Shown: positions 1 to 64,000 of the stretch, in pieces
How the letters are laid out: every line of letters begins with the position of its first letter
Numbering within the stretch: position 1 is the first letter of the stretch
NCBI GenBank assembly: GCA_964634205.1
Contig: CAZWKE010000003.1
Coordinates: forward strand, 9,268-73,267
Length of the DNA: 64,000 bases
From: an uncultured Spirochaetaceae bacterium
GTDB taxonomy: Bacteria; Spirochaetota; Spirochaetia; SZUA-6; RPPD01
Direction of reading: 5' to 3'
The notes under the pieces: model-generated
What the model was told of the DNA's origin: nothing
The model's input: only the letters and a program-made list of their open reading frames with translations
Database searches by the model: none
Translations under genes and position numbers: made by a program

Positions 1-181
1 CCGTGGGATCCTTGATTTTATTTGCTTTTAACAGCACATCAAGCGGGATATTAAAGCGTTTGGCAATCCGGAACAGGTTGTCGCCTTTTTTGATCTCATA
101 ATAATTGCCGTTGGCATAGCAAAGCGCCAGCACACAAAATAATATAACGACGAGCAAATTCTTTTTTGGTAGTTGTATCAT
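1..181 (-). CDS. LysM domain-containing secreted protein, N-terminal fragment (gene continues past window start)
   Basis: Reverse-complement of 1..181 translates as MIQLPKKNLLVVILFCVLALCYANGNYYEIKKGDNLFRIAKRFNIPLDVLLKANKIKDP. This is a signal peptide followed by a canonical LysM motif. ATG at 181..179 is preceded by a GTAGGTG Shine-Dalgarno-like sequence. No stop inside the window. Confidence 0.5.
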   Translation of the reverse strand, partial: MIQLPKKNLLVVILFCVLALCYANGNYYEIKKGDNLFRIAKRFNIPLDVLLKANKIKDPT

Positions 182-252
182 GGGGACACCTACTCTAATA
201 TTCGGCGTACTCCACGTGAAACTGAAACCGGACGGGAAAATAAAGAAGAAGT

Positions 253-325
253 TCGGGCTGGGGAGACTTGAACTCCCGGCCTCTCGGTCCCGAACCGAGC
301 GCGCTAGCCACTGCGCTACAGCCCG
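253..325 (-). tRNA. tRNA-Pro (anticodon CGG)
   Basis: Reverse complement folds as a cloverleaf. Acceptor CGGGCTG/CAGCCCG; D stem GCGC/GCGC; anticodon stem CTCGG/CCGAG with loop TTCGGGA; T stem GGGAG/CTCCC with loop TTCAAGT; discriminator A. CCA is not encoded. Confidence 0.85.
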
Positions 326-353
326 AAAAAAAAGCCCCCGATTAAGGGGCGGA
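326..353 (-). terminator. Terminator-like hairpin plus U8 in the tRNA-Asp 3' trailer, immediately before tRNA-Pro
   Basis: Minus-strand reading is GCCCC-TTAATC-GGGGC followed by TTTTTTTT. This is a canonical intrinsic-terminator shape. It abuts the tRNA-Pro 5' end, so it may be a partial terminator or a processing signal. Confidence 0.3.
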
Positions 354-428
354 CGGGAGCGACGGGACTTGAACCCGCGATCTCCGGCTTGACAGGCCGG
401 CGCGATAACCAAGCTTCGCTACGCCCCC
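354..428 (-). tRNA. tRNA-Asp (anticodon GTC)
   Basis: Reverse complement GGGGGCGTAGCGAAGCTTGGTTATCGCGCCGGCCTGTCAAGCCGGAGATCGCGGGTTCAAGTCCCGTCGCTCCCG. Acceptor has one G-U pair; D stem GCGA/TCGC; anticodon stem CCGGC/GCCGG with loop CTGTCAA; T stem GCGGG/CCCGT with loop TTCAAGT. Confidence 0.85.
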
Positions 429-439
429 TTTAAAAAGTT

Positions 440-468
440 ACTATAGTCGTACTGTTTGTACTTGTCAA
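440..468 (-). promoter_or_regulatory. Sigma-70 promoter for the tRNA-Asp/tRNA-Pro unit
   Basis: Minus-strand TTGACA (463..468), a 17-nt spacer, then TATAGT (440..445). The tRNA-Asp 5' end lies 11 nt downstream. Confidence 0.55.
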
Positions 469-589
469 GTGTAAAATGAAAAATACCCTGTTTATACGCT
501 TTTGTCAATCATTTAACGGCAATTGACATTTCAGTGCTTTAATGATATTTTAACTGCCTACTATATTATAATCAGAAAAGGGAATTGAA

Positions 590-2248
590 ATGGCATCGAG
601 AGAAATGCGCAGAATTAAGCAAAAGAAAAACCAGGAACAAGCGGAAAAAACAAAGAGTAAATTCGCCACCAACACCTTTTCGGCGATAATCATCCTTATT
701 ATTGTCTTCGGCTTTTTATTTACTTTTTTTCGCGGCGGTTTTCAACCTGCCACACGCATAAGCTTCGGCAGTTATGCGGGGAAAGATATTGTCTGGGAAT
801 ATGACAATTACTTCGGCCGCATGGTTGATACAGATTACAACCAGAGGGAGGAAGCCCTGAAAAGCCAGCTGCAGGCGGCGAAAACCGATGAGGAAAAAGC
901 CAAGATAAAAAAGCAGTTAAACGAGTTTACCATGGGTATGGTAATGCAGCGTGACTTTAAGAAAATCGTTTTTCATGTAGCCGTCCTATTGGAGGCAGAA
1001 AGAAGCGGGGTCAGGGTATCCGATAAACGCGTGCAGCAGGCTGTTGCGGATTTTTTCAGAAGTGAGCTTTTAAAATATGACGAAAAAAGACAGCGGGAAA
1101 ACAAGTTTTTGGATCTGTATGTAAAACACAAGGATTATTTCAGGGAATCAATGCTTGATCTTCAGTATAATTACGATAGGCGCGCACTCCTTGTACCGCC
1201 TTCGCTCGATGCCTTTCAGAGGCAGTACATGTGGGATTTCAGCCGCTTGCTGACCAGCCCCAAAGAGGTTGAATATGCCGCCCGGATCGGCAAAGAACAG
1301 AGAAAATTCGATTTTGTGCTCTTTAACTACGACGATTACCCGATCTCCAAGATCCTGGAATATGTCAACTCGGACCCGGCACATAAAGAAAAGTTTCTTA
1401 CCATAAACCTGAGCAGAATTATCTTCACGGGAAGCAAAGAGGAGGCACAAAGCCTGCGCAGCGATATTATCAACGGGAAAATAAGTTATGAGGAAAAAGC
1501 GGACAAGGTGAAGAAAAAGGATGAATACGCCGCTGATGTTGTGGAACAGTATCCGTATTACTATTATGAGTTGGAAGATATCGTAAAAGACAAGGCAAAA
1601 GCCCTGCTCGACCTGAAAACCGGGGAACTCAGTCGGCCAATCCAGATCGATGAGAAGGGAAATAAATGGATTATCTATCGCTGTGAAAAAGAAGTACAGC
1701 AACCGGATTTTTCAAACCCCAAAATGCAGCATGCGGTAATGGCATACCTGAAGTTCAAAGAGATGTCGACGATTCAGAAGTATTTTGAAGACAGGGCCAA
1801 AGAACTGAAAAAGAACGCCGCCGCCCGCGGGTTTACCGCGGCCTGTAACCGGATGGGAATAACCCACTATACAACGGACTACTTTTCCTTGAACTATGAG
1901 ACATTGAACTTTATTGACGCCACCATCTCGAAGGATGAAACTATTAAGAAGCTGGTGGAACCGGCCATGAAAAACCAGGACTTCTTTATCAAGGCCTTTT
2001 CACTGAAACAAAACCAGGTATCCGATCCCATTCCGCTGGAGAAGAGTATCATCGTGCTGCACCTGACCGATCAACGACAGCTGACACAGGATGAATATGA
2101 GAAGATTGAATCCGCGTATAAGAATTTCGCGGGATACTTTGCTTATACCGACTTAAACAAACTGCTGGTAAAAGATAAAAAGCTTGTGGACAAGGAACAA
2201 GAGGGTATTGCGGCCTATTACAGACTTATGCAATCTTTCAAAAGATAA
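590..2248 (+). CDS. Membrane-anchored periplasmic chaperone, SurA-N/PpiD-like (N-terminal transmembrane helix)
   Basis: 552 aa. Basic N-terminus followed by one hydrophobic helix (AIIILIIVFGFLF). Central region VAVLLEAERSGVRVSDKRVQQAVADF resembles the SurA_N/PpiD chaperone motif. Good RBS AAAAGGGA 8 nt before the ATG. Family assignment is tentative. Confidence 0.4.
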   Translation: MASREMRRIKQKKNQEQAEKTKSKFATNTFSAIIILIIVFGFLFTFFRGGFQPATRISFGSYAGKDIVWEYDNYFGRMVDTDYNQREEALKSQLQAAKTDEEKAKIKKQLNEFTMGMVMQRDFKKIVFHVAVLLEAERSGVRVSDKRVQQAVADFFRSELLKYDEKRQRENKFLDLYVKHKDYFRESMLDLQYNYDRRALLVPPSLDAFQRQYMWDFSRLLTSPKEVEYAARIGKEQRKFDFVLFNYDDYPISKILEYVNSDPAHKEKFLTINLSRIIFTGSKEEAQSLRSDIINGKISYEEKADKVKKKDEYAADVVEQYPYYYYELEDIVKDKAKALLDLKTGELSRPIQIDEKGNKWIIYRCEKEVQQPDFSNPKMQHAVMAYLKFKEMSTIQKYFEDRAKELKKNAAARGFTAACNRMGITHYTTDYFSLNYETLNFIDATISKDETIKKLVEPAMKNQDFFIKAFSLKQNQVSDPIPLEKSIIVLHLTDQRQLTQDEYEKIESAYKNFAGYFAYTDLNKLLVKDKKLVDKEQEGIAAYYRLMQSFKR

Positions 2249-3922
2249 ATGAAGCAGGAAGAACCGGAACTTCTTACTACCGGGAACTCGTTCACTGTAA
2301 AATACAAAGGCAAATTCCTTTATTCCAGCAAAAATCCTCTGGGCAATATCAAGCGGCTGATCTCCGCACTGACAATAAGGGAAAAAACCCTTGTCTTTGT
2401 CCCCGGTCTGGGACTGGGGTACGGCCTGCCGGAGCTCTTGGGGATCCTGCCTCCCGACAGCTACATACTTTGCGTGGAAAGCGATCAAAAACTGATGAAC
2501 CTCTGCCTGCGGACCGGGACGCTTTCCGGCTTACAGGACAAGCGGTTGATACTGCTGCGTACGGACAGCCCGCAGGCTGCAGTAAAAAGCCTTTTGGAAA
2601 TCGGCATACAAAATGTACGCAGGGTGCAAACCGTTGTGTTGTGCGCGGCCTACCATCTTTTCCCCGGTATATACAAAACAATAAGAGACGCGCTTGAAAT
2701 AAAAATAAAATACTATTGGCAGAACAAGATCACCACGATTTTTATGGGCAGGCTGATGGTAAAAAATTATTTCGCCAACCTGCCGCAGCTTTCCCGTATT
2801 CATGATATCAGTGCCCTCACAACGGACCTTCCGATTGTGGTCACAGGCGCCGGTCCCTCCCTTGACCATACCGTTGAGACATTACGGCGGATACGGAAAC
2901 ATGTACTAATTATGGCAACCGATACGGCGTTGAATAATCTGCTTGAACACGGCATCACTCCGGACTTCATCTTCAGTCTGGAAGCACAGTTCGTTAATCT
3001 GGAAGATTTCATCAGCAACAGCCGGTTCGACATTCCGCTTATCTGCGATTTCAGTGTCACCCCCCAGGTATTACGCCGGTTTACCACCGTATATTGTGTT
3101 TCCTCGGAATTCTTCAAACTGCGGATCTTCGATCGTCTGGCGAAAGCGGGGCTGCTGCCTTCGGCCATTCCTCCCCTTGGTTCGGTCGGAAACGCGGCCG
3201 TGTATTGCGCACTTATGGTTACCAGCGGCCCGGTGCTGCTGGCAGGTCTTGATTTTGCGTATGCGGGACAAACGACCCATGCCAAAAGCACATATTTTCA
3301 TAAATTAATGCTGGGAGGCTGCAACCGCCTAACGCCGATTGAGCAGTTCAATTTTACTGCGCTCCTGAAAAGACCGCTGTTTACCGTGGAAGGTAAAAAC
3401 GGCACCCCGCTGCTGACCGATTTGATTTTAAACTCATACGCTGAAAACCTGGGGAACCTGGTATCCATGCACCATAATCGAATCTTTGATATCAACCCTA
3501 CCGGTCTTGACTGCGGTGCCGAGCAATATACGGATAGAGAGCACCTGCAAGCACTGTTGGCACATTTTCAAAAAAAAGCTCCCAATTTGTCTCCCGCGGT
3601 GCGGCCCGGGAAGGCAGCCCATCGCGGCGCCGAAACTATCCTGGAATTCATTGCTCTCGAGGAAAAACTGTTACAGGAGGCCTTGGAAACCATTGAAGCA
3701 CTCCTGGGCAGGCCGGTGAAGGAACAGGACACGTTAAGTGAAGATGAGTATGAAACGGTAAAAGCGGTCGATTATATCTATTTTCACCTGGCTCACAAAA
3801 CCGCTCTGCCGCATTACACCCCAAGCCTGCTGCAGCATATAAAGGCCTTCTGCTATTTTTACCGGACAAAGATGGCCCGTATAAAAAAAGCAATCGCTGA
3901 GGTTACTCCTCAGATGTCTTAA
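2249..3922 (+). CDS. Motility-associated factor / DUF115 (6-hydroxymethylpterin diphosphokinase MptE-like) protein; putative flagellin glycosyltransferase
   Basis: 557 aa. Core LPIVVTGAGPSLD...IMATDTALNNLLEHGITPDFIFSLEAQ matches the Maf/DUF115 signature (GxGPSL followed by the D-T-A block). Translationally coupled to the upstream gene through TAAATG. Confidence 0.6.
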   Translation: MKQEEPELLTTGNSFTVKYKGKFLYSSKNPLGNIKRLISALTIREKTLVFVPGLGLGYGLPELLGILPPDSYILCVESDQKLMNLCLRTGTLSGLQDKRLILLRTDSPQAAVKSLLEIGIQNVRRVQTVVLCAAYHLFPGIYKTIRDALEIKIKYYWQNKITTIFMGRLMVKNYFANLPQLSRIHDISALTTDLPIVVTGAGPSLDHTVETLRRIRKHVLIMATDTALNNLLEHGITPDFIFSLEAQFVNLEDFISNSRFDIPLICDFSVTPQVLRRFTTVYCVSSEFFKLRIFDRLAKAGLLPSAIPPLGSVGNAAVYCALMVTSGPVLLAGLDFAYAGQTTHAKSTYFHKLMLGGCNRLTPIEQFNFTALLKRPLFTVEGKNGTPLLTDLILNSYAENLGNLVSMHHNRIFDINPTGLDCGAEQYTDREHLQALLAHFQKKAPNLSPAVRPGKAAHRGAETILEFIALEEKLLQEALETIEALLGRPVKEQDTLSEDEYETVKAVDYIYFHLAHKTALPHYTPSLLQHIKAFCYFYRTKMARIKKAIAEVTPQMS

Positions 3923-5705
3923 GCACGGAGAGAAACGCACTCTGCGGCAGCTCCACATTCCCGACCATCTTCATGCGCTTTTTGCCTTCCTTTTGCTTTT
4001 CCAGCAGTTTGCGCTTCCTGCTGATATCCCCGCCATAGCATTTGGCGGTGACATCTTTCCTTACCGCCGATATTGTCTCCCGGGCGATGATGCTGCTGCC
4101 GATTGCCCCCTGGATCGGTATCTTAAACTGATGGCGGGGAATTTCATCACGCAGTTTTTTACAGATATGCCGCGCGCGCGCGTAAGCATTTTCCTTGAAC
4201 ACCAGTTGGGACAGGGCATCCACGGGTTTCGCGTTTATCAGGATGTCCAGCTTGACCAGTTCGGTAATACGGTAGCCGATGAGCTCGTAATCAAACGACG
4301 CGTATCCGCGGGTGGAGGACTTCAGCTTATCATAAAAATCAAACAGAACCTCGGCCAGCGGCAGCTCATAATATACCTCTACCCTTTTTTCATCCAGATA
4401 GGTAAGACTCTGCTGCACTCCCCGCTTTTCCAGACAGATTGTCATGATATTCCCCAGGTACTCGGCGGGGGTAATAATCGCCGCCCGGATAAACGGTTCC
4501 TCCGCGCTTTCAACATAAACCGGATCGGGATATTCAAGGGGATTATCAATATTTTTGGTCTCACCGCTTTTTAAGTGTATTTTATAGCGGACCGAGGGAG
4601 CGGTAAACACAATGGAAAGCCCGTATTCACGTTCAATCCTCTCCTGAATAATCTCCAGATGCAGCAGTCCCAGAAAACCGCAGCGAAATCCGAATCCCAA
4701 GGCAACCGAAGAATCCTTTTCAAAAACCAGCGAGGCGTCGTTTAACTTCAGTTTATCCATGGCGGCGGCAAGCTCTTCGTATTCATTGGAATCTACCGGA
4801 TAGATAGAAGAAAATACAACGGGCTTTACCTCGCGAAACCCCTTAACCGCCCGGTTACAGGGATTCTCATCCAAGGTCACCGTATCACCCACCCGCGTAT
4901 CCCGGATGGTCTTGATTCCGGCAATAAAATACCCGACCTCCCCCGCGTGCAGTCCCTTTGATTTTTCCAGGTTAATTTTAAAAATACCGGTTTCTTCAAC
5001 CTTATACACCGTGCCGTTTGACCAGAAACGTATCTCATCATTTTTCTTTATGCTTCCTTCGAACACCCGGATATGCACCACGACCCCACGATACGAATCA
5101 TAATGTGAGTCGAAGATCAGGGCCTTCAGGGGTTCTTTATCCGAACCCTGGGGCGGTGGAATACGCGCCACCATCCCCTCAAGCAGTTCCTCCACACCGC
5201 TGCCCGTTTTGGCGGAAATACAATACGCCGATTCCGCGTCCAGGCCGAGATCATGTTCGATCTGTTTCTTTACATTTTCGATATCGGCTCCCGGCAGATC
5301 GATCTTATTGATCACCGGGATTATTTCCAGATTATGCTCCAGGGCAAGATACATATTGGAAAGGGTCTGTGCCTCCACCCCCTGGGTGGCGTCAACCAAC
5401 AGCAGAGCGCCTTCACAGGCGAAAATGGCCCGTGAAACCTCGTATGAAAAATCCACGTGGCCGGGGGTGTCAACCAGGTTCAGCAGGTAATCATCACCGC
5501 CCTGTGAGCGGTACGGCAGGGAGATGGCCTGGGACTTGATGGTAATACCCCGCTCACGCTCGATATCCATACTGTCAAGGATTTGATCATGAAAGTTCCT
5601 GTCCTCCACAATATGCGAGCGTTGAATAAACCGATCGGCGAGTGTTGACTTCCCGTGGTCGATATGCGCAATAATGCAAAAATTTCTGATATAATTTCTG
5701 TCCAT
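3903..5705 (-). CDS. lepA: Elongation factor 4 (LepA)
   Basis: 600 aa. N-terminus MDRNYIRNFCIIAHIDHGKSTLADRF carries the G1 motif, followed by DTPGH, NKID, and a LepA-type C-terminal domain. Confidence 0.95.
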   Translation of the reverse strand: MDRNYIRNFCIIAHIDHGKSTLADRFIQRSHIVEDRNFHDQILDSMDIERERGITIKSQAISLPYRSQGGDDYLLNLVDTPGHVDFSYEVSRAIFACEGALLLVDATQGVEAQTLSNMYLALEHNLEIIPVINKIDLPGADIENVKKQIEHDLGLDAESAYCISAKTGSGVEELLEGMVARIPPPQGSDKEPLKALIFDSHYDSYRGVVVHIRVFEGSIKKNDEIRFWSNGTVYKVEETGIFKINLEKSKGLHAGEVGYFIAGIKTIRDTRVGDTVTLDENPCNRAVKGFREVKPVVFSSIYPVDSNEYEELAAAMDKLKLNDASLVFEKDSSVALGFGFRCGFLGLLHLEIIQERIEREYGLSIVFTAPSVRYKIHLKSGETKNIDNPLEYPDPVYVESAEEPFIRAAIITPAEYLGNIMTICLEKRGVQQSLTYLDEKRVEVYYELPLAEVLFDFYDKLKSSTRGYASFDYELIGYRITELVKLDILINAKPVDALSQLVFKENAYARARHICKKLRDEIPRHQFKIPIQGAIGSSIIARETISAVRKDVTAKCYGGDISRKRKLLEKQKEGKKRMKMVGNVELPQSAFLSVLKTSEE

Positions 5706-5757
5706 AGTCTTGGATGCCTACTATAAAGAATTATTAATAATTCTGCAACTACGAAGA

Positions 5758-8016
5758 TTACACAAGATCCAGAATTTCGCGGATCTTTTTTTCCAGGGTA
5801 ACGATGGAAAACGGTTTTTGTAAAAAAAACGTCCCTTTTTTAAAGCCGTCTTTTTCTACGTACTCGTTTTCAAAATAGCCGGAGATAAAAAGAATCTTTA
5901 TGTTCGGCCGCAGCGCGAGCAGCCTTTCTGAAAGTTTTATACCGCTTAAATGCGGCATGACGATATCGGTAATCAAAAGATGGATGGGATCTTTATACTG
6001 CTCACAGATCAGCAATGCCTCGCCGGCATTGCTGGCCTCAAGCACATTATACCCGTATTTACCCAGAACCTTATACACCATCTCCCGAAATATGTCCTCA
6101 TCCTCAACCAAGAGGATTGATTCGGTCCCCTTTATAGGTGCCTGCACCTCCGCCGGTTCTTCATCCGGGGCCGCTTCCTCTTCCACCCGGGGCAGATAGA
6201 TATTGAAGTTTGTGCCGACACCCGGCGTGCTCTCAACAAAAATAAAGCCGTCACTTTGTTTTATAATTCCATATGCCGTGGAAAGCCCCAGTCCGGTCCC
6301 CTTGCCGGGAGCCTTTGTGGTAAAAAACGGCTCAAATATCTTCTCTTTTAACTCGTTGGCCATGCCGTGTCCCGTATCGGAAACCCGCAGCAACACATAC
6401 GGTCCGTTCTTTAAACCGATAAACTTTTCCCGGATTTGTTCGGTGATGGTGATATTCAGGCTCTCAATAGTAAGCTTCCCGCCTTCACGCATGGCATCAC
6501 GCGCGTTTAAGGCAAGGTTTATCAGTACCTGTTCAATCTGTACCGGATCGATTTTTACCTGCCAGAGTTTATCGTCCAGAATGGTAAAAAGAAGTATATT
6601 TTCCGGCAGCAGCCGCTTCAGCATTCGCTCCAGGTCCAGGATCAACGTATTAAGATTTATTATTTTCGGCTGCAGCACCTGCCTGCGGGAAAAGGCAAGC
6701 AACTGCTTGGTCAGGATGGCCGCTTTTTTGCCGGCCTTGAGGATGGAAACCACATCATTACGGATGCTGTCGTCTTCACCCACGGTTTCCAGAATAAGAT
6801 CCGAATATCCGATGATGGCGCCAAGCAGATTGTTGAAATCATGGGCAATTCCGCCGGCCAGACGGCCGATACCCTCCATTTTATTGGACTGAATAAGCTG
6901 GGCCTCTATTTTTTTCTGTTCCGTATTATCAATAATATATCCCTTGAACCGCTTCAACTCTCCGCTTTTTAAAAACTCTCCCACAATGTTGGCCGTAATA
7001 TAAAGGGGCTGCCGATTTTTGTTCATGAATTTGGTGTTATACTGTTTTAATCGTTTGTTTTTCTTCAACTGCTCTATCAGACCGTTTTTTTCAAATAATG
7101 CCGGGAAAAACAGTGACAGGTTTTTCTTCTCCACCTGCTCCACCGATTCATATCCCAGGATGGAAGCAAAGGCCTGGTTGCAAATCAGGATGATCCCGCC
7201 CGCGGTCGCTATAAAGTCGCCGGTCAGATCATCCTCGAAAAAATGCCGGTATCGCTCTTCGCTTCTATGGAGGGCCTGTTTGGCAAGCTCATGCGCCGTT
7301 ACGTCGTGGTATACGTAAACCTTCCCCATATTCTGTTCCGTCATACTCATAATGGGTGCCACACTTGATTTAATAAAGCGTTTTTCACCGTTTTTGGTAA
7401 CAAGTTGTTTGAACTGCCTGTTCCTGGTTTTTTCCGGACTTATATCATTCCCCGTATCTATAAATTTGACGATATCATTCAATTTTTTGCCCAGGGCCTT
7501 CGCCCTGTCTACGCCGGTAAAGGCTGCTGCTTTGGGATTAAAAAAACGGATGTTGTCCTCATTATCGGTGACCACCACCGCGTCACCGATACTTTGCAGT
7601 GTGGTAAACAGCAGCTGTTCCCGTTCTTTTATAATATTCTGCGTTTTATGCCGATAAAGCGCTATCTCAATATTGATGTGCAGTTCGCGTTCCTCGAACG
7701 GTTTAAGAATATAGCCGAAGGGCTCGGTTATTTTTGCGCGCTTTAAAGTGGTATTTTCCGCATAGGCGGTTATATAAACGATAGGCACCGCGTAGGTCTT
7801 GAGGATCTCCGCGGCCGCCTCCACCCCGTCCATTTTCCCGCTGAGCTTGATATCCATCAAAACCAGGTCCGGTCGGGATTCCAATACCATCGCAACCGCT
7901 TCTTCACCGGAAGAAGCGATCCCCGGGACCTCATACCCCAGCTTTTCCAGACGCTTTCTCATATCCAAGGAGACAATATTTTCATCTTCTACAATAAATA
8001 TGCGCTTCTTTTCCAT
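5758..8016 (-). CDS. Hybrid sensor histidine kinase / response regulator (REC-PAS-PAS-HisKA-HATPase-REC)
   Basis: 752 aa. N-terminal REC (IFIVEDE...LVLMDIKL). PAS-like repeats. HisKA H-box GGIAHDFNNLL. HATPase G-boxes DTGHGM and GTGLGLS. C-terminal REC (ILLVEDED...LLITDIVMP). No transmembrane segment, so cytoplasmic. Confidence 0.9.
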   Translation of the reverse strand: MEKKRIFIVEDENIVSLDMRKRLEKLGYEVPGIASSGEEAVAMVLESRPDLVLMDIKLSGKMDGVEAAAEILKTYAVPIVYITAYAENTTLKRAKITEPFGYILKPFEERELHINIEIALYRHKTQNIIKEREQLLFTTLQSIGDAVVVTDNEDNIRFFNPKAAAFTGVDRAKALGKKLNDIVKFIDTGNDISPEKTRNRQFKQLVTKNGEKRFIKSSVAPIMSMTEQNMGKVYVYHDVTAHELAKQALHRSEERYRHFFEDDLTGDFIATAGGIILICNQAFASILGYESVEQVEKKNLSLFFPALFEKNGLIEQLKKNKRLKQYNTKFMNKNRQPLYITANIVGEFLKSGELKRFKGYIIDNTEQKKIEAQLIQSNKMEGIGRLAGGIAHDFNNLLGAIIGYSDLILETVGEDDSIRNDVVSILKAGKKAAILTKQLLAFSRRQVLQPKIINLNTLILDLERMLKRLLPENILLFTILDDKLWQVKIDPVQIEQVLINLALNARDAMREGGKLTIESLNITITEQIREKFIGLKNGPYVLLRVSDTGHGMANELKEKIFEPFFTTKAPGKGTGLGLSTAYGIIKQSDGFIFVESTPGVGTNFNIYLPRVEEEAAPDEEPAEVQAPIKGTESILLVEDEDIFREMVYKVLGKYGYNVLEASNAGEALLICEQYKDPIHLLITDIVMPHLSGIKLSERLLALRPNIKILFISGYFENEYVEKDGFKKGTFFLQKPFSIVTLEKKIREILDLV

Positions 8017-8079
8017 AATAATTTAATGATTAATCATCTACTATAAAGAATAACGCGATTATACGAATTGTCAATAATG

Positions 8080-8126
8080 AAAAAAATAGCCTTCTTTTTG
8101 AACACAAAAAGAAGGCCCTCCTTTTT
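8080..8126. terminator. Bidirectional intrinsic terminator downstream of tRNA-Val
   Basis: Stem GCCTTCTTTTT / AAAAAGAAGGC (8089..8116) with loop GAACAC. An A-run lies upstream (T-run on the minus strand) and CCTCCTTTTTAT lies downstream on the plus strand. Confidence 0.6.
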
Positions 8127-8127
8127 A

Positions 8128-8201
8128 TGGGCGACACGGGACTCGAACCTGTGACCCCCAGCGTGTCGAGCTGGTGCTCTAACCAACTGAGCTAGCCGCC
8201 C
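8128..8201 (-). tRNA. tRNA-Val (anticodon GAC)
   Basis: Reverse complement GGGCGGCTAGCTCAGTTGGTTAGAGCACCAGCTCGACACGCTGGGGGTCACAGGTTCGAGTCCCGTGTCGCCCA. D stem GCTC/GAGC; anticodon stem CCAGC/GCTGG with loop TCGACAC; T loop TTCGAGT. The T stem has one mismatch. Confidence 0.75.
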
Positions 8202-8222
8202 TTTAAATAATCATCAGGTGGT

Positions 8223-8251
8223 AGTATTTTAGAAAATTAAAGATTTGTCAA
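8223..8251 (-). promoter_or_regulatory. Putative promoter in the cheY-tRNA-Val spacer
   Basis: Minus-strand TTGACA (8246..8251), 17 nt, then AATACT (8223..8228). The -10 is weak. The tRNA may instead be co-transcribed with the che operon. Confidence 0.3.
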
Positions 8252-8268
8252 GTGAAAGGCCGCAAATT

Positions 8269-8703
8269 TTATTTCAGGGTCATCATTACCCGTTCCAGCA
8301 CCTTCTTACGGTCAAGCGGTTTTACAATATAGTTCTTGGCACCCAACAGGAGTGACTTCTTGACCAGGTCCTGTTTCCCCAGCGCACTGATCATAATAAT
8401 ATTCGCGTTTTTATCGAACTCAATAATCTTTTCCAGCGCGGCCACACCGTCCATAATGGGCATGGTAATATCCATGGTTACCAGGTCAACCTTCGGATAC
8501 AACTCCTTGTATTTTTCCAGGCCTTCTTCGCCGTTGGAGGCGGTCGCCGCGATCTCAAAACCTTCAGAAGTGAGGATCTGACCGATCTGTTTGGTCACAA
8601 ACATAGAGTCGTCAACAATAAGCACGCGAAACGCTTTTCCGTCTTCTCTTAAGCCTTCCGGTTTGCGTTGATTTATATTCGGAAAATCCATCTTTGTTTT
8701 CAT
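8269..8703 (-). CDS. cheY: Chemotaxis response regulator CheY
   Basis: 144 aa single REC domain (VLIVDDS...DLVTMDITMP...KNYIVKP). Strong RBS AAGGAGGA 7 nt upstream. Last gene of the che operon. Confidence 0.9.
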   Translation of the reverse strand: MKTKMDFPNINQRKPEGLREDGKAFRVLIVDDSMFVTKQIGQILTSEGFEIAATASNGEEGLEKYKELYPKVDLVTMDITMPIMDGVAALEKIIEFDKNANIIMISALGKQDLVKKSLLLGAKNYIVKPLDRKKVLERVMMTLK

Positions 8704-8715
8704 GTTAGGTCCTCC

Positions 8716-9180
8716 TTATTTTTTTTCTCGTATCGCGACATTTATTTCGATCTTACCAAATGTTGTTTGGATCGGAACAATCAATGCCTCAATTGCCACG
8801 TCCGTTACCTCCATGTTGCTTCCCGAAAAAATCGCGGGCGGGGTCAAATCAAATTGAAAGCCGATTTCATGCAACTTGGTTACGGCCTGGGCTGTAATCA
8901 TATTAGCCAATTCGGTAATTGTTGCCTTGGCGAGTTCATCATTTTTATCAATTTTTTCACCGTTCATGGCGGAGGCCACCTCTAACGCGGTCTTTTCAGC
9001 CATATCGAACAAAACCCGTCCTTCCACATCACCGGCCAGGCCGACTATCGCGGTTATCCCGAGGACAGGCATGGAACTCGATTTAAGATACAACTCACCG
9101 CGTTTCACCTCCGTCTTCAGAACCTCGGTTAAGATATTAAAGGCCGCTTCTACGAAAGGGTTTATATATTCAACTCTCAT
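8716..9180 (-). CDS. cheX: CheY-P phosphatase CheX
   Basis: 154 aa. Begins MRVEYINPFVEAAFNILTEV, typical of the CheX/CheC-like family. Sits between cheW and cheY as in spirochetes. Confidence 0.8.
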   Translation of the reverse strand: MRVEYINPFVEAAFNILTEVLKTEVKRGELYLKSSSMPVLGITAIVGLAGDVEGRVLFDMAEKTALEVASAMNGEKIDKNDELAKATITELANMITAQAVTKLHEIGFQFDLTPPAIFSGSNMEVTDVAIEALIVPIQTTFGKIEINVAIREKK

Positions 9181-9234
9181 AGTTTTGATTCCTCTCTTTC
9201 ATTATCACTACGGCTACGATTTTACTTTATTAAT

Positions 9235-10566
9235 CTAATCCTTTTCTTTCCTATATGCAATAATCTTTCCTGATTTCACCTCTGAAAATCCCGGGTTTTT
9301 AAGAACCTCATTATCGCCGACAATCAGCAGGCCCCCGCCGGTAAGTTTTTCCTGAAACTGGGTAACAAGTTTCTCCTGCACGGTTTGATTATAAAAAGAA
9401 AGCACATCACGCGCAAGAATAATATCCAACTCGGGCAGGGGGGTCCCATGCAAAATATCATGGTATTCAAATAAAATCAGGTCCTTAACCGCTTTTACAA
9501 ACTGGTAGCCGTCGGTGGTGGCCTGCACATATTTTGCCTCTAAAAAATACTTCGGCACACCCTGGTTCGGGAGCACAAGATTTGGGGCCGCGGAAATATT
9601 CAGCAACTCATGATCGCTGGCCCATACCTTGATCCTCCGGTCCGGATATTTCAACGTTAAAATGCAGGCAATGGAGTAGGGATCATGCCCTTTTCCACAG
9701 TTCGGGCACCATACATCTATGGATCCTTTGGTCGGTGCCGGCACCAATTCTTCCATTTGCTTTCTGTAATCTTCCCCCCACAGCATGTTCGTATATACTG
9801 AATAATACTCCTCCAGAAAGCCTTCCGCGTCTTCCACACTCTCCAGCTGAACCGGTTTTTTCTGTGTTTTGCGCAGTTTTTTCCAGCCGTCCAGACGGCG
9901 CAGGCACCAGTCTCTGTTGATATCGGTAACATAGAAACTCTTAAAGGTGGCAAGCGTTTCAGTGATAAAATCAAATTCCAGTTCATCGCCTGATATTCGC
10001 GCTTTATTTACGGGCCCCTTTTCGGCGGCAGGTGCTTCCTGTATGATGCGCATACGCTCCAGATCATCCTCATCTACGCCGAAAACCCGTTCCACATCAA
10101 GAATGACATAGAGTTTTTTCTTTACCTCCACGACACCGCTGATATATTTCATATTGATATCCGCGAAAAGCGGATGCCGGGGTTGAATGGTAGACGAATC
10201 TATGCCCACGACGTTATCCACGCTGTCTACGATCATACCGATTACGGTTTCATCCAGACGCAGAATAAGGATATCCACCGCATCCTTTTTCCGCTCTTCC
10301 GAATATTCCAGATGAAACATCTTGCGTAAATTGATTATGCTGATGATCTCTCCCCGCAGATTATATACCCCTTCCACATAAGGAGAAGTATTGGGTACAA
10401 TGGTAAAATTCTTTGCCTTGGAGATCTCTTTTACCTTCATGATATCAATGCCGTAATCCCTGCCCGCAAGAGAGAAGGTCACCATTTTAAAGTCGATGTG
10501 AGCCTTTTTTTCCTGTTGTTCCTGCACATCTACCGCAGGTTGTGTCTGGTTTTCAACCGAACTCAT
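9235..10566 (-). CDS. cheW: CheW-CheR fusion protein (CheW3-like): coupling domain plus a CheR-type methyltransferase domain
   Basis: 443 aa. Residues ~25-165 are a CheW domain (VTFSLAGRDYGIDIMKVKEI...LRGEIISIINLRKMF). Residues ~190-443 carry CheR-like blocks; WCPNCGKGHDPYSIA aligns with the CheR SAM-binding loop W-S-A-G-C-S-T-G-E-E-P-Y-S. A CheR-like tail on CheW3 is known in spirochetes. Confidence 0.75.
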   Translation of the reverse strand: MSSVENQTQPAVDVQEQQEKKAHIDFKMVTFSLAGRDYGIDIMKVKEISKAKNFTIVPNTSPYVEGVYNLRGEIISIINLRKMFHLEYSEERKKDAVDILILRLDETVIGMIVDSVDNVVGIDSSTIQPRHPLFADINMKYISGVVEVKKKLYVILDVERVFGVDEDDLERMRIIQEAPAAEKGPVNKARISGDELEFDFITETLATFKSFYVTDINRDWCLRRLDGWKKLRKTQKKPVQLESVEDAEGFLEEYYSVYTNMLWGEDYRKQMEELVPAPTKGSIDVWCPNCGKGHDPYSIACILTLKYPDRRIKVWASDHELLNISAAPNLVLPNQGVPKYFLEAKYVQATTDGYQFVKAVKDLILFEYHDILHGTPLPELDIILARDVLSFYNQTVQEKLVTQFQEKLTGGGLLIVGDNEVLKNPGFSEVKSGKIIAYRKEKD

Positions 10567-10579
10567 ACCTTTATTGTCC

Positions 10580-12853
10580 TTATGATCTTATTGTTTCACG
10601 TTTTTTTCTTTCCGCGATTTCCATCTTCAATCCCAGGTTCAACAGTTCATTCACATCCAGAATCAGGGAAACGGTGCCGTCCCCCAAAATAGTGGCCCCG
10701 GCGATTCCCGGGGATTTGGTAAAACGGTCTTTCAGGGGCTTAATCACCACGTCCTCCTCACCGATGAGAACATCCACAAACAGCCCGACTTTTTTCTCTC
10801 CGCTGCCCACCACTACGACATAATTATATTCCCTCTGCTCATCCGCACCGATATTAAATATTTTGTTCAGACGGATAAGAGAGATGACATCATCCCGCAG
10901 GTTGAACACCTCATAATTGTCTATCCGTTTAATGTCGACTTCCGCTATCCGCAGCGTCTCAAACACCGAGGTAATGGGGATTGCGTATATTTCCTTACCG
11001 ACGCGGACCAAAAGCCCCTGGACGATCGCCAGGGTCAGGGGTATCCTTATGGTGAACTTTGTCCCCTGGTTATAGTTCGACCAGATGGACACATCACCGT
11101 TCATCTTTTCGATCTGTTTCTTAACCACATCCAGTCCTACCCCCCTGCCGGACACATTGGTCACTTTTTTAGCGGTGGAAAACCCGGCTTTGAAAATGAG
11201 ATTGAAGGCCTCAATTTCCGAAAGGCTTTTATCCGGATGAATAGTCCCATTATCGATCGCTTTTTTGCGGATGGCGCCGATGTCAATGCCCATGCCGTCA
11301 TCCTCAATCTCGATAATGACCATATTACCCTCGTTCCTTGCGCGCAGAACAATCGTCCCTTCTTTTTCCTTGCCTTTCTTTTCTCTTCGGGCGGGGTCTT
11401 CTATCCCGTGGTCAATAGAGTTCCTGACACAATGGATGAGCGGATCCAGCAGGTCTTCGATAATCGATTTATCCAGTTCGGTGGACTCTCCTTCGATAAT
11501 AAGGTTCACACTTTTATGCAGGGATTTGGAAAGGTCTCGTACCAACCGCGGAAAACGTGAGAAAATATGGGAGATGGGGACCATGCGTATCTGCATAACC
11601 CCTTCCTGAAGTGCGGAGGTTATCCGGCTGAGACTCTGGGAATTCCCACGGAACTTATTCAATGATTCCTTGTACTGTGAGTCAAACTTCGAGAAAACCG
11701 ATAACAGGTCACCGAACCGGCCTAAAATATTCTTTTTTACCGCTTTAAATGATGTGCCATTTTGAATATCTTCCATAAATCCCGGCAGCGCATCAAACAA
11801 TTCCCGAATCCGATCCTGGAACTGTCCCATAGTATTCTGGAACTCCAGATAATGCGCGCCGAACTGGCTGTTTACCTGGTTGATAGCCGATTTCATAATT
11901 ACGATTTCACTGACAAGGTTTAACAGCGTATCAATACGCTTACTGTCGACACGCAATACCGAGGAACTGATGAACTTATGCTGTGCCTTTTTTATATCCT
12001 TTTCTTCCTCCGCATCACGTTTTTCAATCTCCTGTTTGACGTCGGCAGTTACGGTACTCTTTTTTTCGGACGAAGCACCGGCGCCTCCCTTTAATGTCTC
12101 CACCGAAACCGCTGTGGTAACGTCATTGATGGTACAGAGATTTTTAATTTTAGCCGCGGTTTCCTTTGTTGAGACATAATAGGTTATTTCCGGGAAAAAG
12201 GTATCACTGTAGATTTCTTCAAAACCCGGGAGGGTTTTTAAGACTTTTCCGGCATTCTTCAGGATGGCAAAGACCTGAATACCGCCGACCGTATTCATTG
12301 TATTCAGTTCGTTAAACTCCACGTCTACTTTGTAAATAAACTCCCCCGTACCTGAGTTTTGGCCCAACTCCAGCAGCTCATATTCGGTCAACCCCTGCGT
12401 ATCCTGCTTTTTCTCGGCAGTAGGCGCGGATTTTTCTTCACGGGGCGCTTTTGCCGGTTCATTCACCGATGCCTTTAAGATGGAAATCAGGGGAGCGATA
12501 TCATCATCAAAAACCTGCCCGCTCATTCTTTTTTCCAACATTTCTTTCAACGTATCCACCGACGCCAGCAGGCTGTCTATCACCTTTCCCGTTATTTTTT
12601 TCTTGGCACTGCGCAGACTGTCCAGGACATCTTCGATACTATGGGTAAACTCCGATATCTCACTCATCTGGACCGTGCCGGAACCGCCTTTGAGCGTATG
12701 AGCGGCCCGGAAAAGTTCATCGATGGCGTCTTTATTGCCGGGATCATTTTCCAGTACCAAAAGGTTCTGTTCAAGGATCTCTATCTGGCCCTGGGCCTCC
12801 GCAAAGAAGTCCTTCAGCAACTCTTCGTTCTTTGGATCAAAATAATCACTCAT
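10580..12853 (-). CDS. cheA: Chemotaxis histidine kinase CheA
   Basis: 757 aa. P1 Hpt with phospho-His in HTLKGGSG; P3/P4 HATPase (DDGMGID, GRGVGLDVV); P5 CheW-like C-terminus. Confidence 0.95.
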   Translation of the reverse strand: MSDYFDPKNEELLKDFFAEAQGQIEILEQNLLVLENDPGNKDAIDELFRAAHTLKGGSGTVQMSEISEFTHSIEDVLDSLRSAKKKITGKVIDSLLASVDTLKEMLEKRMSGQVFDDDIAPLISILKASVNEPAKAPREEKSAPTAEKKQDTQGLTEYELLELGQNSGTGEFIYKVDVEFNELNTMNTVGGIQVFAILKNAGKVLKTLPGFEEIYSDTFFPEITYYVSTKETAAKIKNLCTINDVTTAVSVETLKGGAGASSEKKSTVTADVKQEIEKRDAEEEKDIKKAQHKFISSSVLRVDSKRIDTLLNLVSEIVIMKSAINQVNSQFGAHYLEFQNTMGQFQDRIRELFDALPGFMEDIQNGTSFKAVKKNILGRFGDLLSVFSKFDSQYKESLNKFRGNSQSLSRITSALQEGVMQIRMVPISHIFSRFPRLVRDLSKSLHKSVNLIIEGESTELDKSIIEDLLDPLIHCVRNSIDHGIEDPARREKKGKEKEGTIVLRARNEGNMVIIEIEDDGMGIDIGAIRKKAIDNGTIHPDKSLSEIEAFNLIFKAGFSTAKKVTNVSGRGVGLDVVKKQIEKMNGDVSIWSNYNQGTKFTIRIPLTLAIVQGLLVRVGKEIYAIPITSVFETLRIAEVDIKRIDNYEVFNLRDDVISLIRLNKIFNIGADEQREYNYVVVVGSGEKKVGLFVDVLIGEEDVVIKPLKDRFTKSPGIAGATILGDGTVSLILDVNELLNLGLKMEIAERKKRETIRS

Positions 12854-12926
12854 CCTATTTTTATTTTTATATACAAATGTTAATAAGTCAAGTTAAAAAC
12901 ATTTTTATTGAAGCTGTTTTAAATTC

Positions 12927-13682
12927 TTGACACATTCACCGATACCGGTGCATTATGTAATTATCCATATGGTATCTATTGTCGTAGATAACTCTCCCGA
13001 AATCAGGAACTCCTTGTGCTATATTCTCCTCTCGTTCGGTATAAAGGGAATTCCGTGCGCCGACCGGGCGGAGGCCTTAACTATCATCCGTAAGGCTCCC
13101 GAAGAGATCTCATGCGCTGTCGTTGATATAGACCAAAAAGGAACCGGCGGGCTTGAACTGATAGAGGAATTAAAGCGTGAGGTAAAAACAAAAAAAATCA
13201 ACATTATCGTACATACAATACAGTCCGACAGGGAGGCGGTTGTCAAAATGCTGGAGTTGGGAGTAATAGGCTATCTGTTGAAACCGTATAAAGAGAGTGA
13301 AACTCCCGTCAAATTACATAAAATTTTACAACGGGTTGAAGGACAGGAGAAACGCCAACATATCCGCATAACCCCCGATCCGCAGGATTTACTGCGTGCT
13401 CACTTCCATATTCCGGGTTATCCGCACCTTGTTTCCGGCCTGATTGTTAACCTGAGCATGGGGGGCCTTGCCCTGGAACTGTATTCACCGGTTCCCGAAT
13501 CGGTGCTTGCTGAAAACACCCATATTGCTTCCTTACGATTTATCCTTTCCGCAAAAGAGTTGGCTCCCTCCGGTATCATAGTTGTCCGGAACAACAAATA
13601 TCTGGCAGTCAATTTCAGTGCCATAAACCAGGAGGATAGTCTTGTACTGGCCAGGTATATATTTAAAAGAATAGAGGTCTAA
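12927..13682 (+). CDS. REC-PilZ two-domain protein (CheY-like receiver fused to a c-di-GMP-binding PilZ domain); likely true start ATG 12969
   Basis: The track ORF begins at a TTG that is probably a -35 box (TTGACA at 12927). ATG at 12969 gives MVSIVVDNSPEIRN. REC residues are D in AVVDIDQ, T in IVHT, K in LLKPY. C-terminal PilZ motifs are RQHIRI (RxxxR) and NLSMGGLAL (D/NxSxGG). Confidence 0.7.
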   Translation: MTHSPIPVHYVIIHMVSIVVDNSPEIRNSLCYILLSFGIKGIPCADRAEALTIIRKAPEEISCAVVDIDQKGTGGLELIEELKREVKTKKINIIVHTIQSDREAVVKMLELGVIGYLLKPYKESETPVKLHKILQRVEGQEKRQHIRITPDPQDLLRAHFHIPGYPHLVSGLIVNLSMGGLALELYSPVPESVLAENTHIASLRFILSAKELAPSGIIVVRNNKYLAVNFSAINQEDSLVLARYIFKRIEV

Positions 13683-13719
13683 CAACCATTTCAGCATACG
13701 GTTGTTTTTTTATTTTTTT
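13683..13719 (+). terminator. Intrinsic terminator after the REC-PilZ gene
   Basis: CAACC-(12-nt loop)-GGTTG followed by TTTTTTTATTTTTTT. Confidence 0.45.
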
Positions 13720-13753
13720 GTGGATAGAATAGTATAAAAGGAGCATACCTTCC

Positions 13754-14665
13754 ATGAGATTTAAAACCGCGTTAGCAATAAGTTTTCTTTTGCTGTTCCT
13801 CATAGTATGCCAATCCGGGCTTTATGCCCTTGATGTGGGAATACTTTTCAGATTTGAAAATATGGACTTTGCCCCTGATCGAGAAGAATCCGACCATACC
13901 TTCGACGGACTGACCTTTCCCTGGGGAATTTCAATCTTTGCCAGCCACGAAATCGGTGATAACTTTTCCATTACCACCGGCTTTACACAAGATCCTATTC
14001 TCAGGAATATTTCAGCCACTATGGTGAGTTACCGGTACAGCTTTATCAGCATCGGATTGGGTCCGTACTTTGGATTTTTTAACTCCTGGGACCCGCTGAT
14101 CCGCTCGGGGATTAACGCGTCATTACGTATTGATTTTCCCGGAATAATCTTCGCGGAAATAAGGACGGGCAATACCATCGGGAGTCTGTCGAAAGAGGGA
14201 GACTATTCACAGGAAGAAACCTCTCTTCTTGCCGGTTTTCATGTAATGAATGCGATTTGTACCTTTGGGCTTTTGTCCAAAACCTTTACCCTGGTCAAAG
14301 ATTCGTCACAGGTCATAGACAGTCTGGACAAGTATTATTTCAGCACCGACCTCTTTCAAAAAAATGTTCCGTTCAGGGTCCTTCTCACCTTTGCCTACCA
14401 GACCATTTCCAAGACTTTTATTACACCCACAACCACCAGTTCACACACCCTAAGCTCACTTATTATCGGCACAGAGGTGGAAGTGGAACTGGTACGGTTT
14501 TTAAACCTCCTTGTTATAATCGACAGCAGTATTTATACCTTCGGCCAGGACGATCTACTGGGAGTAGAACCGGGAAAAGGTCTGGGGGGATTTCTCTTCA
14601 GCGCTCAAATCGGATTAAAATTAAAAATAGACCAGTTGGTGCAAAAACCTGAAATAGCCGAATAA
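13754..14665 (+). CDS. Hypothetical secreted protein, probable outer-membrane beta-barrel
   Basis: 303 aa. Signal peptide MRFKTALAISFLLLFLIVCQSGLYA. Beta-strand-like hydrophobic/polar alternation throughout. Good RBS AAAAGGAG. Confidence 0.5.
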   Translation: MRFKTALAISFLLLFLIVCQSGLYALDVGILFRFENMDFAPDREESDHTFDGLTFPWGISIFASHEIGDNFSITTGFTQDPILRNISATMVSYRYSFISIGLGPYFGFFNSWDPLIRSGINASLRIDFPGIIFAEIRTGNTIGSLSKEGDYSQEETSLLAGFHVMNAICTFGLLSKTFTLVKDSSQVIDSLDKYYFSTDLFQKNVPFRVLLTFAYQTISKTFITPTTTSSHTLSSLIIGTEVEVELVRFLNLLVIIDSSIYTFGQDDLLGVEPGKGLGGFLFSAQIGLKLKIDQLVQKPEIAE

Positions 14666-14668
14666 AAA

Positions 14669-14700
14669 AAGAGCTGTCCAAGATCTTTGGACAGCTCTTT
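14669..14700. terminator. Bidirectional terminator between convergent genes
   Basis: Perfect 11-bp inverted repeat AGAGCTGTCCA / TGGACAGCTCT, flanked by an A7 run upstream and CTTTTTGTT downstream. Confidence 0.7.
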
Positions 14701-14725
14701 TTGTTATATTAATCTGTTTTGTTTC

Positions 14726-15751
14726 TTATTGGTTTCCCTGAGTATCAGTATTATTACTCTGTTCTTTATACATTTTCTGTTTTTCCAGAAAACGCAGGAT
14801 GTGCAGATTGCCAAGCCGCCTGATCTCAGCCTTCCTTCTGGCCTCTTCACGCTGCTGCATAATCCCCCATACCTGCTCATCATTTATATCAAGATTGAAA
14901 TCCTGCCAGGCCAGGTCGTACTTGACCTTTACATCTTTTACATAGGTTACAAAATCACCGCCGGTCTGTTGCGCGTCACGATAGATAATAATCCCTATGA
15001 ATTTGATAAACGGCTCGCTCTGGGGATAAAGCGGGAATACTCTCAGATCCCTGTCCCGTACATCGCTGATATAATTGGGATTTTCCCATTTCAGCCGTTT
15101 CCATCCGGCATAATTCAAATATCCAAAAAATATGGTCCGTTCCTCACCGTTCTGGTCTTTATAAATCAACCCGATACCGTGTGGAAAGTTCCTGCCGCTG
15201 ACAACCATCTGCATCTCTTTGATGGTGCCGACGTTTTTTATAATACCTTTATTGTCGAATTTATCACCCTTGCCCTTATTCTCATCACCTGCCTTATCCA
15301 TATATGCCGGAATCTCAAAAGGCGGCTTTATGATTGCATATGAATTGAATGCCGGTTCCGGGAAATGAATTCGCACGGCCAGAACCGCTTTACTTTTCAT
15401 GTCCTCGCCCTCAAAATCAGCTGCATTGGCAGTGGTCTGCGCTTCTTTGGCATAGGAATAGATAATATTTTCACGATACTGTGAGGATGAAGCCAGGTCA
15501 ACCTCCCAGTTACCAAGCGCCAGAGAAGTTTTTAACTTGTCCAACTCATCCGCGGGTACTTCAGCCCCGGCCTGGCTGCGGTAATCAACCATGGTGGCCT
15601 GGTTTTCGGTTGGTGTGGTTTCACCTTGTTTGGTTACATCCGCTTTTAAATCATTGAAATCAATGAGTACCTGTGGTTCGGTTACCTGGGCCACAGCCTG
15701 TACACAAATCAACACAAAGAGAACACCGAGCACAAAACATATCTTTTTCAT
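14726..15751 (-). CDS. flaA: Flagellar filament outer-layer (sheath) protein FlaA-like
   Basis: 341 aa. Signal peptide MKKICFVLGVLFVLICVQAVAQ, then ...VLIDFNDLKAD. Size and the N-terminal LIDF motif match spirochete FlaA. Lies next to chemotaxis and flagellin-glycosylation-type genes. Confidence 0.55.
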   Translation of the reverse strand: MKKICFVLGVLFVLICVQAVAQVTEPQVLIDFNDLKADVTKQGETTPTENQATMVDYRSQAGAEVPADELDKLKTSLALGNWEVDLASSSQYRENIIYSYAKEAQTTANAADFEGEDMKSKAVLAVRIHFPEPAFNSYAIIKPPFEIPAYMDKAGDENKGKGDKFDNKGIIKNVGTIKEMQMVVSGRNFPHGIGLIYKDQNGEERTIFFGYLNYAGWKRLKWENPNYISDVRDRDLRVFPLYPQSEPFIKFIGIIIYRDAQQTGGDFVTYVKDVKVKYDLAWQDFNLDINDEQVWGIMQQREEARRKAEIRRLGNLHILRFLEKQKMYKEQSNNTDTQGNQ

Positions 15752-15788
15752 TTTTTGCTCCTTTTATTAAAGTCTTTCTAGGTCTAAA

Positions 15789-15816
15789 ATTATAATCACC
15801 CTAAATATTTTGTCAA
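15789..15816 (-). promoter_or_regulatory. Near-consensus sigma-70 promoter for the flaA-like gene
   Basis: Minus-strand TTGACA (15811..15816), 16 nt, TATAAT (15789..15794). Then about 30 nt to RBS AAAAGGAG and the ATG at 15751. Confidence 0.6.
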
Positions 15817-15855
15817 CGAATTTATTTTTTTTTTAAAATCCTGTAAAATTCTGAT

Positions 15856-16497
15856 TTACTCTATAATATCCGCTGAAAAAACAATACCGTTCTCGAAATC
15901 CGCGCTCGATTTCAGACCGGCGCAGTATTCCAGCAACGGATTGTTTTTCAGTGCGGCCACGTATCTTCCCAAATCAGTAATATCGGTGATGATAAAATCC
16001 TTCAAGTATTTATAAAAATGCAGTCTGTTCGCTTCCGAGTAATTGGATACCTGGTGTCCCTCTATAAAAACAACCACCTTTTTTACATCAGGAAAATTAT
16101 AGAGTACACTGTCCGCAAATGCCTGAAGAATCTGTCGCGGCGAAATAAGTACCAGTTTGTTTATTTTAAAAATTCCGTTGGAAAAATTTACATAGAGAAT
16201 ATGATCATGAAGAATAGCGGATTTTATTTTTGTATCCACGGGTATTACCGGCAGGTTCTCGTACTTATAGGGGCCGGATACAATCTCATTCACCAACATC
16301 ATGACATTTGCCTCTTCACTTCCCAAATCAGGGAGAAAGCGCTCCTCCCCCACTACCTTGGTTTTTCCCACATGCGGGAAAAAGAGTACGCGACGCACCC
16401 AATTTTCCGAAAATACGAAAAAAAAGAGCGAAACCAGAAATACCACACCCAATAATCCCATAAATATAATAGGAACAAATTTAGAATATATTTTCAC
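15856..16497 (-). CDS. GerMN domain-containing protein (amidase-associated)
   Basis: 213 aa. N-terminal transmembrane helix. C-terminal region ILYVNFSNGIF...SPRQILQAFADSVLYNFPDVKKVVVFIEGHQV resembles the GerMN fold, which is commonly paired with cell-wall amidases. Confidence 0.45.
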   Translation of the reverse strand: MKIYSKFVPIIFMGLLGVVFLVSLFFFVFSENWVRRVLFFPHVGKTKVVGEERFLPDLGSEEANVMMLVNEIVSGPYKYENLPVIPVDTKIKSAILHDHILYVNFSNGIFKINKLVLISPRQILQAFADSVLYNFPDVKKVVVFIEGHQVSNYSEANRLHFYKYLKDFIITDITDLGRYVAALKNNPLLEYCAGLKSSADFENGIVFSADIIE

Positions 16498-16500
16498 GTT

Positions 16501-17529
16501 CTACTCCGTAAATGCTTTTGACTTCTCAAACTTTTCAATAAATGAGCCGACGCCATTATATATCGCCTGGGACAGTTTCTTCAAGTGGTTTTCGCTTGTT
16601 AATGCAAGGGCTTCTTCTTTGTTTGATACAAATCCTATTTCAATAAGAATAGAAGGCATCTTGGCCTTGCGGACGACAAACCATCGCCCTTCCTTCAACC
16701 CCCTGTTTTCACTGGATTTACCGATCACCGCATTCAGGGAATCAAGGATGTCTTTGGCCAGGATGACACTCTCCCATGTATATTCCTCCTCCCTCATGCT
16801 GTTTAAGATGGGAATGATATCCTCATGTTCGTCGCTATATGCCGTGGGTTCAATCAACTCACGTCTGTGTGTCGGCGTCAGATACCAGACCTCAAATCCA
16901 TTGGCCTGTCTGTTCGCGGATGAGTTGGCATGAATGGAGATATATATAATCGCCTCATTCTTTTTTGTCGGTATATTATTGGCAATTTCCGGACGCTTTT
17001 CCAGGGAGATAAACTCGTCACGGTCGCGCGTAAGCTTGACAATCTTATTAGGATATTTATTGGTAAGCATTTTGTAAAGAAGCAATGATATGCGCAATAC
17101 CACGTCTTTTTCCGCTACCGTTACCTTTTTCCCGTTTACCGTATATGAATATGAGGCCCCGGGATCCTTGCCCCCGTGACCCGCATCGATCACGATGGCC
17201 GCAACCCGGTAATACGGAGTCTCCGACGGTTTATTAAAAAAATCCTTGATTATGGCGGCCGTCTCGTCCGGGATCAGTACCGCGCCCTTTTTCCTGATAA
17301 TTCCCGCCGTATTCACCTTTTTCATATAATTCAAAAGGACCCACGGCGCGCCGATTTTAAAAACCACCCTGTCCGTGTTTTTTATCAGCACACCGGTATC
17401 GAGCATATAATCCCACTCCAGAGAGACTTTTAATTCCTTTATAAAAGATTGTAACTCAATATACTCCGCCCGGAGGGTGAATAAGGAAAGTAAAAATAAA
17501 ATAACAACCAGGCTAATTCGCTTTTTCAT
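16501..17529 (-). CDS. N-acetylmuramoyl-L-alanine amidase (Amidase_3 family, AmiC-like)
   Basis: 342 aa. Signal peptide. Zinc-binding active-site motif AAIVIDAGHGGKDPGA. Also ISIHAN. Confidence 0.85.
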   Translation of the reverse strand: MKKRISLVVILFLLSLFTLRAEYIELQSFIKELKVSLEWDYMLDTGVLIKNTDRVVFKIGAPWVLLNYMKKVNTAGIIRKKGAVLIPDETAAIIKDFFNKPSETPYYRVAAIVIDAGHGGKDPGASYSYTVNGKKVTVAEKDVVLRISLLLYKMLTNKYPNKIVKLTRDRDEFISLEKRPEIANNIPTKKNEAIIYISIHANSSANRQANGFEVWYLTPTHRRELIEPTAYSDEHEDIIPILNSMREEEYTWESVILAKDILDSLNAVIGKSSENRGLKEGRWFVVRKAKMPSILIEIGFVSNKEEALALTSENHLKKLSQAIYNGVGSFIEKFEKSKAFTE

Positions 17530-19123
17530 CCGCCGCTCCCTTTCTCCGCTTCTTTAGAAGAGTATCGATAACATAAACCCCACCCTGGATGCCGCCTCTG
17601 CAAAAGGCATCCCAGAAAAGCCTTCCCAACACAATCATATTATCGGTAACAGCGGCGGTAAGGTGTACCCCGGTATACCGGGTAACCATTTCGAGGGCCT
17701 TGCCGATGGGCACGCCGTGCCAGTCATGCGCATGCTCTCTTTCGACAGCCGGCAGGGCAAGAATCGCCATCTTCTCCGGTACGCGGCCGGGCATATCGTT
17801 CCACAGCGGCCGCATGCGGGTCAAAGCCTCCCGGTTTGTCCGGTCTTCGATTATAAAGCAGGCTACACCCGGCGTCCCGTTTCCCAAAAGAAACTCATCG
17901 GTCTCAGGCCTGTCCGCCTTAAGGCGCAGAAAAATCCTCCGTAAAGCGTCTTGTGCCGCGGCAACCGCACGCCGCCGGTTGCCCGCCTTGGAAATGATAT
18001 TTCCGCATTTTTCCACGTTATTCCTGGGAAAGCACACCTTGCTGCCCGGTGCAACCCGTAAAAACAGGTCCATTACTCCCGGCAGGTTTCCGGCCTCGTC
18101 TGTACCGTAAATCGCCCGTATCTCACCGGGTATGGATATAAAGGCCCGTTCAGCGGAAACACAATGGTAGTTTGGTTCGAGAGAAAGGGGGGGCAGGCCC
18201 ACCGCGATGCGCATGGCTGCTTCCGTTACCCGCACACCATAGGCGTAGGGAAATGTCCAACCCGACATGTATCCGCCGGAAAGCCGTGCCGCGATCTCTC
18301 CCACCACCGGCCCTTGCCCCGAGAGTTTGATATCTCCCTTTGCCGCCCCGTTTGTAATACCCAATGCTTTTATGCCCTGACAAAATACCTTTTCTACAGC
18401 GGAAACGGTTGCCCGGTTATAGGCGGTGGGCATGGTATGTCCCATCTCTACAAAATACGGTGAAAAGCGGATATCCCTGTCCGCCACCCCGCATACGGTT
18501 ATTTCCCCTTTATAGACGATGGCATCAAGACTGAATTCAGGTCCCTCCACATACTCCTCGATTATTACCTTGTGAGATCGGGAATACATAAATCCCCGGG
18601 ACACCGCCTGCCGCAACTGATCGGGTGACTCGGCTTTCACCACTCCCCGTGCGCCCATATTATCCGCCGGTTTCACCACAACCGGGAAGCGGAGCTCGCC
18701 CTCCAGTTCCGCAAGCCGGGTTTCCTCGGTGATACACCGGAAATCCGGGCTGGGGACATGATTTGCTTTAAACACCTCCCGCATTCTTACCTTGTCGGTC
18801 GCGTCCAGGGCAACCTCATAAGGAATACCCGGCAGACCAAGGCGCTCGGCGGCATACGCCACACTGGTTGAAAAATCCGTACCCGCGGTAAATACCCCGT
18901 CCAATCCGTTTTCCCGGGCATAACGTTTTAGTACCCCTGTTATCTCTTCCGTGTGCCTGAGGTCTATATGCTCAAAAAAATCCGCATACTCCCTCCCGGG
19001 CACCTTGCTGCTGCCGTCAATCAAAATAACACGCCAGCCCAGTTCTCGTGCAATGCGCAGGGAGGGCAGCTGCATAATACCGCCCCCCAAAATGGCAATC
19101 GTTTTTTCATCGGCACCGCTCAC
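17513..19123 (-). CDS. ATP-grasp domain enzyme with a ~150-aa C-terminal extension
   Basis: 536 aa. Glycine-rich N-terminus TIAILGGGIMQL. Central ATP-grasp region (PVVVKPADNMGARGV ... IEEYVEGPEFSLDAIV). Overlaps the neighbours at both ends, indicating an operon. Confidence 0.65.
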   Translation of the reverse strand: MSGADEKTIAILGGGIMQLPSLRIARELGWRVILIDGSSKVPGREYADFFEHIDLRHTEEITGVLKRYARENGLDGVFTAGTDFSTSVAYAAERLGLPGIPYEVALDATDKVRMREVFKANHVPSPDFRCITEETRLAELEGELRFPVVVKPADNMGARGVVKAESPDQLRQAVSRGFMYSRSHKVIIEEYVEGPEFSLDAIVYKGEITVCGVADRDIRFSPYFVEMGHTMPTAYNRATVSAVEKVFCQGIKALGITNGAAKGDIKLSGQGPVVGEIAARLSGGYMSGWTFPYAYGVRVTEAAMRIAVGLPPLSLEPNYHCVSAERAFISIPGEIRAIYGTDEAGNLPGVMDLFLRVAPGSKVCFPRNNVEKCGNIISKAGNRRRAVAAAQDALRRIFLRLKADRPETDEFLLGNGTPGVACFIIEDRTNREALTRMRPLWNDMPGRVPEKMAILALPAVEREHAHDWHGVPIGKALEMVTRYTGVHLTAAVTDNMIVLGRLFWDAFCRGGIQGGVYVIDTLLKKRRKGAADEKAN

Positions 19124-20934
19124 CCGGCGTCCCCCCTTTTCACCGCATATACCTCAAAAGTATCTCCGAGTCCGAACACTCGGCTTACCGCCGAAAATAG
19201 TTTCGCACACCATTTTCCCGGCAGGCCGGGGAGCGCTTTTCCCTTGAAAAATCTTTCCCCGTGATGCCCGGTAATATATATTTTTTTTACCGTGAAACCG
19301 AATCCCGCAAGCTGTTTTTTGATTTTTGCCGGGTGCCAGACGGTATAGTGATCCGGCGGACTCTTTTCCAGAAACCGACGCATGTTCTTCCGGGCCGAGA
19401 TCCCCGCCGCCGAAGGCGTGGAAAAAGCCAGGATTCCACCGGGCTTTAAAAGCAGGCTGATATGCTTCAGTATGGCAAACGGATTTTGAAAATGCTCCAG
19501 TACAAACCACATACTCACTCCATCGAAAAGGGCGCGGTTTTTCTTGACATACATATCACCGTCTTTCCCAAAATCCAACTCTTCACAGGAAATTCCGAGT
19601 GTCTCCCTGACATACCGTACGGCGGCGCCGCTGATATCCAGACCACGCGCCGCTATATTCCGGGCGGCCGCCTCCTTGAGAAACGGCCCGTAGGCGCAAC
19701 CGATATCCAATAAGCGCGGGTGTTCCTTATTTTCCCTCCATAATCTTTTAATAACACGCAGCCGCCTCCTGCCCTGTTGCCGGATACATGCAAAGTCCTG
19801 CAGATAGGTCCTGCCGTACTGTTTCCGATACTCTTTGAAAAAGTAGTCCCGGTTGTAGTACTGCTTTTTTTCCAGGAAAAAAAGTCCGTAGATCATGCCG
19901 CAGTGCGAACAAGCGAAATATGTCTTGGCCGGAAAGCGGGCCGACACCCTGTTGCCCCGATGATGACAAAGCGGGCAGACGGCTGAACCGCTGAATTCCC
20001 GGCCCTGCAGATGTGTGATTATGGCCGGCCGCGTGCGAGGGTCCCGCGGCGGGTAGCGAAGCAACAGCCGCTTAAAACGCTGTTCATTCTTTAACAGGGC
20101 CCGAAGGCGTTTCAGATTCGGTTTTCGTATGCCGATCTCGGGAAATCCCGCCTCCCGACTGAGCCTCCGGTGATACGGCGTCGGATTAAAACTAATCACC
20201 GGAACGCCAAGAGCCAGTGCCTCATAACAGGTAAGGCCGAAATGCGTAAATACAAGATCGTACTCCCGGATAAGACCTTGCAGATCACCCCTGTTTTTAT
20301 ACACGGTGACACCCTGCGGCCATTTGGTGTGTTTAAACAAAGGCCCCTGGACCACGGCTATTTCCGCGGGCCTGAACACCCCCTGTTCAAGGAGTTCCCG
20401 CAGCAGTACCGGCGATAATTGACACGGGTCTTCTCCGCCGAAACTCAACAACACCCGTTTGAAGGGATGGTGCATACTCCGCCGGGCGGCGGTGTGTAAC
20501 CGGGGTTCATAGGGGATGACAATATTGGGAGTGCTTCTCTTCGCTGTTCCGGGCAGCGTATCTATCAGGTAGGGGAACAGGTCCCGGGCGGCACCACCCT
20601 CATCCAGGCCGACAACCGGTGCTTGTTCCCTATACATTGAAAACAACGACCGCGGGGTGCGCCTGCCGTCCAGTACAATGCACTTTAATTTTGCGGCGGG
20701 CGGCAACTGTTTTACCAGGTACCGGTGTTCGGCCTGCGAAACGGGCAGTACGCTCAGGGATTTATCCGGGGGAAGCAAAAGCAGGGCCCCGGTGCCGAAC
20801 AGACGCACATGGTCCATACAACGTTTGAAATGTCCCATTCCTTCTCCCTGCCCGACCCGTGGGACAAAAAGGACCCGCCTCATTCGGCTTGCGGTACTGC
20901 TGCCTGCCAAAGCTCTGTGTGCGTTTTCAGCCAT
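19120..20934 (-). CDS. Fusion protein: PseG-like UDP-sugar hydrolase (GT28-type) + zinc ribbon + class I SAM-dependent methyltransferase
   Basis: 604 aa. N-terminal VLFVPRVGQGEGMGHFKRC matches the PseG GxGHxxR motif. Middle segment CPLCHHRGN...CSHCG is a 4-Cys ribbon. C-terminal LLDIGCAYGPFLKEAAARNIAARGLDIS is SAM-methyltransferase motif I, followed by ILAFSTP. Confidence 0.6.
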   Translation of the reverse strand: MAENAHRALAGSSTASRMRRVLFVPRVGQGEGMGHFKRCMDHVRLFGTGALLLLPPDKSLSVLPVSQAEHRYLVKQLPPAAKLKCIVLDGRRTPRSLFSMYREQAPVVGLDEGGAARDLFPYLIDTLPGTAKRSTPNIVIPYEPRLHTAARRSMHHPFKRVLLSFGGEDPCQLSPVLLRELLEQGVFRPAEIAVVQGPLFKHTKWPQGVTVYKNRGDLQGLIREYDLVFTHFGLTCYEALALGVPVISFNPTPYHRRLSREAGFPEIGIRKPNLKRLRALLKNEQRFKRLLLRYPPRDPRTRPAIITHLQGREFSGSAVCPLCHHRGNRVSARFPAKTYFACSHCGMIYGLFFLEKKQYYNRDYFFKEYRKQYGRTYLQDFACIRQQGRRRLRVIKRLWRENKEHPRLLDIGCAYGPFLKEAAARNIAARGLDISGAAVRYVRETLGISCEELDFGKDGDMYVKKNRALFDGVSMWFVLEHFQNPFAILKHISLLLKPGGILAFSTPSAAGISARKNMRRFLEKSPPDHYTVWHPAKIKKQLAGFGFTVKKIYITGHHGERFFKGKALPGLPGKWCAKLFSAVSRVFGLGDTFEVYAVKRGDAG

Positions 20935-21599
20935 TGTACAAGTTCTACAGTTTCTATGGGTTTGTGTCTATAGAGTGCCGTATACACAGCATGGATTATT
21001 TTGAAATCTGCGGCCGTATCCAACGTTACCCGCGCCCGGGGAAGCCGGCACTCCGGCGGACAAGGGGGTTCATGTACCGAGAACTCAGTTTTATGCTTCA
21101 GAATATAAGGGGTAACATGTTCATGATCATATGGATCCGTTGTTTTTTCACGGGCGGCAAACAAGGCCCGGGCCTCTACCACCTCAACCCCCGTTCCCAG
21201 TGGCGCGCCTTCAAACCTGCTGAAATCCGTACTGTGTTGCTGATGGTACTCCAGGTTGCGCCGGGTCAGCTCCGCCGAAACAAGGGGATTGTCTCCGGTT
21301 GCCCTGACAATCCGGGTTACGCCGAAATGCCCGGCCGCCCGGCAGTATCGTTCCAGGACATCAAGCGAAGGCCCGGCAAACAGGTGAAACTGCCATTTCT
21401 CCGCGTACCGTTTCAGGGCCGAGGCGCTCTCTGCATCGGTAAGCAGGGCATGCACATCAACCGCCACCCGGCCAAGGGCCTGCATAGCATGCTCGATGAC
21501 CGTGAGTCCAGCCAGTTCCAGCAGGGCTTTCCCGGGCAGGCGTTTTGATTTCAATCGTACCTGTAAAAATATACCACTTTTCATTCCGGATCTTCCCAT
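20880..21599 (-). CDS. CMP-nonulosonic acid cytidylyltransferase (NeuA/PseF/KdsB family)
   Basis: 239 aa. N-terminal GIFLQVRLKSKRLPGKALLELAGLTVIEH fits the cytidylyltransferase P-loop pattern (ARxxSxRLPxK). Confidence 0.75.
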   Translation of the reverse strand: MGRSGMKSGIFLQVRLKSKRLPGKALLELAGLTVIEHAMQALGRVAVDVHALLTDAESASALKRYAEKWQFHLFAGPSLDVLERYCRAAGHFGVTRIVRATGDNPLVSAELTRRNLEYHQQHSTDFSRFEGAPLGTGVEVVEARALFAAREKTTDPYDHEHVTPYILKHKTEFSVHEPPCPPECRLPRARVTLDTAADFKIIHAVYTALYRHKPIETVELVQWLKTHTELWQAAVPQAE

Positions 21600-22546
21600 A
21601 ACTCGATCAGACTCTTTGCGTCCCTTCTGAATCTGTATTTATTCAGGATTACCCACTTTCGTACGTTGAGGAACTCTTTCAGGGAGGTAATAATCCCGGT
21701 ATTCGATTTTATCATGTAGCGGAAAAAATGCCTGAACGGCAGCACCCCGCGGTCGCTTCTGAAATCCACACACAGGTTTTTCAGGTAAAACAGTTTATAG
21801 CTTTCATCGGGGGTGTTGTCCTCAAAGGACAACTCATAATTGTAATGAAACAGCAGGGAAGTATTACAGACAATATTTTCTCCCCATAGAAAACACCTGA
21901 AACCAAAATCGGCCTTCTGCCAGAAAGGGGTGGTGATATTCCCGTCGAATCCGCCGCACAAACGGTATTTTTCCTTATTATAAATACCGCAGTAATCGAA
22001 GGCGAACAGGCTTTTCATACCGTCGCGCAGGGGGTTCCACGGGATGATTTTAAAGGCCTTCTTTTCATACCCCGGTGTCTGGATACTGGGGATTGTATCA
22101 CCTTTTTTATTTTTCAGAATGGGAACCGTACATAGTGCGTTTTGGTGCAGGATTTTTTCCAGTACCCGTGCGGCAAGCGAGCTTTGGGATATCTTCATAT
22201 CGTTCCAGATGATAAACACCAAGCGGGACATGGCCTCTTCTATTCCGATATTCACTTTTTCCCCGGCGGTGCATTTTTCATGCAGCAAGAGAAACCGGAC
22301 ATTGGGATAGCGGCGGGAGAGGCTCTCCACATCATACGCAATATCCGGCCCCTCAATGAAGATAACCTCAAGGGACTCTTTCCGGGGCAGATCGTTGAAT
22401 ACATCATGCTGGAACAGCCTGCCCCCCCGGTTTAAGATGACGATCGAGACGGGAAAAAGGTATTTGCTTACGCGGGGTTTCGGCGCTCCGCCCATTACCG
22501 TATAGGATATTTGCGGGCGTTTAAAAATTGTAGGTGTAGTACTCAT
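21581..22546 (-). CDS. Glycosyltransferase-like protein (degenerate GT-A/GT2 fold)
   Basis: 321 aa. FPVSIVILNRGG...QHDVFNDL resembles a GT2 N-terminus. No clear DXD motif. In an operon with the sugar-nucleotide enzymes. Confidence 0.35.
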   Translation of the reverse strand: MSTTPTIFKRPQISYTVMGGAPKPRVSKYLFPVSIVILNRGGRLFQHDVFNDLPRKESLEVIFIEGPDIAYDVESLSRRYPNVRFLLLHEKCTAGEKVNIGIEEAMSRLVFIIWNDMKISQSSLAARVLEKILHQNALCTVPILKNKKGDTIPSIQTPGYEKKAFKIIPWNPLRDGMKSLFAFDYCGIYNKEKYRLCGGFDGNITTPFWQKADFGFRCFLWGENIVCNTSLLFHYNYELSFEDNTPDESYKLFYLKNLCVDFRSDRGVLPFRHFFRYMIKSNTGIITSLKEFLNVRKWVILNKYRFRRDAKSLIELWEDPE

Positions 22547-24014
22547 CGCATTCTTTACAGATATCGGGATATTCTTCCTTTAAATGCCGGAGATAAAAAT
22601 CGTTGCCCCGGTCCCAGATAACGGCCGGGTCATCCTGTAAAAGATTGCCCAGAACATGCTGCTTGTTGATGTCCTCCCTGCAGAGGCTGACACTGCCGTC
22701 CAGAAAAACCGCAATGTCCCGTTTAATATGCCAGCAGGGAAAACGTTTCAGGGGTGAAAGGTCCGTTACCCTGTACTGCGGCAGAAAACCGGAAAAATAA
22801 TCATACTTTTGAATAATAATATTTTCCGTGGTTTGTTTCCATTGCTTATAGAATTTTTCAAGCTCATCCTCATTCTGCTGCATACGCACGGCCTGGACAA
22901 ATACATTTCGACCGAAGGTCTCAAGCAGTATTTTGGTATTTTCCATGGCCTCGGCAAAACCCTGCCCACGCAAGGTGTTGTAACACGCTTCACTGATCGC
23001 ATCCAGCGAAACAATCCAGCGGCAGCGATCACGTACATTGCCGCTTAATGACTGCAGGGCCTTCGCGTCCCATCCCAGGGCGGATGTCTCAATTACCAGT
23101 TTGAAGGACGGTATCTCGCATACTTTTTCGATTAGCTCATATGCCTTGCTGTGCAGCGAATGCTCGCCCCATAACGAAAAGCCGATGACCGCGTCCTCAC
23201 AGAATCCCCGTATTTTCTCCAGTATTTTTTCAAAATCCTCCGGGGCCATTTCACCCTTTTTCCCCAGCATATCGGGTCTGAATTTGGGGTACGGACAGTA
23301 TGAGCATTGCTGCGCGCAGCCCTCCACGGTCTGAACCAGAAAATAAACGGGCAGCGTGCGTAATATTTCCTTGTGTTCCTGTAAGGCCTTCAGTATTTCC
23401 TGTTCCGAAAACGCCCCGTACTCCGCCAGCCGTTTTAATAAAAAGAAATTCCTTCTGCAGTCCGCGGACAGGCCGGCACGCAGCAGACGCAGGTCAACGG
23501 GAGATATCTCGGTCTCCAGGTCAAATGAGTTGATGTCCTTCTTTATCAGCTCAAACAGGCTGTTCCGGTCCGGTACCGTGATTTCATCTTCACCCAGCAG
23601 GTTCAGCAAGGGCGTTAGAATATAGGGTTTCAGGATTTCCGGGGTAAGTCCGTAGGGATACCCGTCGGCAAAGGTGTAATCCGCAAAATAGGTCTTATGA
23701 TTCGCGTACATGCGTTTTGTGATCTCACTGTTCAAAAACATACAGTCCGCGTAGAAATAAAAAATATTATCAAACCCCTCGGCCTTTTCTTTTATTCGGC
23801 GCAGCATTTCTCCCGTGGTCCAATGCTCATCCTGCAGGGACTCATACTGTTTTAATTCCCTGCAGGGTGAAGAAAGCAGAACCAGGGTCTTTTCGACCTC
23901 CGGGAGGCTCCCGATGTATTCTTTCACAAAATCAAGGGGGGTCTTCCCGCTCCGCACGTTTTCAAGGGCATAGGGAGAGAGATTAATTCCGTTTACTATG
24001 GCTATATTTTTCAT
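22521..24014 (-). CDS. Radical SAM / SPASM-domain enzyme with a ~220-aa N-terminal extra domain
   Basis: 497 aa. 4Fe-4S cluster motif CAQQCSYC (CxxxCxxC) at about residue 225. C-terminal Cys-rich auxiliary-cluster region CWHIKRD...SLCRED...CKECDEY. The N-terminal 220 aa precede the radical SAM core. Confidence 0.7.
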   Translation of the reverse strand: MKNIAIVNGINLSPYALENVRSGKTPLDFVKEYIGSLPEVEKTLVLLSSPCRELKQYESLQDEHWTTGEMLRRIKEKAEGFDNIFYFYADCMFLNSEITKRMYANHKTYFADYTFADGYPYGLTPEILKPYILTPLLNLLGEDEITVPDRNSLFELIKKDINSFDLETEISPVDLRLLRAGLSADCRRNFFLLKRLAEYGAFSEQEILKALQEHKEILRTLPVYFLVQTVEGCAQQCSYCPYPKFRPDMLGKKGEMAPEDFEKILEKIRGFCEDAVIGFSLWGEHSLHSKAYELIEKVCEIPSFKLVIETSALGWDAKALQSLSGNVRDRCRWIVSLDAISEACYNTLRGQGFAEAMENTKILLETFGRNVFVQAVRMQQNEDELEKFYKQWKQTTENIIIQKYDYFSGFLPQYRVTDLSPLKRFPCWHIKRDIAVFLDGSVSLCREDINKQHVLGNLLQDDPAVIWDRGNDFYLRHLKEEYPDICKECDEYYTYNF

Positions 24015-24073
24015 CTCTTATAGATTATATCGACAGGCGGACACTTATGCTGAATAACTCAAACGCAAACGAT

Positions 24074-27000
24074 TTATTTCTCCGGAATGAGTTCCAGAAT
24101 AAGTTCAACCTCACCGCGCGAGAGTTTGGTGGCCCTGGCAATCTCCTGAACCGACCAGCCCTGATGGGCGAGTTTCACTACCGTCTGCCGTTTATCACTT
24201 GAAGGGGCCCCACGGTCCTTTTTGGTCTGGGCCACCTCTTCCTTGATCAGACTTTCCAAAAGTCGCAGCTGTTCCTGGGCCTGGGTATTTACCTGTTCCA
24301 GCCTTGTCTCGGCCCGGGCCAGCCATTCCCTGGCGATATTCAGTTTGTCCATCCGTGCCTCAAGCTCCAGAATCAGGTGATCAATACCTTCCATTTTATC
24401 GACCACGGCGTCGGTCTTTTCCTTGTTGGCGCTGATAAGCTCAATCTCCGCTTTCAGTTCCTTTATCAGGGAGGGTATCCCCTTCATTTCCTTCTGCATT
24501 TCACCTAATGATTTGTCAAGACCGGTGAGCTTTTGAAAATTCTTATCCACTCCCTGGGTCGTGCTGTCCAGTACCTTCTTTTTCTGTTCCAGGCGGGCAA
24601 AACGGGTATCTACCTCTTTTTCCAGATCTTCGAGTGTTCTCATTTTCAGCTCCAGCTCCTGGACCGCATCGTAATTTGTAGTAATATTCACAATCTTGGC
24701 GTCTATTTCATGTGAGATGGAAATAAGGCGTTTAAAATCGGTTTCCATGCTGTTGATACGCTTTTTCTCGGTCACAAATTCCCTGACCTTGGCGGACATA
24801 TCATCCACGAGCTTTCTAGTGGTGACAAACTCTTTGTTGATGGCGTCCACGTCCTTTTTATACGCCGATATCTTGACGAGCTCCTTTTTCATGGAGTCGA
24901 TATCACTCTCAAGGTTGATTTTAAGTGTATCCGCCCGTTCAAATATTTTTGTCTGGGCCACAAAATTCTTCTGCTGTTTTTCTATCTCGCTTAATCCCTG
25001 CCCCAGACCGGAGGCCTTTTCCACCAGTCTATCAAGCTCATCCTTTAGGTGCGCCCTTTCCTTGGTGGTCGCGTCTATCAGATCGTTCTTCTGTTCCGCA
25101 AAATTCTTTTCCAGCGTCGTAAAGGTGGTGGAAAACAGGGTTTCCAACTCGGTTTGACGCTCCACAAAACTATGCTGCAGTGAGTTCAAAGCCGAATTAA
25201 ACGTTTCTTCCAATTCCTGCCGGCGTTCATCAACATCCTGTTTCAGGGTATTAATTCTTGCCGACGAATCCTCTGTCAGTCCGGAAAGCTTTTCAGATAT
25301 ATCCTGCTCCGAATCCTGGTATTTCTGCAGTATTTCCTCGTGCCACTGGCGGGCTTCCTCCGTAGTGCCGGAGAAGTAAGCGGAAAGCTTTTCCCGGGAA
25401 TTCTTGAAATTCTCCTCAAGCTGCTTAATATTTTGCTGTACGTCGATTTTCCCGTCTTCCAGCGCCTTGAACATCGAGGCAATATACCCGTTAATCTCAG
25501 CCTGGGTGCTGTCCAGTTTGGTATCGATAGCCTCGCGCAGCTCCGCTTCCTTTTCCTGCATGGCCCGGCCGGCCGCGCTTTCGATGCTGCGGATATTTTC
25601 CTGTTTGATGGTTTCGATCTTGGTGGAGACCTCTTCCTGGAACTCTTCTATTACCTTTCGCAGTGCGTCACTGCGCTCCCTGAAATCATTAAAGAAATCA
25701 TCCTCAAGTACGCTTAATTTCCCTGATACATTTTCGTACGCCCTGGTTTTCAAGGTATTTATTTCAGCTTCGATATTCTCAATTTCTTCCCGGTAATTCT
25801 CCAGCTCCGCGGCCGCCCTGGATTTCTCCGCACTGCGTTCATCCGCCAAAAGCTTGTTAAAATCGCTGAAATCATGCCTGATCTTCTCCGTGATCCCATC
25901 CATATAATCACGCAGGGATTTTTCCATGGATTCAATATCCACATTACAGTCTTCAAGTTTTTTAAATTTAAAGGAAATCTCCTCTTCATAGGTTCCCAGC
26001 CGCTCTTCTACGCCTTTTGTATACTCATCCATTTCCGCGGCCGCCTGCTCCCGGGCAAGCCTGGTCTGATGAAAATCCTCTTCGTATTTTTGTATGCTCC
26101 GAGCGATTTCGGTCTTCCTGTGCTCGAAGGCCTGTACCATGGATTCTATATTCTCGTTTATTTCAGTCCGCGTCACGTCTATTTTGGAGTCGATAAACTC
26201 ACGCAGCTCATGTTCCTTTTCTTCCAAAGTATCCGCCGCCATACTTTCGATCGTCGTATTATTCTCCTGTTTAATCTGTTCAATCCGCGTCAACACCTCT
26301 TCCTGGAACTTATCCAGGCTGGTTTGGACGGCCAGGCTTCGTTCCTTAAAATCGGCAAAGAAATCATCTTCCAGGATTTGCAGCTTTTCGGATACATTTT
26401 CATATGCCGTGGTTTTCAGCGCCTTTACCTCGGAATCGATACCCTCTATCTCGTTTCGTATCCGGGAAAGCTCCCGGTCGGCCTTGGCGGTTTCCGCCGA
26501 GCGTTCTTCTTCCAGACGGTTTCCAAAGTCTGAAAAATCACTTTTGATCTTATCGCTGACACCCGCCATATACGCGCGCAGTGATTTTTCAAGCTCTTCA
26601 ATATCTACATTGCAATCTTTTAGTCTCTGGAACTTATAGGCAAGCTCTTCATCATAGGTTTCCAGCCGTTGTTCCACGTTTTTGGTAAAATCTTCCATTT
26701 CCAGCGATACACTTTCCTGGGTATCCCTGGCCCGGTTTAAGAAATCGGTCATACCGGCGCTGACCTCATTTTCCAGATCACGCAGCTTGGCGGAAATCTG
26801 TCGTTTCAGGTCCTTCATCTGTTTGTCCAGTTCCACGTGCCAAACGTTTGCGTCGGAACGCAGTACCCCGAACATCTCCCCGATCTCTTTCTTCTTGGTA
26901 TCAAGGTCGGTATTCACCCGCTTGAAGTATTCCTCGATTTCATAAGCCTGCTCCCTGGCCTTTTTATCGATAGACTCTTGCAGGTTATGGAACACCTCAT

Positions 27001-27940
27001 CATTAAAGGTCTCTCCCCGTACCGCCGCCTTTTCCAGCTGCTCATGGAACATCTTTTCGATTCGGGTGTACTGCTCCTTAAAATCCTCGATCTTTGCGGC
27101 ATACTCCGCATCAAGAGCCTGTGAAGTATCGTGAACCGTCTCCAGCATGGTTCGCAGCTCCAGGGTGATCTTTTCCTGTTCCTCCTGCGCACCGCTGATA
27201 ACCGCGCCGGTTTCGGAAGAAAGCTCGCTGATCCCCTGTTTTCTACGCTTGATGATCTCTTCATCCAGGCCGGACAGGAGTTCCCGATAGGCCTTTTCAG
27301 CGGTTTTCACCACCTCTGATCTGCGTTCCTCAAGCTTTTTCACGTACCCCGCCACACCGGTGACATTCTGTTCGATTATATGCAGATTTTGTTCAAGTTC
27401 CTCAATGCTGTCGCGATGTGTATCAAGCAGTTTTTTACGGATCTTATCCAGTTCAAGCCTGTTTTTCTCCGTAGATTTAGTCAGCGCGTTCTCCAGGGAC
27501 GTTTCCAGTTTGGTGATACGGTGCGAGACATCTTTTACCTGTGAACCTACCCGGTCGATAAAAACCGATTCATCCTTGATACGCGAAAGATTCTCATCAA
27601 CCCTGCCGGACATGGCGACAAGCTCATTTAACGTACCCGCGTAATTGTCTACGGTGGCTTTCATATTTTTGAAATCACCCTCTTTGGCCTTTAGGGCTTC
27701 TTCAAAAGTGAGAATCCGCTTTAAAACCTCTCTGCTCTTTTTCAGATTAAGATCCAGATCGACCGCGATATCATTAATCTCAACGGTTTTTTCCTTGATA
27801 AACACGGATATTTCTTCTTTCAGTTTGTCCGAAAAGCGTTTTACCTTTTCCAGACTTCTGTTGCGCTTATCAAGCGTTCTAAAGAGGATTACAATAATAA
27901 TAACTACCAAAAATGTAGGCAGGCTGAAAGTGTAGTCCAT
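24074..27940 (-). CDS. Giant membrane-anchored coiled-coil protein with a C-terminal helix-turn-helix
   Basis: 1288 aa. N-terminal transmembrane helix FSLPTFLVVIIIVILF. About 1150 aa of charged heptad-like sequence (E/K/L-rich). C-terminus LAHQGWSVQEIARATKLSRGEVELILEL is HTH-like. Very strong RBS GGGAGGGGAG. Confidence 0.55.
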   Translation of the reverse strand: MDYTFSLPTFLVVIIIVILFRTLDKRNRSLEKVKRFSDKLKEEISVFIKEKTVEINDIAVDLDLNLKKSREVLKRILTFEEALKAKEGDFKNMKATVDNYAGTLNELVAMSGRVDENLSRIKDESVFIDRVGSQVKDVSHRITKLETSLENALTKSTEKNRLELDKIRKKLLDTHRDSIEELEQNLHIIEQNVTGVAGYVKKLEERRSEVVKTAEKAYRELLSGLDEEIIKRRKQGISELSSETGAVISGAQEEQEKITLELRTMLETVHDTSQALDAEYAAKIEDFKEQYTRIEKMFHEQLEKAAVRGETFNDEVFHNLQESIDKKAREQAYEIEEYFKRVNTDLDTKKKEIGEMFGVLRSDANVWHVELDKQMKDLKRQISAKLRDLENEVSAGMTDFLNRARDTQESVSLEMEDFTKNVEQRLETYDEELAYKFQRLKDCNVDIEELEKSLRAYMAGVSDKIKSDFSDFGNRLEEERSAETAKADRELSRIRNEIEGIDSEVKALKTTAYENVSEKLQILEDDFFADFKERSLAVQTSLDKFQEEVLTRIEQIKQENNTTIESMAADTLEEKEHELREFIDSKIDVTRTEINENIESMVQAFEHRKTEIARSIQKYEEDFHQTRLAREQAAAEMDEYTKGVEERLGTYEEEISFKFKKLEDCNVDIESMEKSLRDYMDGITEKIRHDFSDFNKLLADERSAEKSRAAAELENYREEIENIEAEINTLKTRAYENVSGKLSVLEDDFFNDFRERSDALRKVIEEFQEEVSTKIETIKQENIRSIESAAGRAMQEKEAELREAIDTKLDSTQAEINGYIASMFKALEDGKIDVQQNIKQLEENFKNSREKLSAYFSGTTEEARQWHEEILQKYQDSEQDISEKLSGLTEDSSARINTLKQDVDERRQELEETFNSALNSLQHSFVERQTELETLFSTTFTTLEKNFAEQKNDLIDATTKERAHLKDELDRLVEKASGLGQGLSEIEKQQKNFVAQTKIFERADTLKINLESDIDSMKKELVKISAYKKDVDAINKEFVTTRKLVDDMSAKVREFVTEKKRINSMETDFKRLISISHEIDAKIVNITTNYDAVQELELKMRTLEDLEKEVDTRFARLEQKKKVLDSTTQGVDKNFQKLTGLDKSLGEMQKEMKGIPSLIKELKAEIELISANKEKTDAVVDKMEGIDHLILELEARMDKLNIAREWLARAETRLEQVNTQAQEQLRLLESLIKEEVAQTKKDRGAPSSDKRQTVVKLAHQGWSVQEIARATKLSRGEVELILELIPEK
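25370..26701 (-). repeat. Diverged in-frame tandem duplication (2 x ~666 bp, 2 x ~222 aa) inside the giant gene
   Basis: Protein residues 414-635 and 636-857 align colinearly (EMEDFTKNVEQRLETYDEELAYKFQRLKDCNVDIEELEKSLRAYM versus EMDEYTKGVEERLGTYEEEISFKFKKLEDCNVDIESMEKSLRDYM, roughly 50% identity). DNA identity is only partial, so the duplication is ancient. Confidence 0.8.
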
Positions 27941-27984
27941 TGCTCCCCTCCCATGGGATATTTGTCTTTTATATTATCTCACCC

Positions 27985-28047
27985 TATACGTATTGTCAAT
28001 TATTTTTTTAACATTTTTCTATTATACGTATTGTAACCGACAATAGG
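27985..28047. promoter_or_regulatory. Operator-like cluster with the TATTGT/ACAATA half-site
   Basis: TATACGTATTGTCAAT at 27985..28000. TATACGTATTGT-AACCG-ACAATA at 28023..28045, a perfect TATTGT-N5-ACAATA palindrome carrying the same TATACG prefix. The inverse half-site TTGACAATA recurs at 28094..28102. Confidence 0.5.
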
Positions 28048-28060
28048 TATCCCGACCTCA

Positions 28061-28090
28061 ATTTTACAATATTTTACAATTTTTTACACC
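28061..28090 (+). promoter_or_regulatory. Three tandem 10-bp direct repeats abutting the -35 box: OmpR/PhoB-type response-regulator binding-site architecture
   Basis: ATTTTACAAT, ATTTTACAAT, TTTTTACACC at a 10-bp period. They end 3 nt before TTGACA at 28094. Confidence 0.5.
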
Positions 28091-28093
28091 AGG

Positions 28094-28127
28094 TTGACAA
28101 TAGTGGGCGAAAGCAGGGTATTATATA
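28094..28127 (+). promoter_or_regulatory. Sigma-70-like promoter for the HK/RR operon
   Basis: TTGACA (28094..28099), spacer 19 (or 18), then TATTAT (28119..28124). Confidence 0.4.
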
Positions 28128-28142
28128 AGTACGAGGGATCGA

Positions 28143-30068
28143 TTGAAGGCCCGTAAAAAAAGAATACATAGCATGCACCTCATTATCATTCTGGCCGCGG
28201 TCATCATTATTCCCGGAATAATACTTGGGATATTGGCCTTGCGCGCGATCGAAAGAGAAGAAGCATATATCGAAAAAAATTTTACTCTGACCCTGACGTC
28301 CGAAGTAAACAGCGCGGTCACCCTGGTGGATAATGAAATGAAAGCCGTCCGGGATGAGTTGTCCGCCGTGATCCGTTTCCCGGAAGAACGGAATGCCGCC
28401 CTTGCGCTGCAAAAGATGCGGCAGGATTCCTCTCTGATCGGCCTCCCCTTCCTGCTTTCATCGCATCGCGTGGTAGTCTATCCCCCCCGCACGAAGCCCC
28501 CTTCGCAGGAAGAGTCTCTGCTTGAAAAACAGAACCGGGAGCTGTTTGAAGACACGGTTTCCATTCCGGTCTATAAGAACATCGTCAAGGAGTATAAAGA
28601 CACCATTTTAAATGAAGACGTACAGTCCACAGCCCCGAATCAGGCACCGGCCGAAGCGGTCCCGCAGAAAGGGGACAATGCGCCCAGGCAAAGCGAATCG
28701 GCCAAAGCCCTGCAGGAGGAGATTGAGACACAACAGGCGATAAACCGCTTTAACAATTCCGAACCCCTGCGTCAGAAGATTTATAAACAGGCCAGGGAAC
28801 AGGGGCAGGAGGTACTGGTAAGAAATATTATTCTTCCGGCGGACAATTCCGACGCACTGAACAAACAGTGGTCATACTTCATCCTGGAATCCCATACCTT
28901 CAGCCAGATTATCGGGAAGGCCTCCCGGGGAATTATCCCCCGTTTTATCGAAGACAAGCTGTACCTGTTATACTGGAAGAAAAATACGCGGGACTCGGTT
29001 GTAGGGTGTGTGATCGATATCGATGCTTTAAAGCAGCGCCTGCTGCAGGTCATGCCCCGGGTATTTTCACAGACCCGCATCCTGGTGATCCTTGATGAAA
29101 AAGCCAAACCCCTGGTTGTTCCCGAGGGAGAAGAACAGCGGCAGTGGTTTACCCCTTTTGCCGCGCAGGAAATTTCAGAGCTCTTGCCCCGCTGGGAAAT
29201 TGCCGCGTATCTTACCAATCCGAACGTCATCAGGGACAAAGCCCAGTCGACCGCGCTGGTACTATGGATTTTGATCGCGTTTCTGCTTGTGGCCCTGTTT
29301 CTGGGCGGGGTGTTTTTGACCGGGCTGCTGATGGGCCAAATGAAGCTGGCCCAACAAAAAACCAATTTTGTGGCCAATGTTTCCCATGAACTGAAAACAC
29401 CGCTGACCTCCCTGCGTTTGTTTGCCGAGTTATTACGTGACAACAGGCAGCCTGACGCGGCAAAACGTAAGCAGTACCTGGAAACCATGGTTTCCGAAAC
29501 CGAGCGCCTTACCCGGCTTATCAATAATGTACTGGATTTTACGCGGATGGGAAAAGGGAAAAGAAACTATCACCCGCGGCCGTGCGATATCGGCGGATTA
29601 TGCGAAGATATAATCCGGGCTCAGCGGGCACGCTTGGAACATAAAGGGTTTACCGTAAAAATCACCTGCCCTGCGGGGCCGGTCACGGCCCGTATTGATG
29701 AAGAAGCCCTAAAACAGGTTATGATCAACCTGTTGTCAAACGCGGAAAAGTATTCCGGGAACAGAAAAAGTATTGAGGTAACAGTATCCCGGGACACAAA
29801 CAATGTCATCATTAATATTCTGGACAGGGGACCGGGCATTCCCCCGAGACTTTCGGAAAAGATCTTCAAAGAGTTTTACCGGGTGGACGATTCCCTGACG
29901 GCCGCGGTGAGCGGCAGCGGCCTGGGACTGTCCATCTCCAGAAAAATATTGCGTGACCATGGTGGTGACATCCGCTACCTCCCGCGCAGCGGGGGAGGAA
30001 GCCGTTTCCGGATTTTTATACCAAAGGGAGAAAACGAGCATGCGAAAACAAAAGATTCTCATTATTGA
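28143..30068 (+). CDS. Sensor histidine kinase (two transmembrane helices with a large periplasmic domain)
   Basis: 641 aa from the TTG at 28143 (with a GAGGGA Shine-Dalgarno); alternative ATG at 28173. Transmembrane helices at about residues 12-35 and 370-395. HisKA H-box VSHELKTPLTSL. HATPase motifs DRGPGIP and GSGLGLSI. Confidence 0.85.
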   Translation: MKARKKRIHSMHLIIILAAVIIIPGIILGILALRAIEREEAYIEKNFTLTLTSEVNSAVTLVDNEMKAVRDELSAVIRFPEERNAALALQKMRQDSSLIGLPFLLSSHRVVVYPPRTKPPSQEESLLEKQNRELFEDTVSIPVYKNIVKEYKDTILNEDVQSTAPNQAPAEAVPQKGDNAPRQSESAKALQEEIETQQAINRFNNSEPLRQKIYKQAREQGQEVLVRNIILPADNSDALNKQWSYFILESHTFSQIIGKASRGIIPRFIEDKLYLLYWKKNTRDSVVGCVIDIDALKQRLLQVMPRVFSQTRILVILDEKAKPLVVPEGEEQRQWFTPFAAQEISELLPRWEIAAYLTNPNVIRDKAQSTALVLWILIAFLLVALFLGGVFLTGLLMGQMKLAQQKTNFVANVSHELKTPLTSLRLFAELLRDNRQPDAAKRKQYLETMVSETERLTRLINNVLDFTRMGKGKRNYHPRPCDIGGLCEDIIRAQRARLEHKGFTVKITCPAGPVTARIDEEALKQVMINLLSNAEKYSGNRKSIEVTVSRDTNNVIINILDRGPGIPPRLSEKIFKEFYRVDDSLTAAVSGSGLGLSISRKILRDHGGDIRYLPRSGGGSRFRIFIPKGENEHAKTKDSHY

Positions 30069-30738
30069 AGACGATCGTGCCATTATCACGGGCATACGCG
30101 ACCTTTTGCAAAGTGAGCACTACGCCGTTTCCATTGCTTACGACGGCAGGACGGCCCTGGAACGCTACCGGCAGGACAGACCTGACCTGGTGCTGTTGGA
30201 TATCATGATCCCCGAAAAAAGCGGGTATGAGGTATGTAAAGAAATCCGCAAAACGGACCGTGCCACACCGATTGTTATGCTGACAGCCAAATCGCAGGAG
30301 GTGGATAAGGTAGTGGGCTTTGACCTGGGCGCGGACGATTACGTCGTCAAACCATTCGGGGTGCAGGAACTGCTTGCCCGCATCCGCACCTGTCTGCGCC
30401 GCAGCAGTCCGCAGGAAAAGCATCCCGACAATAGTGAAATCAGTTTCGGCAACGTCCGGATTAATCCCAAAACGCTTCAGGGCAGAAAGGGCAAAGAGGA
30501 GTTTCCCCTGGTACAGCGCGAGGTTGACCTGCTGCGCTATTTTCTGGATCACGAAGGCGAGGTGCTGGACCGGTTTGCCCTTTTGGACAAGATTTGGGGA
30601 TTGAGTTACGGCGGTACCACCCGCACCCTGGACCAGCACATCTCCAAACTGCGCCGGAAGATTGAGGATGATCCGGCCCGGCCCAGACATATCATCACTG
30701 TCCATACCGTGGGGTACAAATTCAGCAGAGGCGCATAG
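30040..30738 (+). CDS. OmpR-family response regulator (REC + winged-helix)
   Basis: Starts at ATG 30040 (MRKQKILIIEDD) after RBS AAAGGGAG. The track ORF extends upstream without support. DLVLLDIMIP carries the phospho-Asp. C-terminal VHTVGYKF is an OmpR-type wing. Overlaps the HK 3' end by 29 bp. Confidence 0.85.
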   Translation: MRKQKILIIEDDRAIITGIRDLLQSEHYAVSIAYDGRTALERYRQDRPDLVLLDIMIPEKSGYEVCKEIRKTDRATPIVMLTAKSQEVDKVVGFDLGADDYVVKPFGVQELLARIRTCLRRSSPQEKHPDNSEISFGNVRINPKTLQGRKGKEEFPLVQREVDLLRYFLDHEGEVLDRFALLDKIWGLSYGGTTRTLDQHISKLRRKIEDDPARPRHIITVHTVGYKFSRGA

Positions 30739-31082
30739 GCGGCAGTCACCTGATAAATTTGCATTTGTCCGTCCGATTGAACATTATTGCCAATATGATC
30801 ACCACCAAAGGGAGCAAAAAAGCCTTTCACAACCGGGGCAAAGGGCTGTTTTCCTATGACAACCTGTTTTTTTCAGCTTGCTTTTACCCCTTGCCATTGT
30901 TCTTCCCGCTTTTATCATCAACTTTTCGCTGGAACTTGTCATCGCTGTTGTCCTGCTGTTGGGTTCGCTTGCGTTCCGTGTTTTCTCTATTGTCCCGAAG
31001 GTTTCCTGTTCGCACTGCAAAGCAAAAGGCGCGTGCCCGCAATACTCACTGCTGCATGCGGTCCGAAAAACATTAATGGCCG

Positions 31083-32117
31083 TTACAGCTTCCGGCAGGA
31101 ATCGCGGATAACCGGTTCGGCCTCCAGAACGGTTTCACGCGGGCAATGCTCGGCCGAAACGTGGGCCAGAATTTTTTTTACCGCAAGTTCCGCCAGTCCG
31201 GCGTAATCCTGCTTTACGGTGGTTATTCCCGGGACATAGTGCTTTGAGATAAAGATATCATCAAACCCCGTCACGCTGATATCACCGGGTACGGAGAAGC
31301 CTGCCTTAAAAACCTGTTTTATGGCCCCTAAGGCCAGGGTATCATTCATGCACATGACCGCACTGGGCCGGTCTTTCAACCGCAGAATCTGTTCCATGCT
31401 TGAGGCCCCGCTGTCCACAAGGTAACGGCCGCAGACGATCCATTCATCCCGTATTTCCAGATTGTGCGCGGCAAGTTTCTCCTTGAACACCTCTATCTTT
31501 TCTTCGGTGATAAGGAATCCCCTGTCGCCCGTGATCAGCCCGATCTTCTTGTGATTGCACGAAAGTACATAATCGATGATTTTGGCAAATGCTTTCCTTT
31601 CATCAGTGCGGACTATATAGCAGTTGTTGATATCGATTTTGCTGTTGATAAACACCACGGGGACCCTCTCGCTTAAGGACCTTATTTCCTTTAAAAATGA
31701 GGATTTGGGATTTTTCTGGTTGGCCTTGCCGCCGAGAAAAATAAAGCCGTCCACCTGTCTTTTCTCGATCAAATGCAGCAGTTCGGTCTCATTTTCCTGC
31801 CAGCTGTTGATTATACCGAACAACAGGGTATAGCCGACGGAGGTACAGAACAGTTCCGCCTCATTACAGATGGTGACAAAAAAAGGGTTGGAAAGCTCCT
31901 CTACCAACATGCCGATAGTGTTCGAAACACGATTACAAAGCGCCCGGGCAATAAGGTTGGGTTCATAATTGCACTCATCAATAACCCGCTGGACCTTTTC
32001 CCGGGTATCTTCCCTCACGTTCAGTTTGCCGGTCAACACCCGGGAGACCGTGGCGATGGACACACCTGCCCTTCTGGCGATATCATAGATGGTAATATGA
32101 TCCTTCAGCAGGCTCAT
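31083..32117 (-). CDS. LacI-family transcriptional regulator
   Basis: 344 aa. N-terminal HTH ITIYDIARRAGVSIATVSRVLTG. Followed by a periplasmic-binding-protein-like sugar-binding fold. Confidence 0.85.
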   Translation of the reverse strand: MSLLKDHITIYDIARRAGVSIATVSRVLTGKLNVREDTREKVQRVIDECNYEPNLIARALCNRVSNTIGMLVEELSNPFFVTICNEAELFCTSVGYTLLFGIINSWQENETELLHLIEKRQVDGFIFLGGKANQKNPKSSFLKEIRSLSERVPVVFINSKIDINNCYIVRTDERKAFAKIIDYVLSCNHKKIGLITGDRGFLITEEKIEVFKEKLAAHNLEIRDEWIVCGRYLVDSGASSMEQILRLKDRPSAVMCMNDTLALGAIKQVFKAGFSVPGDISVTGFDDIFISKHYVPGITTVKQDYAGLAELAVKKILAHVSAEHCPRETVLEAEPVIRDSCRKL

Positions 32118-32167
32118 ACCTTAATTGTACACCGTGTTGCCGTGTTATATCAAGAAATTAATACCGT

Positions 32168-32202
32168 ATAAAACTGATGCCGGGGGCCCGGATCAGGCCC
32201 CC
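32168..32202 (-). terminator. Putative terminator downstream of htrA
   Basis: GC-rich 7-bp stem GGGGGCC / GGCCCCC (32182..32202). On the minus strand a T-run follows after 8 nt. Confidence 0.35.
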
Positions 32203-32208
32203 ACAAGC

Positions 32209-33756
32209 TTATTTTACCACTCCCAAAATAACCTCATTTCCTTCCCGGTACACCCGAAACAGTACCTCCTCGGACGAGGAATCATTGAGGCCTTTATAGA
32301 AATCCATTACGGTATTGATCTTTGTCTTGTTGATTTTCACTACCACGTCCCCCTGGCGCAGTCCGGCCAGTCCCGCGGGTGCCTTGGCGATGACATTACC
32401 GATCACCACCCCGTTCATGCCGTCGGGCAGGTTAAGGCGCTTACGGATGTCGTCATTAATCCGCAAAGGCACCATCCCCGGCCAGAGATTGGTGTTCGAC
32501 TGCACCTTGTCTTCATCGGCCCGCACGGTCAGGGTGACATGCAGCTTCATTTCTTTACCGTACCGGATAATCACAAACGGAACATTCTGCCCCGGCGGAA
32601 TATTCCCCACGATCGAGGTCAGATGCGTGGCATCCTTTATATCGGTCTTGTCCACCTTTATTACCAGGTCTCCCGGGAGGATACCGGCTTTGTATGCCGG
32701 TGAGTTCTTGAACAGGTTCAACACCAGCGCACCCTTTTTCCCCGTGATCTCCAGGTCTTCGGGCACACCGGGATAATAGTCCGGATTCGGGTCGCCTATC
32801 TGTACCCCCAGCCAGCCGTATTCAACCTTTCCCTTGGTCATAAAATCATTGATTACCTTTTTGGCATTGTTTATGGGGATGGCGAATCCCAGTCCGATAC
32901 TCTGCCCGGTACGGGAGGCGATCCAGGTGTTTATGCCGATAACCTCACCTTTGATATTAAGCAGCGCGCCGCCCGAGTTCCCCTGGTTGATGCTGGCGTC
33001 GGTCTGGATATAATCGGTAAAATTGGCGATACCGGACGTCCCCCCGCCGAAGGCATCGTCCGCTCTTCTTCCCAGGGCGCTTACCACCCCGACGGTAAAG
33101 GACGATTCGAATCCAAGCGGATTGCCAATGGCCAGCGCCCAGTCTCCTACCTGAACCTTATCCGAATCACCGATCAGCGCCACGGGGACATCGCCGTTGG
33201 CTTCAAACTCTATCAACGCCAGGTCGGTGCGCGGATCTTTGCCGACTATCCGTGCGGCAAACTCCCTGCCGTCATGAAGCTTTACACTGATTTCATCCGC
33301 ATGGCCGACCACATGGTTGTTGGTGATTACATATACCTTGTTGCCGGATTTTTGCACAATTACGCCCGAACCGAGGCCGGGGCGTTTATATTCATATTCT
33401 TTTTTGTTATTCTTCTGATCGGGTTTCCCGTTTTCATTGAAATCGAAAAAATACTCCCACGGTGAGTCCGAATCCGGCATCCGCTGCTTCACCACTTCAA
33501 CCACATTTATCTCCACCACCACCGGCAGCCCGATATTGGCGACGTTGCGAAAGGAGTATTGAATATCCTCCAGTACGGCCATACCCTGCTTGACGTTATC
33601 ATAATCCTTGGCAAAGGCGCGGCTTAAATTCCCTCCGCCGCCCGAGCAGGAATAGATAATCGCGGTTGAGATGACAAAACCCAATATCATTGATACAAGA
33701 GCTACATTAAAAATAAGAAATTTCTTTGAATAGAAAATACTTGGTCTACGCTTCAT
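32209..33756 (-). CDS. htrA: Periplasmic serine endoprotease DegP/HtrA (trypsin-like domain + 2 PDZ)
   Basis: 515 aa. Transmembrane/signal N-terminus. Catalytic His in HVVGHAD, Asp in DLALI, and GNSGGAL serine motif. Two C-terminal PDZ domains. Confidence 0.9.
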   Translation of the reverse strand: MKRRPSIFYSKKFLIFNVALVSMILGFVISTAIIYSCSGGGGNLSRAFAKDYDNVKQGMAVLEDIQYSFRNVANIGLPVVVEINVVEVVKQRMPDSDSPWEYFFDFNENGKPDQKNNKKEYEYKRPGLGSGVIVQKSGNKVYVITNNHVVGHADEISVKLHDGREFAARIVGKDPRTDLALIEFEANGDVPVALIGDSDKVQVGDWALAIGNPLGFESSFTVGVVSALGRRADDAFGGGTSGIANFTDYIQTDASINQGNSGGALLNIKGEVIGINTWIASRTGQSIGLGFAIPINNAKKVINDFMTKGKVEYGWLGVQIGDPNPDYYPGVPEDLEITGKKGALVLNLFKNSPAYKAGILPGDLVIKVDKTDIKDATHLTSIVGNIPPGQNVPFVIIRYGKEMKLHVTLTVRADEDKVQSNTNLWPGMVPLRINDDIRKRLNLPDGMNGVVIGNVIAKAPAGLAGLRQGDVVVKINKTKINTVMDFYKGLNDSSSEEVLFRVYREGNEVILGVVK

Positions 33757-33890
33757 GATTACACACCTCCGTCTCCTCTTATCATATTAAACAAAATATT
33801 CCTCTAAAAGTAACAGTTCTTCCTTTCTCTATAAAAAATAACAATATTTCAGGATAAAAATCAATATGTAGTGAATGTTCAAAATGCGAA

Positions 33891-35462
33891 TTACTGTACC
33901 GGAAAAGATACCTCAAAACAGGCACCACCCTGCGGTCTGTTGTATACGCCGATGCTGCCGTCGTAGCTTTCCACGATAACCTTGACGATCGACAGGCCCA
34001 GACCGGTGTGTTGGTTCTCACCGCCGTTTTTCTGCCGGAATGAAAAAAACCGTTCAAAAATCTTTTCCCGATGTTCATCGGGAATACCCGGTCCGTTGTC
34101 ACTGACGCGAACAAGCGCGTTTCCGTTATTTTGCTCCAGGGAAAGCTCTACGGTCCCGTTTTTTTCGGAAAAACTAATGGCGTTATCGATGATGTTTTCC
34201 AAGACCTGGGCAATCCGTTCCGGAGAAGCGGGGACGGTCACCGGTTCCTCGGGGATATGAAGGCTAAACGCAATTGTCCTGTGACGCATCTTGAACGCTT
34301 CGGCCACATGCAGGCACAGGGTATTCATGTGGACGGGCTCCTTTGATTCCTGGGCCAGACTGGCGTCGATCTTGGTTATCTCCCGCGCACCGGTGAGTAA
34401 TCGCTCCATTCTGGCGACATCTTTCTGGATCATCTTCAGGAATTTTATGCGTTCCCGGTTCTCATCGGTCATCAGCGCGATGTCCGTTGCCGAACGGATG
34501 GAGGCCAGGGGGTTTTTAAATTCATGAGAAATGTCCGCGGCAAAGGATTCGATAAAGCTGAGATGCTGTTCCAGCCTGCTGGTAAGGGAGGTCAGGGAGC
34601 GGGACAGGTCCCCGATCTCATCCATACGGTGTGTCTGCCTGATATGCCTGGTAAGCCGCCCGCTATGGTCAAGCACCGCCTCGGCCTCCTTTCTCAGCTT
34701 GTCAAGCGGACGCGCGATGGTGCCGGACAATACTATGCTTAATACAATGGCCGCGAATATTGAATAGAGGAAAACCTTGACAATTCCCTGACGCACTTCA
34801 TAGAGGTCTACCAGTATCCTGTAGGTGGATTGAGAAACCAGGACCACGCCCACCACCGAATTAAAACTGCGGATGGGAATGGCGCTGTAAAGGATGATCG
34901 ACTGTTGGCCGCCGATTGCGTACCGCGTGGTGGCCCCGTATCTCCCCTCAAGGGCGGCCTTGATTTCCGGACCTAAGAGGGGTTTACCGAAGGTATAATA
35001 ATCCGCGGTTTCCAATTCCGGCTTGGGGGGACCGTACCAATCACGGAAAAGGCGTATCGGGGTGAGGAAAAGATCGTACACCCAGTTCGGCCGCTCCCCT
35101 TGCGGCTGTCTTTGTTCGGCATAACCCTCGGTAGCCGGTGTCGTGATCTCTTTCTTCTGAAACAGAGCACTGGAATCCGCCAGCAGATTGCCCTGCTCGT
35201 CAACGATCCTCAGCCTGGACTTCATTCTCCCCTTAAGCCGCTTCAATAAATTTTGCGCGGTATCCTGTTCCAGAAAACCGCGATCGGCCAGGGCGGCGGC
35301 CAGAATTCTTCCCTGCTGCACCATATCATCTTCCTGTGCTTTCAGAAGCTGTTTTTCATAGACATCAAGAAAAAACACCGCGCTTACCGGCACAATAACC
35401 AGCAGCAGGTTAAAGGCAAGAAGCCGCCAAACAATACGGGAAAAAAATCTCAGTAGTCTCAT
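33891..35462 (-). CDS. Sensor histidine kinase (EnvZ/CpxA-like: 2 TM, HAMP, HisKA, HATPase)
   Basis: 523 aa. Two transmembrane helices. H-box ISHEFKNPLASI. HATPase motifs DNGPGIP and GLGLSIV. Confidence 0.85.
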   Translation of the reverse strand: MRLLRFFSRIVWRLLAFNLLLVIVPVSAVFFLDVYEKQLLKAQEDDMVQQGRILAAALADRGFLEQDTAQNLLKRLKGRMKSRLRIVDEQGNLLADSSALFQKKEITTPATEGYAEQRQPQGERPNWVYDLFLTPIRLFRDWYGPPKPELETADYYTFGKPLLGPEIKAALEGRYGATTRYAIGGQQSIILYSAIPIRSFNSVVGVVLVSQSTYRILVDLYEVRQGIVKVFLYSIFAAIVLSIVLSGTIARPLDKLRKEAEAVLDHSGRLTRHIRQTHRMDEIGDLSRSLTSLTSRLEQHLSFIESFAADISHEFKNPLASIRSATDIALMTDENRERIKFLKMIQKDVARMERLLTGAREITKIDASLAQESKEPVHMNTLCLHVAEAFKMRHRTIAFSLHIPEEPVTVPASPERIAQVLENIIDNAISFSEKNGTVELSLEQNNGNALVRVSDNGPGIPDEHREKIFERFFSFRQKNGGENQHTGLGLSIVKVIVESYDGSIGVYNRPQGGACFEVSFPVQ

Positions 35463-36160
35463 GCGGGGTTCTCTAAGCGATAACGGTATCCCAAACCGTA
35501 TACGGTCTCGATATAAGAGAAGCTTTCATCAACCGCCATAAACTTTTTCCGCAGGCGTTTGATATGACTGTCTATGGTGCGGTCACTCACAAAAATATTA
35601 TCAGGGTAGGCCTCTTCCATCAGTTGGCTGCGGGTCTTGACAATTCCGGGGTGTTTGATCAGGGACTGCAAAAGCATAAACTCGGTAATGGTCAGGGGGA
35701 GTGAGGCCTTCTTCCATTTTGCCGTATAGCGCTGTAAATCAAGCTCCAGACTGTCAACCAAAAGGCGTTGCGTGATGTCATCTGTTTTTTCCGAGAGGGC
35801 AAGACGGCGAAACAGTACCTTTACCCGTGTTACCAGTTCGCGCATTGAAAACGGTTTGCACAGATAATCGTCCGCGCCGATCTCAAGCCCCAGCACCCGG
35901 TCGAACTCTTCGTCCTTTGAGGTAAGAAATATTATAGGCAGGTGTTCGGTGACCGCCCGCAGTTTCCGGCACAACTGCAGACCGTCCATCATGGGCATGA
36001 TGATATCAAGGATCAACAGGTCCGGCATATTCCGGCCGAAGGCCTCCCAAGCCTCCTGTCCATTGGCATACGTCTCGGCGCTGAATCCTTCTTTTATTAA
36101 TGCATAGGCCACGGTTTCGCGAATATTTTTTTCATCATCGACTATCGCTACTTTATACAA
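35459..36160 (-). CDS. OmpR-family response regulator
   Basis: 233 aa. MYKVAIVDDE, LLILDIIMP, and a winged-helix C-terminus (YGLGYRY). Its start overlaps the HK stop by 4 bp. Confidence 0.85.
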   Translation of the reverse strand: MYKVAIVDDEKNIRETVAYALIKEGFSAETYANGQEAWEAFGRNMPDLLILDIIMPMMDGLQLCRKLRAVTEHLPIIFLTSKDEEFDRVLGLEIGADDYLCKPFSMRELVTRVKVLFRRLALSEKTDDITQRLLVDSLELDLQRYTAKWKKASLPLTITEFMLLQSLIKHPGIVKTRSQLMEEAYPDNIFVSDRTIDSHIKRLRKKFMAVDESFSYIETVYGLGYRYRLENPA

Positions 36161-36269
36161 TACTACCGTCCTCCTTTTGCCTAGTTACTATATCATAGAG
36201 AAAATAGTTCTCCAAGTAAGCATAATAACTTCCATATTATTTTCATAGTTTGCCTTATTTTCTCCATAT

Positions 36270-36524
36270 TTGCATGCTATAACGGGCACCTTGAGAGGTT
36301 TGATGATGAAACGATTTCTAATACTGTTTACCGCGATGCTTTTTCTCTGTGCGGCGCTGTTACCATGCTTCGGGGCGGATCAGAATAACGACGGCTCACC
36401 GTCCATACACGATGGGCTGCAGTTTGATAAAATATTCATTGCCCTCGGTCTTTTTGGGGTGATATCGGCCGCATTTTTTAACTGGGAGAGCCGGTCAAAA
36501 AACAAGAAAAACAAAAAATCATAA
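36270..36524 (+). CDS. Small hypothetical protein with a hydrophobic N-terminus
   Basis: 84 aa, or about 73 aa from the internal MMKRFLILFTAMLF. Predicted signal peptide or transmembrane helix, a second hydrophobic stretch, and a lysine-rich tail. No homology recognised. Confidence 0.3.
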   Translation: MHAITGTLRGLMMKRFLILFTAMLFLCAALLPCFGADQNNDGSPSIHDGLQFDKIFIALGLFGVISAAFFNWESRSKNKKNKKS

Positions 36525-36566
36525 GTAGTGGTCCAAACCGTGGACCCGGGAAAAGCGGTTTGCCAT

Positions 36567-36821
36567 TTACTTCAACTGAGAGTACGGACAGCGCGGCGCG
36601 TGACTCTTTCCTATGCGGTACAATCCCCGCAAGGTATCGTTTTTATGCTCCACCCGGTATCCCATGTTTTTTAACTTTAACAGCAGTATTTTCCTACGGG
36701 CTTTACTATTCCAACAGGCGGGACAGACACCGATTGTGGCGGACTCTCCTGATTCCAGGGAGATAACCGCTATCATGGCTCTGCCCTGATTAATGGCGTC
36801 TTTTCGCGGCATCAACATTGT
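36567..36821 (-). CDS. Hypothetical small Cys-containing protein (start trimmed to an internal Met)
   Basis: The track ORF 36567..36905 overlaps the VanZ-like gene. The internal Met at 36821 gives about 84 aa with CPACW...CPY cysteines. No recognisable family. This may not be a real gene (see findings). Confidence 0.2.
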   Translation of the reverse strand, partial: TMLMPRKDAINQGRAMIAVISLESGESATIGVCPACWNSKARRKILLLKLKNMGYRVEHKNDTLRGLYRIGKSHAPRCPYSQLK

Positions 36822-36838
36822 GACACACCTCCTCCCGC

Positions 36839-37228
36839 CTATCCTCCGGTTATAACCCGGGCGGGTACCGCTCGTGAAACAAGAGATCCCAGGAGACAAC
36901 CGCAAAAATCCATCACGGCATCCAGTACTTCAGGGCTCCTTCCCGTATATGCCTGCAGCAGTTCGATCCCAATCCCCCAGAGGGTGCAGAACAGTACCGA
37001 AAACAGCAGTGCCCCGCCCGCCGACGGTTTTTTTAGATAAAAAAAGAAATAGGCCGATATACCGAGAAAAAAATACGCGGATGCGTGAAGCAGTTTGTCC
37101 AGATTGGGAATATCCGATTGCGGGATCGCCAGTGTCGGCAGCAGGGAGACGATAAGAATGAAAACCGCTCCGAGGGGAAACAGAATATTAATAAGCAGAT
37201 GAAAACTTTTTTTTCTCAGGTTCCTCAT
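36839..37228 (-). CDS. VanZ-like family membrane protein
   Basis: 129 aa, 3-4 transmembrane helices. Contains DKLLHASAYFFLG and GIGIELLQAYTGR, typical VanZ blocks. Confidence 0.5.
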   Translation of the reverse strand: MRNLRKKSFHLLINILFPLGAVFILIVSLLPTLAIPQSDIPNLDKLLHASAYFFLGISAYFFFYLKKPSAGGALLFSVLFCTLWGIGIELLQAYTGRSPEVLDAVMDFCGCLLGSLVSRAVPARVITGG

Positions 37229-37326
37229 GCCCAGTCCACTATACTCCGGACGATAAAAGCTCCGGCCCTATGATTTACGGACAAGCCGCCCAACAGAAGC
37301 GTCAGTACCGGATTTGACGCCGTTTT

Positions 37327-38034
37327 TTATGCCTCTTCGGTGATAAGCAGAATCTTGGGGTCAAGCTTCAGGTGCAGGTCCTGCGTATCGGCCAGGTCAT
37401 GGTCTTTTTTCAGCTCCAGCCGGATGTGCCCCTTGGCCGGATTCATGGTGATTAGGATCGCGGTTTTATCGATATACGGCAGGAAGACAGTCGGGATACC
37501 ACGCTCATCCGTTTCATACTCTTCATCAGGGAGGGAAGCACTGAACCATAACTCCAGCTGCAGCCGGGCCGCAAACTGTTTCAGCCTGTCAAAATCATCG
37601 GGGTCACCTTGCGAAAACGAATACCCGTCAAAAATAATACAATCGGCGGCAAACGCGCCCTGCGAAATCATTGACTCAAGGCTTTTTATAATCTGCTCGA
37701 TTGAAATCCCCTGCTGGCTGAAATTCATGATGACGCGGTTTTTGATGATCTCATCATGGATTTGCATGGCTTCTTCCAGATTGCGTCTTCCGGCAATCTC
37801 CTGGAAAATATCTTCATACCAGGAGATAATGTGTGAGGTATTGCTGGAAAAAGAAACATGGATGACATGCTTCCCCTGGAATAGCTGGTCCGTGGCAATA
37901 TGTACAAGACATGCGGTTTTACCCACCCCATTGCGTGCCGCAATTATCCCGATATTACCTTTTCCCACACCCCCGTGCGTGGATTTTTCAAAAATACGCA
38001 ATGGACTTTTCTTTATAAGCTCGGCTTTTACCAT
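37327..38034 (-). CDS. KaiC-like RecA-superfamily ATPase (COG0467-type), standalone
   Basis: 235 aa. Walker A GIIAARNGVGKTACL. Walker B-like ADCIIFDGYSF. Starts 24 bp downstream of the fusA stop on the same strand. Confidence 0.5.
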   Translation of the reverse strand: MVKAELIKKSPLRIFEKSTHGGVGKGNIGIIAARNGVGKTACLVHIATDQLFQGKHVIHVSFSSNTSHIISWYEDIFQEIAGRRNLEEAMQIHDEIIKNRVIMNFSQQGISIEQIIKSLESMISQGAFAADCIIFDGYSFSQGDPDDFDRLKQFAARLQLELWFSASLPDEEYETDERGIPTVFLPYIDKTAILITMNPAKGHIRLELKKDHDLADTQDLHLKLDPKILLITEEA

Positions 38035-38058
38035 AATCGTTGTCTCTCCTTTTTTTGG

Positions 38059-40134
38059 CTAATTTTTCTTTTTCTGTGCCTCATGCTCTTTGATTAATTG
38101 TTCCGATATGCTTTGCGGGGTCCTTCCGTACCGCAGGAATTCCATGCTGAACTCGGCCTTTCCCTGTGAGATGGAGCGCAATACCGTTGAATAGCCGAAC
38201 ATTTCACTTAACGGCACCTCAGCCTCGATTTGAGAGAAGGCGGTATCTTCGGTTGTGCTTACGATCATCCCCCTGCGCTGGTTTATACTGGCAAACACAT
38301 TCCCCTGGAACTCATTGGGGCTTTCAACCACTACCTTCATAATGGGCTCAAGGATTACCGGGGCCGCCTTTCGGTATATTTCACGGAACGCACTGATTGC
38401 GGCCTGCTGAAATGCGATATCCGAAGAGTCAACCGGATGGTAACTTCCGTCATTAATGGTCACCTTCAGCCCAACCACGGGGAATCCCAACAGGGCGCCT
38501 TCCTGCAGGGCTTTACGGAAGCCCTTGTCACACGACGGGATGTATTCATTGGGAATAACCCCACCTTTGATCGCGTCCACAAACAGATATTCCTCTTCTT
38601 CACAAGGTTCGATAAATCCGGCCACGCGCGCGAACTGCCCCGCGCCGCCGGTCTGTTTCTTGTGAGTATAGTTGAACTCGACCTTTCTGGTGATGGTCTC
38701 CCGGTAGGCAACCTGCGGCATCCCGGTTTCAAGCTCCACCTTATACTCCCGCTTCATCCGCTCCAGATAGACATCCAGGTGCAGCTCACCCATCCCCTTG
38801 ATAATGGTCTCGTTCGATTCGGGGTCCACATAACTTTGAAAGGTGGGATCTTCCTTGGAAAAGCGGTTTATGGCCTTGGACATATTATCTTCCGATTTTT
38901 TGTCCTTGGGTTTTACGGCCAGGGAGATTACCGGTTGGGGAACAAACATTGAGGTCATGGAATAGTTCATCGCGCTGTCTGTAAAGGTATCCCCCGAGGC
39001 ACAGTCTATGCCGAACAGGGCCACAATATCACCGCTGGGCGCGCTCTCAATATCTTCCATATTATCAGCATGCATACGTACCAGCCTGCCGACGCGAAAC
39101 TTTTTTTGCGCCCGGGAATTATACAGCTCAACACCCTTTTTTATTTCTCCCTGGTAAATACGGATGTAGGTAAGCTGTCCGTACTGACCGTCTTCCAGCT
39201 TAAAGGCCAGGGCCACAGGGGGAAGGGATTTCTCGGATTTCAGTTCAACCGTGGCCTCGTTGTTATCCAGGTCCAGGGCCGTATTCTGTACCTCCGTTGG
39301 GTCGGGCAGAAAAGCAATAACCGCGTCGATCAGCGGCTGCACGCCGATGTTTTTATACGCCGAACCCATAAACACCGGGGTAAGCCGGCACTGTAGTGTG
39401 CCCGCACGTACGGCCTGTATTATCTGTTCGGGGGTCACCGAGCCCTCAAGATAACCTTCGGCCAGTTCATCGGAAAACATGGAAGCCGCATCTAAGAGCG
39501 CTTCGTGTTTTTCATTGGCATCCTGCTGCAGCTCCTGCGGTATCTCTTCGATCCGCATCTCACTGCCGCCGGCACCGTCAAAATATACGGCCTTCATCCT
39601 GACCAGATCCACCACACCCACAAATTTGTCCTCAAGTCCAATGGGAAGCTGCATCAGCACGGCGTTATGCCCCAGCTTTTCATGCAACTGATTTTTTACC
39701 TTCAGCGGATCGGCACCGACCCGGTCACATTTGTTCACAAACGCGATCCTGGGGACGTTATAGCGTTTCAACTGCCTGTCCACGGTGATGGACTGGGACT
39801 GAACCCCTCCGACCGCGCAGAGTACCAGAATGGCACCGTCTAAAACACGCAGCGCCCGTTCCACCTCTATGGTAAAATCAACGTGCCCCGGGGTGTCGAT
39901 AATGTTGATGGAATGTTTTTTCCACTCAACATTGGTGGCGGCGGAAGCAATGGTAATGCCCCTCTCCCGTTCCAGGGCCATTGAGTCCATGGTAGCCCCC
40001 ACTCCGTCCTTTCCCCGCACCTCGTGCATGGCGTGGATTTTCTTACAATAATAGAGAATCCGCTCGGTGAGTGTTGTCTTGCCCGAATCGATATGGGCAC
40101 TGATTCCGATATTGCGCATATTTTGATTGTTCAT
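38059..40134 (-). CDS. fusA: Elongation factor G
   Basis: 691 aa. Begins [29 protein letters not shown], then DTPGHVDF and NKCDR. All five EF-G domains present. Confidence 0.95.
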
Positions 40135-40239
40135 TTGTAGTCCCTGATGTATAGTTTCCTTTATTTGGTTTGTCTGTGAATTACCTTGGTGAAGCGGATA
40201 ATATAATAAGCTTCAGCCACAAAGTCAAGTCTCATCATC

Positions 40240-41481
40240 TTAAAAATTCCTCCCAAACACACCCTGTGTTTTTTTAAGGATTAAATCCACGTCAAGCGGT
40301 TTAATCAGGTAACTGTTTACGCCGAAACTGATGGCCTTTATGATGGTATTACGTTGTGAAACCGTGGAAAGAATGATAATGGGCATCCTCATCCCCTTTT
40401 TTTGAAGATAATCCATTACACCGAATCCGTCTATACCCGGCATTAATATATCCAAAAACACCAGGTCAAAGCGCTTTTTTTCACAGGCAAGGATGAACTC
40501 GGTGCCGTTGTTATATTTGTACACCGTCACGCCCGTTTCGGCAAAGGCGGACTCAATCAGCTCCTGAATGAACTCATCATCATCCACCACCGCGATATCC
40601 ACCGGTTTCTCATTTACCTCAATCTCGCTGTGGAACTTCAGTTCAAGACCCGATTCACCCTGTTCACCGCTTTGTTTCGCACTCACCAGATCCTGTTTTA
40701 AAACGGACTTTCCCTCCGGTACAAAGCGGGACACATTCAAATCAAAGATCCGGTCCATTATCTGCTCCAGACGCTGGGCCGTCTCGATTCCCTCATAATC
40801 CTTTTCCGCCTCCAGAAAGGATTTCACGGACGCGGAGTTGGTCAGCACTTTAACGGTGTTTTTTGCCGATCCGGTTGCGTCAAGAATGGTATCGAACAGA
40901 AAGTGAAGCTTCCGGTTGTCACCGGTGGTAAACTTCAGATCGGAGAGGATAATCAGCACCTTGGGCCGGCTTACCCTGAAAATCTGAATGAGCTCGAGGA
41001 TTTTAAACTTCAGTATCTCTATCTTATCTGTATTAAGACCTTTGGCAATCTCGATGAAAAGCACGTTCTCATTAAAATGGACATCCACAATACAGGGGGC
41101 CTTCTCCACCGAAAGGGGCAGCTGTAACGCCTCCGACAAGGACGTCACCAATACGTCCACCTTTATCGGTTTGGGGATTATTTTTATGATGTTGTTTTTC
41201 TTCATATACGCCATATCCATCACCGCATCCGCCGAGGCAATAACGACAACGGGGATATCTTTCACCGCAGGGCTCCGGCTCTTTTTTTCTATTATTTCAG
41301 TGCCTTTCAGCCGGGACAGATGAAAATCCATCACGATCACGTCAGGCTGGGTACTATATATTTTTGAAAGGCCGTCCAGACCGTTCAGGGCAAAAACCAC
41401 CCCCAATCCCAGTCTTCCGCATTTTTCCTTGAGATATTCCCGGAGCAATGGAGATTCATCTATCACAAGTACCTGTTTCAT
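40240..41481 (-). CDS. Dual-receiver response regulator (REC - central STAS-like domain - REC)
   Basis: 413 aa. REC1 has VLVIDESP...VIVMDFHL. REC2 has IAVVDDDEF...DLVFLDILMPGIDG. The central ~160 aa has a SpoIIAA/STAS-like pattern. Confidence 0.65.
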   Translation of the reverse strand: MKQVLVIDESPLLREYLKEKCGRLGLGVVFALNGLDGLSKIYSTQPDVIVMDFHLSRLKGTEIIEKKSRSPAVKDIPVVVIASADAVMDMAYMKKNNIIKIIPKPIKVDVLVTSLSEALQLPLSVEKAPCIVDVHFNENVLFIEIAKGLNTDKIEILKFKILELIQIFRVSRPKVLIILSDLKFTTGDNRKLHFLFDTILDATGSAKNTVKVLTNSASVKSFLEAEKDYEGIETAQRLEQIMDRIFDLNVSRFVPEGKSVLKQDLVSAKQSGEQGESGLELKFHSEIEVNEKPVDIAVVDDDEFIQELIESAFAETGVTVYKYNNGTEFILACEKKRFDLVFLDILMPGIDGFGVMDYLQKKGMRMPIIILSTVSQRNTIIKAISFGVNSYLIKPLDVDLILKKTQGVFGRNF

Positions 41482-41582
41482 ATTTACACTGTATACATTT
41501 AAGATAGTAAGATAAAGTGCTTTTACAAAATTTTCTTTTTACGGGGATGCAAGGTGGGTAAAATACCGCAGGAAGTAAAAAA

Positions 41583-41915
41583 TCAGTGAAAGGACTTTGT
41601 AAACCTGTCCCACAGGGTAAAAAGCGCTTTTTTTTGCGAACGCTCCGGTGCTCCGCCGCTCTTTATCAGTGCCGATAAATACTCCTCAACATCATGCGCC
41701 CTTTCCGATACTTTTCCAAACCCGAAACTTGCCCCGGTACCGCTCAGTTTATGCAGTTCCATATGCAGTCTCAGGGCGGCCTCTCCGTCCCAGGCGTTAC
41801 CCCGCAACAGGGCTATATCCCGTTCCATTTCCCGTATGCGTGCCGGTAGTTTGGCACAAAACTTGTTTTTCAGACTCTGCAGCTTCTTTACCGCCGCAAT
41901 TTTTTCATCATTCAT
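41583..41915 (-). CDS. Hpt (histidine phosphotransfer) domain protein
   Basis: 110 aa. Conserved [15 protein letters not shown] (HxLKG-type phosphohistidine helix). Confidence 0.65.
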
Positions 41916-42302
41916 TCAGCGTTTTTCCCAAATCTTCTTTATCACGTCCGCCAGGGTAAGCGGGTCAAAAGGCTTAAAAATAACATCCAGCGCTCCAAGT
42001 TTCCGATACTCGGCAACCTCCTTGGGCTGCACCTTGGCGGTTAAAAAAATAACAGGGGCGGATGATGTCGTTTCAAGTTTTCGCAAGGCCTTGAAGGTAC
42101 TGACTCCGTCCATATCGGGCATCATCACATCCAGAATAATGAGATCGGGTTTAAACTGCGTCACGACACCCAAAGCCTCCCTGCCGTAGGTGCAGATATA
42201 CACGGTAAAACCGCCCACCTCCTCAAGGGCCAATCTTGCGATCTCCTGAATATCGGGGTCGTCCTCCACGTAGAGTATTTTTTGTAAGGGCTGCTTTGGC
42301 AT
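41916..42302 (-). CDS. Single-domain response regulator (CheY-like receiver)
   Basis: 128 aa. [35 protein letters not shown]. Its stop abuts the Hpt start. Confidence 0.85.
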
Positions 42303-42314
42303 ACGGGGAAACTC

Positions 42315-43640
42315 CTATAGCAGCTCGGCGGCCAGTTCGGCCAGATCGCTTCTTTCGGATTTCAACAGGGTGACATGCCCAAAAAGCGATTGGCCCTTAA
42401 ACGCATCCACCAGATAGGTGAGCCCGTTGGAATTGGCATCCAGGTAGGGGCTGTCAATCTGATACGGGTCTCCCGTAAGCACCATCTTTGAGTTCTCGCC
42501 GGCGCGTGAAACGATTGTTTTGATTTCATGCGGAGTAAGATTTTGGGCCTCATCAATGATGATAAACTGGGAAGGCAGAGAGCGCCCCCTGATGTGTGAG
42601 AGCGCCTCAAGCTCAATCATGTTATTGCTGAGAAGCTGTTCCATACTTTTTATAGACTGGCTTTTATAGACACTGAGAATATATTCCAGGTTGTCAAACA
42701 GCGGCTGCATCCAGTGGGAGAGTTTTTCCGATTTGGCCCCCGGAAGATACCCGATATCCTTGCCCAGGGGGATTACCGGCCTGCTGACCATTACGCGGCT
42801 GTATTTTTTCTCCTCAAGCACCTTATGCAGTCCTGCCGCAATTGCCAGCAGTGTTTTACCGGTCCCGGCTTTTCCCATAATCGTTGCCAGGGTAACCGAA
42901 TCATCAAGCAGGATTTCCAGCACCATGCGCTGCCGTTCATTCAACGGTTTTATACCGCAGACAGACAGGGAAGAACTCTTTACATACCGCAATTCCCTTC
43001 TCCCGCCGTCATACTGGGCAAACTCGGTCTCTGAAACGTCCTTCTGATTAAGGACCACAAATTCATTGGGGGTAAACTCATCATGCCATTCAATATACCC
43101 CTTCTTTTTTAACACATTCATGGTTTCCGCTGAAATATCCACTTCCCGCACACCGGTATACAGCGCATTGATGTCCACCTTTTGTTTTTCATAATCCACC
43201 GCCTTGATTCCCATGGCCGTGGCCTTTATGCGCGCATTGATGTCTTTGGACACAAAAAACACGTGCTTTCCCTCCCGCTGCAGCTTGTAAGCGGTCAACA
43301 GAATTTTATTGTCGTTTTTTTCCAGGTCGATATCGATGGGAATGGTTTTATCATAATGCAGCTCCACCCGCAGCAGCGAACCGTTATCCATCTTAATCCC
43401 CTTGTTTATATCCCCGTGTTTGCTGATTCCGTCCAGAAAGCGGATGGCCTCCCTGGCATTACGTCCCCGCTCATCGCTGTATGATTTAAGGCGGTCAAGC
43501 TCCTCCAGCACGGTGAGGGGAATTACTATTTCATTGTCCCGGAAAGAGTAGATGGCGTCATGCTTATGAATAAAAATATTGGTGTCTATGACAAACGTCT
43601 TTACATTCTTCAATACACACTCCAACTGCGGATAAAACAA
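42315..43640 (-). CDS. PIN-PhoH (YlaK-like) ATPase
   Basis: 441 aa. N-terminal PIN-like region (FVIDTNIFIH). C-terminal PhoH P-loop [19 protein letters not shown] and a DEAQN Walker B. Confidence 0.85.
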   Translation of the reverse strand: MFYPQLECVLKNVKTFVIDTNIFIHKHDAIYSFRDNEIVIPLTVLEELDRLKSYSDERGRNAREAIRFLDGISKHGDINKGIKMDNGSLLRVELHYDKTIPIDIDLEKNDNKILLTAYKLQREGKHVFFVSKDINARIKATAMGIKAVDYEKQKVDINALYTGVREVDISAETMNVLKKKGYIEWHDEFTPNEFVVLNQKDVSETEFAQYDGGRRELRYVKSSSLSVCGIKPLNERQRMVLEILLDDSVTLATIMGKAGTGKTLLAIAAGLHKVLEEKKYSRVMVSRPVIPLGKDIGYLPGAKSEKLSHWMQPLFDNLEYILSVYKSQSIKSMEQLLSNNMIELEALSHIRGRSLPSQFIIIDEAQNLTPHEIKTIVSRAGENSKMVLTGDPYQIDSPYLDANSNGLTYLVDAFKGQSLFGHVTLLKSERSDLAELAAELL

Positions 43641-43665
43641 AGCTTACTATGATTCATCTAAAATT

Positions 43666-44331
43666 TCAATTTGTTTTGATAATTGAGAGTAAAAACTTTT
43701 CCAGATCATGGTAATATTTAAAGGTCAGATCGGCAATACTGGCTTTAAAGGGTTTATGACTGAGATGCGCTGTTTTTATTCCCACCCGCGAAGCACCCAC
43801 AATATCATACTGATAATTGTTCCCCACATACAGGGTTTCCTCCGCGGAGGTATGCAGCCGGCGCAGCAGCTCCAGGAAAGGCTGTGGGTGCGGTTTCAAA
43901 TAACCGGTTTCTTCCGAGGAAAATGCACAGTCCCAGATGCCTTCCAACTTCAGGTGATTCAGTTTTTTTTGCACGGGAAGGTCTGAAAGCACCCCAATTC
44001 TTATATCCATTTTTTTGAGTTTTAATAAAATTTCTTTCACCCCGGGATAAGGCTTTATATGACAAAAAACCTCCGGCCACTGTGAATATATGATTTTTGT
44101 AATACGCTGCCGGGCCTTTTCTTCTGAAATACGCATACGCTGTGCCAGCAGATGGGATTGCAGCGCATAGAAATCTTTTACGTCGCGATGATGTCTGATC
44201 TGTTTTCTCACTATTCTGAAATTATTAATAAACCGGAGGTTGTGCACAACCAGCGGAATTGAGGCAAAGAACATTTTATAATCCGGGTAAAGAGTTCCGT
44301 CGATGTCAAAGGCAACCGCTTTTATCTGCAT
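43666..44331 (-). CDS. HAD-superfamily hydrolase
   Basis: 221 aa. Motif I AVAFDIDGTLY. Confidence 0.8.
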   Translation of the reverse strand: MQIKAVAFDIDGTLYPDYKMFFASIPLVVHNLRFINNFRIVRKQIRHHRDVKDFYALQSHLLAQRMRISEEKARQRITKIIYSQWPEVFCHIKPYPGVKEILLKLKKMDIRIGVLSDLPVQKKLNHLKLEGIWDCAFSSEETGYLKPHPQPFLELLRRLHTSAEETLYVGNNYQYDIVGASRVGIKTAHLSHKPFKASIADLTFKYYHDLEKFLLSIIKTN

Positions 44332-44416
44332 ATGAATATCAACCTGTATGTTATACTGAACGACCTACACGATAATATACCGAGGCAAATGCAAAAATCA
44401 ATATCTTTTTTAAATT

Positions 44417-45709
44417 TTACGGTGTATCGGGCGAAAAAACGCCGGAGGCATTGATCCTTACCAGGTGTATAAAATCATCCCGGTAGAGAGAAATAAACTC
44501 GTCAATCGTCTTTTCCTTGTGTTGATCCAATTCAACCAAGCGGAACCCCCCGCTTTCATCAAAATAGGGGAACAGCACCGCCACATGAAAATGGCTGTGC
44601 ATCAGTGGATTTTTCGGGTATATCATATTCACCGAGCCAAGGTAGAAATTCCCCGGTTCCGCGGCCGCAAGGATAAACATAATCAGTTTCAAATGTTTTA
44701 CCTGGTAGCCGCTGTCCTCCCGGTACTGAAAAAATTTGACGGAACGCACATCCGCGGCCTCAAATGACGGCGCAACCTGTGAACGCGCCTCCTCCAGGCC
44801 GGCGGCCAGGTTCCTGGTCCAGTCCAGTCCGAAGTAAAGATCACGATATTTGTAATACTCCTTGTTCCACCTGTTTCCGCGCAGGGTTTCATGTTTTTGT
44901 TTCAGGGTGTTGATATCTATATAAGAACCCGCCAGCGGCTTATAGAACCCGTCCACAACCCATTTTGCAAAGCCCGAGCAGTTAAATCCATGAGGATTCT
45001 CCTGGCGGTCTCCCGATTCGATAAAGACAAAATCCCCTTTGCTGTTCTGCGCTCCGTCTTCCACCTCTTTTACGCGGCCGTGCAGGGTCAGTATTTTCTC
45101 AAGCACATTTCCGACATCCCGGTAATCCTCACTTTTCCCCTGATACAGGATAAGCTGCCAATCGATACTGTTCTCGGTGAGCCTGACAACCTTTAAAAAG
45201 GGTTCAAACATCAGCACCGTAAAATCTATCGGCAGGATGATATTCCTGTATACGGGTTCATTAAAAAGAAAAACCTCCAATACACAACGCTGACCATCCG
45301 GTACGATTTTAAGATAACAGTACGGTTCATTGCGCAGCACAACTTTCATCCATTGAAACGTGCCGTTTTCCATGCTGCGCTTGATAATATAGGTACCCTG
45401 GGAGTCCAGGTGAAATCCTTTTTCCGTTTCCGTGATAAACGAATAAAACAGGTCGCGGCCCCTGATGAACTTTTCGAATTTAACCCGGTAGTCCTTTCCC
45501 CAGACGGGAAAGTATTGTACGCTTTGCCTGACATCCAGAAGGGACTCCAGCACTTCATCCTTTATCTGCCGACGAATCTCGTAGTTTTCCGGAAAGTTGA
45601 AAAATTCGGCACCGAAGGAATCCTGTGTATAAGCCGTAATATTCGAAACACCGGCCCGGAAGCAAAGAAACAAAAATAATAGATATAAAAACACCCGCTT
45701 TTTTTGCAT
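44417..45709 (-). CDS. Hypothetical secreted protein
   Basis: 430 aa. Signal peptide MQKKRVFLYLLFLFLCFRAGVS. No recognised domain. Confidence 0.45.
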   Translation of the reverse strand: MQKKRVFLYLLFLFLCFRAGVSNITAYTQDSFGAEFFNFPENYEIRRQIKDEVLESLLDVRQSVQYFPVWGKDYRVKFEKFIRGRDLFYSFITETEKGFHLDSQGTYIIKRSMENGTFQWMKVVLRNEPYCYLKIVPDGQRCVLEVFLFNEPVYRNIILPIDFTVLMFEPFLKVVRLTENSIDWQLILYQGKSEDYRDVGNVLEKILTLHGRVKEVEDGAQNSKGDFVFIESGDRQENPHGFNCSGFAKWVVDGFYKPLAGSYIDINTLKQKHETLRGNRWNKEYYKYRDLYFGLDWTRNLAAGLEEARSQVAPSFEAADVRSVKFFQYREDSGYQVKHLKLIMFILAAAEPGNFYLGSVNMIYPKNPLMHSHFHVAVLFPYFDESGGFRLVELDQHKEKTIDEFISLYRDDFIHLVRINASGVFSPDTP

Positions 45710-45740
45710 ATACTTATGTTTCGGCTGCCGCCGGGGAAAG

Positions 45741-46058
45741 CTAACTCTTTTTATCTTTTATACGCAGCAGAAGATCCAGCAATTGATTCCTGATCATCTG
45801 AATATCGATCTCCGCGTCATGCGGTTCAGCGGTTATTTCCGCCCAGATTCTCTTTTTTGCGCCTTCGATGGTATAGCGTTTTGTATGAAGAAGATGTTTC
45901 AGCCGGTAAAGCAGCCGTACATCCCGTCCGGAATATACTCTCCTGCCGCTGAGGCTTTTAGCCGGTGAAAGAAAAGAAAACTCTTTTTCCCAATAGCGAA
46001 TCACATGTTGTTTTACCTCGAGCAGTTTGCTTACCTGGCCGATCGAATATTTTTTCAT
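45741..46058 (-). CDS. MerR-family transcriptional regulator
   Basis: 105 aa. N-terminal HTH YSIGQVSKLLEVKQHVIRYWEKEF. Its start overlaps the der stop (ATGA). Confidence 0.7.
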   Translation of the reverse strand: MKKYSIGQVSKLLEVKQHVIRYWEKEFSFLSPAKSLSGRRVYSGRDVRLLYRLKHLLHTKRYTIEGAKKRIWAEITAEPHDAEIDIQMIRNQLLDLLLRIKDKKS

Positions 46059-47446
46059 TTTTTGTCGTGTACTGCTTTTCGGAGCTCTATATCAAACGGG
46101 ACCAGAGAAAATCCCAGTTCCCGGCGTATCTTGTTCTTTAAATACTGCGTATAGCTCTGCGGGTAGCCGCGCAGTATATTGAGGAAAAAAATGAATTTTA
46201 TCGGATTCACACTTACCTGTGTGGCATAGCGTATCTTCAACCGTCTTTTGTTTCCGGGGATCACGTACGCCTTGGTCCACTCCGCCAGCTTCTTGTTCAG
46301 CCGCGAGGTATCCACCCTTTTGTGCAGCAGGTGCCACACCTCTACAACGGTTTTTATAAGCTTATCCGTACCCATACCCTGTTTTGCCGAAAGCGGGATA
46401 ATAGGGACAAAATCCATAACAGGGAATAAGAACCGGATCCTGTCTTTAAACGCCTGCAGCCGGTTGGGCATCTCCGGCAGCAGGTCCCATTTATTCAGCA
46501 CCAGGATCAGGCCCTTGGCCCTTTTCACCACCAGCATACAGATCTTTTTGTCCTGCTCGCTTAATCCTTCCAGCGCGTCGATGAGGAGGGCGACCACGTC
46601 GCATTCATCAATGGATTTGATGGCCCTGTTTACGGAATAGTACTCCACCGCTTCACTGATTTTTTTCTTGCGGCGGATTCCCGCGGTATCAAGAACCCGG
46701 ATCCTTCTCTGTTTAAAGGTAAACACACCCTCGATGATATCACGCGTGGTTCCGGGAACAGCCGATACAATAGACCGCTCCTCACCCAACAAGTGGTTTA
46801 CCAGGGTTGACTTCCCCGTATTCGGTTTTCCCAGCACCGCAAGCTTTATCTCGGATTCCCGTGCCTCTGCGGGTTTGGCCCCGTCCGCGGCCGACTTTTT
46901 GCCGCTGACCATGCGCACGATCTGCTTTTTTAACAGGTCGATATTGCGTCCGTGCTCCGCCGAAATACCGATAACATGCGAAAATCCCCATTGGTATTTA
47001 TCATACATCTCGGCTTCATGTACCGGGTCATCGATCTTGTTTACCACCAAAATGATCTTATCCGAGTAGGGCCGCAGCATCTCAACAAAGGCCTGGTCTT
47101 CCCCTGTGGTAAGATGGGCGTCACTTAACAACAAGGCCACCTCTGCCGATTTTATCAGCTGCAGACTTTTTTCAATTATCTTTTGATTAAGTTCATCTTT
47201 TTGCAGGGTAAACCCGCCCGTATCGGTAAGCAGGACCTTTACATCCTCCAGGGTACATTCCTTTTCCACGGCGTCCCGTGTCACCCCCGGCATGGAATGG
47301 GTAATTGCTCTCCGTGCTCCCAGCAAACGGTTAAAAAGAGTGGATTTCCCCACGTTCGGGCGGCCCAGAATAACGATACGGGGGAGATCAAGGTTAATAG
47401 GAGACGAGATCAAACTTGGCCTCCATCCAGTCCCGCACATAATCAT
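46055..47446 (-). CDS. der: Ribosome-biogenesis GTPase Der (EngA), tandem GTPase domains + KH
   Basis: 463 aa. G1 motif GRPNVGKST in domain 1, GKPNTGKST in domain 2, and a KH-like C-terminus. The first candidate starts (ATG 47446/47440 or TTG) overlap the ptsI 3' end by 20-50 bp. Confidence 0.9.
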   Translation of the reverse strand: MIMCGTGWRPSLISSPINLDLPRIVILGRPNVGKSTLFNRLLGARRAITHSMPGVTRDAVEKECTLEDVKVLLTDTGGFTLQKDELNQKIIEKSLQLIKSAEVALLLSDAHLTTGEDQAFVEMLRPYSDKIILVVNKIDDPVHEAEMYDKYQWGFSHVIGISAEHGRNIDLLKKQIVRMVSGKKSAADGAKPAEARESEIKLAVLGKPNTGKSTLVNHLLGEERSIVSAVPGTTRDIIEGVFTFKQRRIRVLDTAGIRRKKKISEAVEYYSVNRAIKSIDECDVVALLIDALEGLSEQDKKICMLVVKRAKGLILVLNKWDLLPEMPNRLQAFKDRIRFLFPVMDFVPIIPLSAKQGMGTDKLIKTVVEVWHLLHKRVDTSRLNKKLAEWTKAYVIPGNKRRLKIRYATQVSVNPIKFIFFLNILRGYPQSYTQYLKNKIRRELGFSLVPFDIELRKAVHDKK

Positions 47447-49136
47447 CGATATCCTGAGAGAACGTCATCTTCATTATGGTATTCACCAGCTCTTTTGCTT
47501 CCTTCATACTGACCGAACGTATGATACGCTTTATCTCGGGAATACTAAAGGCACTCATACTGAACTGATCAAGCCCCAAACCCAGAAGCACAACCGTGGC
47601 AAAGGGATCACCCGCCATTTCCCCGCACATGCCGACCGGTATTCCGGCCGCGTGCGCGTTGTCAATAACCATTTTGATCAGTCGTAATACACCCGGATGA
47701 AACGGCTCATAAAGGTAGGCGATCCTCTCATTGTTCCTGTCCACCGCGATGGTATATTGGATAAGGTCGTTTGTTCCGATAGAAAAAAAATCAACCTTTT
47801 GCGCCAGGATTTCCGAAATCAGCGCTGCCGAAGGTACCTCGATCATGACCCCTACGGGAATGTCCTCTTTAAAGGGGATCTTCGCGCTTCTCAGCTCCTT
47901 TTTCAACTGGTGCCAGATATCCAGTGTTTTCAAGAGTTCCTCAATACCGGAGATCATGGGGAACATTATCTTTAAATTTCCGTACACCGAGGCCCGCAGC
48001 ATGGCCCGCAGCTGCGCCTTGAATATTTCGGGCTTGGCCAGGCAAAAACGGACCGCACGCCAACCCAGAATCGGATTGTCCTCTGCCCCCACATCAAATC
48101 CCGGCATCACCTTTTCTCCCCCCAGATCCAGGGTACGAATGGTGACACTTCTTCCCTTCATTGTCTCGAGCACGGTACGGTAGGTTCGAAGCTGTTCTTC
48201 CTCACTGGGGAAACTGTTCGGCGTCATATAAAGGAATTCCGAGCGAAAAAGCCCGATACCGTCCGCCCCGTGGGCCAGTACGGCCTCCACTTCCGCTGTT
48301 ACCTCGATATTTGCCTCCAGGCTGATAACACGCTTGTCCGTGGTTTCCGGTTTCATCCGGTTTAATATCAGGAGATCCTGTTCATGCTTCTGCCATTTTA
48401 CCTGTGAGCTTTTATATTCACGCGTTGTTTTTTTATCCGGATTGACAATCACCACGCCCTGGTTTCCGTCTACAATAATGGTATCACCGTCCGCCACACT
48501 CTGACTGACATTAGAGAGTCCCAAAACCGCGGGAATGGCGAAAGACTTGGCGATAATGGCCGTGTGTGATGTTTTACTCCCCAGATCAAGGGCGATTGCC
48601 TTGACCATTGATTTGTTCATACTGATGGCGTCGGAGGGCAGCAGGTTGTGCGCCACAATAATTACCTCTTCGGACAGATCGGCCAAAGAGATGCGCTCAT
48701 GTAATAATAGGTGACGCATCACGCGTTGGGAGACGTCGTGAATATCAGTGGAACGCTCTTTCAGATAGCTGTCGGACGAAGAGTTGACCTTTTCAATGAT
48801 GGTCTCTATGACCTGCAGCAAGATCCACTCCACATTCAATTTTTTTTCTTTTACTTTTTTCCCTATATCCTCTTTGAATACCGGATCGTTCAACATGAGA
48901 ACATGGGAATCAAGCAGTTTCTTTTCTTCGTCGGCCATTTGGGGGGCATATTTTTTTTTCATATGAAGTATTTCACCGATTGCATTCTCCACGGCCGCGA
49001 AAAAACGCTCTAGTTCTCCTTTAACTTGGCCTGCACTGATGGTATACTTGGGAACGGAAAGTTTTTCTTCCTTAAATAGATAGACTTTTCCTTCCACTAT
49101 ACCCGGTGAAACCGAAATACCTTTGTAAATCTCCAT
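47394..49136 (-). CDS. ptsI: Phosphoenolpyruvate-protein phosphotransferase (PTS enzyme I)
   Basis: 580 aa. Phospho-His region GSKTSHTAIIAKSF. PEP-utilizing TIM barrel with ...GTNDLIQYT.... Confidence 0.9.
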   Translation of the reverse strand: MEIYKGISVSPGIVEGKVYLFKEEKLSVPKYTISAGQVKGELERFFAAVENAIGEILHMKKKYAPQMADEEKKLLDSHVLMLNDPVFKEDIGKKVKEKKLNVEWILLQVIETIIEKVNSSSDSYLKERSTDIHDVSQRVMRHLLLHERISLADLSEEVIIVAHNLLPSDAISMNKSMVKAIALDLGSKTSHTAIIAKSFAIPAVLGLSNVSQSVADGDTIIVDGNQGVVIVNPDKKTTREYKSSQVKWQKHEQDLLILNRMKPETTDKRVISLEANIEVTAEVEAVLAHGADGIGLFRSEFLYMTPNSFPSEEEQLRTYRTVLETMKGRSVTIRTLDLGGEKVMPGFDVGAEDNPILGWRAVRFCLAKPEIFKAQLRAMLRASVYGNLKIMFPMISGIEELLKTLDIWHQLKKELRSAKIPFKEDIPVGVMIEVPSAALISEILAQKVDFFSIGTNDLIQYTIAVDRNNERIAYLYEPFHPGVLRLIKMVIDNAHAAGIPVGMCGEMAGDPFATVVLLGLGLDQFSMSAFSIPEIKRIIRSVSMKEAKELVNTIMKMTFSQDIDDYVRDWMEAKFDLVSY

Positions 49137-49277
49137 TTGATCTTTAGTATAGATGGTTTTTTTTACCCTGTCAAACTAAAGAAATTGCCGTAAACTCATT
49201 GGATACGCCGACCCTGCGCTTGAAGACAACCATAATCCGGCATAGAATATTGGTATATAATTCAAAGGAGGCACTTT

Positions 49278-50366
49278 ATGATCGAGGAAATTTTAAACAA
49301 CTGGCTTCAATATGTTATTTTCGGCAGCCTGCTCGCCGGTTCCTTTATTGTCGGTTTTCTACTGCATTATCTCATTGTCTTGCTCATCAAGCTTTTTACC
49401 CGGAAAACCGAGACGAATATCGACAATATCATAGTCAGACACATGAAGGGTCCGCTGAAACTGCTGTTACCGGTTGTACTTTTCAATCTTGTACTTCCCT
49501 ATGTACATATAAACAAACAGGCCATGGATGTAATCCGCGAATTGTTTATTATCTTATTCATCATCGCCTTCGCCTGGATTCTGACAAAAGTGACCTCCAT
49601 TTTAACCGACAGCATGAAGCAGAGGTACCGCGTGGATGTTAAGGACAACCTACATGCCAGGAAAATACAGACCCAGATGCAGGTGTTAAAGAGGATTGTC
49701 AGTATAATCATCTATATTATTACCATCGCGGTAATCCTGATGCGTTTTGAGGCGATAAGACAACTGGGAACCACCCTCCTTGCCTCGGCCGGTATTGTCG
49801 GCCTGATCCTGGGTTTCGCCGCACAGAAAACACTTTCCACGCTTGTGGCGGGGTTCCAGCTTGCCTTCACCCAGCCCATTCGTATTGATGACGTGGTGAT
49901 TGTGGAAAACGAATGGGGCCGGATCGAAGAGATCACCCTGACCTATGTTGTGGTGAAGATATGGGATTTACGGCGGCTGGTCGTTCCCATCACCTATTTC
50001 ATCGATCATCCTTTTCAGAACTGGACCAGGGTTTCGGCCGAGATCATCGGCACCGTTTATCTTTATTGTGATTATACCATCCCGCTTGAAGCGGTGCGCC
50101 GAAAACTGCGGGAGGTCTGCGAAGCCTCCGAGATTTGGGATAAGAAGGTCTGTGTGCTGCAGGTTACCGCGGCCAAAGAAAAAACGGTAGAGCTGCGTGC
50201 CCTGGTAAGCGCGACGGACGCGGGTCAGTGCTGGGACCTGCGCTGCAATGTACGGGAAAAGCTTTTGGACTTTATTCAAAAAGAGTACGGCGGGCATCTG
50301 CCCAAGGTCAGGGCATTTCTGGAGAAGAACGAATTCCAAAAAGGTATATCCGGGGAACACACCTGA
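49278..50366 (+). CDS. Mechanosensitive ion channel (MscS family)
   Basis: 362 aa. Several N-terminal transmembrane helices. MscS core GFAAQKTLSTLVAGFQLAFTQPIRIDDVV. RBS AAAGGAGG. Confidence 0.8.
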   Translation: MIEEILNNWLQYVIFGSLLAGSFIVGFLLHYLIVLLIKLFTRKTETNIDNIIVRHMKGPLKLLLPVVLFNLVLPYVHINKQAMDVIRELFIILFIIAFAWILTKVTSILTDSMKQRYRVDVKDNLHARKIQTQMQVLKRIVSIIIYIITIAVILMRFEAIRQLGTTLLASAGIVGLILGFAAQKTLSTLVAGFQLAFTQPIRIDDVVIVENEWGRIEEITLTYVVVKIWDLRRLVVPITYFIDHPFQNWTRVSAEIIGTVYLYCDYTIPLEAVRRKLREVCEASEIWDKKVCVLQVTAAKEKTVELRALVSATDAGQCWDLRCNVREKLLDFIQKEYGGHLPKVRAFLEKNEFQKGISGEHT

Positions 50367-50447
50367 TTCCCTTTTCTATTGATTTTTTTCCCACTCCCTG
50401 CGGCGGGAGCTTGAACAGACCCGGTATTATAAGTACCATAAGGTCAG

Positions 50448-51152
50448 ATGCCGTATACGATTTTGATTGTGGATGACGATAGAATATTCAGGAGTGAGTT
50501 CAGGGAGGTCCTGGAAGACAAATACGAGGTTTTTGAGGCGGCGGGAGGGGAACAGGCGCTTGAGATCTTAAGTCAGCCCAATATTGTGGACCTCGTACTT
50601 CTGGATATTAAAATGCCCGGCATGCAGGGCACGGAAGTATTGAGTAAAATAAAATCAATCAGCCCGTCAGTGCTGATTGTCATGCTGACCGGTTACGGCA
50701 CCAAGGAAATCATTATCGAATCGCTGCGCGCGCATGCTGATGATTTTCTGGAAAAGCCGCTTCAGATTCAAAGCGCCTTGCAGCGAATCAATAAATTATT
50801 AGGTACAAAACAAAAGTATGTGGCGGGGGTTATCAATAAAATCAAGTATGCGATTGAAAAAAACTTCCACAAAAACATCAGTTTGAAACAGGCATCTGAA
50901 ATCGTATGTTTAAGTCCAAAATACATTTCCCGGATTTTTAAGGAACATACCGGCGTGGGATTCAATGAATACAAACTGGAGTTAAAGGTAACCCGGGCCA
51001 AGGAACTGCTTCAGGGAACCGATCTGAATATAAATCAGATTTCAGACAGAATAGGCTATATGAATGTTGAATCCTTTATCCGCATATTCAAGCGAATAAC
51101 CGGATACACCCCTACGAGTTACCGTAATAAAAAAATACCCGTACCAAAATGA
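50448..51152 (+). CDS. Response regulator with AraC-type HTH output
   Basis: 234 aa. REC (ILIVDDDRIF, LVLLDIKMPG) plus an AraC HTH (ICLSPKYISRIFKEHTGVGFNEYK...). Confidence 0.85.
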   Translation: MPYTILIVDDDRIFRSEFREVLEDKYEVFEAAGGEQALEILSQPNIVDLVLLDIKMPGMQGTEVLSKIKSISPSVLIVMLTGYGTKEIIIESLRAHADDFLEKPLQIQSALQRINKLLGTKQKYVAGVINKIKYAIEKNFHKNISLKQASEIVCLSPKYISRIFKEHTGVGFNEYKLELKVTRAKELLQGTDLNINQISDRIGYMNVESFIRIFKRITGYTPTSYRNKKIPVPK

Positions 51153-52255
51153 GCCTGCCGACTAATGCGATTATTGATAATAAGGAAAATCTTAACGGTA
51201 TTTTCGCTGTCCTCGTGGATTTGATAAACGCACCCGCCGTATTATGCGGTGTGGACGGAAGTATCCGCAAGATGAACACCGCAGCCGCCAAGAATCTCGG
51301 ATTTCCCGCCTCAAGACTTGATATACGTCAGACTGCGGAAAACAACCAGGCGGATACCTCCCTGTCCGTTCTTGTACAGAGGATAAGTACAATTTTCGAA
51401 AAGACGCTTAGGGGAACCGCTGTAAACCAAACCGCATATCGTTTTGAGAATGCAAAAATCAAACAATCGGCCTTCACCTTCTATGCTGTTCCCGTACAAA
51501 AAGACAGCGTCACTACCGCTGTTCTCATAACATGGACAAAAAAATCCGGGCCGCTTGCGCGGGTTAGACGGGAAGAACCGGGGTATTTCAGAACTATCGA
51601 AACCCTGGCCGCTATCGTGGCCCACGAACTGCGCAATCCACTGGGGGTAATTCGGACGGCGCTTTATAATGTACGAAGGAAAAACAAGCAGGGCAACCTG
51701 CAAAAACACCTTGATAACATAGAAAAAAAAATAGAAGAGAGCGAGCGTATCATAAACAATCTTTTAGCCTACTCACGCATAAAAAAACCTGTCATGAAAA
51801 AAATCCATCTTTATAATTTTCTAACAGAGTGCATCACAACCTTTGGCGTACAACATTGCAGTTCCGGTATAAAAATAAAAACAGAGCTTTCAGGATTAAG
51901 CGATGTACACTTTACCCTTGATCCTTTTCAAATCCGGGAGGTGCTGACGAATGTGCTGGATAATGCCTGTGGGGCCTTGCAAAATAAGGCCGGAGAGATC
52001 ATAATCAAAGGGGAGCAGGTTCCCCCGGATATGATAGTGCTTTCCGTTTCGGATAATGGTGAAGGCATAGACAGTTTTGATTTGGATGAGGTTTTTTTGC
52101 CCTTCTTCACCAGAAAGTCCAAAGGCACCGGACTGGGGCTTACTATCAGCCGGGAGCTTATTAATCTACACGGAGGGACAATAGGCATCAGCAGCCAAAA
52201 GGGCCAGGGGACCAGTGTCCGGATAACGCTGCCGAACGGGAAGTTGTCGGCCTAA
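51149..52255 (+). CDS. Cytoplasmic sensor histidine kinase
   Basis: 368 aa, no transmembrane segment. H-box VAHELRNPLGVI. HATPase motifs DNGEGID and GTGLGLTIS. Translationally coupled to the upstream RR. Confidence 0.85.
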   Translation: MSLPTNAIIDNKENLNGIFAVLVDLINAPAVLCGVDGSIRKMNTAAAKNLGFPASRLDIRQTAENNQADTSLSVLVQRISTIFEKTLRGTAVNQTAYRFENAKIKQSAFTFYAVPVQKDSVTTAVLITWTKKSGPLARVRREEPGYFRTIETLAAIVAHELRNPLGVIRTALYNVRRKNKQGNLQKHLDNIEKKIEESERIINNLLAYSRIKKPVMKKIHLYNFLTECITTFGVQHCSSGIKIKTELSGLSDVHFTLDPFQIREVLTNVLDNACGALQNKAGEIIIKGEQVPPDMIVLSVSDNGEGIDSFDLDEVFLPFFTRKSKGTGLGLTISRELINLHGGTIGISSQKGQGTSVRITLPNGKLSA

Positions 52256-52268
52256 AGGAGGAAAATGC

Positions 52269-55121
52269 ATGTTTAGTTTTTTGGGGTTCATCTGGGTTCT
52301 ACTGGGCGCCCTACCGCTTATTATCACCTTCACAAAAATTAAGAAACTGGAAAAAAACCGGATCTCCCGCCGGGTAAAGATTGGGGTTATTATCTTTCTG
52401 CTTGATATCGCCCTGCTTGTTATCCTGAATGTATTCCTGTATTACTATACGGATATTCTCTGGTTTATCAATCTGGGATTTGAACGAAGATTTCTTACCT
52501 TTATTTTTGCCCAGACCGCGTTGTTTGGTGTAGGATTTGCAGTTGCCTTCGTTTTCCTCTATGCCAATCTACGCTACTCCATCAGAAAACTGTCCGCGCC
52601 CCGTTACAAGGGCGCCTACCTTGGCGGGGTTTTTATCATCGCCATCTTCCACGGTATTGCGGCAAGCGGATTGTGGTATAAATATCTGCTTTTTGCCAAC
52701 CAGGTACCGGGACAGGTAACAGACCCGCTTTGGCATATGTCGATCGGATTTTATATGTTCAGCCTGCCGTTCTATACCATGGTGCTGCACTGGGTACTGT
52801 GGCTCATCATAACGGCCCTCATCATAAACCTCGTGCCTCTTTTTGTCACCAGACAGATTATGGAAAAGGATTACCTGCGGTCCGAGACCTTCAAACAAAA
52901 AGCCACACATCTCAAATTTCAGTGGCTGTTTCTGTTTGCCCTGGTGTTTTTTATTTACGCGGCCTTTTCCTATCTGAACATCTTCAAACTGATGCTGGGT
53001 AGGCACGGTGTGTTAAGCGGGGTGGATTACGTTGATAACAACTTCCGGGTCCTGGGGTTGGCGGTAACCATAATCGTATACATCGGGCTGGGGCTGCTGC
53101 TTTTTCTCTGCCTTTTCCTCCCCCGGTTGCGGCGGCTTCTGATAAAAAAGCGCTTCAGCCAGGTGCACGGCCGGGAGATGTTTGCCCCGCGCGTTTTTAT
53201 TTTTCCGGCGGCTGTTTTTGCCCTGCTTATCACCTTTAATTTCATCATCCCGGCACTCATGGAAAGCCTGGTGGTAAAACCCAATGAGATTACCTTGGAA
53301 AAACCCTATATCCAAAACAGCATTAACTTTACCAGGCGCGCCTATAATATCCACGGCGGTTCAATGGAAGAGAAAATGTACGATGTAAATCCGACAATCG
53401 ACGAAGACGTCATCAACATGAATCGCAGTACGCTGAATAATATTCGCTTATGGGACTGGCGCGCTTTGATGGACAATCTGAAAGAGCAGCAGGAAATACG
53501 GTTGTACTACTCGTTTCATGATGTGGATATCGACCGCTACACCATCAACGGGCAGTACCGCCAGGTAATGCTTTCGGTCCGCGAAATGGACAAACGCAAC
53601 CTGGATGTCAACTCCCGCACGTGGGTCAGCTCGAAGTTGAAATACACACACGGGATGGGCCTGGTACTGCTTGCGGCCCATGAAATATCAGCGGACGGGA
53701 AACCCAAGCTGTTGATCAAGAGTATTCCCCCTGAAAGCAGTATATCGCTTGCCGTCACCAAACCGCAGGTCTACTACGGGGAAGAAACAAACGACCAGGT
53801 GTATGTGCATTCCACCGAGCAGGAGTTTGATTACCCGCGCGGAGACACGAATGTGTATACCCAGTACAACGGTAAAGGTGGTGTCAATATCAGCTCGCTC
53901 TTAAACCGCTTTGCCTATGCCTGGAAGTTTGACGATTACCGGCTGCTTTTTTCCTCATATTTTACCAAGAAGACAAAGGTGCTTTTCAGGCGCAATATCC
54001 TGGAGAGAATGCGGACCATCGCCCCGTTTTTAATACCGGATGCCGATCCGTACGCAGTCCTGACCGATGACGGCAGGATCGTGTATATCATTGATGCGTA
54101 CTTTGTCTCTGACGGGTATCCGTACGCGGAAAAATATAACGGGGTACTCACCCCCTTCCACGGCATCAACTATATCAGAAATTCCGTCAAGGTCACGGTT
54201 GACGCCTACAACGGCAATATAACCTTCTACACAATGGATGATAAGGATATCCTGCTGGCAACTCATCGCAAGATCTTTCCGGAACTGTTTCGCCCTTTCA
54301 GTGAAATGCCGCAGGATATAAAGAAACATATCCGCTACCCGGAAGGTCTTTTTACCATTCAGGCTGAAATTTACAGCACCTACCACATGGAGGACCCCGA
54401 AGTATTTTATCAGCGTGAAGATGTCTGGACCTTTGCCACCGAACGGTACCGCAAGGATTTTCAGATGGTAATCCCTTATTATGTGATGATCCAGTTTCCC
54501 GGGGACAAGGGGGTGGAGTTTGTCCTTATGGTGCCCTTTACGCCGAAGAACAAGAACGTCATCAATGCCTGGATGGCCGGCAGGTGCGATCTTCCCCATT
54601 ACGGAGAACTTGTTGTTTACAAATTCCCGAAAGGGGTTGAAGTGCTGGGACCCAGGCAGATCGAGGCCAGGATCGATCAGAATACCCAGATGTCCCAGGA
54701 CATGACCCTGTGGGGCCAGCGCGGTTCGGAGGTTATCCGCGGGAACCTGCTGGCCATACCATTGTTCGGCAAAACAGCGCTTTCCATATTCTATGCCGAA
54801 CCGATCTTTTTACAGGCGGAAGACGCCAAACTTCCGGAGCTAAAGCGGGTGGCGCTGGGAGACCAGGGATCAGTGGTCTGGGACCAGGATTTTAACGTGG
54901 CGCTGCGGAAACTTTTGGGAAAGTTCAGCGAGAACGCGGTAGCGCCGCAGCAGGAAAGTATGAAACCCGAAAGCACCGTTTCCGCAAGCAGGCTGAAATC
55001 ATTGGTGCGGGAGATTCAGAGCGCGCTGGATTCATATACATCACTGACCGGACAGGGAAAGTTTGCGGAAGCGGGGAAATACCTGGATAAAATAAAGAAG
55101 CTGATTGGAGAACAAAAATAA
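52269..55121 (+). CDS. UPF0182-family large polytopic membrane protein
   Basis: 950 aa. About 7 N-terminal transmembrane helices, then a large soluble domain. The N-terminal YYTDILWFINLGFERRFLTFIFAQTALF matches the UPF0182 signature (YTDxLWFxxLGYxxVFxT) recalled from memory. Confidence 0.5.
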   Translation: MFSFLGFIWVLLGALPLIITFTKIKKLEKNRISRRVKIGVIIFLLDIALLVILNVFLYYYTDILWFINLGFERRFLTFIFAQTALFGVGFAVAFVFLYANLRYSIRKLSAPRYKGAYLGGVFIIAIFHGIAASGLWYKYLLFANQVPGQVTDPLWHMSIGFYMFSLPFYTMVLHWVLWLIITALIINLVPLFVTRQIMEKDYLRSETFKQKATHLKFQWLFLFALVFFIYAAFSYLNIFKLMLGRHGVLSGVDYVDNNFRVLGLAVTIIVYIGLGLLLFLCLFLPRLRRLLIKKRFSQVHGREMFAPRVFIFPAAVFALLITFNFIIPALMESLVVKPNEITLEKPYIQNSINFTRRAYNIHGGSMEEKMYDVNPTIDEDVINMNRSTLNNIRLWDWRALMDNLKEQQEIRLYYSFHDVDIDRYTINGQYRQVMLSVREMDKRNLDVNSRTWVSSKLKYTHGMGLVLLAAHEISADGKPKLLIKSIPPESSISLAVTKPQVYYGEETNDQVYVHSTEQEFDYPRGDTNVYTQYNGKGGVNISSLLNRFAYAWKFDDYRLLFSSYFTKKTKVLFRRNILERMRTIAPFLIPDADPYAVLTDDGRIVYIIDAYFVSDGYPYAEKYNGVLTPFHGINYIRNSVKVTVDAYNGNITFYTMDDKDILLATHRKIFPELFRPFSEMPQDIKKHIRYPEGLFTIQAEIYSTYHMEDPEVFYQREDVWTFATERYRKDFQMVIPYYVMIQFPGDKGVEFVLMVPFTPKNKNVINAWMAGRCDLPHYGELVVYKFPKGVEVLGPRQIEARIDQNTQMSQDMTLWGQRGSEVIRGNLLAIPLFGKTALSIFYAEPIFLQAEDAKLPELKRVALGDQGSVVWDQDFNVALRKLLGKFSENAVAPQQESMKPESTVSASRLKSLVREIQSALDSYTSLTGQGKFAEAGKYLDKIKKLIGEQK

Positions 55122-55140
55122 AAGGAGCGGCCCTGTATCT

Positions 55141-55299
55141 ATGCGCTATCGTTGCAGTATCTGTGATTATCTGTACGTTCCCGACGGGAACGGGGATTCG
55201 GACAAACAAAGCCGGTCCCGGTCGTTTTGGGACCTTCCCGATGACTGGAAATGTCCGAAATGCGGCGCGGGCAAGGCCGGGTTTGTGGAAGTACCCTGA
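55141..55299 (+). CDS. Rubredoxin
   Basis: 52 aa from ATG 55141. MRYRCSICDYLYVP...DWKCPKCGAGKAGF has two CxxC pairs at rubredoxin spacing. The track ORF start at 55105 is a TTG inside the upstream gene. Confidence 0.8.
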   Translation: MRYRCSICDYLYVPDGNGDSDKQSRSRSFWDLPDDWKCPKCGAGKAGFVEVP

Positions 55300-55453
55300 C
55301 ACAGCGGTAGGGTTTCAGACCTCGCGGGATGCCGTAACATGGTTAAGGACAGGGGCTGTATGGAAAACAGTCAGTGAAAACAGGAAAATGATCAATAATT
55401 ATAGATTTTTTATCTAGTACATTAGTGATGTAACGGAGGTAAATGTACACCAA

Positions 55454-57313
55454 ATGAATGACAACCTGAATCCCGACAAAAACAGACAAGAACAAACTCC
55501 AAGACCGGGAGGACTATCCAATACATGGAAAATAATCGGTGTGGTGCTGTTAATCACCCTGCTCTTTCCCTGGATCAGTACCTATCTTATGGGTGGGCAG
55601 AACACCATCAGTTACAGCGATTTCAAGCAGGCGGTAAAGGACGGGAATATAAAACAGATTACCATGAAGGGGGACCAGATCACGGGATTGTACAAGGGAA
55701 GTTCCAAGCCCGGAGGAGAAAAGAATTTTGTTACCTATCTTCCGGCCTATACGGATACCGAACTGTCCGGTTTGTTGGATTCCGCAAAGGTTGAGGTATA
55801 CACCGAATCCTCACAGGGGACACCCTGGCTGGCAATCCTGATAAATTTTCTCCCATTGCTGCTGATCTTCGGCTTTTTCTATTATTCCTACCGCCGCATG
55901 CAGGGACAAAGCAACCAGATATTCGGTGTGGGAAAAAGCAGGGCCAAGCTGTATGACCGTAAAAAGGTTACCACCACCTTTAAAGACGTGGGGGGTATCG
56001 AACAGGTGAAGGAAGAGCTTTCTGAGATCATTTCCTATCTGAAGAACCCGGAGCGTTACCGCAAAATCGGGGCCAGGGCACCGAAAGGCGTGCTCCTGGT
56101 CGGCCAGCCGGGAACGGGGAAGACTCTTTTGGCGCGGGCGGTGGCCGGTGAGGCCGATGTCCCCTTCTTCAGTGTGACCGGTTCGGATTTTATGGAAATG
56201 TTTGTCGGTGTGGGGGCATCCCGTGTGCGCAGTCTGTTTGTCGACGCCAAACGAAACTCCCCCAGTATTATTTTTATCGATGAACTCGACTCGATCGGCA
56301 GGCACCGGGGTGCGGGCCTGGGAGGCGGACATGATGAACGGGAGCAAACCTTAAACCAGCTTCTGTCGGAAATGGACGGGTTTGAACCGAATGAAAGTAC
56401 GGTGATAATCGCCGCCACCAACCGGCCGGATATTCTGGATCCGGCGCTGCTGCGTCCCGGACGATTTGACCGCAGAATTTCCGTTGACCTGCCCACCTTA
56501 AGCGAACGGAAGTCGATTCTGGAGCTGCACGCGCGTAACAAGCCCATGCAAAAGAACGTGGATCTGACTGAAACCGCCCAGGGCACCCCGGGATTCAGCG
56601 GTGCCGACCTGTTCAACCTGTTAAACGAGGCCGCACTGCTTGCGGCCCGGAAAAATAAGGACACCATCGGGCCGGAAGAAATGTCTGACGCCAAAGACAA
56701 GATTATCATGGGGCTGGAGCGGACAAACCTGGTATTAAACGATAATGAGAAAAAACTTATTGCATATCATGAGTCCGGCCATACAATCCTGGCCGCCATT
56801 CTGCCCAATGCCGATCCCATCCATAAGGTTTCCCTGATCCCGCGCAGCATGAGCCTGGGGGTGACCCAACAGCTGCCGGAAAAAGACCGCTATATCTTTG
56901 AAAAGAAATACCTGCTTGATAAACTGACCATAATGATGGGCGGTCGGGTGTCCGAGGAGCTGTTCTTTAAGACCGTTACCAGCGGCGCGGAAAATGATCT
57001 GCGAGAAGCCACAAAAATAGCCCGCAAGATGGTCCTGCAATGGGGCATGGGCAAAGGCATGAACAATATCTCATTGGGAAACGGTCATGAGCATGTTTTC
57101 CTGGGAGAGGAAATCGGCAGACCGCGCGAATACAGTGAAGAAACAGCCCGTGAAATAGACGCCGGCATCAAGTCCATTTTGGACGGTGTCTATAAAAAAG
57201 CCAAGGACTTGATTGAAAAGAACAGCAAGCGGCTTGAAACACTGGCCGCTGCCCTGCTGAAAAAAGAAGTACTCACGGGAAAAGAAGTCTTACGGATTAT
57301 TAACAAGAAATAA
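55454..57313 (+). CDS. ftsH: ATP-dependent zinc metalloprotease FtsH
   Basis: 619 aa. Two transmembrane helices. AAA+ Walker A GQPGTGKT. Second region of homology. HESGH zinc site. Confidence 0.95.
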
Positions 57314-57539
57314 AACAGAATAGATCCCCCCTCAAAAACACTGTTATCCCCTAAGAATAAAATCAACAAAAAGGCGAAATCACTCATTGGTGGATACCCA
57401 CCGCGGCGGTAGCTTACATATAAAGGCAACCTGCCACCTGTAAGCCTTGTGATGTGAACTCAGATTTATTCTAACTGCCTGGGAGAGCGGCACGTTTCCC
57501 GTTGGGAAATACGATTCTATACTTAAGGAGGGCCTTATA

Positions 57540-59255
57540 ATGAAAAGGCTGATTTTCTTATTGTTTATTTTGGCAGGCACCTGGGCATTTATTTCATGTC
57601 CGGCCAAAGGGGAAGCGGGGATACAGGGACTGACTCCCAAGAATTCCGTAGTGATTTCCGGTGTACTATGGAGTGCCCCATCGAACTTCAATCCGTTTGA
57701 TTCAAGCGGTCAGGTTGCCGGTAAATACCAGATTGTGTATGAGAACCTCTGTCATTACGATATGTTCAAGGGACAGCTTACCCCCTGGCTGGCGACATCC
57801 TGGGAATGGAGCTCCCCTAATGTATTTCTGATTAAACTGCGCAAGGGAGTGAAATGGACCGACGGGCAGAAGTTTACCGCCGATGATGTTATCTATACGT
57901 TTGAGGCGGCCAAAGACATTCCCGCCGTCACCTGGTCAAGCATATGGGACTGGACAAAATCATTTCAAAAGGTCGACGACTATACGGTAAAAGTGACCTT
58001 CGAGAAACCGCATTACCATGAATGGATCCAGCAATTGTATACAGTCCCCATCGTGCCGAAGCACGTCTGGGGTGATAAAAGCGGAAAGACCATTGAAACC
58101 TCCACCAATACTGATCCCAACATGGTGGTAACGGGTGCGTATACATTCGGGGCGGCCCTGGCCGATAAGATGATCTGGAAACGCAACGACAACTGGTGGG
58201 GAAACAGTGTGTTCGGCGCCCCAAAACCCAAATATATTGTTTTTCCGGTCAGTTACAGCAACAATGTAGCCATGGGTTCGGCCATGAAGGGCGAGCTTGA
58301 CCTGGCCAACAGCTATCTGCCGGGACTTTCGAAGATCAAGAACGATTACGGGTTAAAAACCTTTTACAAGAACAAACCCTATCATATGCCGGCAAATGTT
58401 GCCGTGCTTTTCCTCAATACCACAAAAAAACCCATGGATAATGTGATGTTCAGAAAAGCGCTGGCATACGCCATTAATCCGGATCTCATCGTCAACAATG
58501 TGTACGGCGGCCAGGTACAGCAGTCAAATCCTGAGGGGCTTTTGAATATCCCGTCATGGATGAGGTACTACGATAAGAAAGCTGCCGAGAAATACGGCAT
58601 CAGTTACGATCCGGCCAAGGCCAAGGCCATTCTGGACAAACTTGGGTTCAAGGACGTCAACGGCGACGGCTACAGGGAAGACGCAAACGGAAAACCGATG
58701 GAGTTCGACCTTATTGTTCCCAGCGGATGGACGGACTGGATGGACTCAATTAAAGTTATTGCCAAAAGCGCCCAGGCTGTGGGTATCAAAATCAATCCCA
58801 CCTTCCCGGATTACGGCCTGTACTGGGACCAGTTGACCGGGGGCAAATTCGATATGGCGATAAATAATTTCGGTTCATCCATATCCCCTACCCCCTTTAC
58901 CTACTGGAACTGGGTGGCAAACAGCCGCATCAACCGGGACAAGGTCGATACGGGGAATTTCGGCCGTTATAAAAACCAGAAGCTGTTTAAACTGATCGAT
59001 CAGTTTAATACCACCAAACTGGATTCCGACCAGGGGATAAAGATCGCCTCACAGATCGAAACGATCCTGATGCAGGAAATGCCCAGTATCCCCATCTGGT
59101 ATAACGGATTGTGGGCGGCCATGAGTGAGAAAAACTGGACGAACTGGCCCGATGCCCAACACACCCAAAACGGTATTCCCTGTGCATGGGGACATTATTT
59201 CTCATTCGGCGGATACGAGATGCTTCTCAACCTGAAACCGGTAGGGAAAAAGTAA
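57540..59255 (+). CDS. ABC transporter substrate-binding protein, family 5 (oligopeptide/nickel, OppA-like)
   Basis: 571 aa. Signal peptide MKRLIFLLFILAGTWAFISC. SBP_bac_5-like length and composition. RBS AAGGAGGG. Confidence 0.8.
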   Translation: MKRLIFLLFILAGTWAFISCPAKGEAGIQGLTPKNSVVISGVLWSAPSNFNPFDSSGQVAGKYQIVYENLCHYDMFKGQLTPWLATSWEWSSPNVFLIKLRKGVKWTDGQKFTADDVIYTFEAAKDIPAVTWSSIWDWTKSFQKVDDYTVKVTFEKPHYHEWIQQLYTVPIVPKHVWGDKSGKTIETSTNTDPNMVVTGAYTFGAALADKMIWKRNDNWWGNSVFGAPKPKYIVFPVSYSNNVAMGSAMKGELDLANSYLPGLSKIKNDYGLKTFYKNKPYHMPANVAVLFLNTTKKPMDNVMFRKALAYAINPDLIVNNVYGGQVQQSNPEGLLNIPSWMRYYDKKAAEKYGISYDPAKAKAILDKLGFKDVNGDGYREDANGKPMEFDLIVPSGWTDWMDSIKVIAKSAQAVGIKINPTFPDYGLYWDQLTGGKFDMAINNFGSSISPTPFTYWNWVANSRINRDKVDTGNFGRYKNQKLFKLIDQFNTTKLDSDQGIKIASQIETILMQEMPSIPIWYNGLWAAMSEKNWTNWPDAQHTQNGIPCAWGHYFSFGGYEMLLNLKPVGKK

Positions 59256-59263
59256 CATTCATA

Positions 59264-59300
59264 AAACTACCTTATGGCAATGCCATAAGGTAGTTTTTAT
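59264..59300 (+). terminator. Intra-operon terminator/attenuator between the SBP and permease genes
   Basis: Perfect 13-bp inverted repeat CTACCTTATGGCA / TGCCATAAGGTAG (59267..59293) followed by TTTTTAT. Confidence 0.6.
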
Positions 59301-59318
59301 ATAATTAAGGGGATATCC

Positions 59319-60311
59319 ATGGGAAAATATTTTAGAAAAAAGGTTCTGGTCTATCTCATCACTTTTGTTCTGGCAATCACCATAAACTGGATGATTCCGC
59401 GGGCCATGCCCGGAAACCCCATTCAAATCATGCTGTCGCGGATTACCGTCACACCTGATACAAAGGCAAAAATGCAAACCTATTATAAAGAACTCTTCGG
59501 CCTGGACAAACCCTGGACCATACAGTATTTGAACTACTGGAAGAGTATTTTCACGGGGAACCTCGGCAGGAGCATTTCTTTCGGGCTTAGGCCGGTAGGA
59601 GATATTTTGTCAAACGCGGTAATTTTTGACTTTCTATTAATGTTTCCGGCCCTCTTATTAAGTTTTATCTTCGGCAACAAGCTCGGGGCCGTGTCCGGGG
59701 TCAACAAACGCGTTGACAATATCCTTATGCCTGTTTTTTATTTTTTGACCTCGGCTCCCTATTTCTGGTTCGCCGTAATCTTAAGCTTTATCTTCGGTAT
59801 GCAGTTGAACATATTTCCCCTTGGGGGAGCATACGGACAGTTTGTCCTGCCGGGATTTTCCCTGCACTTTATCCTTGATTTTTTGTACCACTGGTTTCTG
59901 CCGTTTATGTCCCTCTTCGCGATCATGCTGGGACAATGGGCCATCGGCATGCGCAATATGATTATTTATGAAATGGGAACAAATTATTCACGGTTTATGG
60001 AAGCCATGGGAAGCCGCCGCGGGCTTATCCGCCGCTACGCCTATAGAAACGGGATACTGCCCCAGGTAACCGGATTGGGTATCCGGTTAGGACAGTTTAT
60101 CGGTGGTGCGCTGGCTACTGAAATTGTGTTTCAATATCCCGGCCTGGGGTACATCCTGTTCCGCGCCATAATTGATCAGGATTATTTTCTGCTGCAGGGT
60201 ATCTTCCTGTTTATCATCCTGTTGATGCTGGTGGCAAACTTCACCGTGGATATTATCTATATGTTCCTTGACCCGCGGGTACGGGTCTCCTTTTCAGGAG
60301 GATCACAATGA
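59319..60311 (+). CDS. ABC transporter permease (OppB/DppB-like)
   Basis: 330 aa, 6 transmembrane helices. Binding-protein-dependent transport signature region. Confidence 0.8.
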   Translation: MGKYFRKKVLVYLITFVLAITINWMIPRAMPGNPIQIMLSRITVTPDTKAKMQTYYKELFGLDKPWTIQYLNYWKSIFTGNLGRSISFGLRPVGDILSNAVIFDFLLMFPALLLSFIFGNKLGAVSGVNKRVDNILMPVFYFLTSAPYFWFAVILSFIFGMQLNIFPLGGAYGQFVLPGFSLHFILDFLYHWFLPFMSLFAIMLGQWAIGMRNMIIYEMGTNYSRFMEAMGSRRGLIRRYAYRNGILPQVTGLGIRLGQFIGGALATEIVFQYPGLGYILFRAIIDQDYFLLQGIFLFIILLMLVANFTVDIIYMFLDPRVRVSFSGGSQ

Positions 60312-61186
60312 GATCCGGAAAGGAAATATCAGCTTACTTGAAAAATCATCCCAACCTCTATTTTACGGTACATAATAAAAAGGTGGTCCTGGGACTCAGT
60401 ATGTTTCTTTTTTTCGCTTTACTCGCGCTGTTGGGGACGCTTCTTACTCCCTATAACTATTCGGATATCGCCGGCGGCAGCGCCCTACCGCCGAACGCGA
60501 AACATATTTTGGGCACAACCCAACTGGGAGAGGATGTTTTTTCACAGGTCATCTATGGATTACGGGCCACCTTCATAACCGGGCTGATCGCCGGCGGACT
60601 GGCCACACTGATCGGAATCTCGGTAGGATTTTTGGCCGGCTATTACGGCGGCAGTCTACTGGATGAAGGTCTGATGATGATCACCAATATCATGCTTGTC
60701 ATCCCGATCATTGCGGTACTGGTCATCATATCGGCCTACCTGCGCCACCTGTCCGTCTTTATCCAGGCCCTGATCATCGGTTCATACAACTGGCCGTGGG
60801 TGGCCAGGGCGGTCCGCGCCCAAACACTGGCCATAAAGAACAATCCGTATGTGAACCTGTCCCATATCTCATCCATTCCCATATCACGCATTATTCGCGA
60901 GGACATAGCCTTCAACATGTTCTCTTATATCTTCATGGCCTTTATCTTACAGTTTTCCGGGAGTGTACTGGCAGCCGCTACTTTGGATTTTATCGGGGTC
61001 GGACCCACCCAGGGCATCTCATTGGGATTAATCATGCGTTTTGCCATCCTGGCGGGCGCCATTCTCCACGGGTACTGGTGGTGGATGATCATTCCCGGGT
61101 TGATACTGACGCTCCTTATTGTATCACTGTATTTGATCAACACGGGCTTGGATGAAGTATTCAATCCCCGTCTGCGTGAATTATGA
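60308..61186 (+). CDS. ABC transporter permease (OppC/DppC-like)
   Basis: 292 aa. Overlaps the previous gene by 4 bp. Confidence 0.8.
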   Translation: MRSGKEISAYLKNHPNLYFTVHNKKVVLGLSMFLFFALLALLGTLLTPYNYSDIAGGSALPPNAKHILGTTQLGEDVFSQVIYGLRATFITGLIAGGLATLIGISVGFLAGYYGGSLLDEGLMMITNIMLVIPIIAVLVIISAYLRHLSVFIQALIIGSYNWPWVARAVRAQTLAIKNNPYVNLSHISSIPISRIIREDIAFNMFSYIFMAFILQFSGSVLAAATLDFIGVGPTQGISLGLIMRFAILAGAILHGYWWWMIIPGLILTLLIVSLYLINTGLDEVFNPRLREL

Positions 61187-61195
61187 GGAGGTCCT

Positions 61196-62200
61196 ATGCC
61201 TGAAAAAATCCTTGAGGTAAAACAGCTGAAAATTTATTACCGCACCCTGCAAGGTTTTGTGAAAGCGGTGGACGGGATCAGTTTTGCGATGGAGCGTGGG
61301 CAGATTGTCGGACTGGCCGGTGAATCGGGGTGTGGGAAAACCACCTTTTGTAACGGATTAATCCTGCGAAAAAAACCCATGCAGTATATGGGCGGCAAAG
61401 CCCTGCTGCTTGGCCATGACCTTATGAGTGCAAACAAAGCGGAGATGCGCAAACTGCGCTATACAAATATTTCCCTTATTCCGCAGTCGGCCATGGACTC
61501 CTTTTCCCCGACAAAAAAAATCAAGACACTTGTTTCCGACCTGGTAAGACAGCATCATATTGAAGCGGACAGTGATTTTTTTCGGAAGGTGAAAGAACGC
61601 TTTGCGCAGGTTAACTTGACACCTGATGTACTGGACAGTTATCCCATTGAGCTGTCGGGCGGCATGAAACAACGCGTATTGATGGTCATTGCCACCATGA
61701 TGAATCCCGATCTGCTGGTTGCCGATGAAATCAGCTCGGCGTTGGATGTTACCTCACAGCGCTTTGTATGTAAACTGCTGGTAGATTTTTTACGTAAAAA
61801 ATTCGTAGGGTCGGTACTGTTTATTACCCATGATCTGTCCATTCTCTACCAGATCGCCGCTAAGATCATTATCATGTACGCCGGCCATCTTGTCGAGGTG
61901 GCGCCGACCAAAGATATTATCCATGCCCCCAAGCATCCCTATACCAAGGCCCTGATCACTTCACTGCCCCGGATCGGGGTTCGATTCAAGGACCATAAGC
62001 TGCGGGGAATAGGGGGCGTTCCGCCCAAGCTGCTGGAGATCGGTCCGGGGTGCCGCTTCCGGTTTCGCTGCCCTTTTGCCGACGAAATTTGTGAACAAAA
62101 AACGCCTCCGGTGGAAAATATAAACAGGGAGCACAGCATTATGTGCCATCATTGGAAAAAGATAGACAGGAACGAACATGAACACAGTACAAAACGATAA
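61196..62200 (+). CDS. ABC transporter ATP-binding protein (OppD-like)
   Basis: 334 aa. Walker A GESGCGKTT, signature LSGGMKQR, and an oligopeptide-ABC C-terminal extension. Confidence 0.85.
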   Translation: MPEKILEVKQLKIYYRTLQGFVKAVDGISFAMERGQIVGLAGESGCGKTTFCNGLILRKKPMQYMGGKALLLGHDLMSANKAEMRKLRYTNISLIPQSAMDSFSPTKKIKTLVSDLVRQHHIEADSDFFRKVKERFAQVNLTPDVLDSYPIELSGGMKQRVLMVIATMMNPDLLVADEISSALDVTSQRFVCKLLVDFLRKKFVGSVLFITHDLSILYQIAAKIIIMYAGHLVEVAPTKDIIHAPKHPYTKALITSLPRIGVRFKDHKLRGIGGVPPKLLEIGPGCRFRFRCPFADEICEQKTPPVENINREHSIMCHHWKKIDRNEHEHSTKR

Positions 62201-63131
62201 CCATAACACGATAATGGAACTTAAAGATGTCACCAAGGTATTCCGCAGGGGATTTTTCAGGAAAGAAAATATTTATGCCGTAGACCATATCAGTTTCAAT
62301 CTGTATCGGGGAAACATCGTCTCTTTAATCGGTGAGAGCGGCAGCGGCAAGACCACCACCGGAAAGATGATTTTAAAACTTTTGAAACCGACCTCGGGAA
62401 ACATCTATTACCGCGGCCGTGACATAAACCTGATAAAAAGCGCCCGGCAGAAAGTGGAATATTACAAGGATGTACAGGCCGTTTTTCAGGAACCGTTTGC
62501 CTCGTTTAATCCTCTTTTTCGGGTAGACCGTATCTTTGATATGGTATTTTCCAGTCTGCTGCCGGAGATAAAATCCCATGACGAGCGCGAAGAACAGGTA
62601 CATACGGTACTGCGAAGTGTGCATCTGGAACCCAGGGAGGTCCTGCAGAAATACCCACACCAGCTCAGCGGAGGCCAGCTGCAGCGCCTGCTGATTGCCA
62701 GGGCGTTACTGCTTCATGCGCGGGTACTGGTGGCCGATGAGCTGATCAGTATGCTTGACGCCTCCACCCGCGTAGGGGTATTGAACCTGCTCGGCGAACT
62801 GGCATACCGGAAAGGGCTTGCCGTTATTTTTATCACCCATGATCTTTCCCTGGGGTTCTATATGAGTGATAAATCATTAATCATGTACAACGGCAGGCTG
62901 GTCGAAACCGGGGATACGGAAAAGGTATATAATGAGGCGGTCCACCCTTATACCAAACTTTTGCTTAATTCCGTACCGGACATCGGCTTCAGGTGGAACA
63001 TGGATAAAGCGTTCAATCCGGAACATATTGTAAGCGACATCGATGACTTTTATAATAAAAACAGAAACCGTTACCCAAAGGGTTTGGTACAAACCGGTGA
63101 CGGAGATCATAAGGTAATGTATACACTATAA
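62178..63131 (+). CDS. ABC transporter ATP-binding protein (OppF-like)
   Basis: 317 aa. Walker A GESGSGKTT, signature LSGGQLQR. Confidence 0.85.
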   Translation: MNTVQNDNHNTIMELKDVTKVFRRGFFRKENIYAVDHISFNLYRGNIVSLIGESGSGKTTTGKMILKLLKPTSGNIYYRGRDINLIKSARQKVEYYKDVQAVFQEPFASFNPLFRVDRIFDMVFSSLLPEIKSHDEREEQVHTVLRSVHLEPREVLQKYPHQLSGGQLQRLLIARALLLHARVLVADELISMLDASTRVGVLNLLGELAYRKGLAVIFITHDLSLGFYMSDKSLIMYNGRLVETGDTEKVYNEAVHPYTKLLLNSVPDIGFRWNMDKAFNPEHIVSDIDDFYNKNRNRYPKGLVQTGDGDHKVMYTL

Positions 63132-63142
63132 GGGAGGAAGGT

Positions 63143-63973
63143 ATGAGTGACGCAGTTTTTAAGAAGGTAAGGCTGCACAATGGCGTGGAAATGCCCGCGG
63201 TGGGGTTGGGCGTGTTTCTGATAAAACCGGGCCGGGAAGCCGAGCAGGCGGTGGAAACCGCGCTGCAGGCGGGGTACCGCAGTATCGATACGGCTACCTT
63301 TTATGATAACGAAGCCGACGTGGGCCGGGCAATACAGAGGAGCAGCATCCCCCGTGAAGAAATCTTTGTTACCACAAAAGTATGGCCCACAGACCAGGGG
63401 TATGAAGAGACGCTTGCTGCCTTCAGGCGCAGCCTGGACCGTTTGGATATGGAGTACATTGATCTGTACCTTATTCATTGGCCCCGTGAATCAAAAAGCA
63501 GGGACACCTGGCGGGCGCTTGAAACCATCTATAATAACAAGCAGGCCAGGGCCATCGGGGTAAGCAACTATACAACAACCCATCTTGAGAAGCTGAAGCA
63601 GTTCTGGGGAATCTCCCCCATGGTCAACCAGATTGAATATCACCCCTATTTACAGCAGCCGGAATTAGTCCGCTACTGTACCGCCAATAATATCCGGGTC
63701 GAAGCCTGGAGCCCGTTGATGCGGGGGAAGGTGCTGCATGACACGGTGATAACCGCGCTGGCCGCGAAATACAACAGATCGCCGGCCCAGGTAACCCTGC
63801 GCTGGGAGCTGCAAAAGGGGCTGTTGGTGATTCCCAAGTCGGTACACGAAAAGAGAATGGTCGAAAACAAGACCCTGTTCGATTTTGAAATAGGGGCCGC
63901 GGACATGGAAAAGATAGACGCGCTGGACAGGAATGAACGGATCGGTCCGGACCCGCACGATATCAACTTTTAA
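63143..63973 (+). CDS. Aldo/keto reductase (2,5-diketo-D-gluconate reductase-like)
   Basis: 276 aa. Contains GYRSIDTA, LIHWP and IPKS motifs typical of the AKR family. Confidence 0.85.
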   Translation: MSDAVFKKVRLHNGVEMPAVGLGVFLIKPGREAEQAVETALQAGYRSIDTATFYDNEADVGRAIQRSSIPREEIFVTTKVWPTDQGYEETLAAFRRSLDRLDMEYIDLYLIHWPRESKSRDTWRALETIYNNKQARAIGVSNYTTTHLEKLKQFWGISPMVNQIEYHPYLQQPELVRYCTANNIRVEAWSPLMRGKVLHDTVITALAAKYNRSPAQVTLRWELQKGLLVIPKSVHEKRMVENKTLFDFEIGAADMEKIDALDRNERIGPDPHDINF

Positions 63974-64000
63974 AGCGGCGTAATGGAAACACCATTTTCA

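Follow-up and report, generated by a model that had tools for sequence, protein, structure and literature searches.

We characterised a seven-gene operon adjoining the flagellar sheath gene flaA in a spirochaete genome, five genes of which most likely make or decorate a CMP-activated pseudaminic-acid-type sugar by means of an uncharacterised radical-SAM enzyme. Tentatively, and with a probability of roughly 45%, we interpret the five genes as a spirochaete-specific branch of CMP-nonulosonate (pseudaminic-acid-type) synthesis and tailoring. Domain identities, operon structure, gene fusions and deep conservation were observed directly. A preliminary description had proposed a nonulosonic-acid pathway for these genes, an interpretation that is partly supported by our analysis of the window (the whole stretch of DNA, 64,000 nucleotides).

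Operon structure

The following features were identified, listed in transcription order down to the terminator and followed by the Maf gene:

22521..24014, minus strand: spiro-SPASM protein, 497 aa; TIGR04321 542.9 bits (cut-off 250), Radical_SAM and SPASM domains
21581..22546, minus strand: orphan GT-A (GT2/GT27-like) glycosyltransferase, cytoplasmic, 321 aa
20880..21599, minus strand: SpsF-type cytidylyltransferase, 239 aa; PF02348 (CTP_transf_3) 85 bits
19120..20934, minus strand: PseG-family GT-B/methyltransferase fusion, 604 aa; likely start M18 at 20883
17513..19123, minus strand: L-amino-acid-ligase-type ATP-grasp enzyme, 536 aa; ATP-grasp_4, LAL_C2, ATPgrasp_N; GTG start in GTGA overlap
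16501..17529, minus strand: N-acetylmuramoyl-L-alanine amidase; Amidase_3 158.8 bits; signal peptide (hydrophobic N-terminus)
15856..16497, minus strand: GerM (Germane) domain protein; PF10646 35.2 bits; N-terminal membrane anchor
15789..15816, minus strand: sigma-70 consensus promoter, TTGACA-16-TATAAT, 12/12 matches; best in the scanned region
14726..15751, minus strand: flaA, flagellar filament outer-layer (sheath) protein; PF04620 219.6 bits; signal peptide
14666..14702, no strand assigned: hairpin terminator, 17 bp, after flaA
2249..3922, plus strand: Maf/MptE-like (DUF115) protein, candidate flagellin nonulosonate transferase; PF01973 110.4 bits

All five overlapping enzyme genes of the preliminary description are present on the minus strand, and every junction overlaps, by 26, 19, 55 and 4 nt in transcription order if the longest open reading frames are used. 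With the starts supported by homologues (M6 of the cytidylyltransferase, at 21584, and M18 of the fusion), two of the junctions shorten to 4-nt ATGA overlaps, while the fusion and ATP-grasp genes meet in a GTGA and the spiro-SPASM and GT-A genes overlap by 26 nt. These junctions bear out the translational coupling suggested earlier. The proposed five-gene operon is correct in that the five genes are coupled, but the unit continues past 17513: next comes the Amidase_3 gene, with an overlap of 17 nt, and then, across a gap of 3 nt, the GerM-domain gene, making seven genes in total. The amidase gene is thus part of one transcription and translation unit with the ATP-grasp gene. Signal peptides and membrane segments were found in none of the five enzymes, which fits a sugar donor used before flagellar export.

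The FlaA-like and Maf/DUF115 genes, both named previously, were confirmed, whereas the flagellar target proposed on their basis found mixed support. A Maf gene is indeed present in the window, but it lies 13.6 kb from the block on the opposite strand, and among 80 related loci Maf was never found within 10 kb of the block. The 104-nt gap between the GerM gene and flaA holds the sigma-70 promoter; since flaA has its own promoter, its adjacency says little in favour of a flagellar target. Further, FlaA carries a signal peptide and would thus not be reached by a cytoplasmic pathway, and FlaB rather than FlaA is the plausible target.

Domain content of the five enzymes

Pfam and NCBIfam HMM searches agreed with the domains named previously (radical-SAM/SPASM, cytidylyltransferase, PseG-like/methyltransferase fusion and ATP-grasp). 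The first gene encodes a full-length member of TIGR04321 ('spiro-SPASM'), a named family of uncharacterised function, with the match covering model positions 3-510 of 510. No difference from the family was seen, homologues being named 'spiro-SPASM' in PGAP and IMG annotations; a literature search on that term returned no paper on domain dissection or operon context. The N-terminal ~220 residues form a degenerate SpsF-like cytidylyltransferase domain that matches the cytidylyltransferase of the same operon (BLASTP E 7e-8) and is its paralogue. The radical-SAM core motif (C233-x3-C237-x2-C240) is followed by a C-terminal one-cluster 'twitch' domain (C427, C445, C486, C489), and invariant cysteines were identified in the family. 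A search of the family profile against the PDB identified BtrN (4m7t, E 1.3e-13), the 2-deoxy-scyllo-inosamine dehydrogenase of butirosin synthesis, which oxidises a carbohydrate alcohol, as the closest relative of the radical-SAM half with a solved structure. Both proteins have the single auxiliary-cluster layout (C-x12-G-x4-C ... C-x2-C), whereas identity is low, the N-terminal cytidylyltransferase-like domain is an extra of the spiro-SPASM protein, and the genomic context differs (core operon versus antibiotic cluster).

The GT-A enzyme shows a conserved D116 after beta-4 and a W221-G-E-N motif. In the cytidylyltransferase, the basic loop R-L-K-S-K-R-L-P-G-K is intact, and the best PDB match is full length (6oew, 'Cytidylyltransferase', E 2.9e-18). 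The family-model search gave no PseF, NeuA or LegF match, and a KdsB identity was rejected as the matches were weak (about 30 bits against cut-offs of 155-281). The enzyme is SpsF-like rather than PseF, NeuA or KdsB; the earlier NeuA/PseF-like assignment stands at the level of PF02348 but not for the subtype. In Bacillus subtilis, SpsF and SpsG are genetically required for legionaminic acid (PMC7439481). The operon enzyme shares PF02348 and the intact basic N-terminal loop with B. subtilis SpsF (COG1861-like) and, like SpsF in the sps operon, has a PseG/SpsG-like partner. Unlike that system, the operon contains no NeuB/SpsE-type synthase, aminotransferase or acetyltransferase, and a second, degenerate copy of the cytidylyltransferase fold is fused to the radical-SAM enzyme.

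The fusion protein consists of a GT-B domain (residues ~20-312), a four-cysteine zinc ribbon (C320, C323, C342, C345) and a class I SAM methyltransferase (389-549+), with Methyltransf_23 matched in the C-terminal part by Pfam. Using the N-domain profile, Campylobacter jejuni PseG was the sole significant solved relative (E 1.3e-4); the motif G32-x-G34-H35-x-K-R aligns to its catalytic-His motif, and the GG-x-D motif also aligns (FGGED versus GGTD). The PseG family model (TIGR03590), however, scored 25.7 bits against a cut-off of 153.55, and in fold comparisons MurG, UGTs and WlaC come as near to the domain as PseG does, so the domain could be a transferase instead of a hydrolase. The PseG-like call of the preliminary description holds only as distant homology. 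GT-B fold and both motifs are common to PseG/SpsG (3hbm/3hbn) and the operon's domain, which differs in being fused to the zinc ribbon and methyltransferase and in not adjoining PseB/C/H/I. A natural fusion (P0009) combines cytidylyltransferase, PseG-like domain and methyltransferase in a single chain. The methyltransferase resembles nucleotide-sugar methyltransferases, its profile matching NDP-sugar 3-C-methyltransferases over 185 residues.

The ATP-grasp enzyme is of the carboxylate-amine ligase type, judging by its domains and its PDB matches (4dim, E 9e-24; L-amino acid ligase BL00235, 3vot, E 2.2e-23). Its motifs GTDFSxxVA and DKxxMR are kept in 59 orthologues, and it carries a ~130-residue C-terminal extension of unknown fold.

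Conservation of the block

In essentially all of the related Spirochaetia genomes surveyed, a sample of free-living and termite-gut spirochaetes, the genes follow the order radical SAM, GT-A, cytidylyltransferase, PseG/methyltransferase, ATP-grasp, amidase, GerM, flaA. Genes were collinear in 69/69 (GT-A), 66/66 (cytidylyltransferase), 59/60 (fusion) and 52/53 (ATP-grasp) cases; the amidase was present in 50/50 loci. In 41 loci the amidase gene and flaA enclose a GerM gene of the same family, and in 50/50 the block is directly followed by flaA. In one locus (L072) the block is split after the fusion gene, and in one genome (L062) the fusion and ATP-grasp genes are both missing. With gene order kept in at least 50 independent genomes, the arrangement is far beyond chance. 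Given this fixed order, the block is not one of the variable islands of glycosylation genes but belongs to the conserved core, where it is coupled to a cell-wall amidase; the families that recur in the inspected flanks have housekeeping functions (XseA, YchF, LigA and ProAB, for example).

PseB, PseC, PseH, PseI and NeuB were not detected in the 64-kb window by a Pfam search of all open reading frames of at least 150 aa except shadow frames nested antisense inside a longer one, as the preliminary description had stated for the four Pse genes. Likewise, none of the five was seen among the inspected recurrent flanking families of about 50 related genomes.

Proposed pathway and alternatives

In the scheme that we infer, including all substrates, the order of steps, the FlaB target and the link to flagellin glycosylation, a UDP-4-amino-6-deoxy-hexosamine would be supplied by PseB/PseC-type enzymes encoded elsewhere. 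Its free amine would be acylated with a non-acetyl carboxylic acid by the ATP-grasp enzyme, and the acyl substituent methylated by the methyltransferase half of the fusion. The PseG-family half would then release the sugar from UDP, a NeuB/PseI-type synthase encoded elsewhere would carry out PEP condensation, and the SpsF-type enzyme would form the CMP-sugar. The dead cytidylyltransferase-like domain of the spiro-SPASM protein may hold the cytidylyl-sugar or ulosonic acid while the BtrN-type radical-SAM domain oxidises or deoxygenates a hydroxyl. Maf would finally use the donor for O-glycosylation of FlaB flagellins in the cytoplasm.

Treponema denticola FlaB is modified with a nonulosonic acid of Pse configuration that bears an N-linked 2-methoxy-4,5,6-trihydroxyhexanoyl group (cited in PMC13439194). 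Formation of this group calls for an amide ligase, an O-methyltransferase and a deoxygenated carbon; the ligase and methyltransferase of the operon match its acyl and methoxy features. The earlier suggestion of previously undescribed sugar chemistry was overstated, as a methoxylated N-acyl chain on a Pse derivative has been published for that species. Shewanella oneidensis requires the operon sfmABCDE for a nonulosonate-type flagellin glycan; its SAM methyltransferase and ATP-grasp_4 enzyme, encoded next to a NeuB-like synthase, provide a genetic precedent for these two enzymes (PMC3765264). The sfm operon is likewise a cytoplasmic five-gene set, has Maf genes nearby and, in addition, contains a TPP enzyme, a reductase and a sigma-28 promoter (PMC3765264), but lacks the radical-SAM enzyme, GT-A, PseG-like domain and cytidylyltransferase of the spirochaete operon. 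The T. denticola flaA gene is transcribed together with four non-flagellar ORFs that lie upstream of it, from a sigma-70 promoter (PMC9481697). With only four ORFs before flaA there and seven here, some or all of the block must be missing from that position.

Several observations count against the CMP-nonulosonate reading. The enzymes are co-translated with a peptidoglycan amidase and GerM. Flagellin glycosylation genes typically sit in variable islands, whereas this block is syntenic, deeply conserved and part of the core. A monosaccharide glycan leaves the GT-A enzyme without a role. The PseG score is far under the cut-off, PseF, NeuA and LegF models did not match, no Pse core genes were found nearby and Maf is unlinked.

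It is conceivable, if doubtful, that the product is a different nucleotide-activated sugar and not a nonulosonic acid, transferred by the GT-B and GT-A enzymes to an acceptor at the cytoplasmic face, for example a glycolipid, lipid-linked glycan or protein. This could be a CMP-activated shorter 3-deoxy-ulosonic or hexonic acid, or a C- or O-methylated keto-sugar, where BtrN-type oxidation would make a ketone and a TcaB9-like methyltransferase would act beside it. Every enzyme would then have a job, including the GT-A, which looks catalytically competent given its WGEN-type motif, and the MurG-, WlaC- and UGT-like structure of the GT-B domain as well as the missing nonulosonate synthase among inspected neighbours would be accounted for. 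The 3-C-methyltransferase match points the same way, as does the preceding zinc ribbon, which also precedes the methyltransferase domain in TcaB9, although Pfam did not detect a TcaB9-type C-terminal domain. However, PF02348 enzymes characterised to date use 2-keto-3-deoxy sugar acids, nonulosonates among them, the sequence signal of the GT-B domain is specific to PseG, and the block contains no flippase, polymerase or lipid-carrier transferase.

We consider it unlikely that the enzymes act with the amidase and GerM on the cell wall, for example in peptidoglycan precursor modification. In that case the ATP-grasp enzyme would attach side-chain or cross-bridge amino acids, and the substrate of the MurG/PseG-like domain would be a lipid- or UDP-linked precursor. 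The tight spacing of the ATP-grasp, amidase and GerM genes, the invariable amidase and flaA downstream, the ranking of MurG among the top fold matches and a possible modularity of the block (L072, L062) would be in line with such a role, as would the precedent of ATP-grasp enzymes known to attach side-chain amino acids to UDP-MurNAc-peptides, such as the D-aspartate ligase of Enterococcus faecium. Yet no known step of peptidoglycan precursor synthesis uses a CMP-ulosonate-type cytidylyltransferase, a radical-SAM dehydrogenase or a methyltransferase. Moreover, the ATP-grasp enzyme is nearest to free L-amino-acid ligases, not Ddl or Mur ligases, and housekeeping genes often owe their place in an operon to history. 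By analogy with the butirosin genes, the relationship to BtrN and the co-occurring GT-B domain and ATP-grasp enzyme might also suggest an aminoglycoside- or aminocyclitol-like small-molecule cluster. This is highly improbable for a block that is conserved across Spirochaetia between fixed housekeeping neighbours, includes an ulosonic-acid-family cytidylyltransferase and is devoid of aminotransferase, cyclase, transporter and resistance genes.

A cell-wall role, if true, could bear on the housing of periplasmic flagella. Beyond the CMP-nonulosonate reading that we prefer, our analysis adds to TIGR04321 a dead SpsF-like domain, a BtrN-type twitch domain and an invariant operon context.

Results

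Organization of the operon and its surroundings

The preliminary description had proposed that five consecutive minus-strand genes form an operon for nonulosonic-acid modification with a probable flagellar target, and our ORF listing reproduced their coordinates exactly. The tight unit extends further than this, comprising seven genes with the Amidase_3 and GerM-domain genes that precede flaA. The following features were annotated:

24074-27940, minus strand: coiled-coil protein of 1288 aa with a DUF6115/DUF2802-like C-terminus, directly upstream of the operon
22521-24014, minus strand: Radical_SAM and SPASM protein, TIGR04321 "spiro-SPASM" (Pfam/NCBIfam)
21581-22546, minus strand: GT-A protein, no family match in Pfam or NCBIfam
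20880-21599, minus strand: cytidylyltransferase, CTP_transf_3 (PF02348), 85 bits (Pfam)
19120-20934, minus strand: PseG-like/methyltransferase fusion, Methyltransf_23 in the C-terminal half (Pfam)
17513-19123, minus strand: ATP-grasp protein; ATP-grasp_4 (PF13535) 62 bits, LAL_C2 (PF18603) 57 bits, ATPgrasp_N (PF18130) 40 bits (Pfam)
16501-17529, minus strand: Amidase_3 gene, starting 17 nt inside the ATP-grasp gene
15856-16497, minus strand: GerM-domain gene, 3 nt after the amidase gene
15816..15789, minus strand: flaA promoter TTGACA-16-TATAAT, perfect 12/12 sigma-70 consensus, in the 104-nt gap before flaA
14726-15751, minus strand: flaA (PF04620, 219.6 bits)
14666-14702: strong 17-bp hairpin terminator after flaA
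13754-14665, plus strand: 303-aa signal-peptide protein without Pfam match, convergent to flaA
10580-12853: cheA, after flaA
9235-10566: cheW-cheR fusion, after cheA
8716-9180: cheX, after the cheW-cheR fusion
253-428 and 8128-8201, minus strand: three tRNA genes (Rfam)
52269-55121, plus strand: UPF0182 membrane protein of 950 aa (810 bits), between a two-component system and ftsH, unrelated to the block

Every junction among the first five genes overlaps, as had been stated; the longest-ORF values are 26, 19, 55 and 4 nt, compared with the proposed range of 4-50 bp. Homologues start at the equivalents of M6 in the cytidylyltransferase and M18 in the fusion protein; with these starts, two junctions are ATGA overlaps and the next is a GTGA overlap. 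Hydrophobic segments are found in 0/5 of the encoded proteins, and N-terminal export signals are present on both the amidase and GerM products. Given its own perfect promoter and terminator, flaA can be expressed independently of the seven-gene operon preceding it, possibly in addition to read-through from the operon. In T. denticola, experiments placed flaA on one transcript with the four ORFs upstream of it, driven by a sigma-70 promoter (PMC9481697).

GC content is 53.5% over window positions 18001-22000, compared with 43-47% for genes on either side. Most of this increase falls on the fusion gene, which is less conserved than any other block member (median 39% identity), and it extends over the ATP-grasp gene (median 50% identity) as well. 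Based on the conserved synteny, it is probably compositional rather than a result of horizontal transfer. Rfam detected no riboswitch or other RNA element in the window, the three tRNA genes being its only matches. The coiled-coil protein contains a clear internal duplication of ca. 150 aa (EMEDFTKNVEQRLETYDEEL... vs EMDEYTKGVEERLGTYEEEI...) and lies upstream of the block in the two closest genomes only (loci L001 and L002). The 303-aa protein is conserved at this position in 23 of the related loci, L006 (19258-20148) among them; in 33 loci, a second family, a 385-aa beta-rich protein, is found at the equivalent place. The order flaA-cheA-cheW/R also occurs in the related locus L083 (16783-20966), and the arrangement resembles the Borrelia flaA-cheA2-cheW3-cheX-cheY3 operon.

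Conservation across Spirochaetia

Scanning the spiro-SPASM alignment against one genome per GTDB species yielded at least 581 encoding loci. The best 80 of these, all Spirochaetia, were compared by tblastn with the proteins of the window, using as denominators the loci whose contig reaches far enough. Among these best 80 of at least 581 loci, block order and strand are identical wherever the contig is long enough, with the GT-A gene found in 69/69, the cytidylyltransferase in 66/66, the fusion gene in 59/60, the ATP-grasp gene in 52/53 and both the amidase gene and flaA in 50/50 loci. Because of its divergence, the GerM gene escapes tblastn in some loci; ORFs of the GerM family occupy the interval from the amidase gene to flaA in 41 loci, two of which had given no tblastn match. 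Two variants hint that the block is built from separable modules: the fusion and ATP-grasp genes are missing together from L062 (9785-15660), and in L072 (Treponema sp., 8420-14946) an opposite-strand gene directly follows the fusion gene. The recurrent upstream neighbours inspected are housekeeping genes (XseA/XseB, YchF, LigA, ProAB, DUF192), and cheA and cheW-cheR come after flaA in related loci. The block is core and syntenic and does not constitute a mobile or variable island.

Domain analysis of the encoded proteins

The radical-SAM protein matches TIGR04321 with 542.9 bits (cut-off 250) over residues 5-497, corresponding to model positions 3-510. This family is already named with no function assigned, and the term "spiro-SPASM" was not found in the searched literature. 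C233, C237 and C240 (CxxxCxxC) as well as C427, C445, C486 and C489 are invariant in 16 sequences. The C-terminal pattern (C427-x12-G-x4-C445 ... C486-x2-C489) contains only these four invariant cysteines, which argues for a one-cluster twitch-like layout, unlike the full seven-cysteine SPASM domain. By family profile, the best solved relative is the butirosin radical-SAM dehydrogenase BtrN (E 1.3e-13, two matched stretches), followed by anSME (E 0.045). Similarity to BtrN covers the radical-SAM core and the auxiliary-cluster domain (residues 435-491 vs BtrN 197-257), and by analogy the putative activity is a two-electron oxidation of a carbohydrate secondary alcohol. BLASTP identifies residues 1-225 as a homologue of the cytidylyltransferase encoded in the same operon (E 7e-8), which itself matches the TIGR04321 model at positions 85-227. 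Because the basic R-x-x-S-K-R-L-P-G-K loop is missing from this N-terminal domain, we infer that it binds substrate and is non-catalytic. A role as RiPP maturase was rejected based on the lack of a precursor peptide gene or peptidase, BtrN as best relative and the fused sugar-nucleotide fold.

The cytidylyltransferase itself carries the basic N-terminal CTP-binding loop (FLQVRLKSKRLPGK). Its best PDB match is the uncharacterised 6oew (E 2.9e-18), and no PseF or NeuA model of NCBIfam matched at E<=0.01. Judged by sequence, the protein belongs to the SpsF type within the ulosonic-acid cytidylyltransferases. KdsB models are its only matches among curated equivalogs. A Kdo/LPS reading was rejected because these models reach 16-30 bits where 155-281 would be required, and because KdsA, lipid A and Waa genes are missing from the vicinity.

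For the fusion protein, the proposed PseG-like assignment holds at the level of the GT-B fold and the catalytic-histidine loop but falls short in score, with TIGR03590 reaching 25.7 bits against a cut-off of 153.55 and matching only residues 151-249. In the AF2 model of residues 1-351 (pLDDT 87.6), a GT-B fold leads into a small beta-ribbon with four invariant cysteines; a GT-B fold with a catalytic histidine in an N-terminal glycine-rich loop is a PseG feature. C. jejuni PseG is the only significant PDB match of the N-domain sequence profile (E 1.3e-4), aligning GqGtGHlkR with GfGHikR and sFGGEDpanLs with cmGGtDikNLs. The domain may hydrolyse UDP-6-deoxy-AltdiNAc, as PseG does, or may instead transfer a sugar. 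The methyltransferase half resembles class I enzymes in general and, over a longer stretch, nucleotide-sugar C-methyltransferases of the TcaB9/KijD1/TylC3 type (E 1.5e-10, profile 393-577). TcaB9-type enzymes combine a Zn-binding N-terminal domain with a SAM domain and, at the C-terminus, a sugar-binding domain (Methyltransf_14). In the fusion protein, a four-cysteine ribbon and a similar SAM domain are present, and Pfam detected neither Methyltransf_13 nor Methyltransf_14. In an 825-aa homologue (P0009), a cytidylyltransferase is fused in front of a protein of this type (52% identity over 225 aa).

The GT-A protein has no PDB relative detectable by sequence, and its AF2 model (pLDDT 87) adopts a GT-A (Rossmann-like) fold. 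Its family comprises 198 representatives at E<=1e-30 among 1.84 billion proteins, with Spirochaeta (Winmispira) thermophila as a cultured carrier, and 9/37 members weakly match Glycos_transf_2. As a candidate for the DxD metal-binding motif, a single conserved aspartate follows beta-4 (D116, in W-x-D-M); W221-G-E-N is also conserved.

The ATP-grasp protein matches the L-amino-acid-ligase-type enzyme 3vot (E 2.2e-23) and carries an extra ca. 130 aa at its C-terminus. Peptides translated from the published RT-PCR/RACE primers for T. denticola TDE1716-1713 show no agreement with the motifs GTDFSxxVA and DKxxMR, which are invariant in the ATP-grasp family. Among these ORFs, only an assignment of TDE1714 to the amidase looked plausible, from a short primer-derived peptide (ELGFIS vs EIGFVS).

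Candidate flagellin glycosylation genes

A Maf/DUF115 gene had been reported nearby; it is indeed present in the window (2249-3922, plus strand), but 13.6 kb from the block on the opposite strand. Maf was found within +-10 kb of the block in 0/80 loci (best 80 of at least 581). Neither the window ORFs searched nor the inspected gene families that recur around the block in related loci include PseB, PseC, PseH or PseI, which had been described as absent. The immediate neighbours of Maf include no genes for sugar biosynthesis. The gene directly follows one for a same-strand PPIase-like protein matching Pfam TP_0929_3rd, named after a T. pallidum protein (window 590-3922, plus strand; also L081). 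The PPIase at the left edge of the window has no database record, and the Maf protein is recorded solely on a contig of 7.8 kb with identical gene neighbours; a metagenome scan with Maf gave one 1.8-kb fragment.

Discussion

Three features argue that the first four proteins act on a common nucleotide-sugar/ulosonic-acid scaffold: the gene fusions, the ATGA junctions and the cytidylyltransferase-like paralogous domain that the radical-SAM protein carries. The only family-specific signals, namely the PseG motifs and the SpsF-type cytidylyltransferase, point to nonulosonates. There is precedent for such components: in B. subtilis, genetic data show that making or transferring legionaminic acid depends on SpsF and SpsG (PMC7439481), and the Shewanella flagellin-modification operon sfmABCDE contains a SAM methyltransferase and an ATP-grasp_4 ligase beside a NeuB-like synthase (PMC3765264). 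FlaB of T. denticola carries a glycan made of a Pse-configured nonulosonic acid with a 2-methoxy-4,5,6-trihydroxyhexanoyl group (PMC13439194), and this glycan is essential for filament assembly; in the literature searched, no assignment of genes for its N-acyl chain was found. Building such a structure would require amide ligation, O-methylation and deoxygenation of an acyl carbon, activities that the three additional enzymes of the block (ATP-grasp, methyltransferase and radical-SAM) could supply. Based on the family-specific signals, these precedents, the FlaB glycan chemistry and the presence of Maf in the window, we favour a branch of CMP-nonulosonate synthesis and tailoring specific to this lineage, one that would feed FlaB glycosylation, with substrates and target predicted throughout, and assign this a probability of about 0.45. 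In a BtrN-type reaction, the spiro-SPASM protein may then oxidise or deoxygenate a cytidylyl-sugar or ulosonic acid held by its dead cytidylyltransferase domain. That the block represents a new radical-SAM-dependent nonulosonic-acid branch common to flagellated Spirochaetia, encompassing both the spiro-SPASM function and the N-acyl-chain steps, is a more doubtful proposition.

Several observations count against a nonulosonate pathway. The PseG and nonulosonate cytidylyltransferase scores are far below curated thresholds, PseB/C/H/I are absent from the window and the inspected flanking families, Maf is unlinked to the block, and in T. denticola only four ORFs precede flaA. A monosaccharide glycan would further leave the GT-A enzyme without a role. 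The block might instead produce a different activated sugar for another acceptor, in which case a keto-sugar could undergo BtrN-like oxidation and TcaB9-like methylation in tandem; we regard this as less likely than the nonulosonate reading. The translational coupling of the enzymes to a peptidoglycan amidase also speaks against nonulosonates, and a cell-wall function shared with the amidase and the GerM protein is conceivable, at a slightly lower probability than the different activated sugar. A secondary-metabolite cluster is highly improbable for a block that is core-conserved.

The preliminary suggestion of undescribed sugar chemistry applies only in part, since the glycan class is already known; in the literature searched, we found no description of the operon or of its conservation next to flaA, nor of the domain dissection or the link proposed here. 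No radical-SAM step in a nonulosonate-type pathway was found in that literature, and if the nonulosonate reading is true, the spiro-SPASM reaction would be the first found there.

Motility is a main virulence trait of pathogenic spirochaetes. The operon provides knock-out and mass-spectrometry candidates for the flagellin glycan in the form of the ligase, the methyltransferase, the radical-SAM enzyme and the PseG-like and SpsF-like pair. Should the flagellin link be wrong, the block would still represent a conserved spirochaete-specific envelope or sugar pathway. It offers the first functional context for TIGR04321, a family present in at least 581 species-level genomes.

Follow-up and report, generated by a model that had tools for sequence, protein, structure and literature searches.

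A spirochete radical SAM protein with a degenerate cytidylyltransferase-fold domain opens a conserved gene block at flaA and probably acts on a sugar

The gene at 22521..24014 on the minus strand of a 64,000-nt stretch of DNA from an uncultured Spirochaetaceae bacterium (hereafter the window) encodes a radical SAM protein of the spiro-SPASM family whose substrate is probably a sugar, not a peptide. With moderate confidence, we read the protein as a BtrN-like oxidising enzyme that would act on a sugar or CMP-sugar intermediate, possibly of a flagellin nonulosonic-acid glycan, and whose N-terminal domain would serve in binding or docking. A sugar or glycan substrate had been proposed in the original prediction and is now the best-supported reading, because the neighbouring genes encode nucleotide-sugar and glycan enzymes, BtrN is the closest relative and an adjacent precursor-peptide gene is absent.

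The gene is an uninterrupted ATG-to-stop ORF of 497 aa plus stop, as originally predicted, with the addition that it lies on the minus strand, which had been left unstated. In an NCBIfam profile search the protein matches TIGR04321 at 542.9 bits (cut-off 250; E = 7e-163), with residues 5–497 aligned end to end on positions 3–510 of the 510-position model, and its AF2 model has a pLDDT of 89.6 and a pTM of 0.88. Judged by sequence, it is a typical member, an orthologue, of this already named family and not a new kind of gene. The relatives form at least 374 clusters at 50% identity (E ≤ 1e-30) and are nearly always 480–550 aa long. The best 80 genome loci and every named homologue belong to Spirochaetota; 20 distant family representatives are named only 'spiro-SPASM protein' and come from Spirochaetaceae or Spirochaeta metagenome-assembled genomes without a cultured genus. 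Length, three-part architecture and restriction to Spirochaetota are alike in the family and in the window protein, and nothing sets the latter apart. A search of our literature library for spiro-SPASM or TIGR04321 returned zero publications.

The radical SAM core occupies residues 222–400 (22815..23351, minus strand). Pfam Radical_SAM (PF04055) matches residues 229–390 at 49.1 bits (cut-off 29.5), and the fold matches include SuiB, BtrN, anSME and MoaA. The CxxxCxxC motif, the putative ligand set of the SAM-cleaving [4Fe-4S] cluster, reads CAQQCSYC and comprises C233, C237 and C240 (23295..23318, minus strand), rather than lying at about residue 225 as first placed; all three cysteines are invariant in 26 of 26 aligned homologues.

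Behind the core, residues 424–497 (22524..22745, minus strand) form the Cys-rich, SPASM-like tail that had been expected, and Pfam SPASM (PF13186) matches residues 427–490 at 28.3 bits, above its cut-off of 21.5. Both Pfam models score above cut-off, and the original description, a radical SAM core followed by a SPASM-type domain at the C-terminus, holds. The tail is nonetheless of the reduced kind. The canonical SPASM domain has a seven-Cys motif, CX9-15GX4C-gap-CX2CX5CX3C-gap-C, which was not found in this tail: only four cysteines are present (residues 427, 445, 486 and 489, all invariant in 26 of 26 aligned homologues), arranged as C427-X13-G-X3-C445 followed by C486-X2-C489, with the C-terminus 8 residues past C489. 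The NCBIfam model TIGR04085 stays below its cut-off on this protein (17.8 bits; cut-off 27). A SPASM domain holds two auxiliary clusters (PMC9012708); the tail instead fits the definition of a twitch domain, in which the SPASM fold is cut short and keeps a single set of Cys ligands, four as in BtrN. From its cysteine pattern, we take it to be a single-cluster twitch-type domain and not a two-cluster SPASM domain. TIGR04321 was curated as spiro-SPASM, but its members carry the four-Cys, one-cluster version only, and the 'SPASM' of its name is no ground for annotating a member as a 'peptide maturase'.

When the family profile was compared with the sequences of solved structures, BtrN was the only strong match; SkfB reached only E = 1.4e-3. 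The alignment sets residues 434–490 against the auxiliary-cluster region of BtrN and places C445, C486 and C489 on the BtrN cysteines of LPCFED and DLCKNC. BtrN, which acts on a sugar-like substrate, is the closest characterised relative of spiro-SPASM by both sequence and fold. Orthology with BtrN, that is, a second DOIA dehydrogenase, was considered and rejected, as the two proteins are remote homologues at ~20–24% identity and aminocyclitol genes are absent from the context.

Enzymes with SPASM domains often mature peptides, and the protein could modify either a protein encoded in the block (such as FlaA before export, comparable to the action of anSME on sulfatases) or a precursor peptide encoded elsewhere. 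We consider such a maturase quite unlikely. First, a precursor-peptide gene was not found beside spiro-SPASM: all ORFs of 20–60 aa up to 2 kb away fall inside long genes, in agreement with the earlier statement that none is nearby. The gene overlaps its downstream neighbour by 26 nt and is separated from its upstream neighbour by 59 nt, so that a precursor gene cannot fit adjacent to it, and the best 80 loci contain no conserved small gene. Second, a Pfam search gave no PqqD match at E ≤ 1, and the N-terminal domain, in place of an RRE, has a nucleotidyltransferase fold. With neither an adjacent precursor nor an RRE domain, the locus is not a RiPP system. Third, the tail has four auxiliary cysteines against seven, and the sole strong solved relative by sequence is BtrN. 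Finally, and indirectly, a cryo-EM study of Treponema denticola filaments saw glycans on FlaB and reported a near-atomic model of FlaA without unusual modifications (PMC13439194).

Downstream of spiro-SPASM, seven genes follow on the same strand. Gene 2 (21581..22546), whose start makes the 26-nt overlap with the spiro-SPASM stop, encodes a 321-aa spirochete-only protein. Its profile has zero matches among PDB sequences and its Pfam matches are weak ones to Glycos_transf_2 (7 of 29 members, best E = 0.0015), and a fold search assigns it a GT-A glycosyltransferase fold resembling protein O-glycosyltransferases. Gene 3 (20880..21599) is a CTP_transf_3 cytidylyltransferase of the CMP-ulosonic-acid synthetase type (PF02348, 85 bits; PDB match 6oew, E = 2.9e-18) with an intact nucleotide loop, Q13/R15/S18/R20/K24, 98% conserved. 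In gene 4 (19120..20934), a PseG-like or GT28-like GT-B domain, together with a Cys4 ribbon, is fused to a class I SAM methyltransferase. Its likeness to PseG is below the family cut-off (TIGR03590, E = 7.8e-6, 25.7 bits; cut-off 153.6) and its profile matches both the PseG structure 3hbm (E = 0.033) and a GT28-type enzyme (E = 0.0018) weakly; a GxGxGH..R motif is invariant, and the methyltransferase domain (Methyltransf_23, 85 bits) is nearest to UbiG and a glucose O-methyltransferase. Gene 5 (17513..19123) is an ATP-grasp ligase of the L-amino-acid-ligase, amide-bond-forming type (ATP-grasp_4, LAL_C2), matching the L-amino acid ligase 3vot (E = 2.2e-23) and also BacD. Then come gene 6 (16501..17529), an N-acetylmuramoyl-L-alanine amidase (Amidase_3, PF01520, 158.8 bits), gene 7 (15856..16497), a GerMN-domain protein (PF10646, 35.2 bits), and gene 8 (14726..15751), the periplasmic flagellar filament sheath protein FlaA (PF04620, 219.6 bits). 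All lie on the minus strand.

In the gap between the GerMN gene and flaA, a consensus scan alone picked out a perfect sigma-70 sequence, TTGACA-16 nt-TATAAT (15789..15816, minus strand, 12 of 12 positions), which suggests that flaA probably has its own promoter there. Directly after flaA, a hairpin with a 17-bp stem and flanking A and T runs (14666..14702, no strand assigned) is likely a bidirectional terminator closing the block. The neighbours had originally been described as all sugar-nucleotide enzymes. This description fits the four genes directly downstream (GT-A-like, CTP_transf_3, PseG-like/methyltransferase and ATP-grasp) and fails for the upstream neighbour, a 1288-aa SpiroCoCo coiled-coil protein (24074..27940, minus strand; NF047514/NF047515), and for the amidase, GerMN protein and FlaA further downstream.

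This arrangement is conserved. In the best 80 loci, the order spiro-SPASM, GT-A-like protein, cytidylyltransferase, PseG-like/methyltransferase, ATP-grasp ligase, amidase, GerMN protein and FlaA is kept, with strand, wherever the contig reaches. The cytidylyltransferase gene is present in 76 of the 80, the ATP-grasp gene in 65 (every locus long enough), and the amidase, GerMN and flaA genes are syntenic in 60, 55 and 58, respectively. Even at a locus whose spiro-SPASM protein is 31% identical (L085), the eight-gene order is kept and continues into cheA and cheW-cheR. Upstream, the neighbours differ: XseA-like and divergent in ~30 loci, ProB-like in 10, and SpiroCoCo only in the 4 closest. Because the upstream genes vary, spiro-SPASM opens the conserved block, and SpiroCoCo, lying outside it, was rejected as a functional partner. 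The setting is specifically the flaA/chemotaxis neighbourhood of spirochetes, a point that the original prediction missed.

The synteny also bears on the reading that this radical SAM enzyme matures a cofactor, as MoaA, PqqE or the tungsten-cofactor maturases do, and lies beside glycan genes by coincidence. MoaA and PqqE are among the fold matches, and weak, sub-threshold NCBIfam matches exist to W_rSAM_matur (42.5 bits), PqqE (21 bits) and MoaA (20.4 bits). These scores are far under the family cut-offs of 284–381 bits, cofactor-pathway genes are absent nearby, and the eight genes, glycan and flagellar ones included, stay in order down to 31% identity. We rejected this reading on the scores and regard it as close to excluded; the match to a well-known cofactor-maturation family that had been named as a possible outcome did not appear, the W-cofactor, PqqE and MoaA profiles scoring 20–43 bits.

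The block could alternatively serve the cell wall. The radical SAM enzyme would then modify a peptidoglycan or other envelope precursor, for instance a muramyl or ulosonic acid unit linked to a nucleotide; an amino acid would be attached by the ATP-grasp ligase, and the product would be remodelled by the amidase and the GerMN protein. The co-directional block keeps its Amidase_3 and GerMN genes across loci, the ATP-grasp enzyme is related to D-Ala-D-Ala as well as L-amino-acid ligases, and a small-molecule or sugar substrate is still consistent with the BtrN-like fold. We nevertheless judge a cell-wall role unlikely. CTP_transf_3 enzymes activate ulosonic acids as CMP-sugars, and these products are not, to our knowledge, peptidoglycan precursors. 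Decoration of a glycan would better explain the PseG-like and O-methyltransferase-like domains and a GT-A fold like that of protein O-glycosyltransferases. Furthermore, flaA and che genes are close by, and a Maf/DUF115-type putative flagellin nonulosonate transferase lies within the same 64-kb window.

The N-terminal extension of ~220 aa is real and conserved throughout the family. Originally it had no motif that could be placed; a fold search now assigns residues 1–218 (23361..24014, minus strand) to the nucleotidyltransferase (GT-A-like) fold, and we place it as a degenerate cytidylyltransferase-fold domain that is paralogous to the CTP_transf_3 gene two genes downstream. A Pfam search gave no PF02348 match to it, and the nucleotide-binding basic loop is gone. 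In 59 orthologues of gene 3, the residues of the CTP loop, Q-x-R-x-x-S-x-R-L-P-x-K, are 98% conserved, whereas at the equivalent positions 76 spiro-SPASM proteins have N/A/L/S/Y/A (N-A-I-x-L-S-x-Y-A), with no conserved Arg or Lys. Because this loop for the nucleotide triphosphate is lost, the domain is probably a binding or docking module and not a catalyst. Its ligand may be a sugar linked to CMP or another nucleotide, or its partner may be the cytidylyltransferase encoded nearby; in such a role it would occupy the place taken by a peptide-recognition domain in RiPP maturases.

For the sugar-modifying reading, the chemistry of BtrN suggests a course. The reduced radical SAM cluster would cleave SAM to a 5′-deoxyadenosyl radical, which would attack a pathway intermediate, taking hydrogen from a carbinol carbon in its sugar or sugar-acid side chain. 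By analogy with BtrN, the four tail cysteines would bind one auxiliary [4Fe-4S] cluster, through which the substrate radical would be oxidised to a ketone; dehydration or epimerisation would be alternative fates of the radical. The most likely pathway would be one that tailors or activates a nonulosonic acid of the pseudaminic type for the FlaB flagellin O-glycan, a link favoured by the adjacent flaA and che genes and by the Maf/DUF115-type gene in the window. In T. denticola, the FlaB glycan is a nonulosonic acid with an N-(2-methoxy-4,5,6-trihydroxyhexanoyl) group and is essential for filament assembly (PMC13439194, PMC9481697). Synthesis of this methoxy-acyl group calls for O-methyltransferase and amide-ligase activities together with CMP activation, all three of them predicted in the adjoining genes. 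The annotated ORFs of the 64-kb window include no PseB, PseC, PseH or PseI (NeuB-type synthase), which may sit elsewhere in the genome. A bolder version, which we offer tentatively and expect to be wrong rather than right, is that a nonulosonic-acid pathway would have its first radical SAM enzyme in spiro-SPASM, where a dead cytidylyltransferase domain, copied from an operon partner, holds the CMP-sugar or docks onto the active cytidylyltransferase while the BtrN-like core oxidises or dehydrates a carbinol carbon.

Spirochete motility depends on periplasmic flagella, and in the literature searched we found no account of how the T. denticola flagellin glycan is tailored. The block described here is a phylum-wide predicted operon at flaA, its gene order fixed across the best 80 Spirochaetota loci, whose predicted activities (CMP activation, O-methylation, amide ligation and glycosyl transfer, plus one radical enzyme) suit glycan tailoring. 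If the flagellin link is true, it supplies a concrete, testable gene set for that process; CMP-ulosonic acids or their acyl chains would be a new substrate class for twitch radical SAM chemistry, and a pseudo-enzyme domain would have been reused for substrate recognition, replacing the RiPP recognition element. Even if the link fails, the N-terminal domain of TIGR04321 proteins can now be annotated.

BtrN (PDB 4M7T/4M7S), the twitch radical SAM 2-deoxy-scyllo-inosamine dehydrogenase of butirosin biosynthesis, has ~250 aa, no N-terminal domain and a place in a Firmicute aminoglycoside cluster, whereas spiro-SPASM has 497 aa, an N-terminal domain and a flaA/glycan block around it. The SPASM maturases SuiB, anSME, CteB and PqqE have at least 7 auxiliary cysteines and two auxiliary clusters, as against four cysteines here, with SkfB being of the twitch type; most SPASM maturases also have an N-terminal RRE peptide-recognition domain and an adjacent precursor or target, and spiro-SPASM has neither. 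DesII, BlsE, viperin, MoaA and SpeY, all among the fold matches, show that the scaffold supports oxidation, dehydration, deamination, decarboxylation and epimerisation on sugar carbons. AprD4, NeoN, HygY and GenK are further radical SAM enzymes with sugar or nucleotide substrates. The sequence relationship of spiro-SPASM to all these enzymes is at superfamily level only, we know of none in a nonulosonic-acid or flagellin-glycan pathway, and none carries the fused nucleotidyltransferase-like domain that spiro-SPASM has. Finally, the active CTP_transf_3 enzymes (the Leptospira enzyme 6OEW and the CMP-Kdo, CMP-NeuAc and CMP-Pse synthetases) keep the basic CTP loop, whereas the spiro-SPASM domain has lost it and, unlike those cytidylyltransferases, is fused to a radical SAM enzyme.

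The gene at 22521–24014 lies on the minus strand as an unbroken ORF with an ATG start and encodes a 497-aa radical SAM enzyme; the original prediction had these coordinates right and gave no strand. Its membership of TIGR04321 ('spiro-SPASM protein') is certain, with a match from end to end (model positions 3–510 of 510, E = 7e-163) that scores 542.9 bits where the curated cut-off is 250. A word-indexed search returned more than 1600 relatives; the best 120 of these are all about 495–540 aa long, and the named ones among them are all called 'spiro-SPASM protein' and come from Spirochaetales, Spirochaetia or Spirochaeta. Scanned exhaustively with HMMER, 1.84 billion cluster representatives yielded 374 clusters at E ≤ 1e-30, almost all of them full-length; 185,579 species genomes yielded 494 loci, of which the best 80 are all from Spirochaetota. 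The identical protein was found on metagenome contigs only, and a literature search found no paper naming the family. The full-length match and the names of the homologues thus make the gene a new member of an uncharacterised family, already known and named and without a described function; new here are the domain assignment, the reclassification of the tail as twitch, BtrN as nearest characterised relative and an eight-gene flaA-linked operon.

The long N-terminal extension is genuine: the Pfam Radical_SAM match begins only at residue 229 (229–390, 49.1 bits) and contains the CX3CX2C motif (CAQQCSYC, residues 233–240). With 26 homologues as input, AlphaFold2 gave a confident model (pLDDT 89.6, pTM 0.88). 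The extension (N-domain, aa 1–218), in which no motif had been placed, is cytidylyltransferase-like: profile–profile comparison of 76 N-domains with 59 orthologues of the cytidylyltransferase encoded two genes downstream gives 97.2% probability (E = 2.9e-11, 201 columns), and that 239-aa neighbour (PF02348, 85 bits; best solved relative 6OEW, E = 2.9e-18) itself matches spiro-SPASM model positions 85–227. The neighbour's orthologues keep Q13, R15, S18, R20 and K24 in 98%; at those loop positions the N-domain has N, A/G, L, S/T, Y and A, with no conserved Arg or Lys. Its own invariant residues are D90, H106, Y113, F115, D117, P120 and G122, with E126 97% conserved. By its motif the N-domain is a non-functional cytidylyltransferase, and we infer a paralogue that has probably lost cytidylyl transfer and now binds or docks.

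The cysteine-containing tail also proved genuine (Pfam SPASM, residues 427–490, 28.3 bits), but it is not a full SPASM domain, TIGR04085 reaching a sub-threshold 17.8 bits against a cut-off of 27. Only seven cysteines are invariant across the 26 homologues, the three of CX3CX2C plus C427, C445, C486 and C489, and the CX5CX3C...C part of the full motif is absent because the protein ends eight residues past C489. Under the definitions separating twitch (truncated SPASM) from full SPASM domains (PMC9012708), this cysteine pattern is that of a twitch-type tail whose one auxiliary cluster has four Cys, the family name notwithstanding. Against all PDB sequences the family profile matched BtrN (E = 2.6e-13) and otherwise only SkfB (E = 1.4e-3). 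In the profile alignment, spiro-SPASM VLLDGTVPLCRED...LGN...IW lies opposite BtrN VTVLGNVLPCFED...MGNI...IW and DLCKxCDE opposite DLCKNCNN, so that the auxiliary-cluster cysteines of BtrN fall on spiro-SPASM cysteines.

Several tests bear on a peptide substrate. The gene overlaps the next one by 26 nt, the long start of the latter being backed by a conserved N-terminus, and the upstream gap is 59 nt. As predicted, no precursor-peptide ORF is nearby: every small ORF within 2 kb sits in a long gene. A search of the protein for a PqqD/RRE domain gave no match. By these available tests spiro-SPASM is not a RiPP maturase. Maturation of a protein, for example FlaA, would agree with synteny and with the resemblance in fold to SuiB and anSME, yet it fits the domain evidence less well than action on a sugar or glycan. 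A cofactor-maturase role is excluded by profile scores and gene context.

Synteny was assessed in 80 related loci with spiro-SPASM 42–72% identical. Gene order and strand are preserved wherever the contig is long enough, successive downstream genes being present in 79, 76, 69, 65, 60, 55 and 58 of the 80. The upstream gene differs between loci: about 30 have a divergent XseA-like gene there, 10 a ProB-like one and only the closest relatives SpiroCoCo, so spiro-SPASM opens the conserved block. In the window the upstream gene is the coiled-coil SpiroCoCo (24074–27940, minus strand, 1288 aa, NF047514/NF047515), in which a long segment is apparently duplicated (EMEDFTKNVEQRLETYDEELAYKFQRLKDCNVDIEELEKSLR... 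recurring as EMDEYTKGVEERLGTYEEEISFKFKKLEDCNVDIESMEKSLR...) and the C terminus matches DUF6115 and DUF2802. Downstream, on the strand of spiro-SPASM, the block includes the CTP_transf_3 cytidylyltransferase (PF02348), a 604-aa protein in which a PseG-like/GT28-like domain (invariant GxGxGH..R) is fused to an O-methyltransferase-like domain (19120–20934, minus strand) and an ATP-grasp ligase of L-amino-acid-ligase type. Between its two domains, at residues about 330–365, the fusion carries a Cys4 zinc-ribbon-like CPLCHH...CSHCG. The predicted sugar-nucleotide setting holds for these three genes, but not for SpiroCoCo or for Amidase_3, GerMN and FlaA, the last three block genes in transcription order (14726–17529, minus strand). 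The latter three are always adjacent and in the same order, in the window and in 58–60 of the 80 loci. A cell-wall role for the block could draw on its amidase, GerMN and ATP-grasp genes, but suits the domain evidence less well than a sugar or glycan role.

The 104-nt gap between GerMN and flaA holds a perfect (12/12) sigma-70 consensus, TTGACA-16 nt-TATAAT (15789–15816, minus strand), so flaA may have a transcript of its own in addition to one shared with the upstream block; in T. denticola, flaA reportedly shares a transcript with the four ORFs upstream of it. The flaA gene and a plus-strand gene (13754–14665) converge, and between their stops lies a hairpin with a 17-bp perfect stem flanked by A-runs and T-runs (14666–14702), a likely intrinsic terminator acting in both directions. 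Two plus-strand genes (12927–14665), one for a receiver-domain protein and one for a protein of 303 aa without family, separate flaA from cheA; these two recur in 22–29 of the 80 loci. Beyond them lies a chemotaxis operon of CheA, a CheW–CheR fusion and CheX (8716–12853, minus strand). In a distant locus whose spiro-SPASM shares only 31% identity, the same eight genes are followed directly by cheA and cheW-cheR (9155–11586 of that locus), cheA abutting flaA; glycan block, flaA and che thus form one conserved neighbourhood in these spirochetes. About 11 kb from flaA, a 557-aa Maf/DUF115-type protein (2249–3922, plus strand; PF01973, DUF115/MptE-like, 110 bits) weakly matches 'flagellin modification protein PseD'. 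Flagellin nonulosonate transferases belong to this family, which makes the protein a candidate flagellin nonulosonic-acid glycosyltransferase and suggests that the flagellins of the source organism are glycosylated. No NeuB/PseI, PseB or PseC homologue was seen within the 64-kb window. Elsewhere in it, a UPF0182 family membrane protein (52269–55121, plus strand, 950 aa, 810 bits) has no tie to spiro-SPASM.

Spiro-SPASM joins a radical SAM core, a BtrN-like single auxiliary cluster and a degenerate nucleotide-sugar-enzyme domain, has no peptide partner, and is constantly linked to a set of genes next to flaA for CMP-sugar formation, methyl transfer, amide ligation and glycosyl transfer. It would take a hydrogen atom from a carbinol carbon in an intermediate that is a sugar or a sugar acid, while the N-domain would present the CMP- or nucleotide-linked substrate or dock the enzyme onto the active cytidylyltransferase. 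A flagellin O-glycan is the most attractive pathway. By our own mass arithmetic, Pse5Ac7Ac (316.13) less acetyl (42.01) plus C7H12O5 (176.07) gives 450.19, and the reported glycan is 450.2 Da; assembling that residue would require CMP activation, O-methylation and amide ligation. More speculatively, the 3-deoxy/2-oxy pattern of the acyl chain could arise through a radical diol dehydratase or dehydrogenase.

BtrN carries out dehydrogenation with the second electron passed to its auxiliary cluster (PMC9012708), and by analogy spiro-SPASM could do likewise; dehydration or epimerisation, as in other sugar-modifying radical SAM enzymes, would be the alternative outcome. BtrN is the nearest characterised relative, sharing the single auxiliary cluster that sets the spiro-SPASM tail apart from a full SPASM domain, but the two are not orthologous: they are 20–24% identical and differ in gene context.

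What the first reader, a model, noticed from the sequence alone, without database searches (positions are those of the whole stretch)
24074..27940. 1288-aa membrane-anchored coiled-coil protein with a C-terminal HTH and an ancient internal 222-aa tandem duplication, heading the glycosylation operon
The protein has a single N-terminal transmembrane helix, more than 1100 aa of charged helical sequence, and a C-terminal HTH-like segment (VQEIARATKLSRGEVELILEL). A transmembrane anchor combined with a DNA-binding-type tail is an unusual architecture. It could be a membrane-tethered regulator, or a structural scaffold that borrowed an HTH-like motif. The gene carries the strongest RBS in the window (GGGAGGGGAG). 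It lies 59 bp upstream of the radical SAM gene on the same strand, so it may be co-transcribed. The duplication (residues 414-635 versus 636-857) is diverged at the DNA level, which argues for an evolved modular rod and against a recent repeat expansion.
Basis: partly seen in the sequence, partly recalled or inferred. Interest (0 to 1): 0.65.

Follow-up and report, generated by a model that had tools for sequence, protein, structure and literature searches.

The report
Giant membrane-anchored rod, FipA-like tail
This is a 1,288-residue spirochaete-specific protein of the catalogued but unstudied 'SpiroCoCo' family: a membrane-anchored helical rod that would span about 180 nm if fully extended, ending in a small three-helix domain that resembles the FlhF-binding domain of the flagellar pole factor FipA more than any DNA-binding regulator, and it is only accidentally next to the glycosylation genes.

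Summary
The ORF is real (24074-27940, minus strand, 1288 aa). It has one N-terminal TM helix, an almost proline-free helical rod, a flexible GAPS linker and a C-terminal three-helix HTH-fold domain. The 222-aa tandem duplication is real (53% aa identity).

- The RBS is not the strongest in the window.
- The duplication is lineage-specific: 3 of 96 full-length homologs have it.
- The gene does not conservedly head the glycosylation operon. In the two closest relatives a convergent gene separates them. In about 40-50 other spirochaete genomes the gene sits in a co-directional array exbB-exbD-tonB-like-HAD-SpiroCoCo-grpE-dnaK-dnaJ.

The protein is a clear member of NCBIfam's SpiroCoCo family (N and C domains far above cut-off). 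The family occurs in at least 451 species-representative genomes and has no literature.

The tail matches Pfam DUF6115 (17/17 family members) and DUF2802 (15/17) better than any DNA-binding HTH family. It keeps the four FipA positions chosen for mutagenesis (G, L, E, L at identical spacing), and its third helix is acidic.

Best reading: a membrane-anchored scaffold with a FipA-type protein-docking tail, possibly for FlhF. That partner is inferred only. The FipA paper states that spirochaetes lack FipA homologues, so the link would be new. The synteny is not flagellar.

The parts
24074..27940 (-). Complete SpiroCoCo-family gene (1288 codons plus stop at 24074-24076)
   Evidence: ORF list and translation. 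NCBIfam SpiroCoCo_N 206.8 bits (cut-off 75) and SpiroCoCo_C 316.5 bits (cut-off 125).
27943..27952 (-). Shine-Dalgarno-like GGGAGGGGAG. A good RBS, but not the strongest in the window.
   Evidence: Sequence. Duplex energy -10.7 kcal/mol against at least 8 stronger sites.
27971..27999 (-). Sigma-70-like promoter TTGACA-17-TAATAT (10/12), the gene's probable own promoter. It overlaps one copy of a 12-nt repeat.
   Evidence: Consensus scan and repeats. Function not shown.
28071..28100 (-). Second sigma-70-like site TTGTCA-18-TAAAAT (10/12), further upstream
   Evidence: This is a consensus match only.
27881..27928 (-). Single N-terminal transmembrane helix (residues ~5-20, FSLPTFLVVIIIVILF). Predicted N-out/C-in.
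   Evidence: Hydropathy and flanking charges. A hydrophobic N-terminus is visible in the homolog sequences fetched.
27272..27916 (-). SpiroCoCo_N / LA_3659-type domain (residues 9-223), including the juxtamembrane motif LDKRNRSLEKVKRF with invariant D24 and N27
   Evidence: Alignment A1; A1 numbering is true residue minus 1.
26036..26701 (-). Central conserved module, copy A (residues 414-635), containing AYENVSEKLQILEDDFF
   Evidence: Predicted as one continuous helix.
25370..26035 (-). Central conserved module, copy B (residues 636-857), a lineage-specific tandem duplicate of copy A
   Evidence: 53% aa and 62% nt identity with no gaps. Two copies occur in only 3 of 96 family members.
24095..25027 (-). 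SpiroCoCo_C domain (residues 972-1282). Heptad-type coiled coil (hydrophobic period 3.46), then linker and tail.
   Evidence: Periodicity.
24200..24214 (-). Flexible linker (residues 1243-1247; G1244-A1245-P1246 nearly invariant)
   Evidence: Low pLDDT in the model. Conservation.
24089..24199 (-). C-terminal three-helix DUF6115/DUF2802-type (FipA-like) domain, residues 1248-1284. G1261, L1273, E1277 and L1280 correspond to the mutated FipA positions.
   Evidence: AlphaFold2 model, Foldseek, Pfam, FipA primer-derived and database sequences, hhalign register.

Best explanation
The gene encodes a member of the spirochaete-specific SpiroCoCo family. A single N-terminal helix anchors it in the cytoplasmic membrane with about 5 residues outside and the rest inside. 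About 1,220 residues of almost uninterrupted alpha-helix form a rod. The first ~940 residues have an 11-residue (hendecad, apolipoprotein-like) hydrophobic period and the last ~270 are a canonical heptad coiled coil. Fully extended, the rod would be about 180 nm long. A short flexible Gly-Ala-Pro linker then presents a 40-residue three-helix domain.

That domain has an HTH fold but is of the DUF6115/DUF2802 type. DUF2802 is the domain with which the small gammaproteobacterial membrane protein FipA binds the flagellar placement GTPase FlhF. I propose that the protein works as a scaled-up FipA: a membrane-tethered scaffold or spacer whose tail docks a cytoplasmic partner at the membrane. FlhF is the most likely partner, because all mutated FipA positions are conserved. 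The rod, whose length changes by internal duplications such as the one seen here, would set the reach or spacing.

Shown here: family membership, TM helix, helical rod, fold of the tail, similarity to DUF6115/DUF2802, the duplication, and the synteny.
Inferred: membrane topology, dimeric rod, protein-docking rather than DNA-binding function.
Speculative: FlhF as the partner.
For: - Family membership: NCBIfam SpiroCoCo_N and SpiroCoCo_C far above cut-off. RefSeq uses that name for a homolog. At least 451 species-representative genomes encode relatives, and all 80 listed records are titled as Spirochaetota lineages.
- TM helix and positive-inside flanks. FipA has the same N-out topology, TM at residues 6-28, a coil, then DUF2802 (PMC11620751).
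- Helical rod. Hydrophobic periodicity 3.64 and 3.46, with 0 of 300 shuffles reaching the observed power for either.
- Tail: 17/17 family C-termini hit DUF6115 (best E 4.3e-10) and 15/17 hit DUF2802 (best 8.9e-9), over nearly the whole profiles. The generic HTH_23 family hits only 9/17 (best 1.3e-5). The window protein passes the DUF6115 gathering score.
- An ungapped alignment with genuine V. parahaemolyticus FipA sequence places G110, the Leu at G+12 (P. putida L116), E126 and L129 on G1261, L1273, E1277 and L1280. G1261 is invariant and E1277 and L1280 are at least 90% conserved in the family alignment; L1273 is the majority residue only. hhalign independently chooses the same register.
- Helix 3 is acidic with no basic residue, which is unsuitable for the DNA major groove.
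- Rod length varies from 921 to 2718 aa with conserved ends.
- Spirochaetes use FlhF/FlhG to place periplasmic flagella (bioRxiv 10.64898/2026.04.08.717139).
Against: - No flagellar gene is a conserved neighbour. The conserved array is Der-x-TPR-x-ExbB-ExbD-TonB_C-HAD-SpiroCoCo-GrpE-DnaK-DnaJ, whereas fipA always follows the flhF-flhG operon.
- The window protein's DUF2802 score (25-29 bits) is below Pfam's gathering score of 33.5.
- hhalign against a narrow Vibrio FipA profile is weak (P = 0.017, probability 2.6%).
- The conserved G and L residues sit at a helix turn and in the hydrophobic core of an HTH fold. They may be kept for folding and not for FlhF contact.
- DUF6115 scores higher than DUF2802, and its function is unknown (no paper found).
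- No experiment on any family member was found.
Confidence: 0.4

Rival explanations
1. The architecture is the same (membrane-anchored rod with a protein-docking tail) but the role is not flagellar. The protein would be an envelope, cell-pole, division or cell-shape scaffold in the manner of EzrA or TipN. It would work with the Tol/Ton-like ExbB-ExbD-TonB_C-TPR system encoded upstream, and the tail would bind a partner other than FlhF.
For: Strict co-directional synteny with ExbB/TolQ, ExbD/TolR, a TonB_C-domain protein, a 969-aa TPR protein and a HAD hydrolase only ~62 bp upstream, in about 30-40 of 77 loci. No flagellar neighbours. From established knowledge: Tol-type systems act at division sites and new poles, and in Caulobacter the membrane-anchored coiled-coil landmark TipN depends on Tol-Pal for positioning.
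Against: Synteny with housekeeping genes (Der, GrpE-DnaK-DnaJ, SpoU) may only reflect a stable chromosomal neighbourhood. The array is broken in this window without loss of the gene. There is no sequence similarity to EzrA, TipN or DivIVA. The only functionally characterised relative of the tail domain is FipA.
Confidence: 0.3
2. It is a membrane-surface protein. The hendecad, apolipoprotein-like two-thirds of the rod would lie as amphipathic helices on the inner leaflet and stabilise or sense the membrane under stress. It would be functionally tied to the adjacent DnaK chaperone operon.
For: Hydrophobic period 3.64-3.68 for residues 30-971, not the heptad value of 3.5. Pfam Apolipoprotein hit of 68.9 bits over six stretches. 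The module profile hits ApoA-IV at E 2.4e-7 and ApoA-I at 3e-4 in the PDB. GrpE starts a median 173 bp downstream in about 40 loci.
Against: The Apolipoprotein score is below its gathering score of 90. Hendecad periodicity also fits straight coiled coils. In T. denticola the gene upstream of grpE (TDE0626, orthology unverified) was not co-transcribed with grpE-dnaK-dnaJ (PMC2965109). This reading does not explain the invariant docking-type tail.
Confidence: 0.12
3. This is the first reader's preferred option: a membrane-tethered transcription regulator whose C-terminal HTH binds DNA, for example controlling the downstream glycosylation or spiro-SPASM genes or the dnaK operon.
For: A true tri-helical HTH fold, closest in the PDB to the Pax, resolvase, Tc3 and NarL DNA-binding domains. 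Weak Pfam HTH_23, HTH_7 and HTH_28 hits. In many bacteria the position upstream of grpE is occupied by the repressor hrcA (established knowledge).
Against: All DNA-binding HTH families score below their gathering thresholds and below DUF6115/DUF2802. Helix 3 (GEVELILEL) has E1279 and E1283 invariant and E1277 at least 90% conserved, and no basic or polar base-reading residues. The domain's net charge is about +1. A ~180-nm rod between membrane and HTH is unlike known membrane-tethered regulators. Downstream genes differ between lineages.
Confidence: 0.08

Closest known systems
SpiroCoCo family coiled-coil protein (NCBIfam NF047514 SpiroCoCo_N, NF047515 SpiroCoCo_C; related NF047516 LA_3659 family)
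   Same: Both domain models match end-to-end far above cut-off. Same TM, rod and tail layout as all homologs. RefSeq names homologs this way.
   Different: The window protein carries a tandem duplicate of the central module, which only 3 of 96 members have. It has also lost the family's usual HAD-upstream and grpE-downstream context. The family itself has no published function.
FipA (DUF2802 protein, FlhF interaction partner of Vibrio, Pseudomonas and Shewanella; PMC11620751)
   Same: A short extracytoplasmic N-terminus, a single TM helix, a cytoplasmic coil, and a C-terminal three-helix domain. The G / L(+12) / E(+16) / L(+19) residues are at identical spacing. Pfam DUF2802 hits occur in 15/17 family tails.
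   Different: FipA is about 160 aa, whereas this protein is 1288 aa with two extra conserved domains. The gene is not next to flhF/flhG. The DUF2802 score is below Pfam's threshold for this protein. The FipA authors report no FipA homologues in spirochaetes. The FlhF interaction is untested.
Pfam DUF6115 (PF19610)
   Same: The window protein passes the gathering score (29.9 bits for the whole protein, 35.9 for the tail, against 27), matching profile positions 34-133 of 134. All 17 family tails hit it.
   Different: In this protein the DUF6115-type domain is the C-terminal tail of a 1288-aa protein. No function is known and no paper mentions DUF6115.
Membrane-anchored coiled-coil landmarks and scaffolds (Caulobacter TipN, Firmicute EzrA), cited from established knowledge
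   Same: N-terminal membrane anchor followed by a long cytoplasmic helical rod used to position other proteins.
   Different: No detectable sequence similarity. Neither has a C-terminal DUF2802/DUF6115 domain. This is a resemblance of architecture only.
Exchangeable apolipoproteins (ApoA-I, ApoA-IV, ApoE)
   Same: 11/22-residue amphipathic helical periodicity. The module profile hits ApoA-IV at E 2.4e-7.
   Different: Below Pfam's gathering score. This is a bacterial, membrane-anchored, cytoplasmic protein. The similarity is most likely convergent in composition and periodicity.
SMC / Rad50 ('chromosome segregation ATPase', the automatic JGI label for homologs)
   Same: Long coiled-coil segments give partial matches. 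JGI annotates homologs this way.
   Different: 50 bits against a cut-off of 567. The matches cover the coiled-coil arms only, with no ATPase head or hinge. The label is a coiled-coil artefact.

Membership tests
SpiroCoCo family (NCBIfam) | N-terminal domain model NF047514 at or above its cut-off of 75 bits | tested here: met
   206.8 bits, E 3e-61, residues 9-223 on profile positions 3-214 of 221
SpiroCoCo family (NCBIfam) | C-terminal domain model NF047515 at or above its cut-off of 125 bits | tested here: met
   316.5 bits, E 1.7e-94, residues 972-1282 on profile positions 2-313 of 313
SpiroCoCo family (NCBIfam) | Spirochaete origin | tested here: met
   All 80 best loci of at least 451 relatives carry Spirochaetota-lineage record titles. 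The closest relatives are 'Spirochaetales bacterium' MAGs.
FipA family (as defined in PMC11620751) | Single N-terminal TM helix with a short external N-terminus and a cytoplasmic remainder | tested here: met
   Hydropathy and positive-inside flanks. This is a prediction only; the topology was not tested experimentally.
FipA family (as defined in PMC11620751) | A single cytoplasmic DUF2802 domain recognised by Pfam | tested here: inconclusive
   25.0 bits (whole protein) and 29.3 bits (tail) against a gathering score of 33.5. However, 15/17 family tails hit at E <= 0.01, best 8.9e-9, and precomputed annotations list PF10975. hhalign against Vibrio FipA gives P = 0.017.
FipA family (as defined in PMC11620751) | Conserved Gly, Glu and Leu (VpFipA G110, E126, L129; also Pp L116) in the domain | tested here: met
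   G1261, L1273, E1277 and L1280 at identical spacing. G1261 is invariant and E1277 and L1280 are at least 90% conserved in the family.
FipA family (as defined in PMC11620751) | Gene immediately downstream of the flhA-flhF-flhG-fliA-che operon | tested here: not met
   Neither in the window nor in 77 homologous loci
FipA family (as defined in PMC11620751) | Small protein (about 160 aa) with a short coil | tested here: not met
   1288 aa. Family range is 921-2718 aa.
FipA family (as defined in PMC11620751) | Direct binding to FlhF and a requirement for correct flagellar placement | not testable with these tools
   Needs two-hybrid or pull-down assays and mutant cryo-ET
Pfam DUF6115 (PF19610) | Profile match at or above the gathering score of 27 | tested here: met
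   29.9 bits (whole protein) and 35.9 bits (tail), profile positions 34-133 of 134
DNA-binding HTH transcription regulators | Tri-helical HTH fold | tested here: met
   AlphaFold2 helices at 1248-1259, 1264-1271 and 1275-1284. Foldseek hits to Pax5/6, resolvases, Tc3 and NarL at 0.7-2 A, with no E <= 0.001.
DNA-binding HTH transcription regulators | Match to a DNA-binding HTH Pfam family at its gathering score | tested here: not met
   HTH_23 18.8-22.6 bits (< 24.6), HTH_7 15.6-19.0 (< 23.8), HTH_28 13.9-17.4 (< 25)
DNA-binding HTH transcription regulators | Basic or polar recognition helix able to read the major groove | tested here: not met
   Helix 3 is GEVELILEL. E1279 and E1283 are invariant, E1277 is at least 90% conserved, and there is no basic residue. 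This is an inference from sequence; binding was not measured.
SMC / Rad50 | Full-length match with ATPase head domains and hinge | tested here: not met
   Best hit is 50 bits against a cut-off of 567, covering coiled-coil regions only. No SMC or Rad50 domain model is among the Pfam hits.
Exchangeable apolipoproteins (PF01442) | Pfam match at or above the gathering score of 90 | tested here: not met
   68.9 bits over six stretches. The shared 11-residue periodicity is shown.

The most novel reading that the evidence does not exclude
SpiroCoCo is the 'missing' spirochaetal counterpart of FipA, which the FipA paper reports as absent from spirochaetes. It would be a membrane-anchored molecular ruler whose FipA-type tail captures FlhF, and whose rod length, tuned by internal duplications from 921 to 2718 residues, sets where or how far apart the subpolar periplasmic flagellar motors assemble.
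Probability: 0.15. Interest if true: 0.8.

Novelty: new variant of a known kind. Interest (0 to 1): 0.5.

Why it matters
How spirochaetes place their periplasmic flagellar motors in ordered subpolar rows is unresolved. FlhF and FlhG are involved, but no membrane determinant comparable to FipA or HubP is known, and the FipA study states that spirochaetes have no FipA homologue. A phylum-wide protein with the same TM, coil and DUF2802-type layout and conserved functional residues is a concrete candidate that can be tested genetically in Borrelia, Treponema denticola or Leptospira.

Independently of that, the work corrects three things. The automatic 'chromosome segregation ATPase' label on homologs is a coiled-coil artefact. 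The HTH-like tail is unlikely to bind DNA. The link to the glycosylation genes is a local rearrangement. If the flagellar link is wrong, what remains is an uncharacterised but already catalogued spirochaete scaffold protein of moderate interest.

Tried and rejected
- Literature searches for 'SpiroCoCo', 'LA_3659' and 'DUF6115' found nothing.
- I guessed model-organism orthologs from the grpE synteny. BB0520 appears in no paper. TP0214 is a 7-kDa miniprotein and therefore not the ortholog. TDE0626 is listed only as 'hypothetical' and was not co-transcribed with grpE, and I could not verify orthology.
- The look-up of encoding contigs on the window protein: not on record.
- The C-terminal profile search against 1.84 billion representatives returned 940 hits, but the 150 shown are all SpiroCoCo proteins, so it did not expose small DUF2802/DUF6115 relatives.
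- The word-indexed search with the tail profile listed only contig-end fragments of the same family.
- tblastn of the tail against plasmids gave only noise.
- The afdb50 fold library was unavailable.
- PDB sequence searches gave no significant hit for the whole protein (best E 0.0014) or for the tail profile (best E 0.0076).
- Self-BLAST did not report the internal repeat, so I measured the duplication by direct ungapped comparison.
- Ungapped identities could not decide whether the two copies in P0001 and P0002 are orthologous pairs or arose independently (53-59% in all combinations).
- SMC/Rad50 membership was rejected.
- Numbering slip: the first row of alignment A1 lacked Met1, so A1 positions are true residue numbers minus 1. 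All residue numbers in this report are corrected.

Full report
**1. The observation**

The window holds a 3,867-nt ORF at 24074..27940 on the minus strand, ATG-initiated, encoding 1288 aa. GGGAGGGGAG lies 2 nt upstream of the ATG, with its GGAGG core at a 6-nt spacing.

Hydropathy shows exactly one membrane-spanning candidate, at residues ~5-20 (19-mer Kyte-Doolittle maximum 2.42; nothing above 0.64 elsewhere). The N-flank carries D2 and no basic residue. The C-flank carries R21, K25, R26, R28, K32, K34 and R35. By the positive-inside rule the bulk of the protein is cytoplasmic.

The rest is 38% charged and has four prolines in total.

The claimed repeat is real. Residues 414-635 and 636-857 align without a gap at 118/222 identities. 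DNA identity is 62%, and third codon positions are only 45% identical.

The downstream gene (22521..24014, same strand) starts 59 bp after the stop codon. There is no minus-strand terminator-like site in the gap, and two sigma-70-like promoter matches lie upstream of the gene.

Three details fail:
- The RBS pairs with the anti-SD at -10.7 kcal/mol, while at least eight other genes in the window reach -10.8 to -13.0.
- The duplication is not ancient for the family (section 4).
- The operon context is not conserved (section 5).

**2. What family it is**

NCBIfam assigns the protein unambiguously to the 'SpiroCoCo family coiled-coil protein'. SpiroCoCo_N scores 206.8 bits (cut-off 75) over residues 9-223. 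SpiroCoCo_C scores 316.5 bits (cut-off 125) over residues 972-1282, covering the whole 313-position profile.

SMC and Rad50 models give only about 50 bits against cut-offs of 567-1000, on coiled-coil arms. The 'chromosome segregation ATPase' label that JGI puts on homologs is therefore a coiled-coil artefact.

RefSeq uses the SpiroCoCo name (WP_460057368.1, Spirochaeta dissipatitropha). A scan of one genome per species found at least 451 genomes encoding relatives, and the 80 best are all titled as Spirochaetota lineages. A profile of the last 125 residues finds 940 cluster representatives (455 at E <= 1e-10) among 1.84 billion proteins. I found no paper that mentions the family.

**3. Anatomy**

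An alignment of 21 homologs (its numbering is true residue minus 1) shows three conserved islands separated by fast-evolving helix:
- (a) the TM helix plus a juxtamembrane motif LDKxNRSLEKVKRF (D24 and N27 invariant) and the rest of the N domain;
- (b) a central module with E-x-RL-x-EYE...Y-x-F-x-KLE...DI-x-x-LE...AY-x-NVSEKLKVFEDEFF-x-DL-x-x-RS;
- (c) the C domain, ending ...AREWLARTETRLEE...GAP...KLAxQGWxVxEIARATKLSRGEVELILEL.

AlphaFold2 with family alignments predicts the central module as a single 220-residue helix (pLDDT 89.8). It predicts the last 125 residues as a long helix (1165-1242), a low-confidence linker (1243-1247, containing G1244-A1245-P1246), and three short helices at 1248-1259, 1264-1271 and 1275-1284 (pLDDT 86.8 overall).

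Fourier analysis of hydrophobic residues gives a period of 3.64 for residues 30-971 and 3.46 for residues 972-1240. Neither value was reached by any of 300 shuffles. The N-terminal two-thirds is therefore hendecad-like. This explains the sub-threshold Pfam Apolipoprotein hit and the ApoA-IV and ApoA-I hits of the module profile in the PDB (E 2.4e-7 and 3e-4). The last ~270 rod residues are a canonical heptad coiled coil. If fully extended, ~1,220 helical residues would span roughly 180 nm (inference).

**4. The duplication**

The duplicated unit is exactly the family's conserved central module. Among 96 full-length members in hand, 71 have one copy of the NVS-x-x-L-x-x-FEDEF-type motif and 22 have none that match the strict pattern. 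Only three have two copies: the window protein, P0002 (70% identical) and P0003, where the second copy is offset by 149 residues and not 222. The next relatives (P0004-6, about 70% identical, 986 aa) have one copy.

The duplication is therefore a lineage-specific event that has since diverged to 53% identity. The module evolves fast: orthologous-position copies in P0001 and P0002 are only 56% identical. Family lengths run from 921 to 2197 aa in this set and reach 2718 aa in Hollandina sp.. Rod length is thus evolutionarily plastic, and this duplication adds about 33 nm (inference).

**5. Genomic context**

The downstream genes are:
- a spiro-SPASM radical SAM protein (TIGR04321, 543 bits);
- an unknown 321-aa protein;
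- a CMP-sugar-type cytidylyltransferase;
- a PseG-like/methyltransferase fusion;
- an ATP-grasp enzyme and an amidase;
- further on, FlaA.

This cluster follows SpiroCoCo only in the two closest relatives (L004, L006). In both of those a 477-aa gene on the opposite strand lies between them, which rules out co-transcription there. That gene is absent from the window.

Clustering all flanking ORFs of 77 loci reveals the real conserved context, a co-directional array: Der GTPase, a 439-aa unknown, a 969-aa TPR protein, a 547-aa unknown, ExbB/TolQ, ExbD/TolR, a TonB_C-domain protein, HAD hydrolase (median gap 62 bp), SpiroCoCo, GrpE (median gap 173 bp), DnaK, DnaJ, a 148-aa unknown, and a SpoU methylase.

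The window retains Der, the 430-aa protein and HAD at 46-43.6 kb. It has lost the Exb/TonB/TPR genes and the grpE-dnaK linkage. So 'heading the glycosylation operon' is a local rearrangement. No flagellar gene is a conserved neighbour.

**6. The tail: HTH fold, but which function?**

Foldseek places the last ~40 residues on tri-helical HTH domains (Pax5/6, gamma-delta and Tn3 resolvase, Tc3, NarL, DosR) at 0.7-2 A. The E-values of 0.04 and above are typical for so short a domain.

At the sequence level the best families are not DNA binders. DUF6115 hits 17 of 17 family tails (best E 4.3e-10; the window protein passes the gathering score). DUF2802 hits 15 of 17 (best 8.9e-9; the window protein scores 25-29 bits, below the threshold of 33.5). 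HTH_23 hits 9 of 17 (best 1.3e-5) and never reaches its threshold in the window protein.

DUF2802 is the domain by which FipA binds FlhF and recruits it to the pole. FipA is a ~160-aa protein of Vibrio, Pseudomonas and Shewanella with an external N-terminus (residues 1-5), a TM helix (6-28), a short coil and a C-terminal DUF2802. The substitutions G110A and L129A abolish FlhF binding (PMC11620751).

From the paper's mutagenesis primers I reconstructed VpFipA residues 103-137 and then retrieved genuine Vibrio FipA sequences. Ungapped:

FipA ATKMVQLGADINELIEECELPKAEAELMLSLQKKL
Window 1254-1288 VVKLAHQGWSVQEIARATKLSRGEVELILELIPEK

This gives 9 identities over the 34 positions scored. G110, the Leu at +12 (mutated as L116 in P. 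putida), E126 and L129 fall on G1261, L1273, E1277 and L1280. In the family alignment G1261 is invariant and E1277 and L1280 are at least 90% conserved. hhalign picks the same register but is weak against this narrow Vibrio profile (33 columns, P = 0.017, probability 2.6%).

Helix 3 (GEVELILEL) has E1279 and E1283 invariant, E1277 at least 90% conserved, and no basic residue. The 42-residue tail has 7 K/R against 6 D/E. That is a poor DNA-reading surface and a plausible surface for a basic protein partner (inference).

**7. Mechanism and rivals**

I favour a membrane-anchored scaffold with a FipA-type docking tail (confidence 0.4), with FlhF as the most likely partner. Spirochaetes use FlhF and FlhG to organise polar periplasmic flagella.

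The main weaknesses are the non-flagellar synteny, the sub-threshold DUF2802 score, and the possibility that the conserved G and L residues are simply fold-determining.

The rivals are:
- The same architecture serving a non-flagellar envelope, pole or division role with the adjacent Tol/Ton-like system (0.3).
- An apolipoprotein-like membrane-surface or stress role tied to the dnaK operon (0.12).
- A DNA-binding membrane-tethered regulator, the least likely (0.08).

**8. Novelty**

The protein is an ordinary member of a family that is catalogued but functionally blank. What is new is the recognition that this family has FipA's layout and FipA's domain type with the tested residues conserved, whereas the FipA study explicitly reports FipA homologues as absent from spirochaetes. 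It is not a FipA family member by that paper's definition: size, gene position and the Pfam threshold all fail. I therefore class it as a new variant of a known kind, of moderate interest (0.5), with a higher-value but unproven reading as a flagellar-placement ruler.

Noticed in passing
window 14726-24014 (minus strand) and 2249-3922 (+): A co-directional cluster looks like a nonulosonic-acid or flagellin-glycosylation locus. It contains a spiro-SPASM radical SAM protein (TIGR04321, 543 bits; its N-terminus resembles a cytidylyltransferase), an unknown 321-aa protein, a CTP_transf_3 cytidylyltransferase, a 604-aa PseG-like/GT plus methyltransferase fusion, an ATP-grasp ligase, an Ami-type amidase, a GerMN protein, and the flagellar sheath protein FlaA. 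A Maf-like MptE/DUF115 protein lies at 2249-3922. The role of the spirochaete-specific spiro-SPASM protein in such a cluster is unexplained.
   Followed up: partly
window 27985-27996 and 28023-28034; also 28061-28080 and 27991-27999/28094-28102: The 202-bp divergent intergenic region between SpiroCoCo and a histidine-kinase gene holds two exact copies of ACAATACGTATA (containing the palindrome ATACGTAT) 38 nt apart; one copy sits in the spacer of the TTGACA-17-TAATAT promoter. It also holds a tandem ATTTTACAAT x2 and a 9-nt inverted repeat. Allowing one mismatch, the 12-mer occurs 3 times in the window against 0.15 expected, and it is absent from all 83 related loci. It could be an operator for a local regulator.
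   Followed up: partly
window 8060-8071 (minus strand): A third, one-mismatch copy of the same 12-mer (ACAATTCGTATA) lies 44-55 nt upstream of the hybrid response-regulator/PAS/histidine-kinase gene at 5758-8016. It may be a second target of the same unknown regulator.
   Followed up: no
window 43666-47446 (minus strand): Der/EngA GTPase, a 430-aa unknown and a HAD hydrolase are orthologs (40-51% identity) of the genes that precede SpiroCoCo in other spirochaetes. Here HAD is 15.7 kb from SpiroCoCo, and the TPR, ExbB, ExbD, TonB_C and GrpE-DnaK genes are missing from the window. This shows a lineage-specific break-up of the ancestral array.
   Followed up: yes
loci L001, L007-L083 (for example L018:1651-6161 and L015:1270-2304): A conserved spirochaetal array of a 969-aa TPR protein, a 547-aa protein with no Pfam hit, ExbB/TolQ, ExbD/TolR and a 344-aa TonB_C-domain protein sits upstream of HAD-SpiroCoCo. 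It may be a Tol- or Ton-like envelope system. A 2026 paper reports FlhF binding TonB2 in Campylobacter (PMC13640089, title and abstract only), a coincidence I did not pursue.
   Followed up: no
window 9235-12853 (minus strand): A chemotaxis pair: CheA (757 aa) followed by an unusual CheW-CheR fusion protein (443 aa).
   Followed up: no
window 28143-30738 (+): A histidine kinase (641 aa, TTG start) and an OmpR-type response regulator are transcribed divergently from SpiroCoCo. The longest response-regulator ORF (GTG at 29953) overlaps the kinase by 116 nt, so its true start is probably further downstream. This pair is also divergent from SpiroCoCo in the closest relatives L004 and L006.
   Followed up: partly
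proteins P0124 (2718 aa, Hollandina sp. SP2), P0061 and P0311 (1945-2084 aa, Treponema sp.): Among the ten family members whose sources I looked up, the longest named ones come from Hollandina sp. SP2 and Treponema sp. MAGs. From memory, Hollandina is a large termite-gut spirochaete, which hints that rod length may scale with cell size. This is anecdotal and was not tested.
   Followed up: no
protein P0271 (163 aa, partial; Candidatus Delongbacteria MAG): A C-terminal fragment very similar to the SpiroCoCo tail (E 7e-24) is annotated from a non-spirochaete candidate phylum. Either the family extends beyond Spirochaetota or the bin is contaminated.
   Followed up: no
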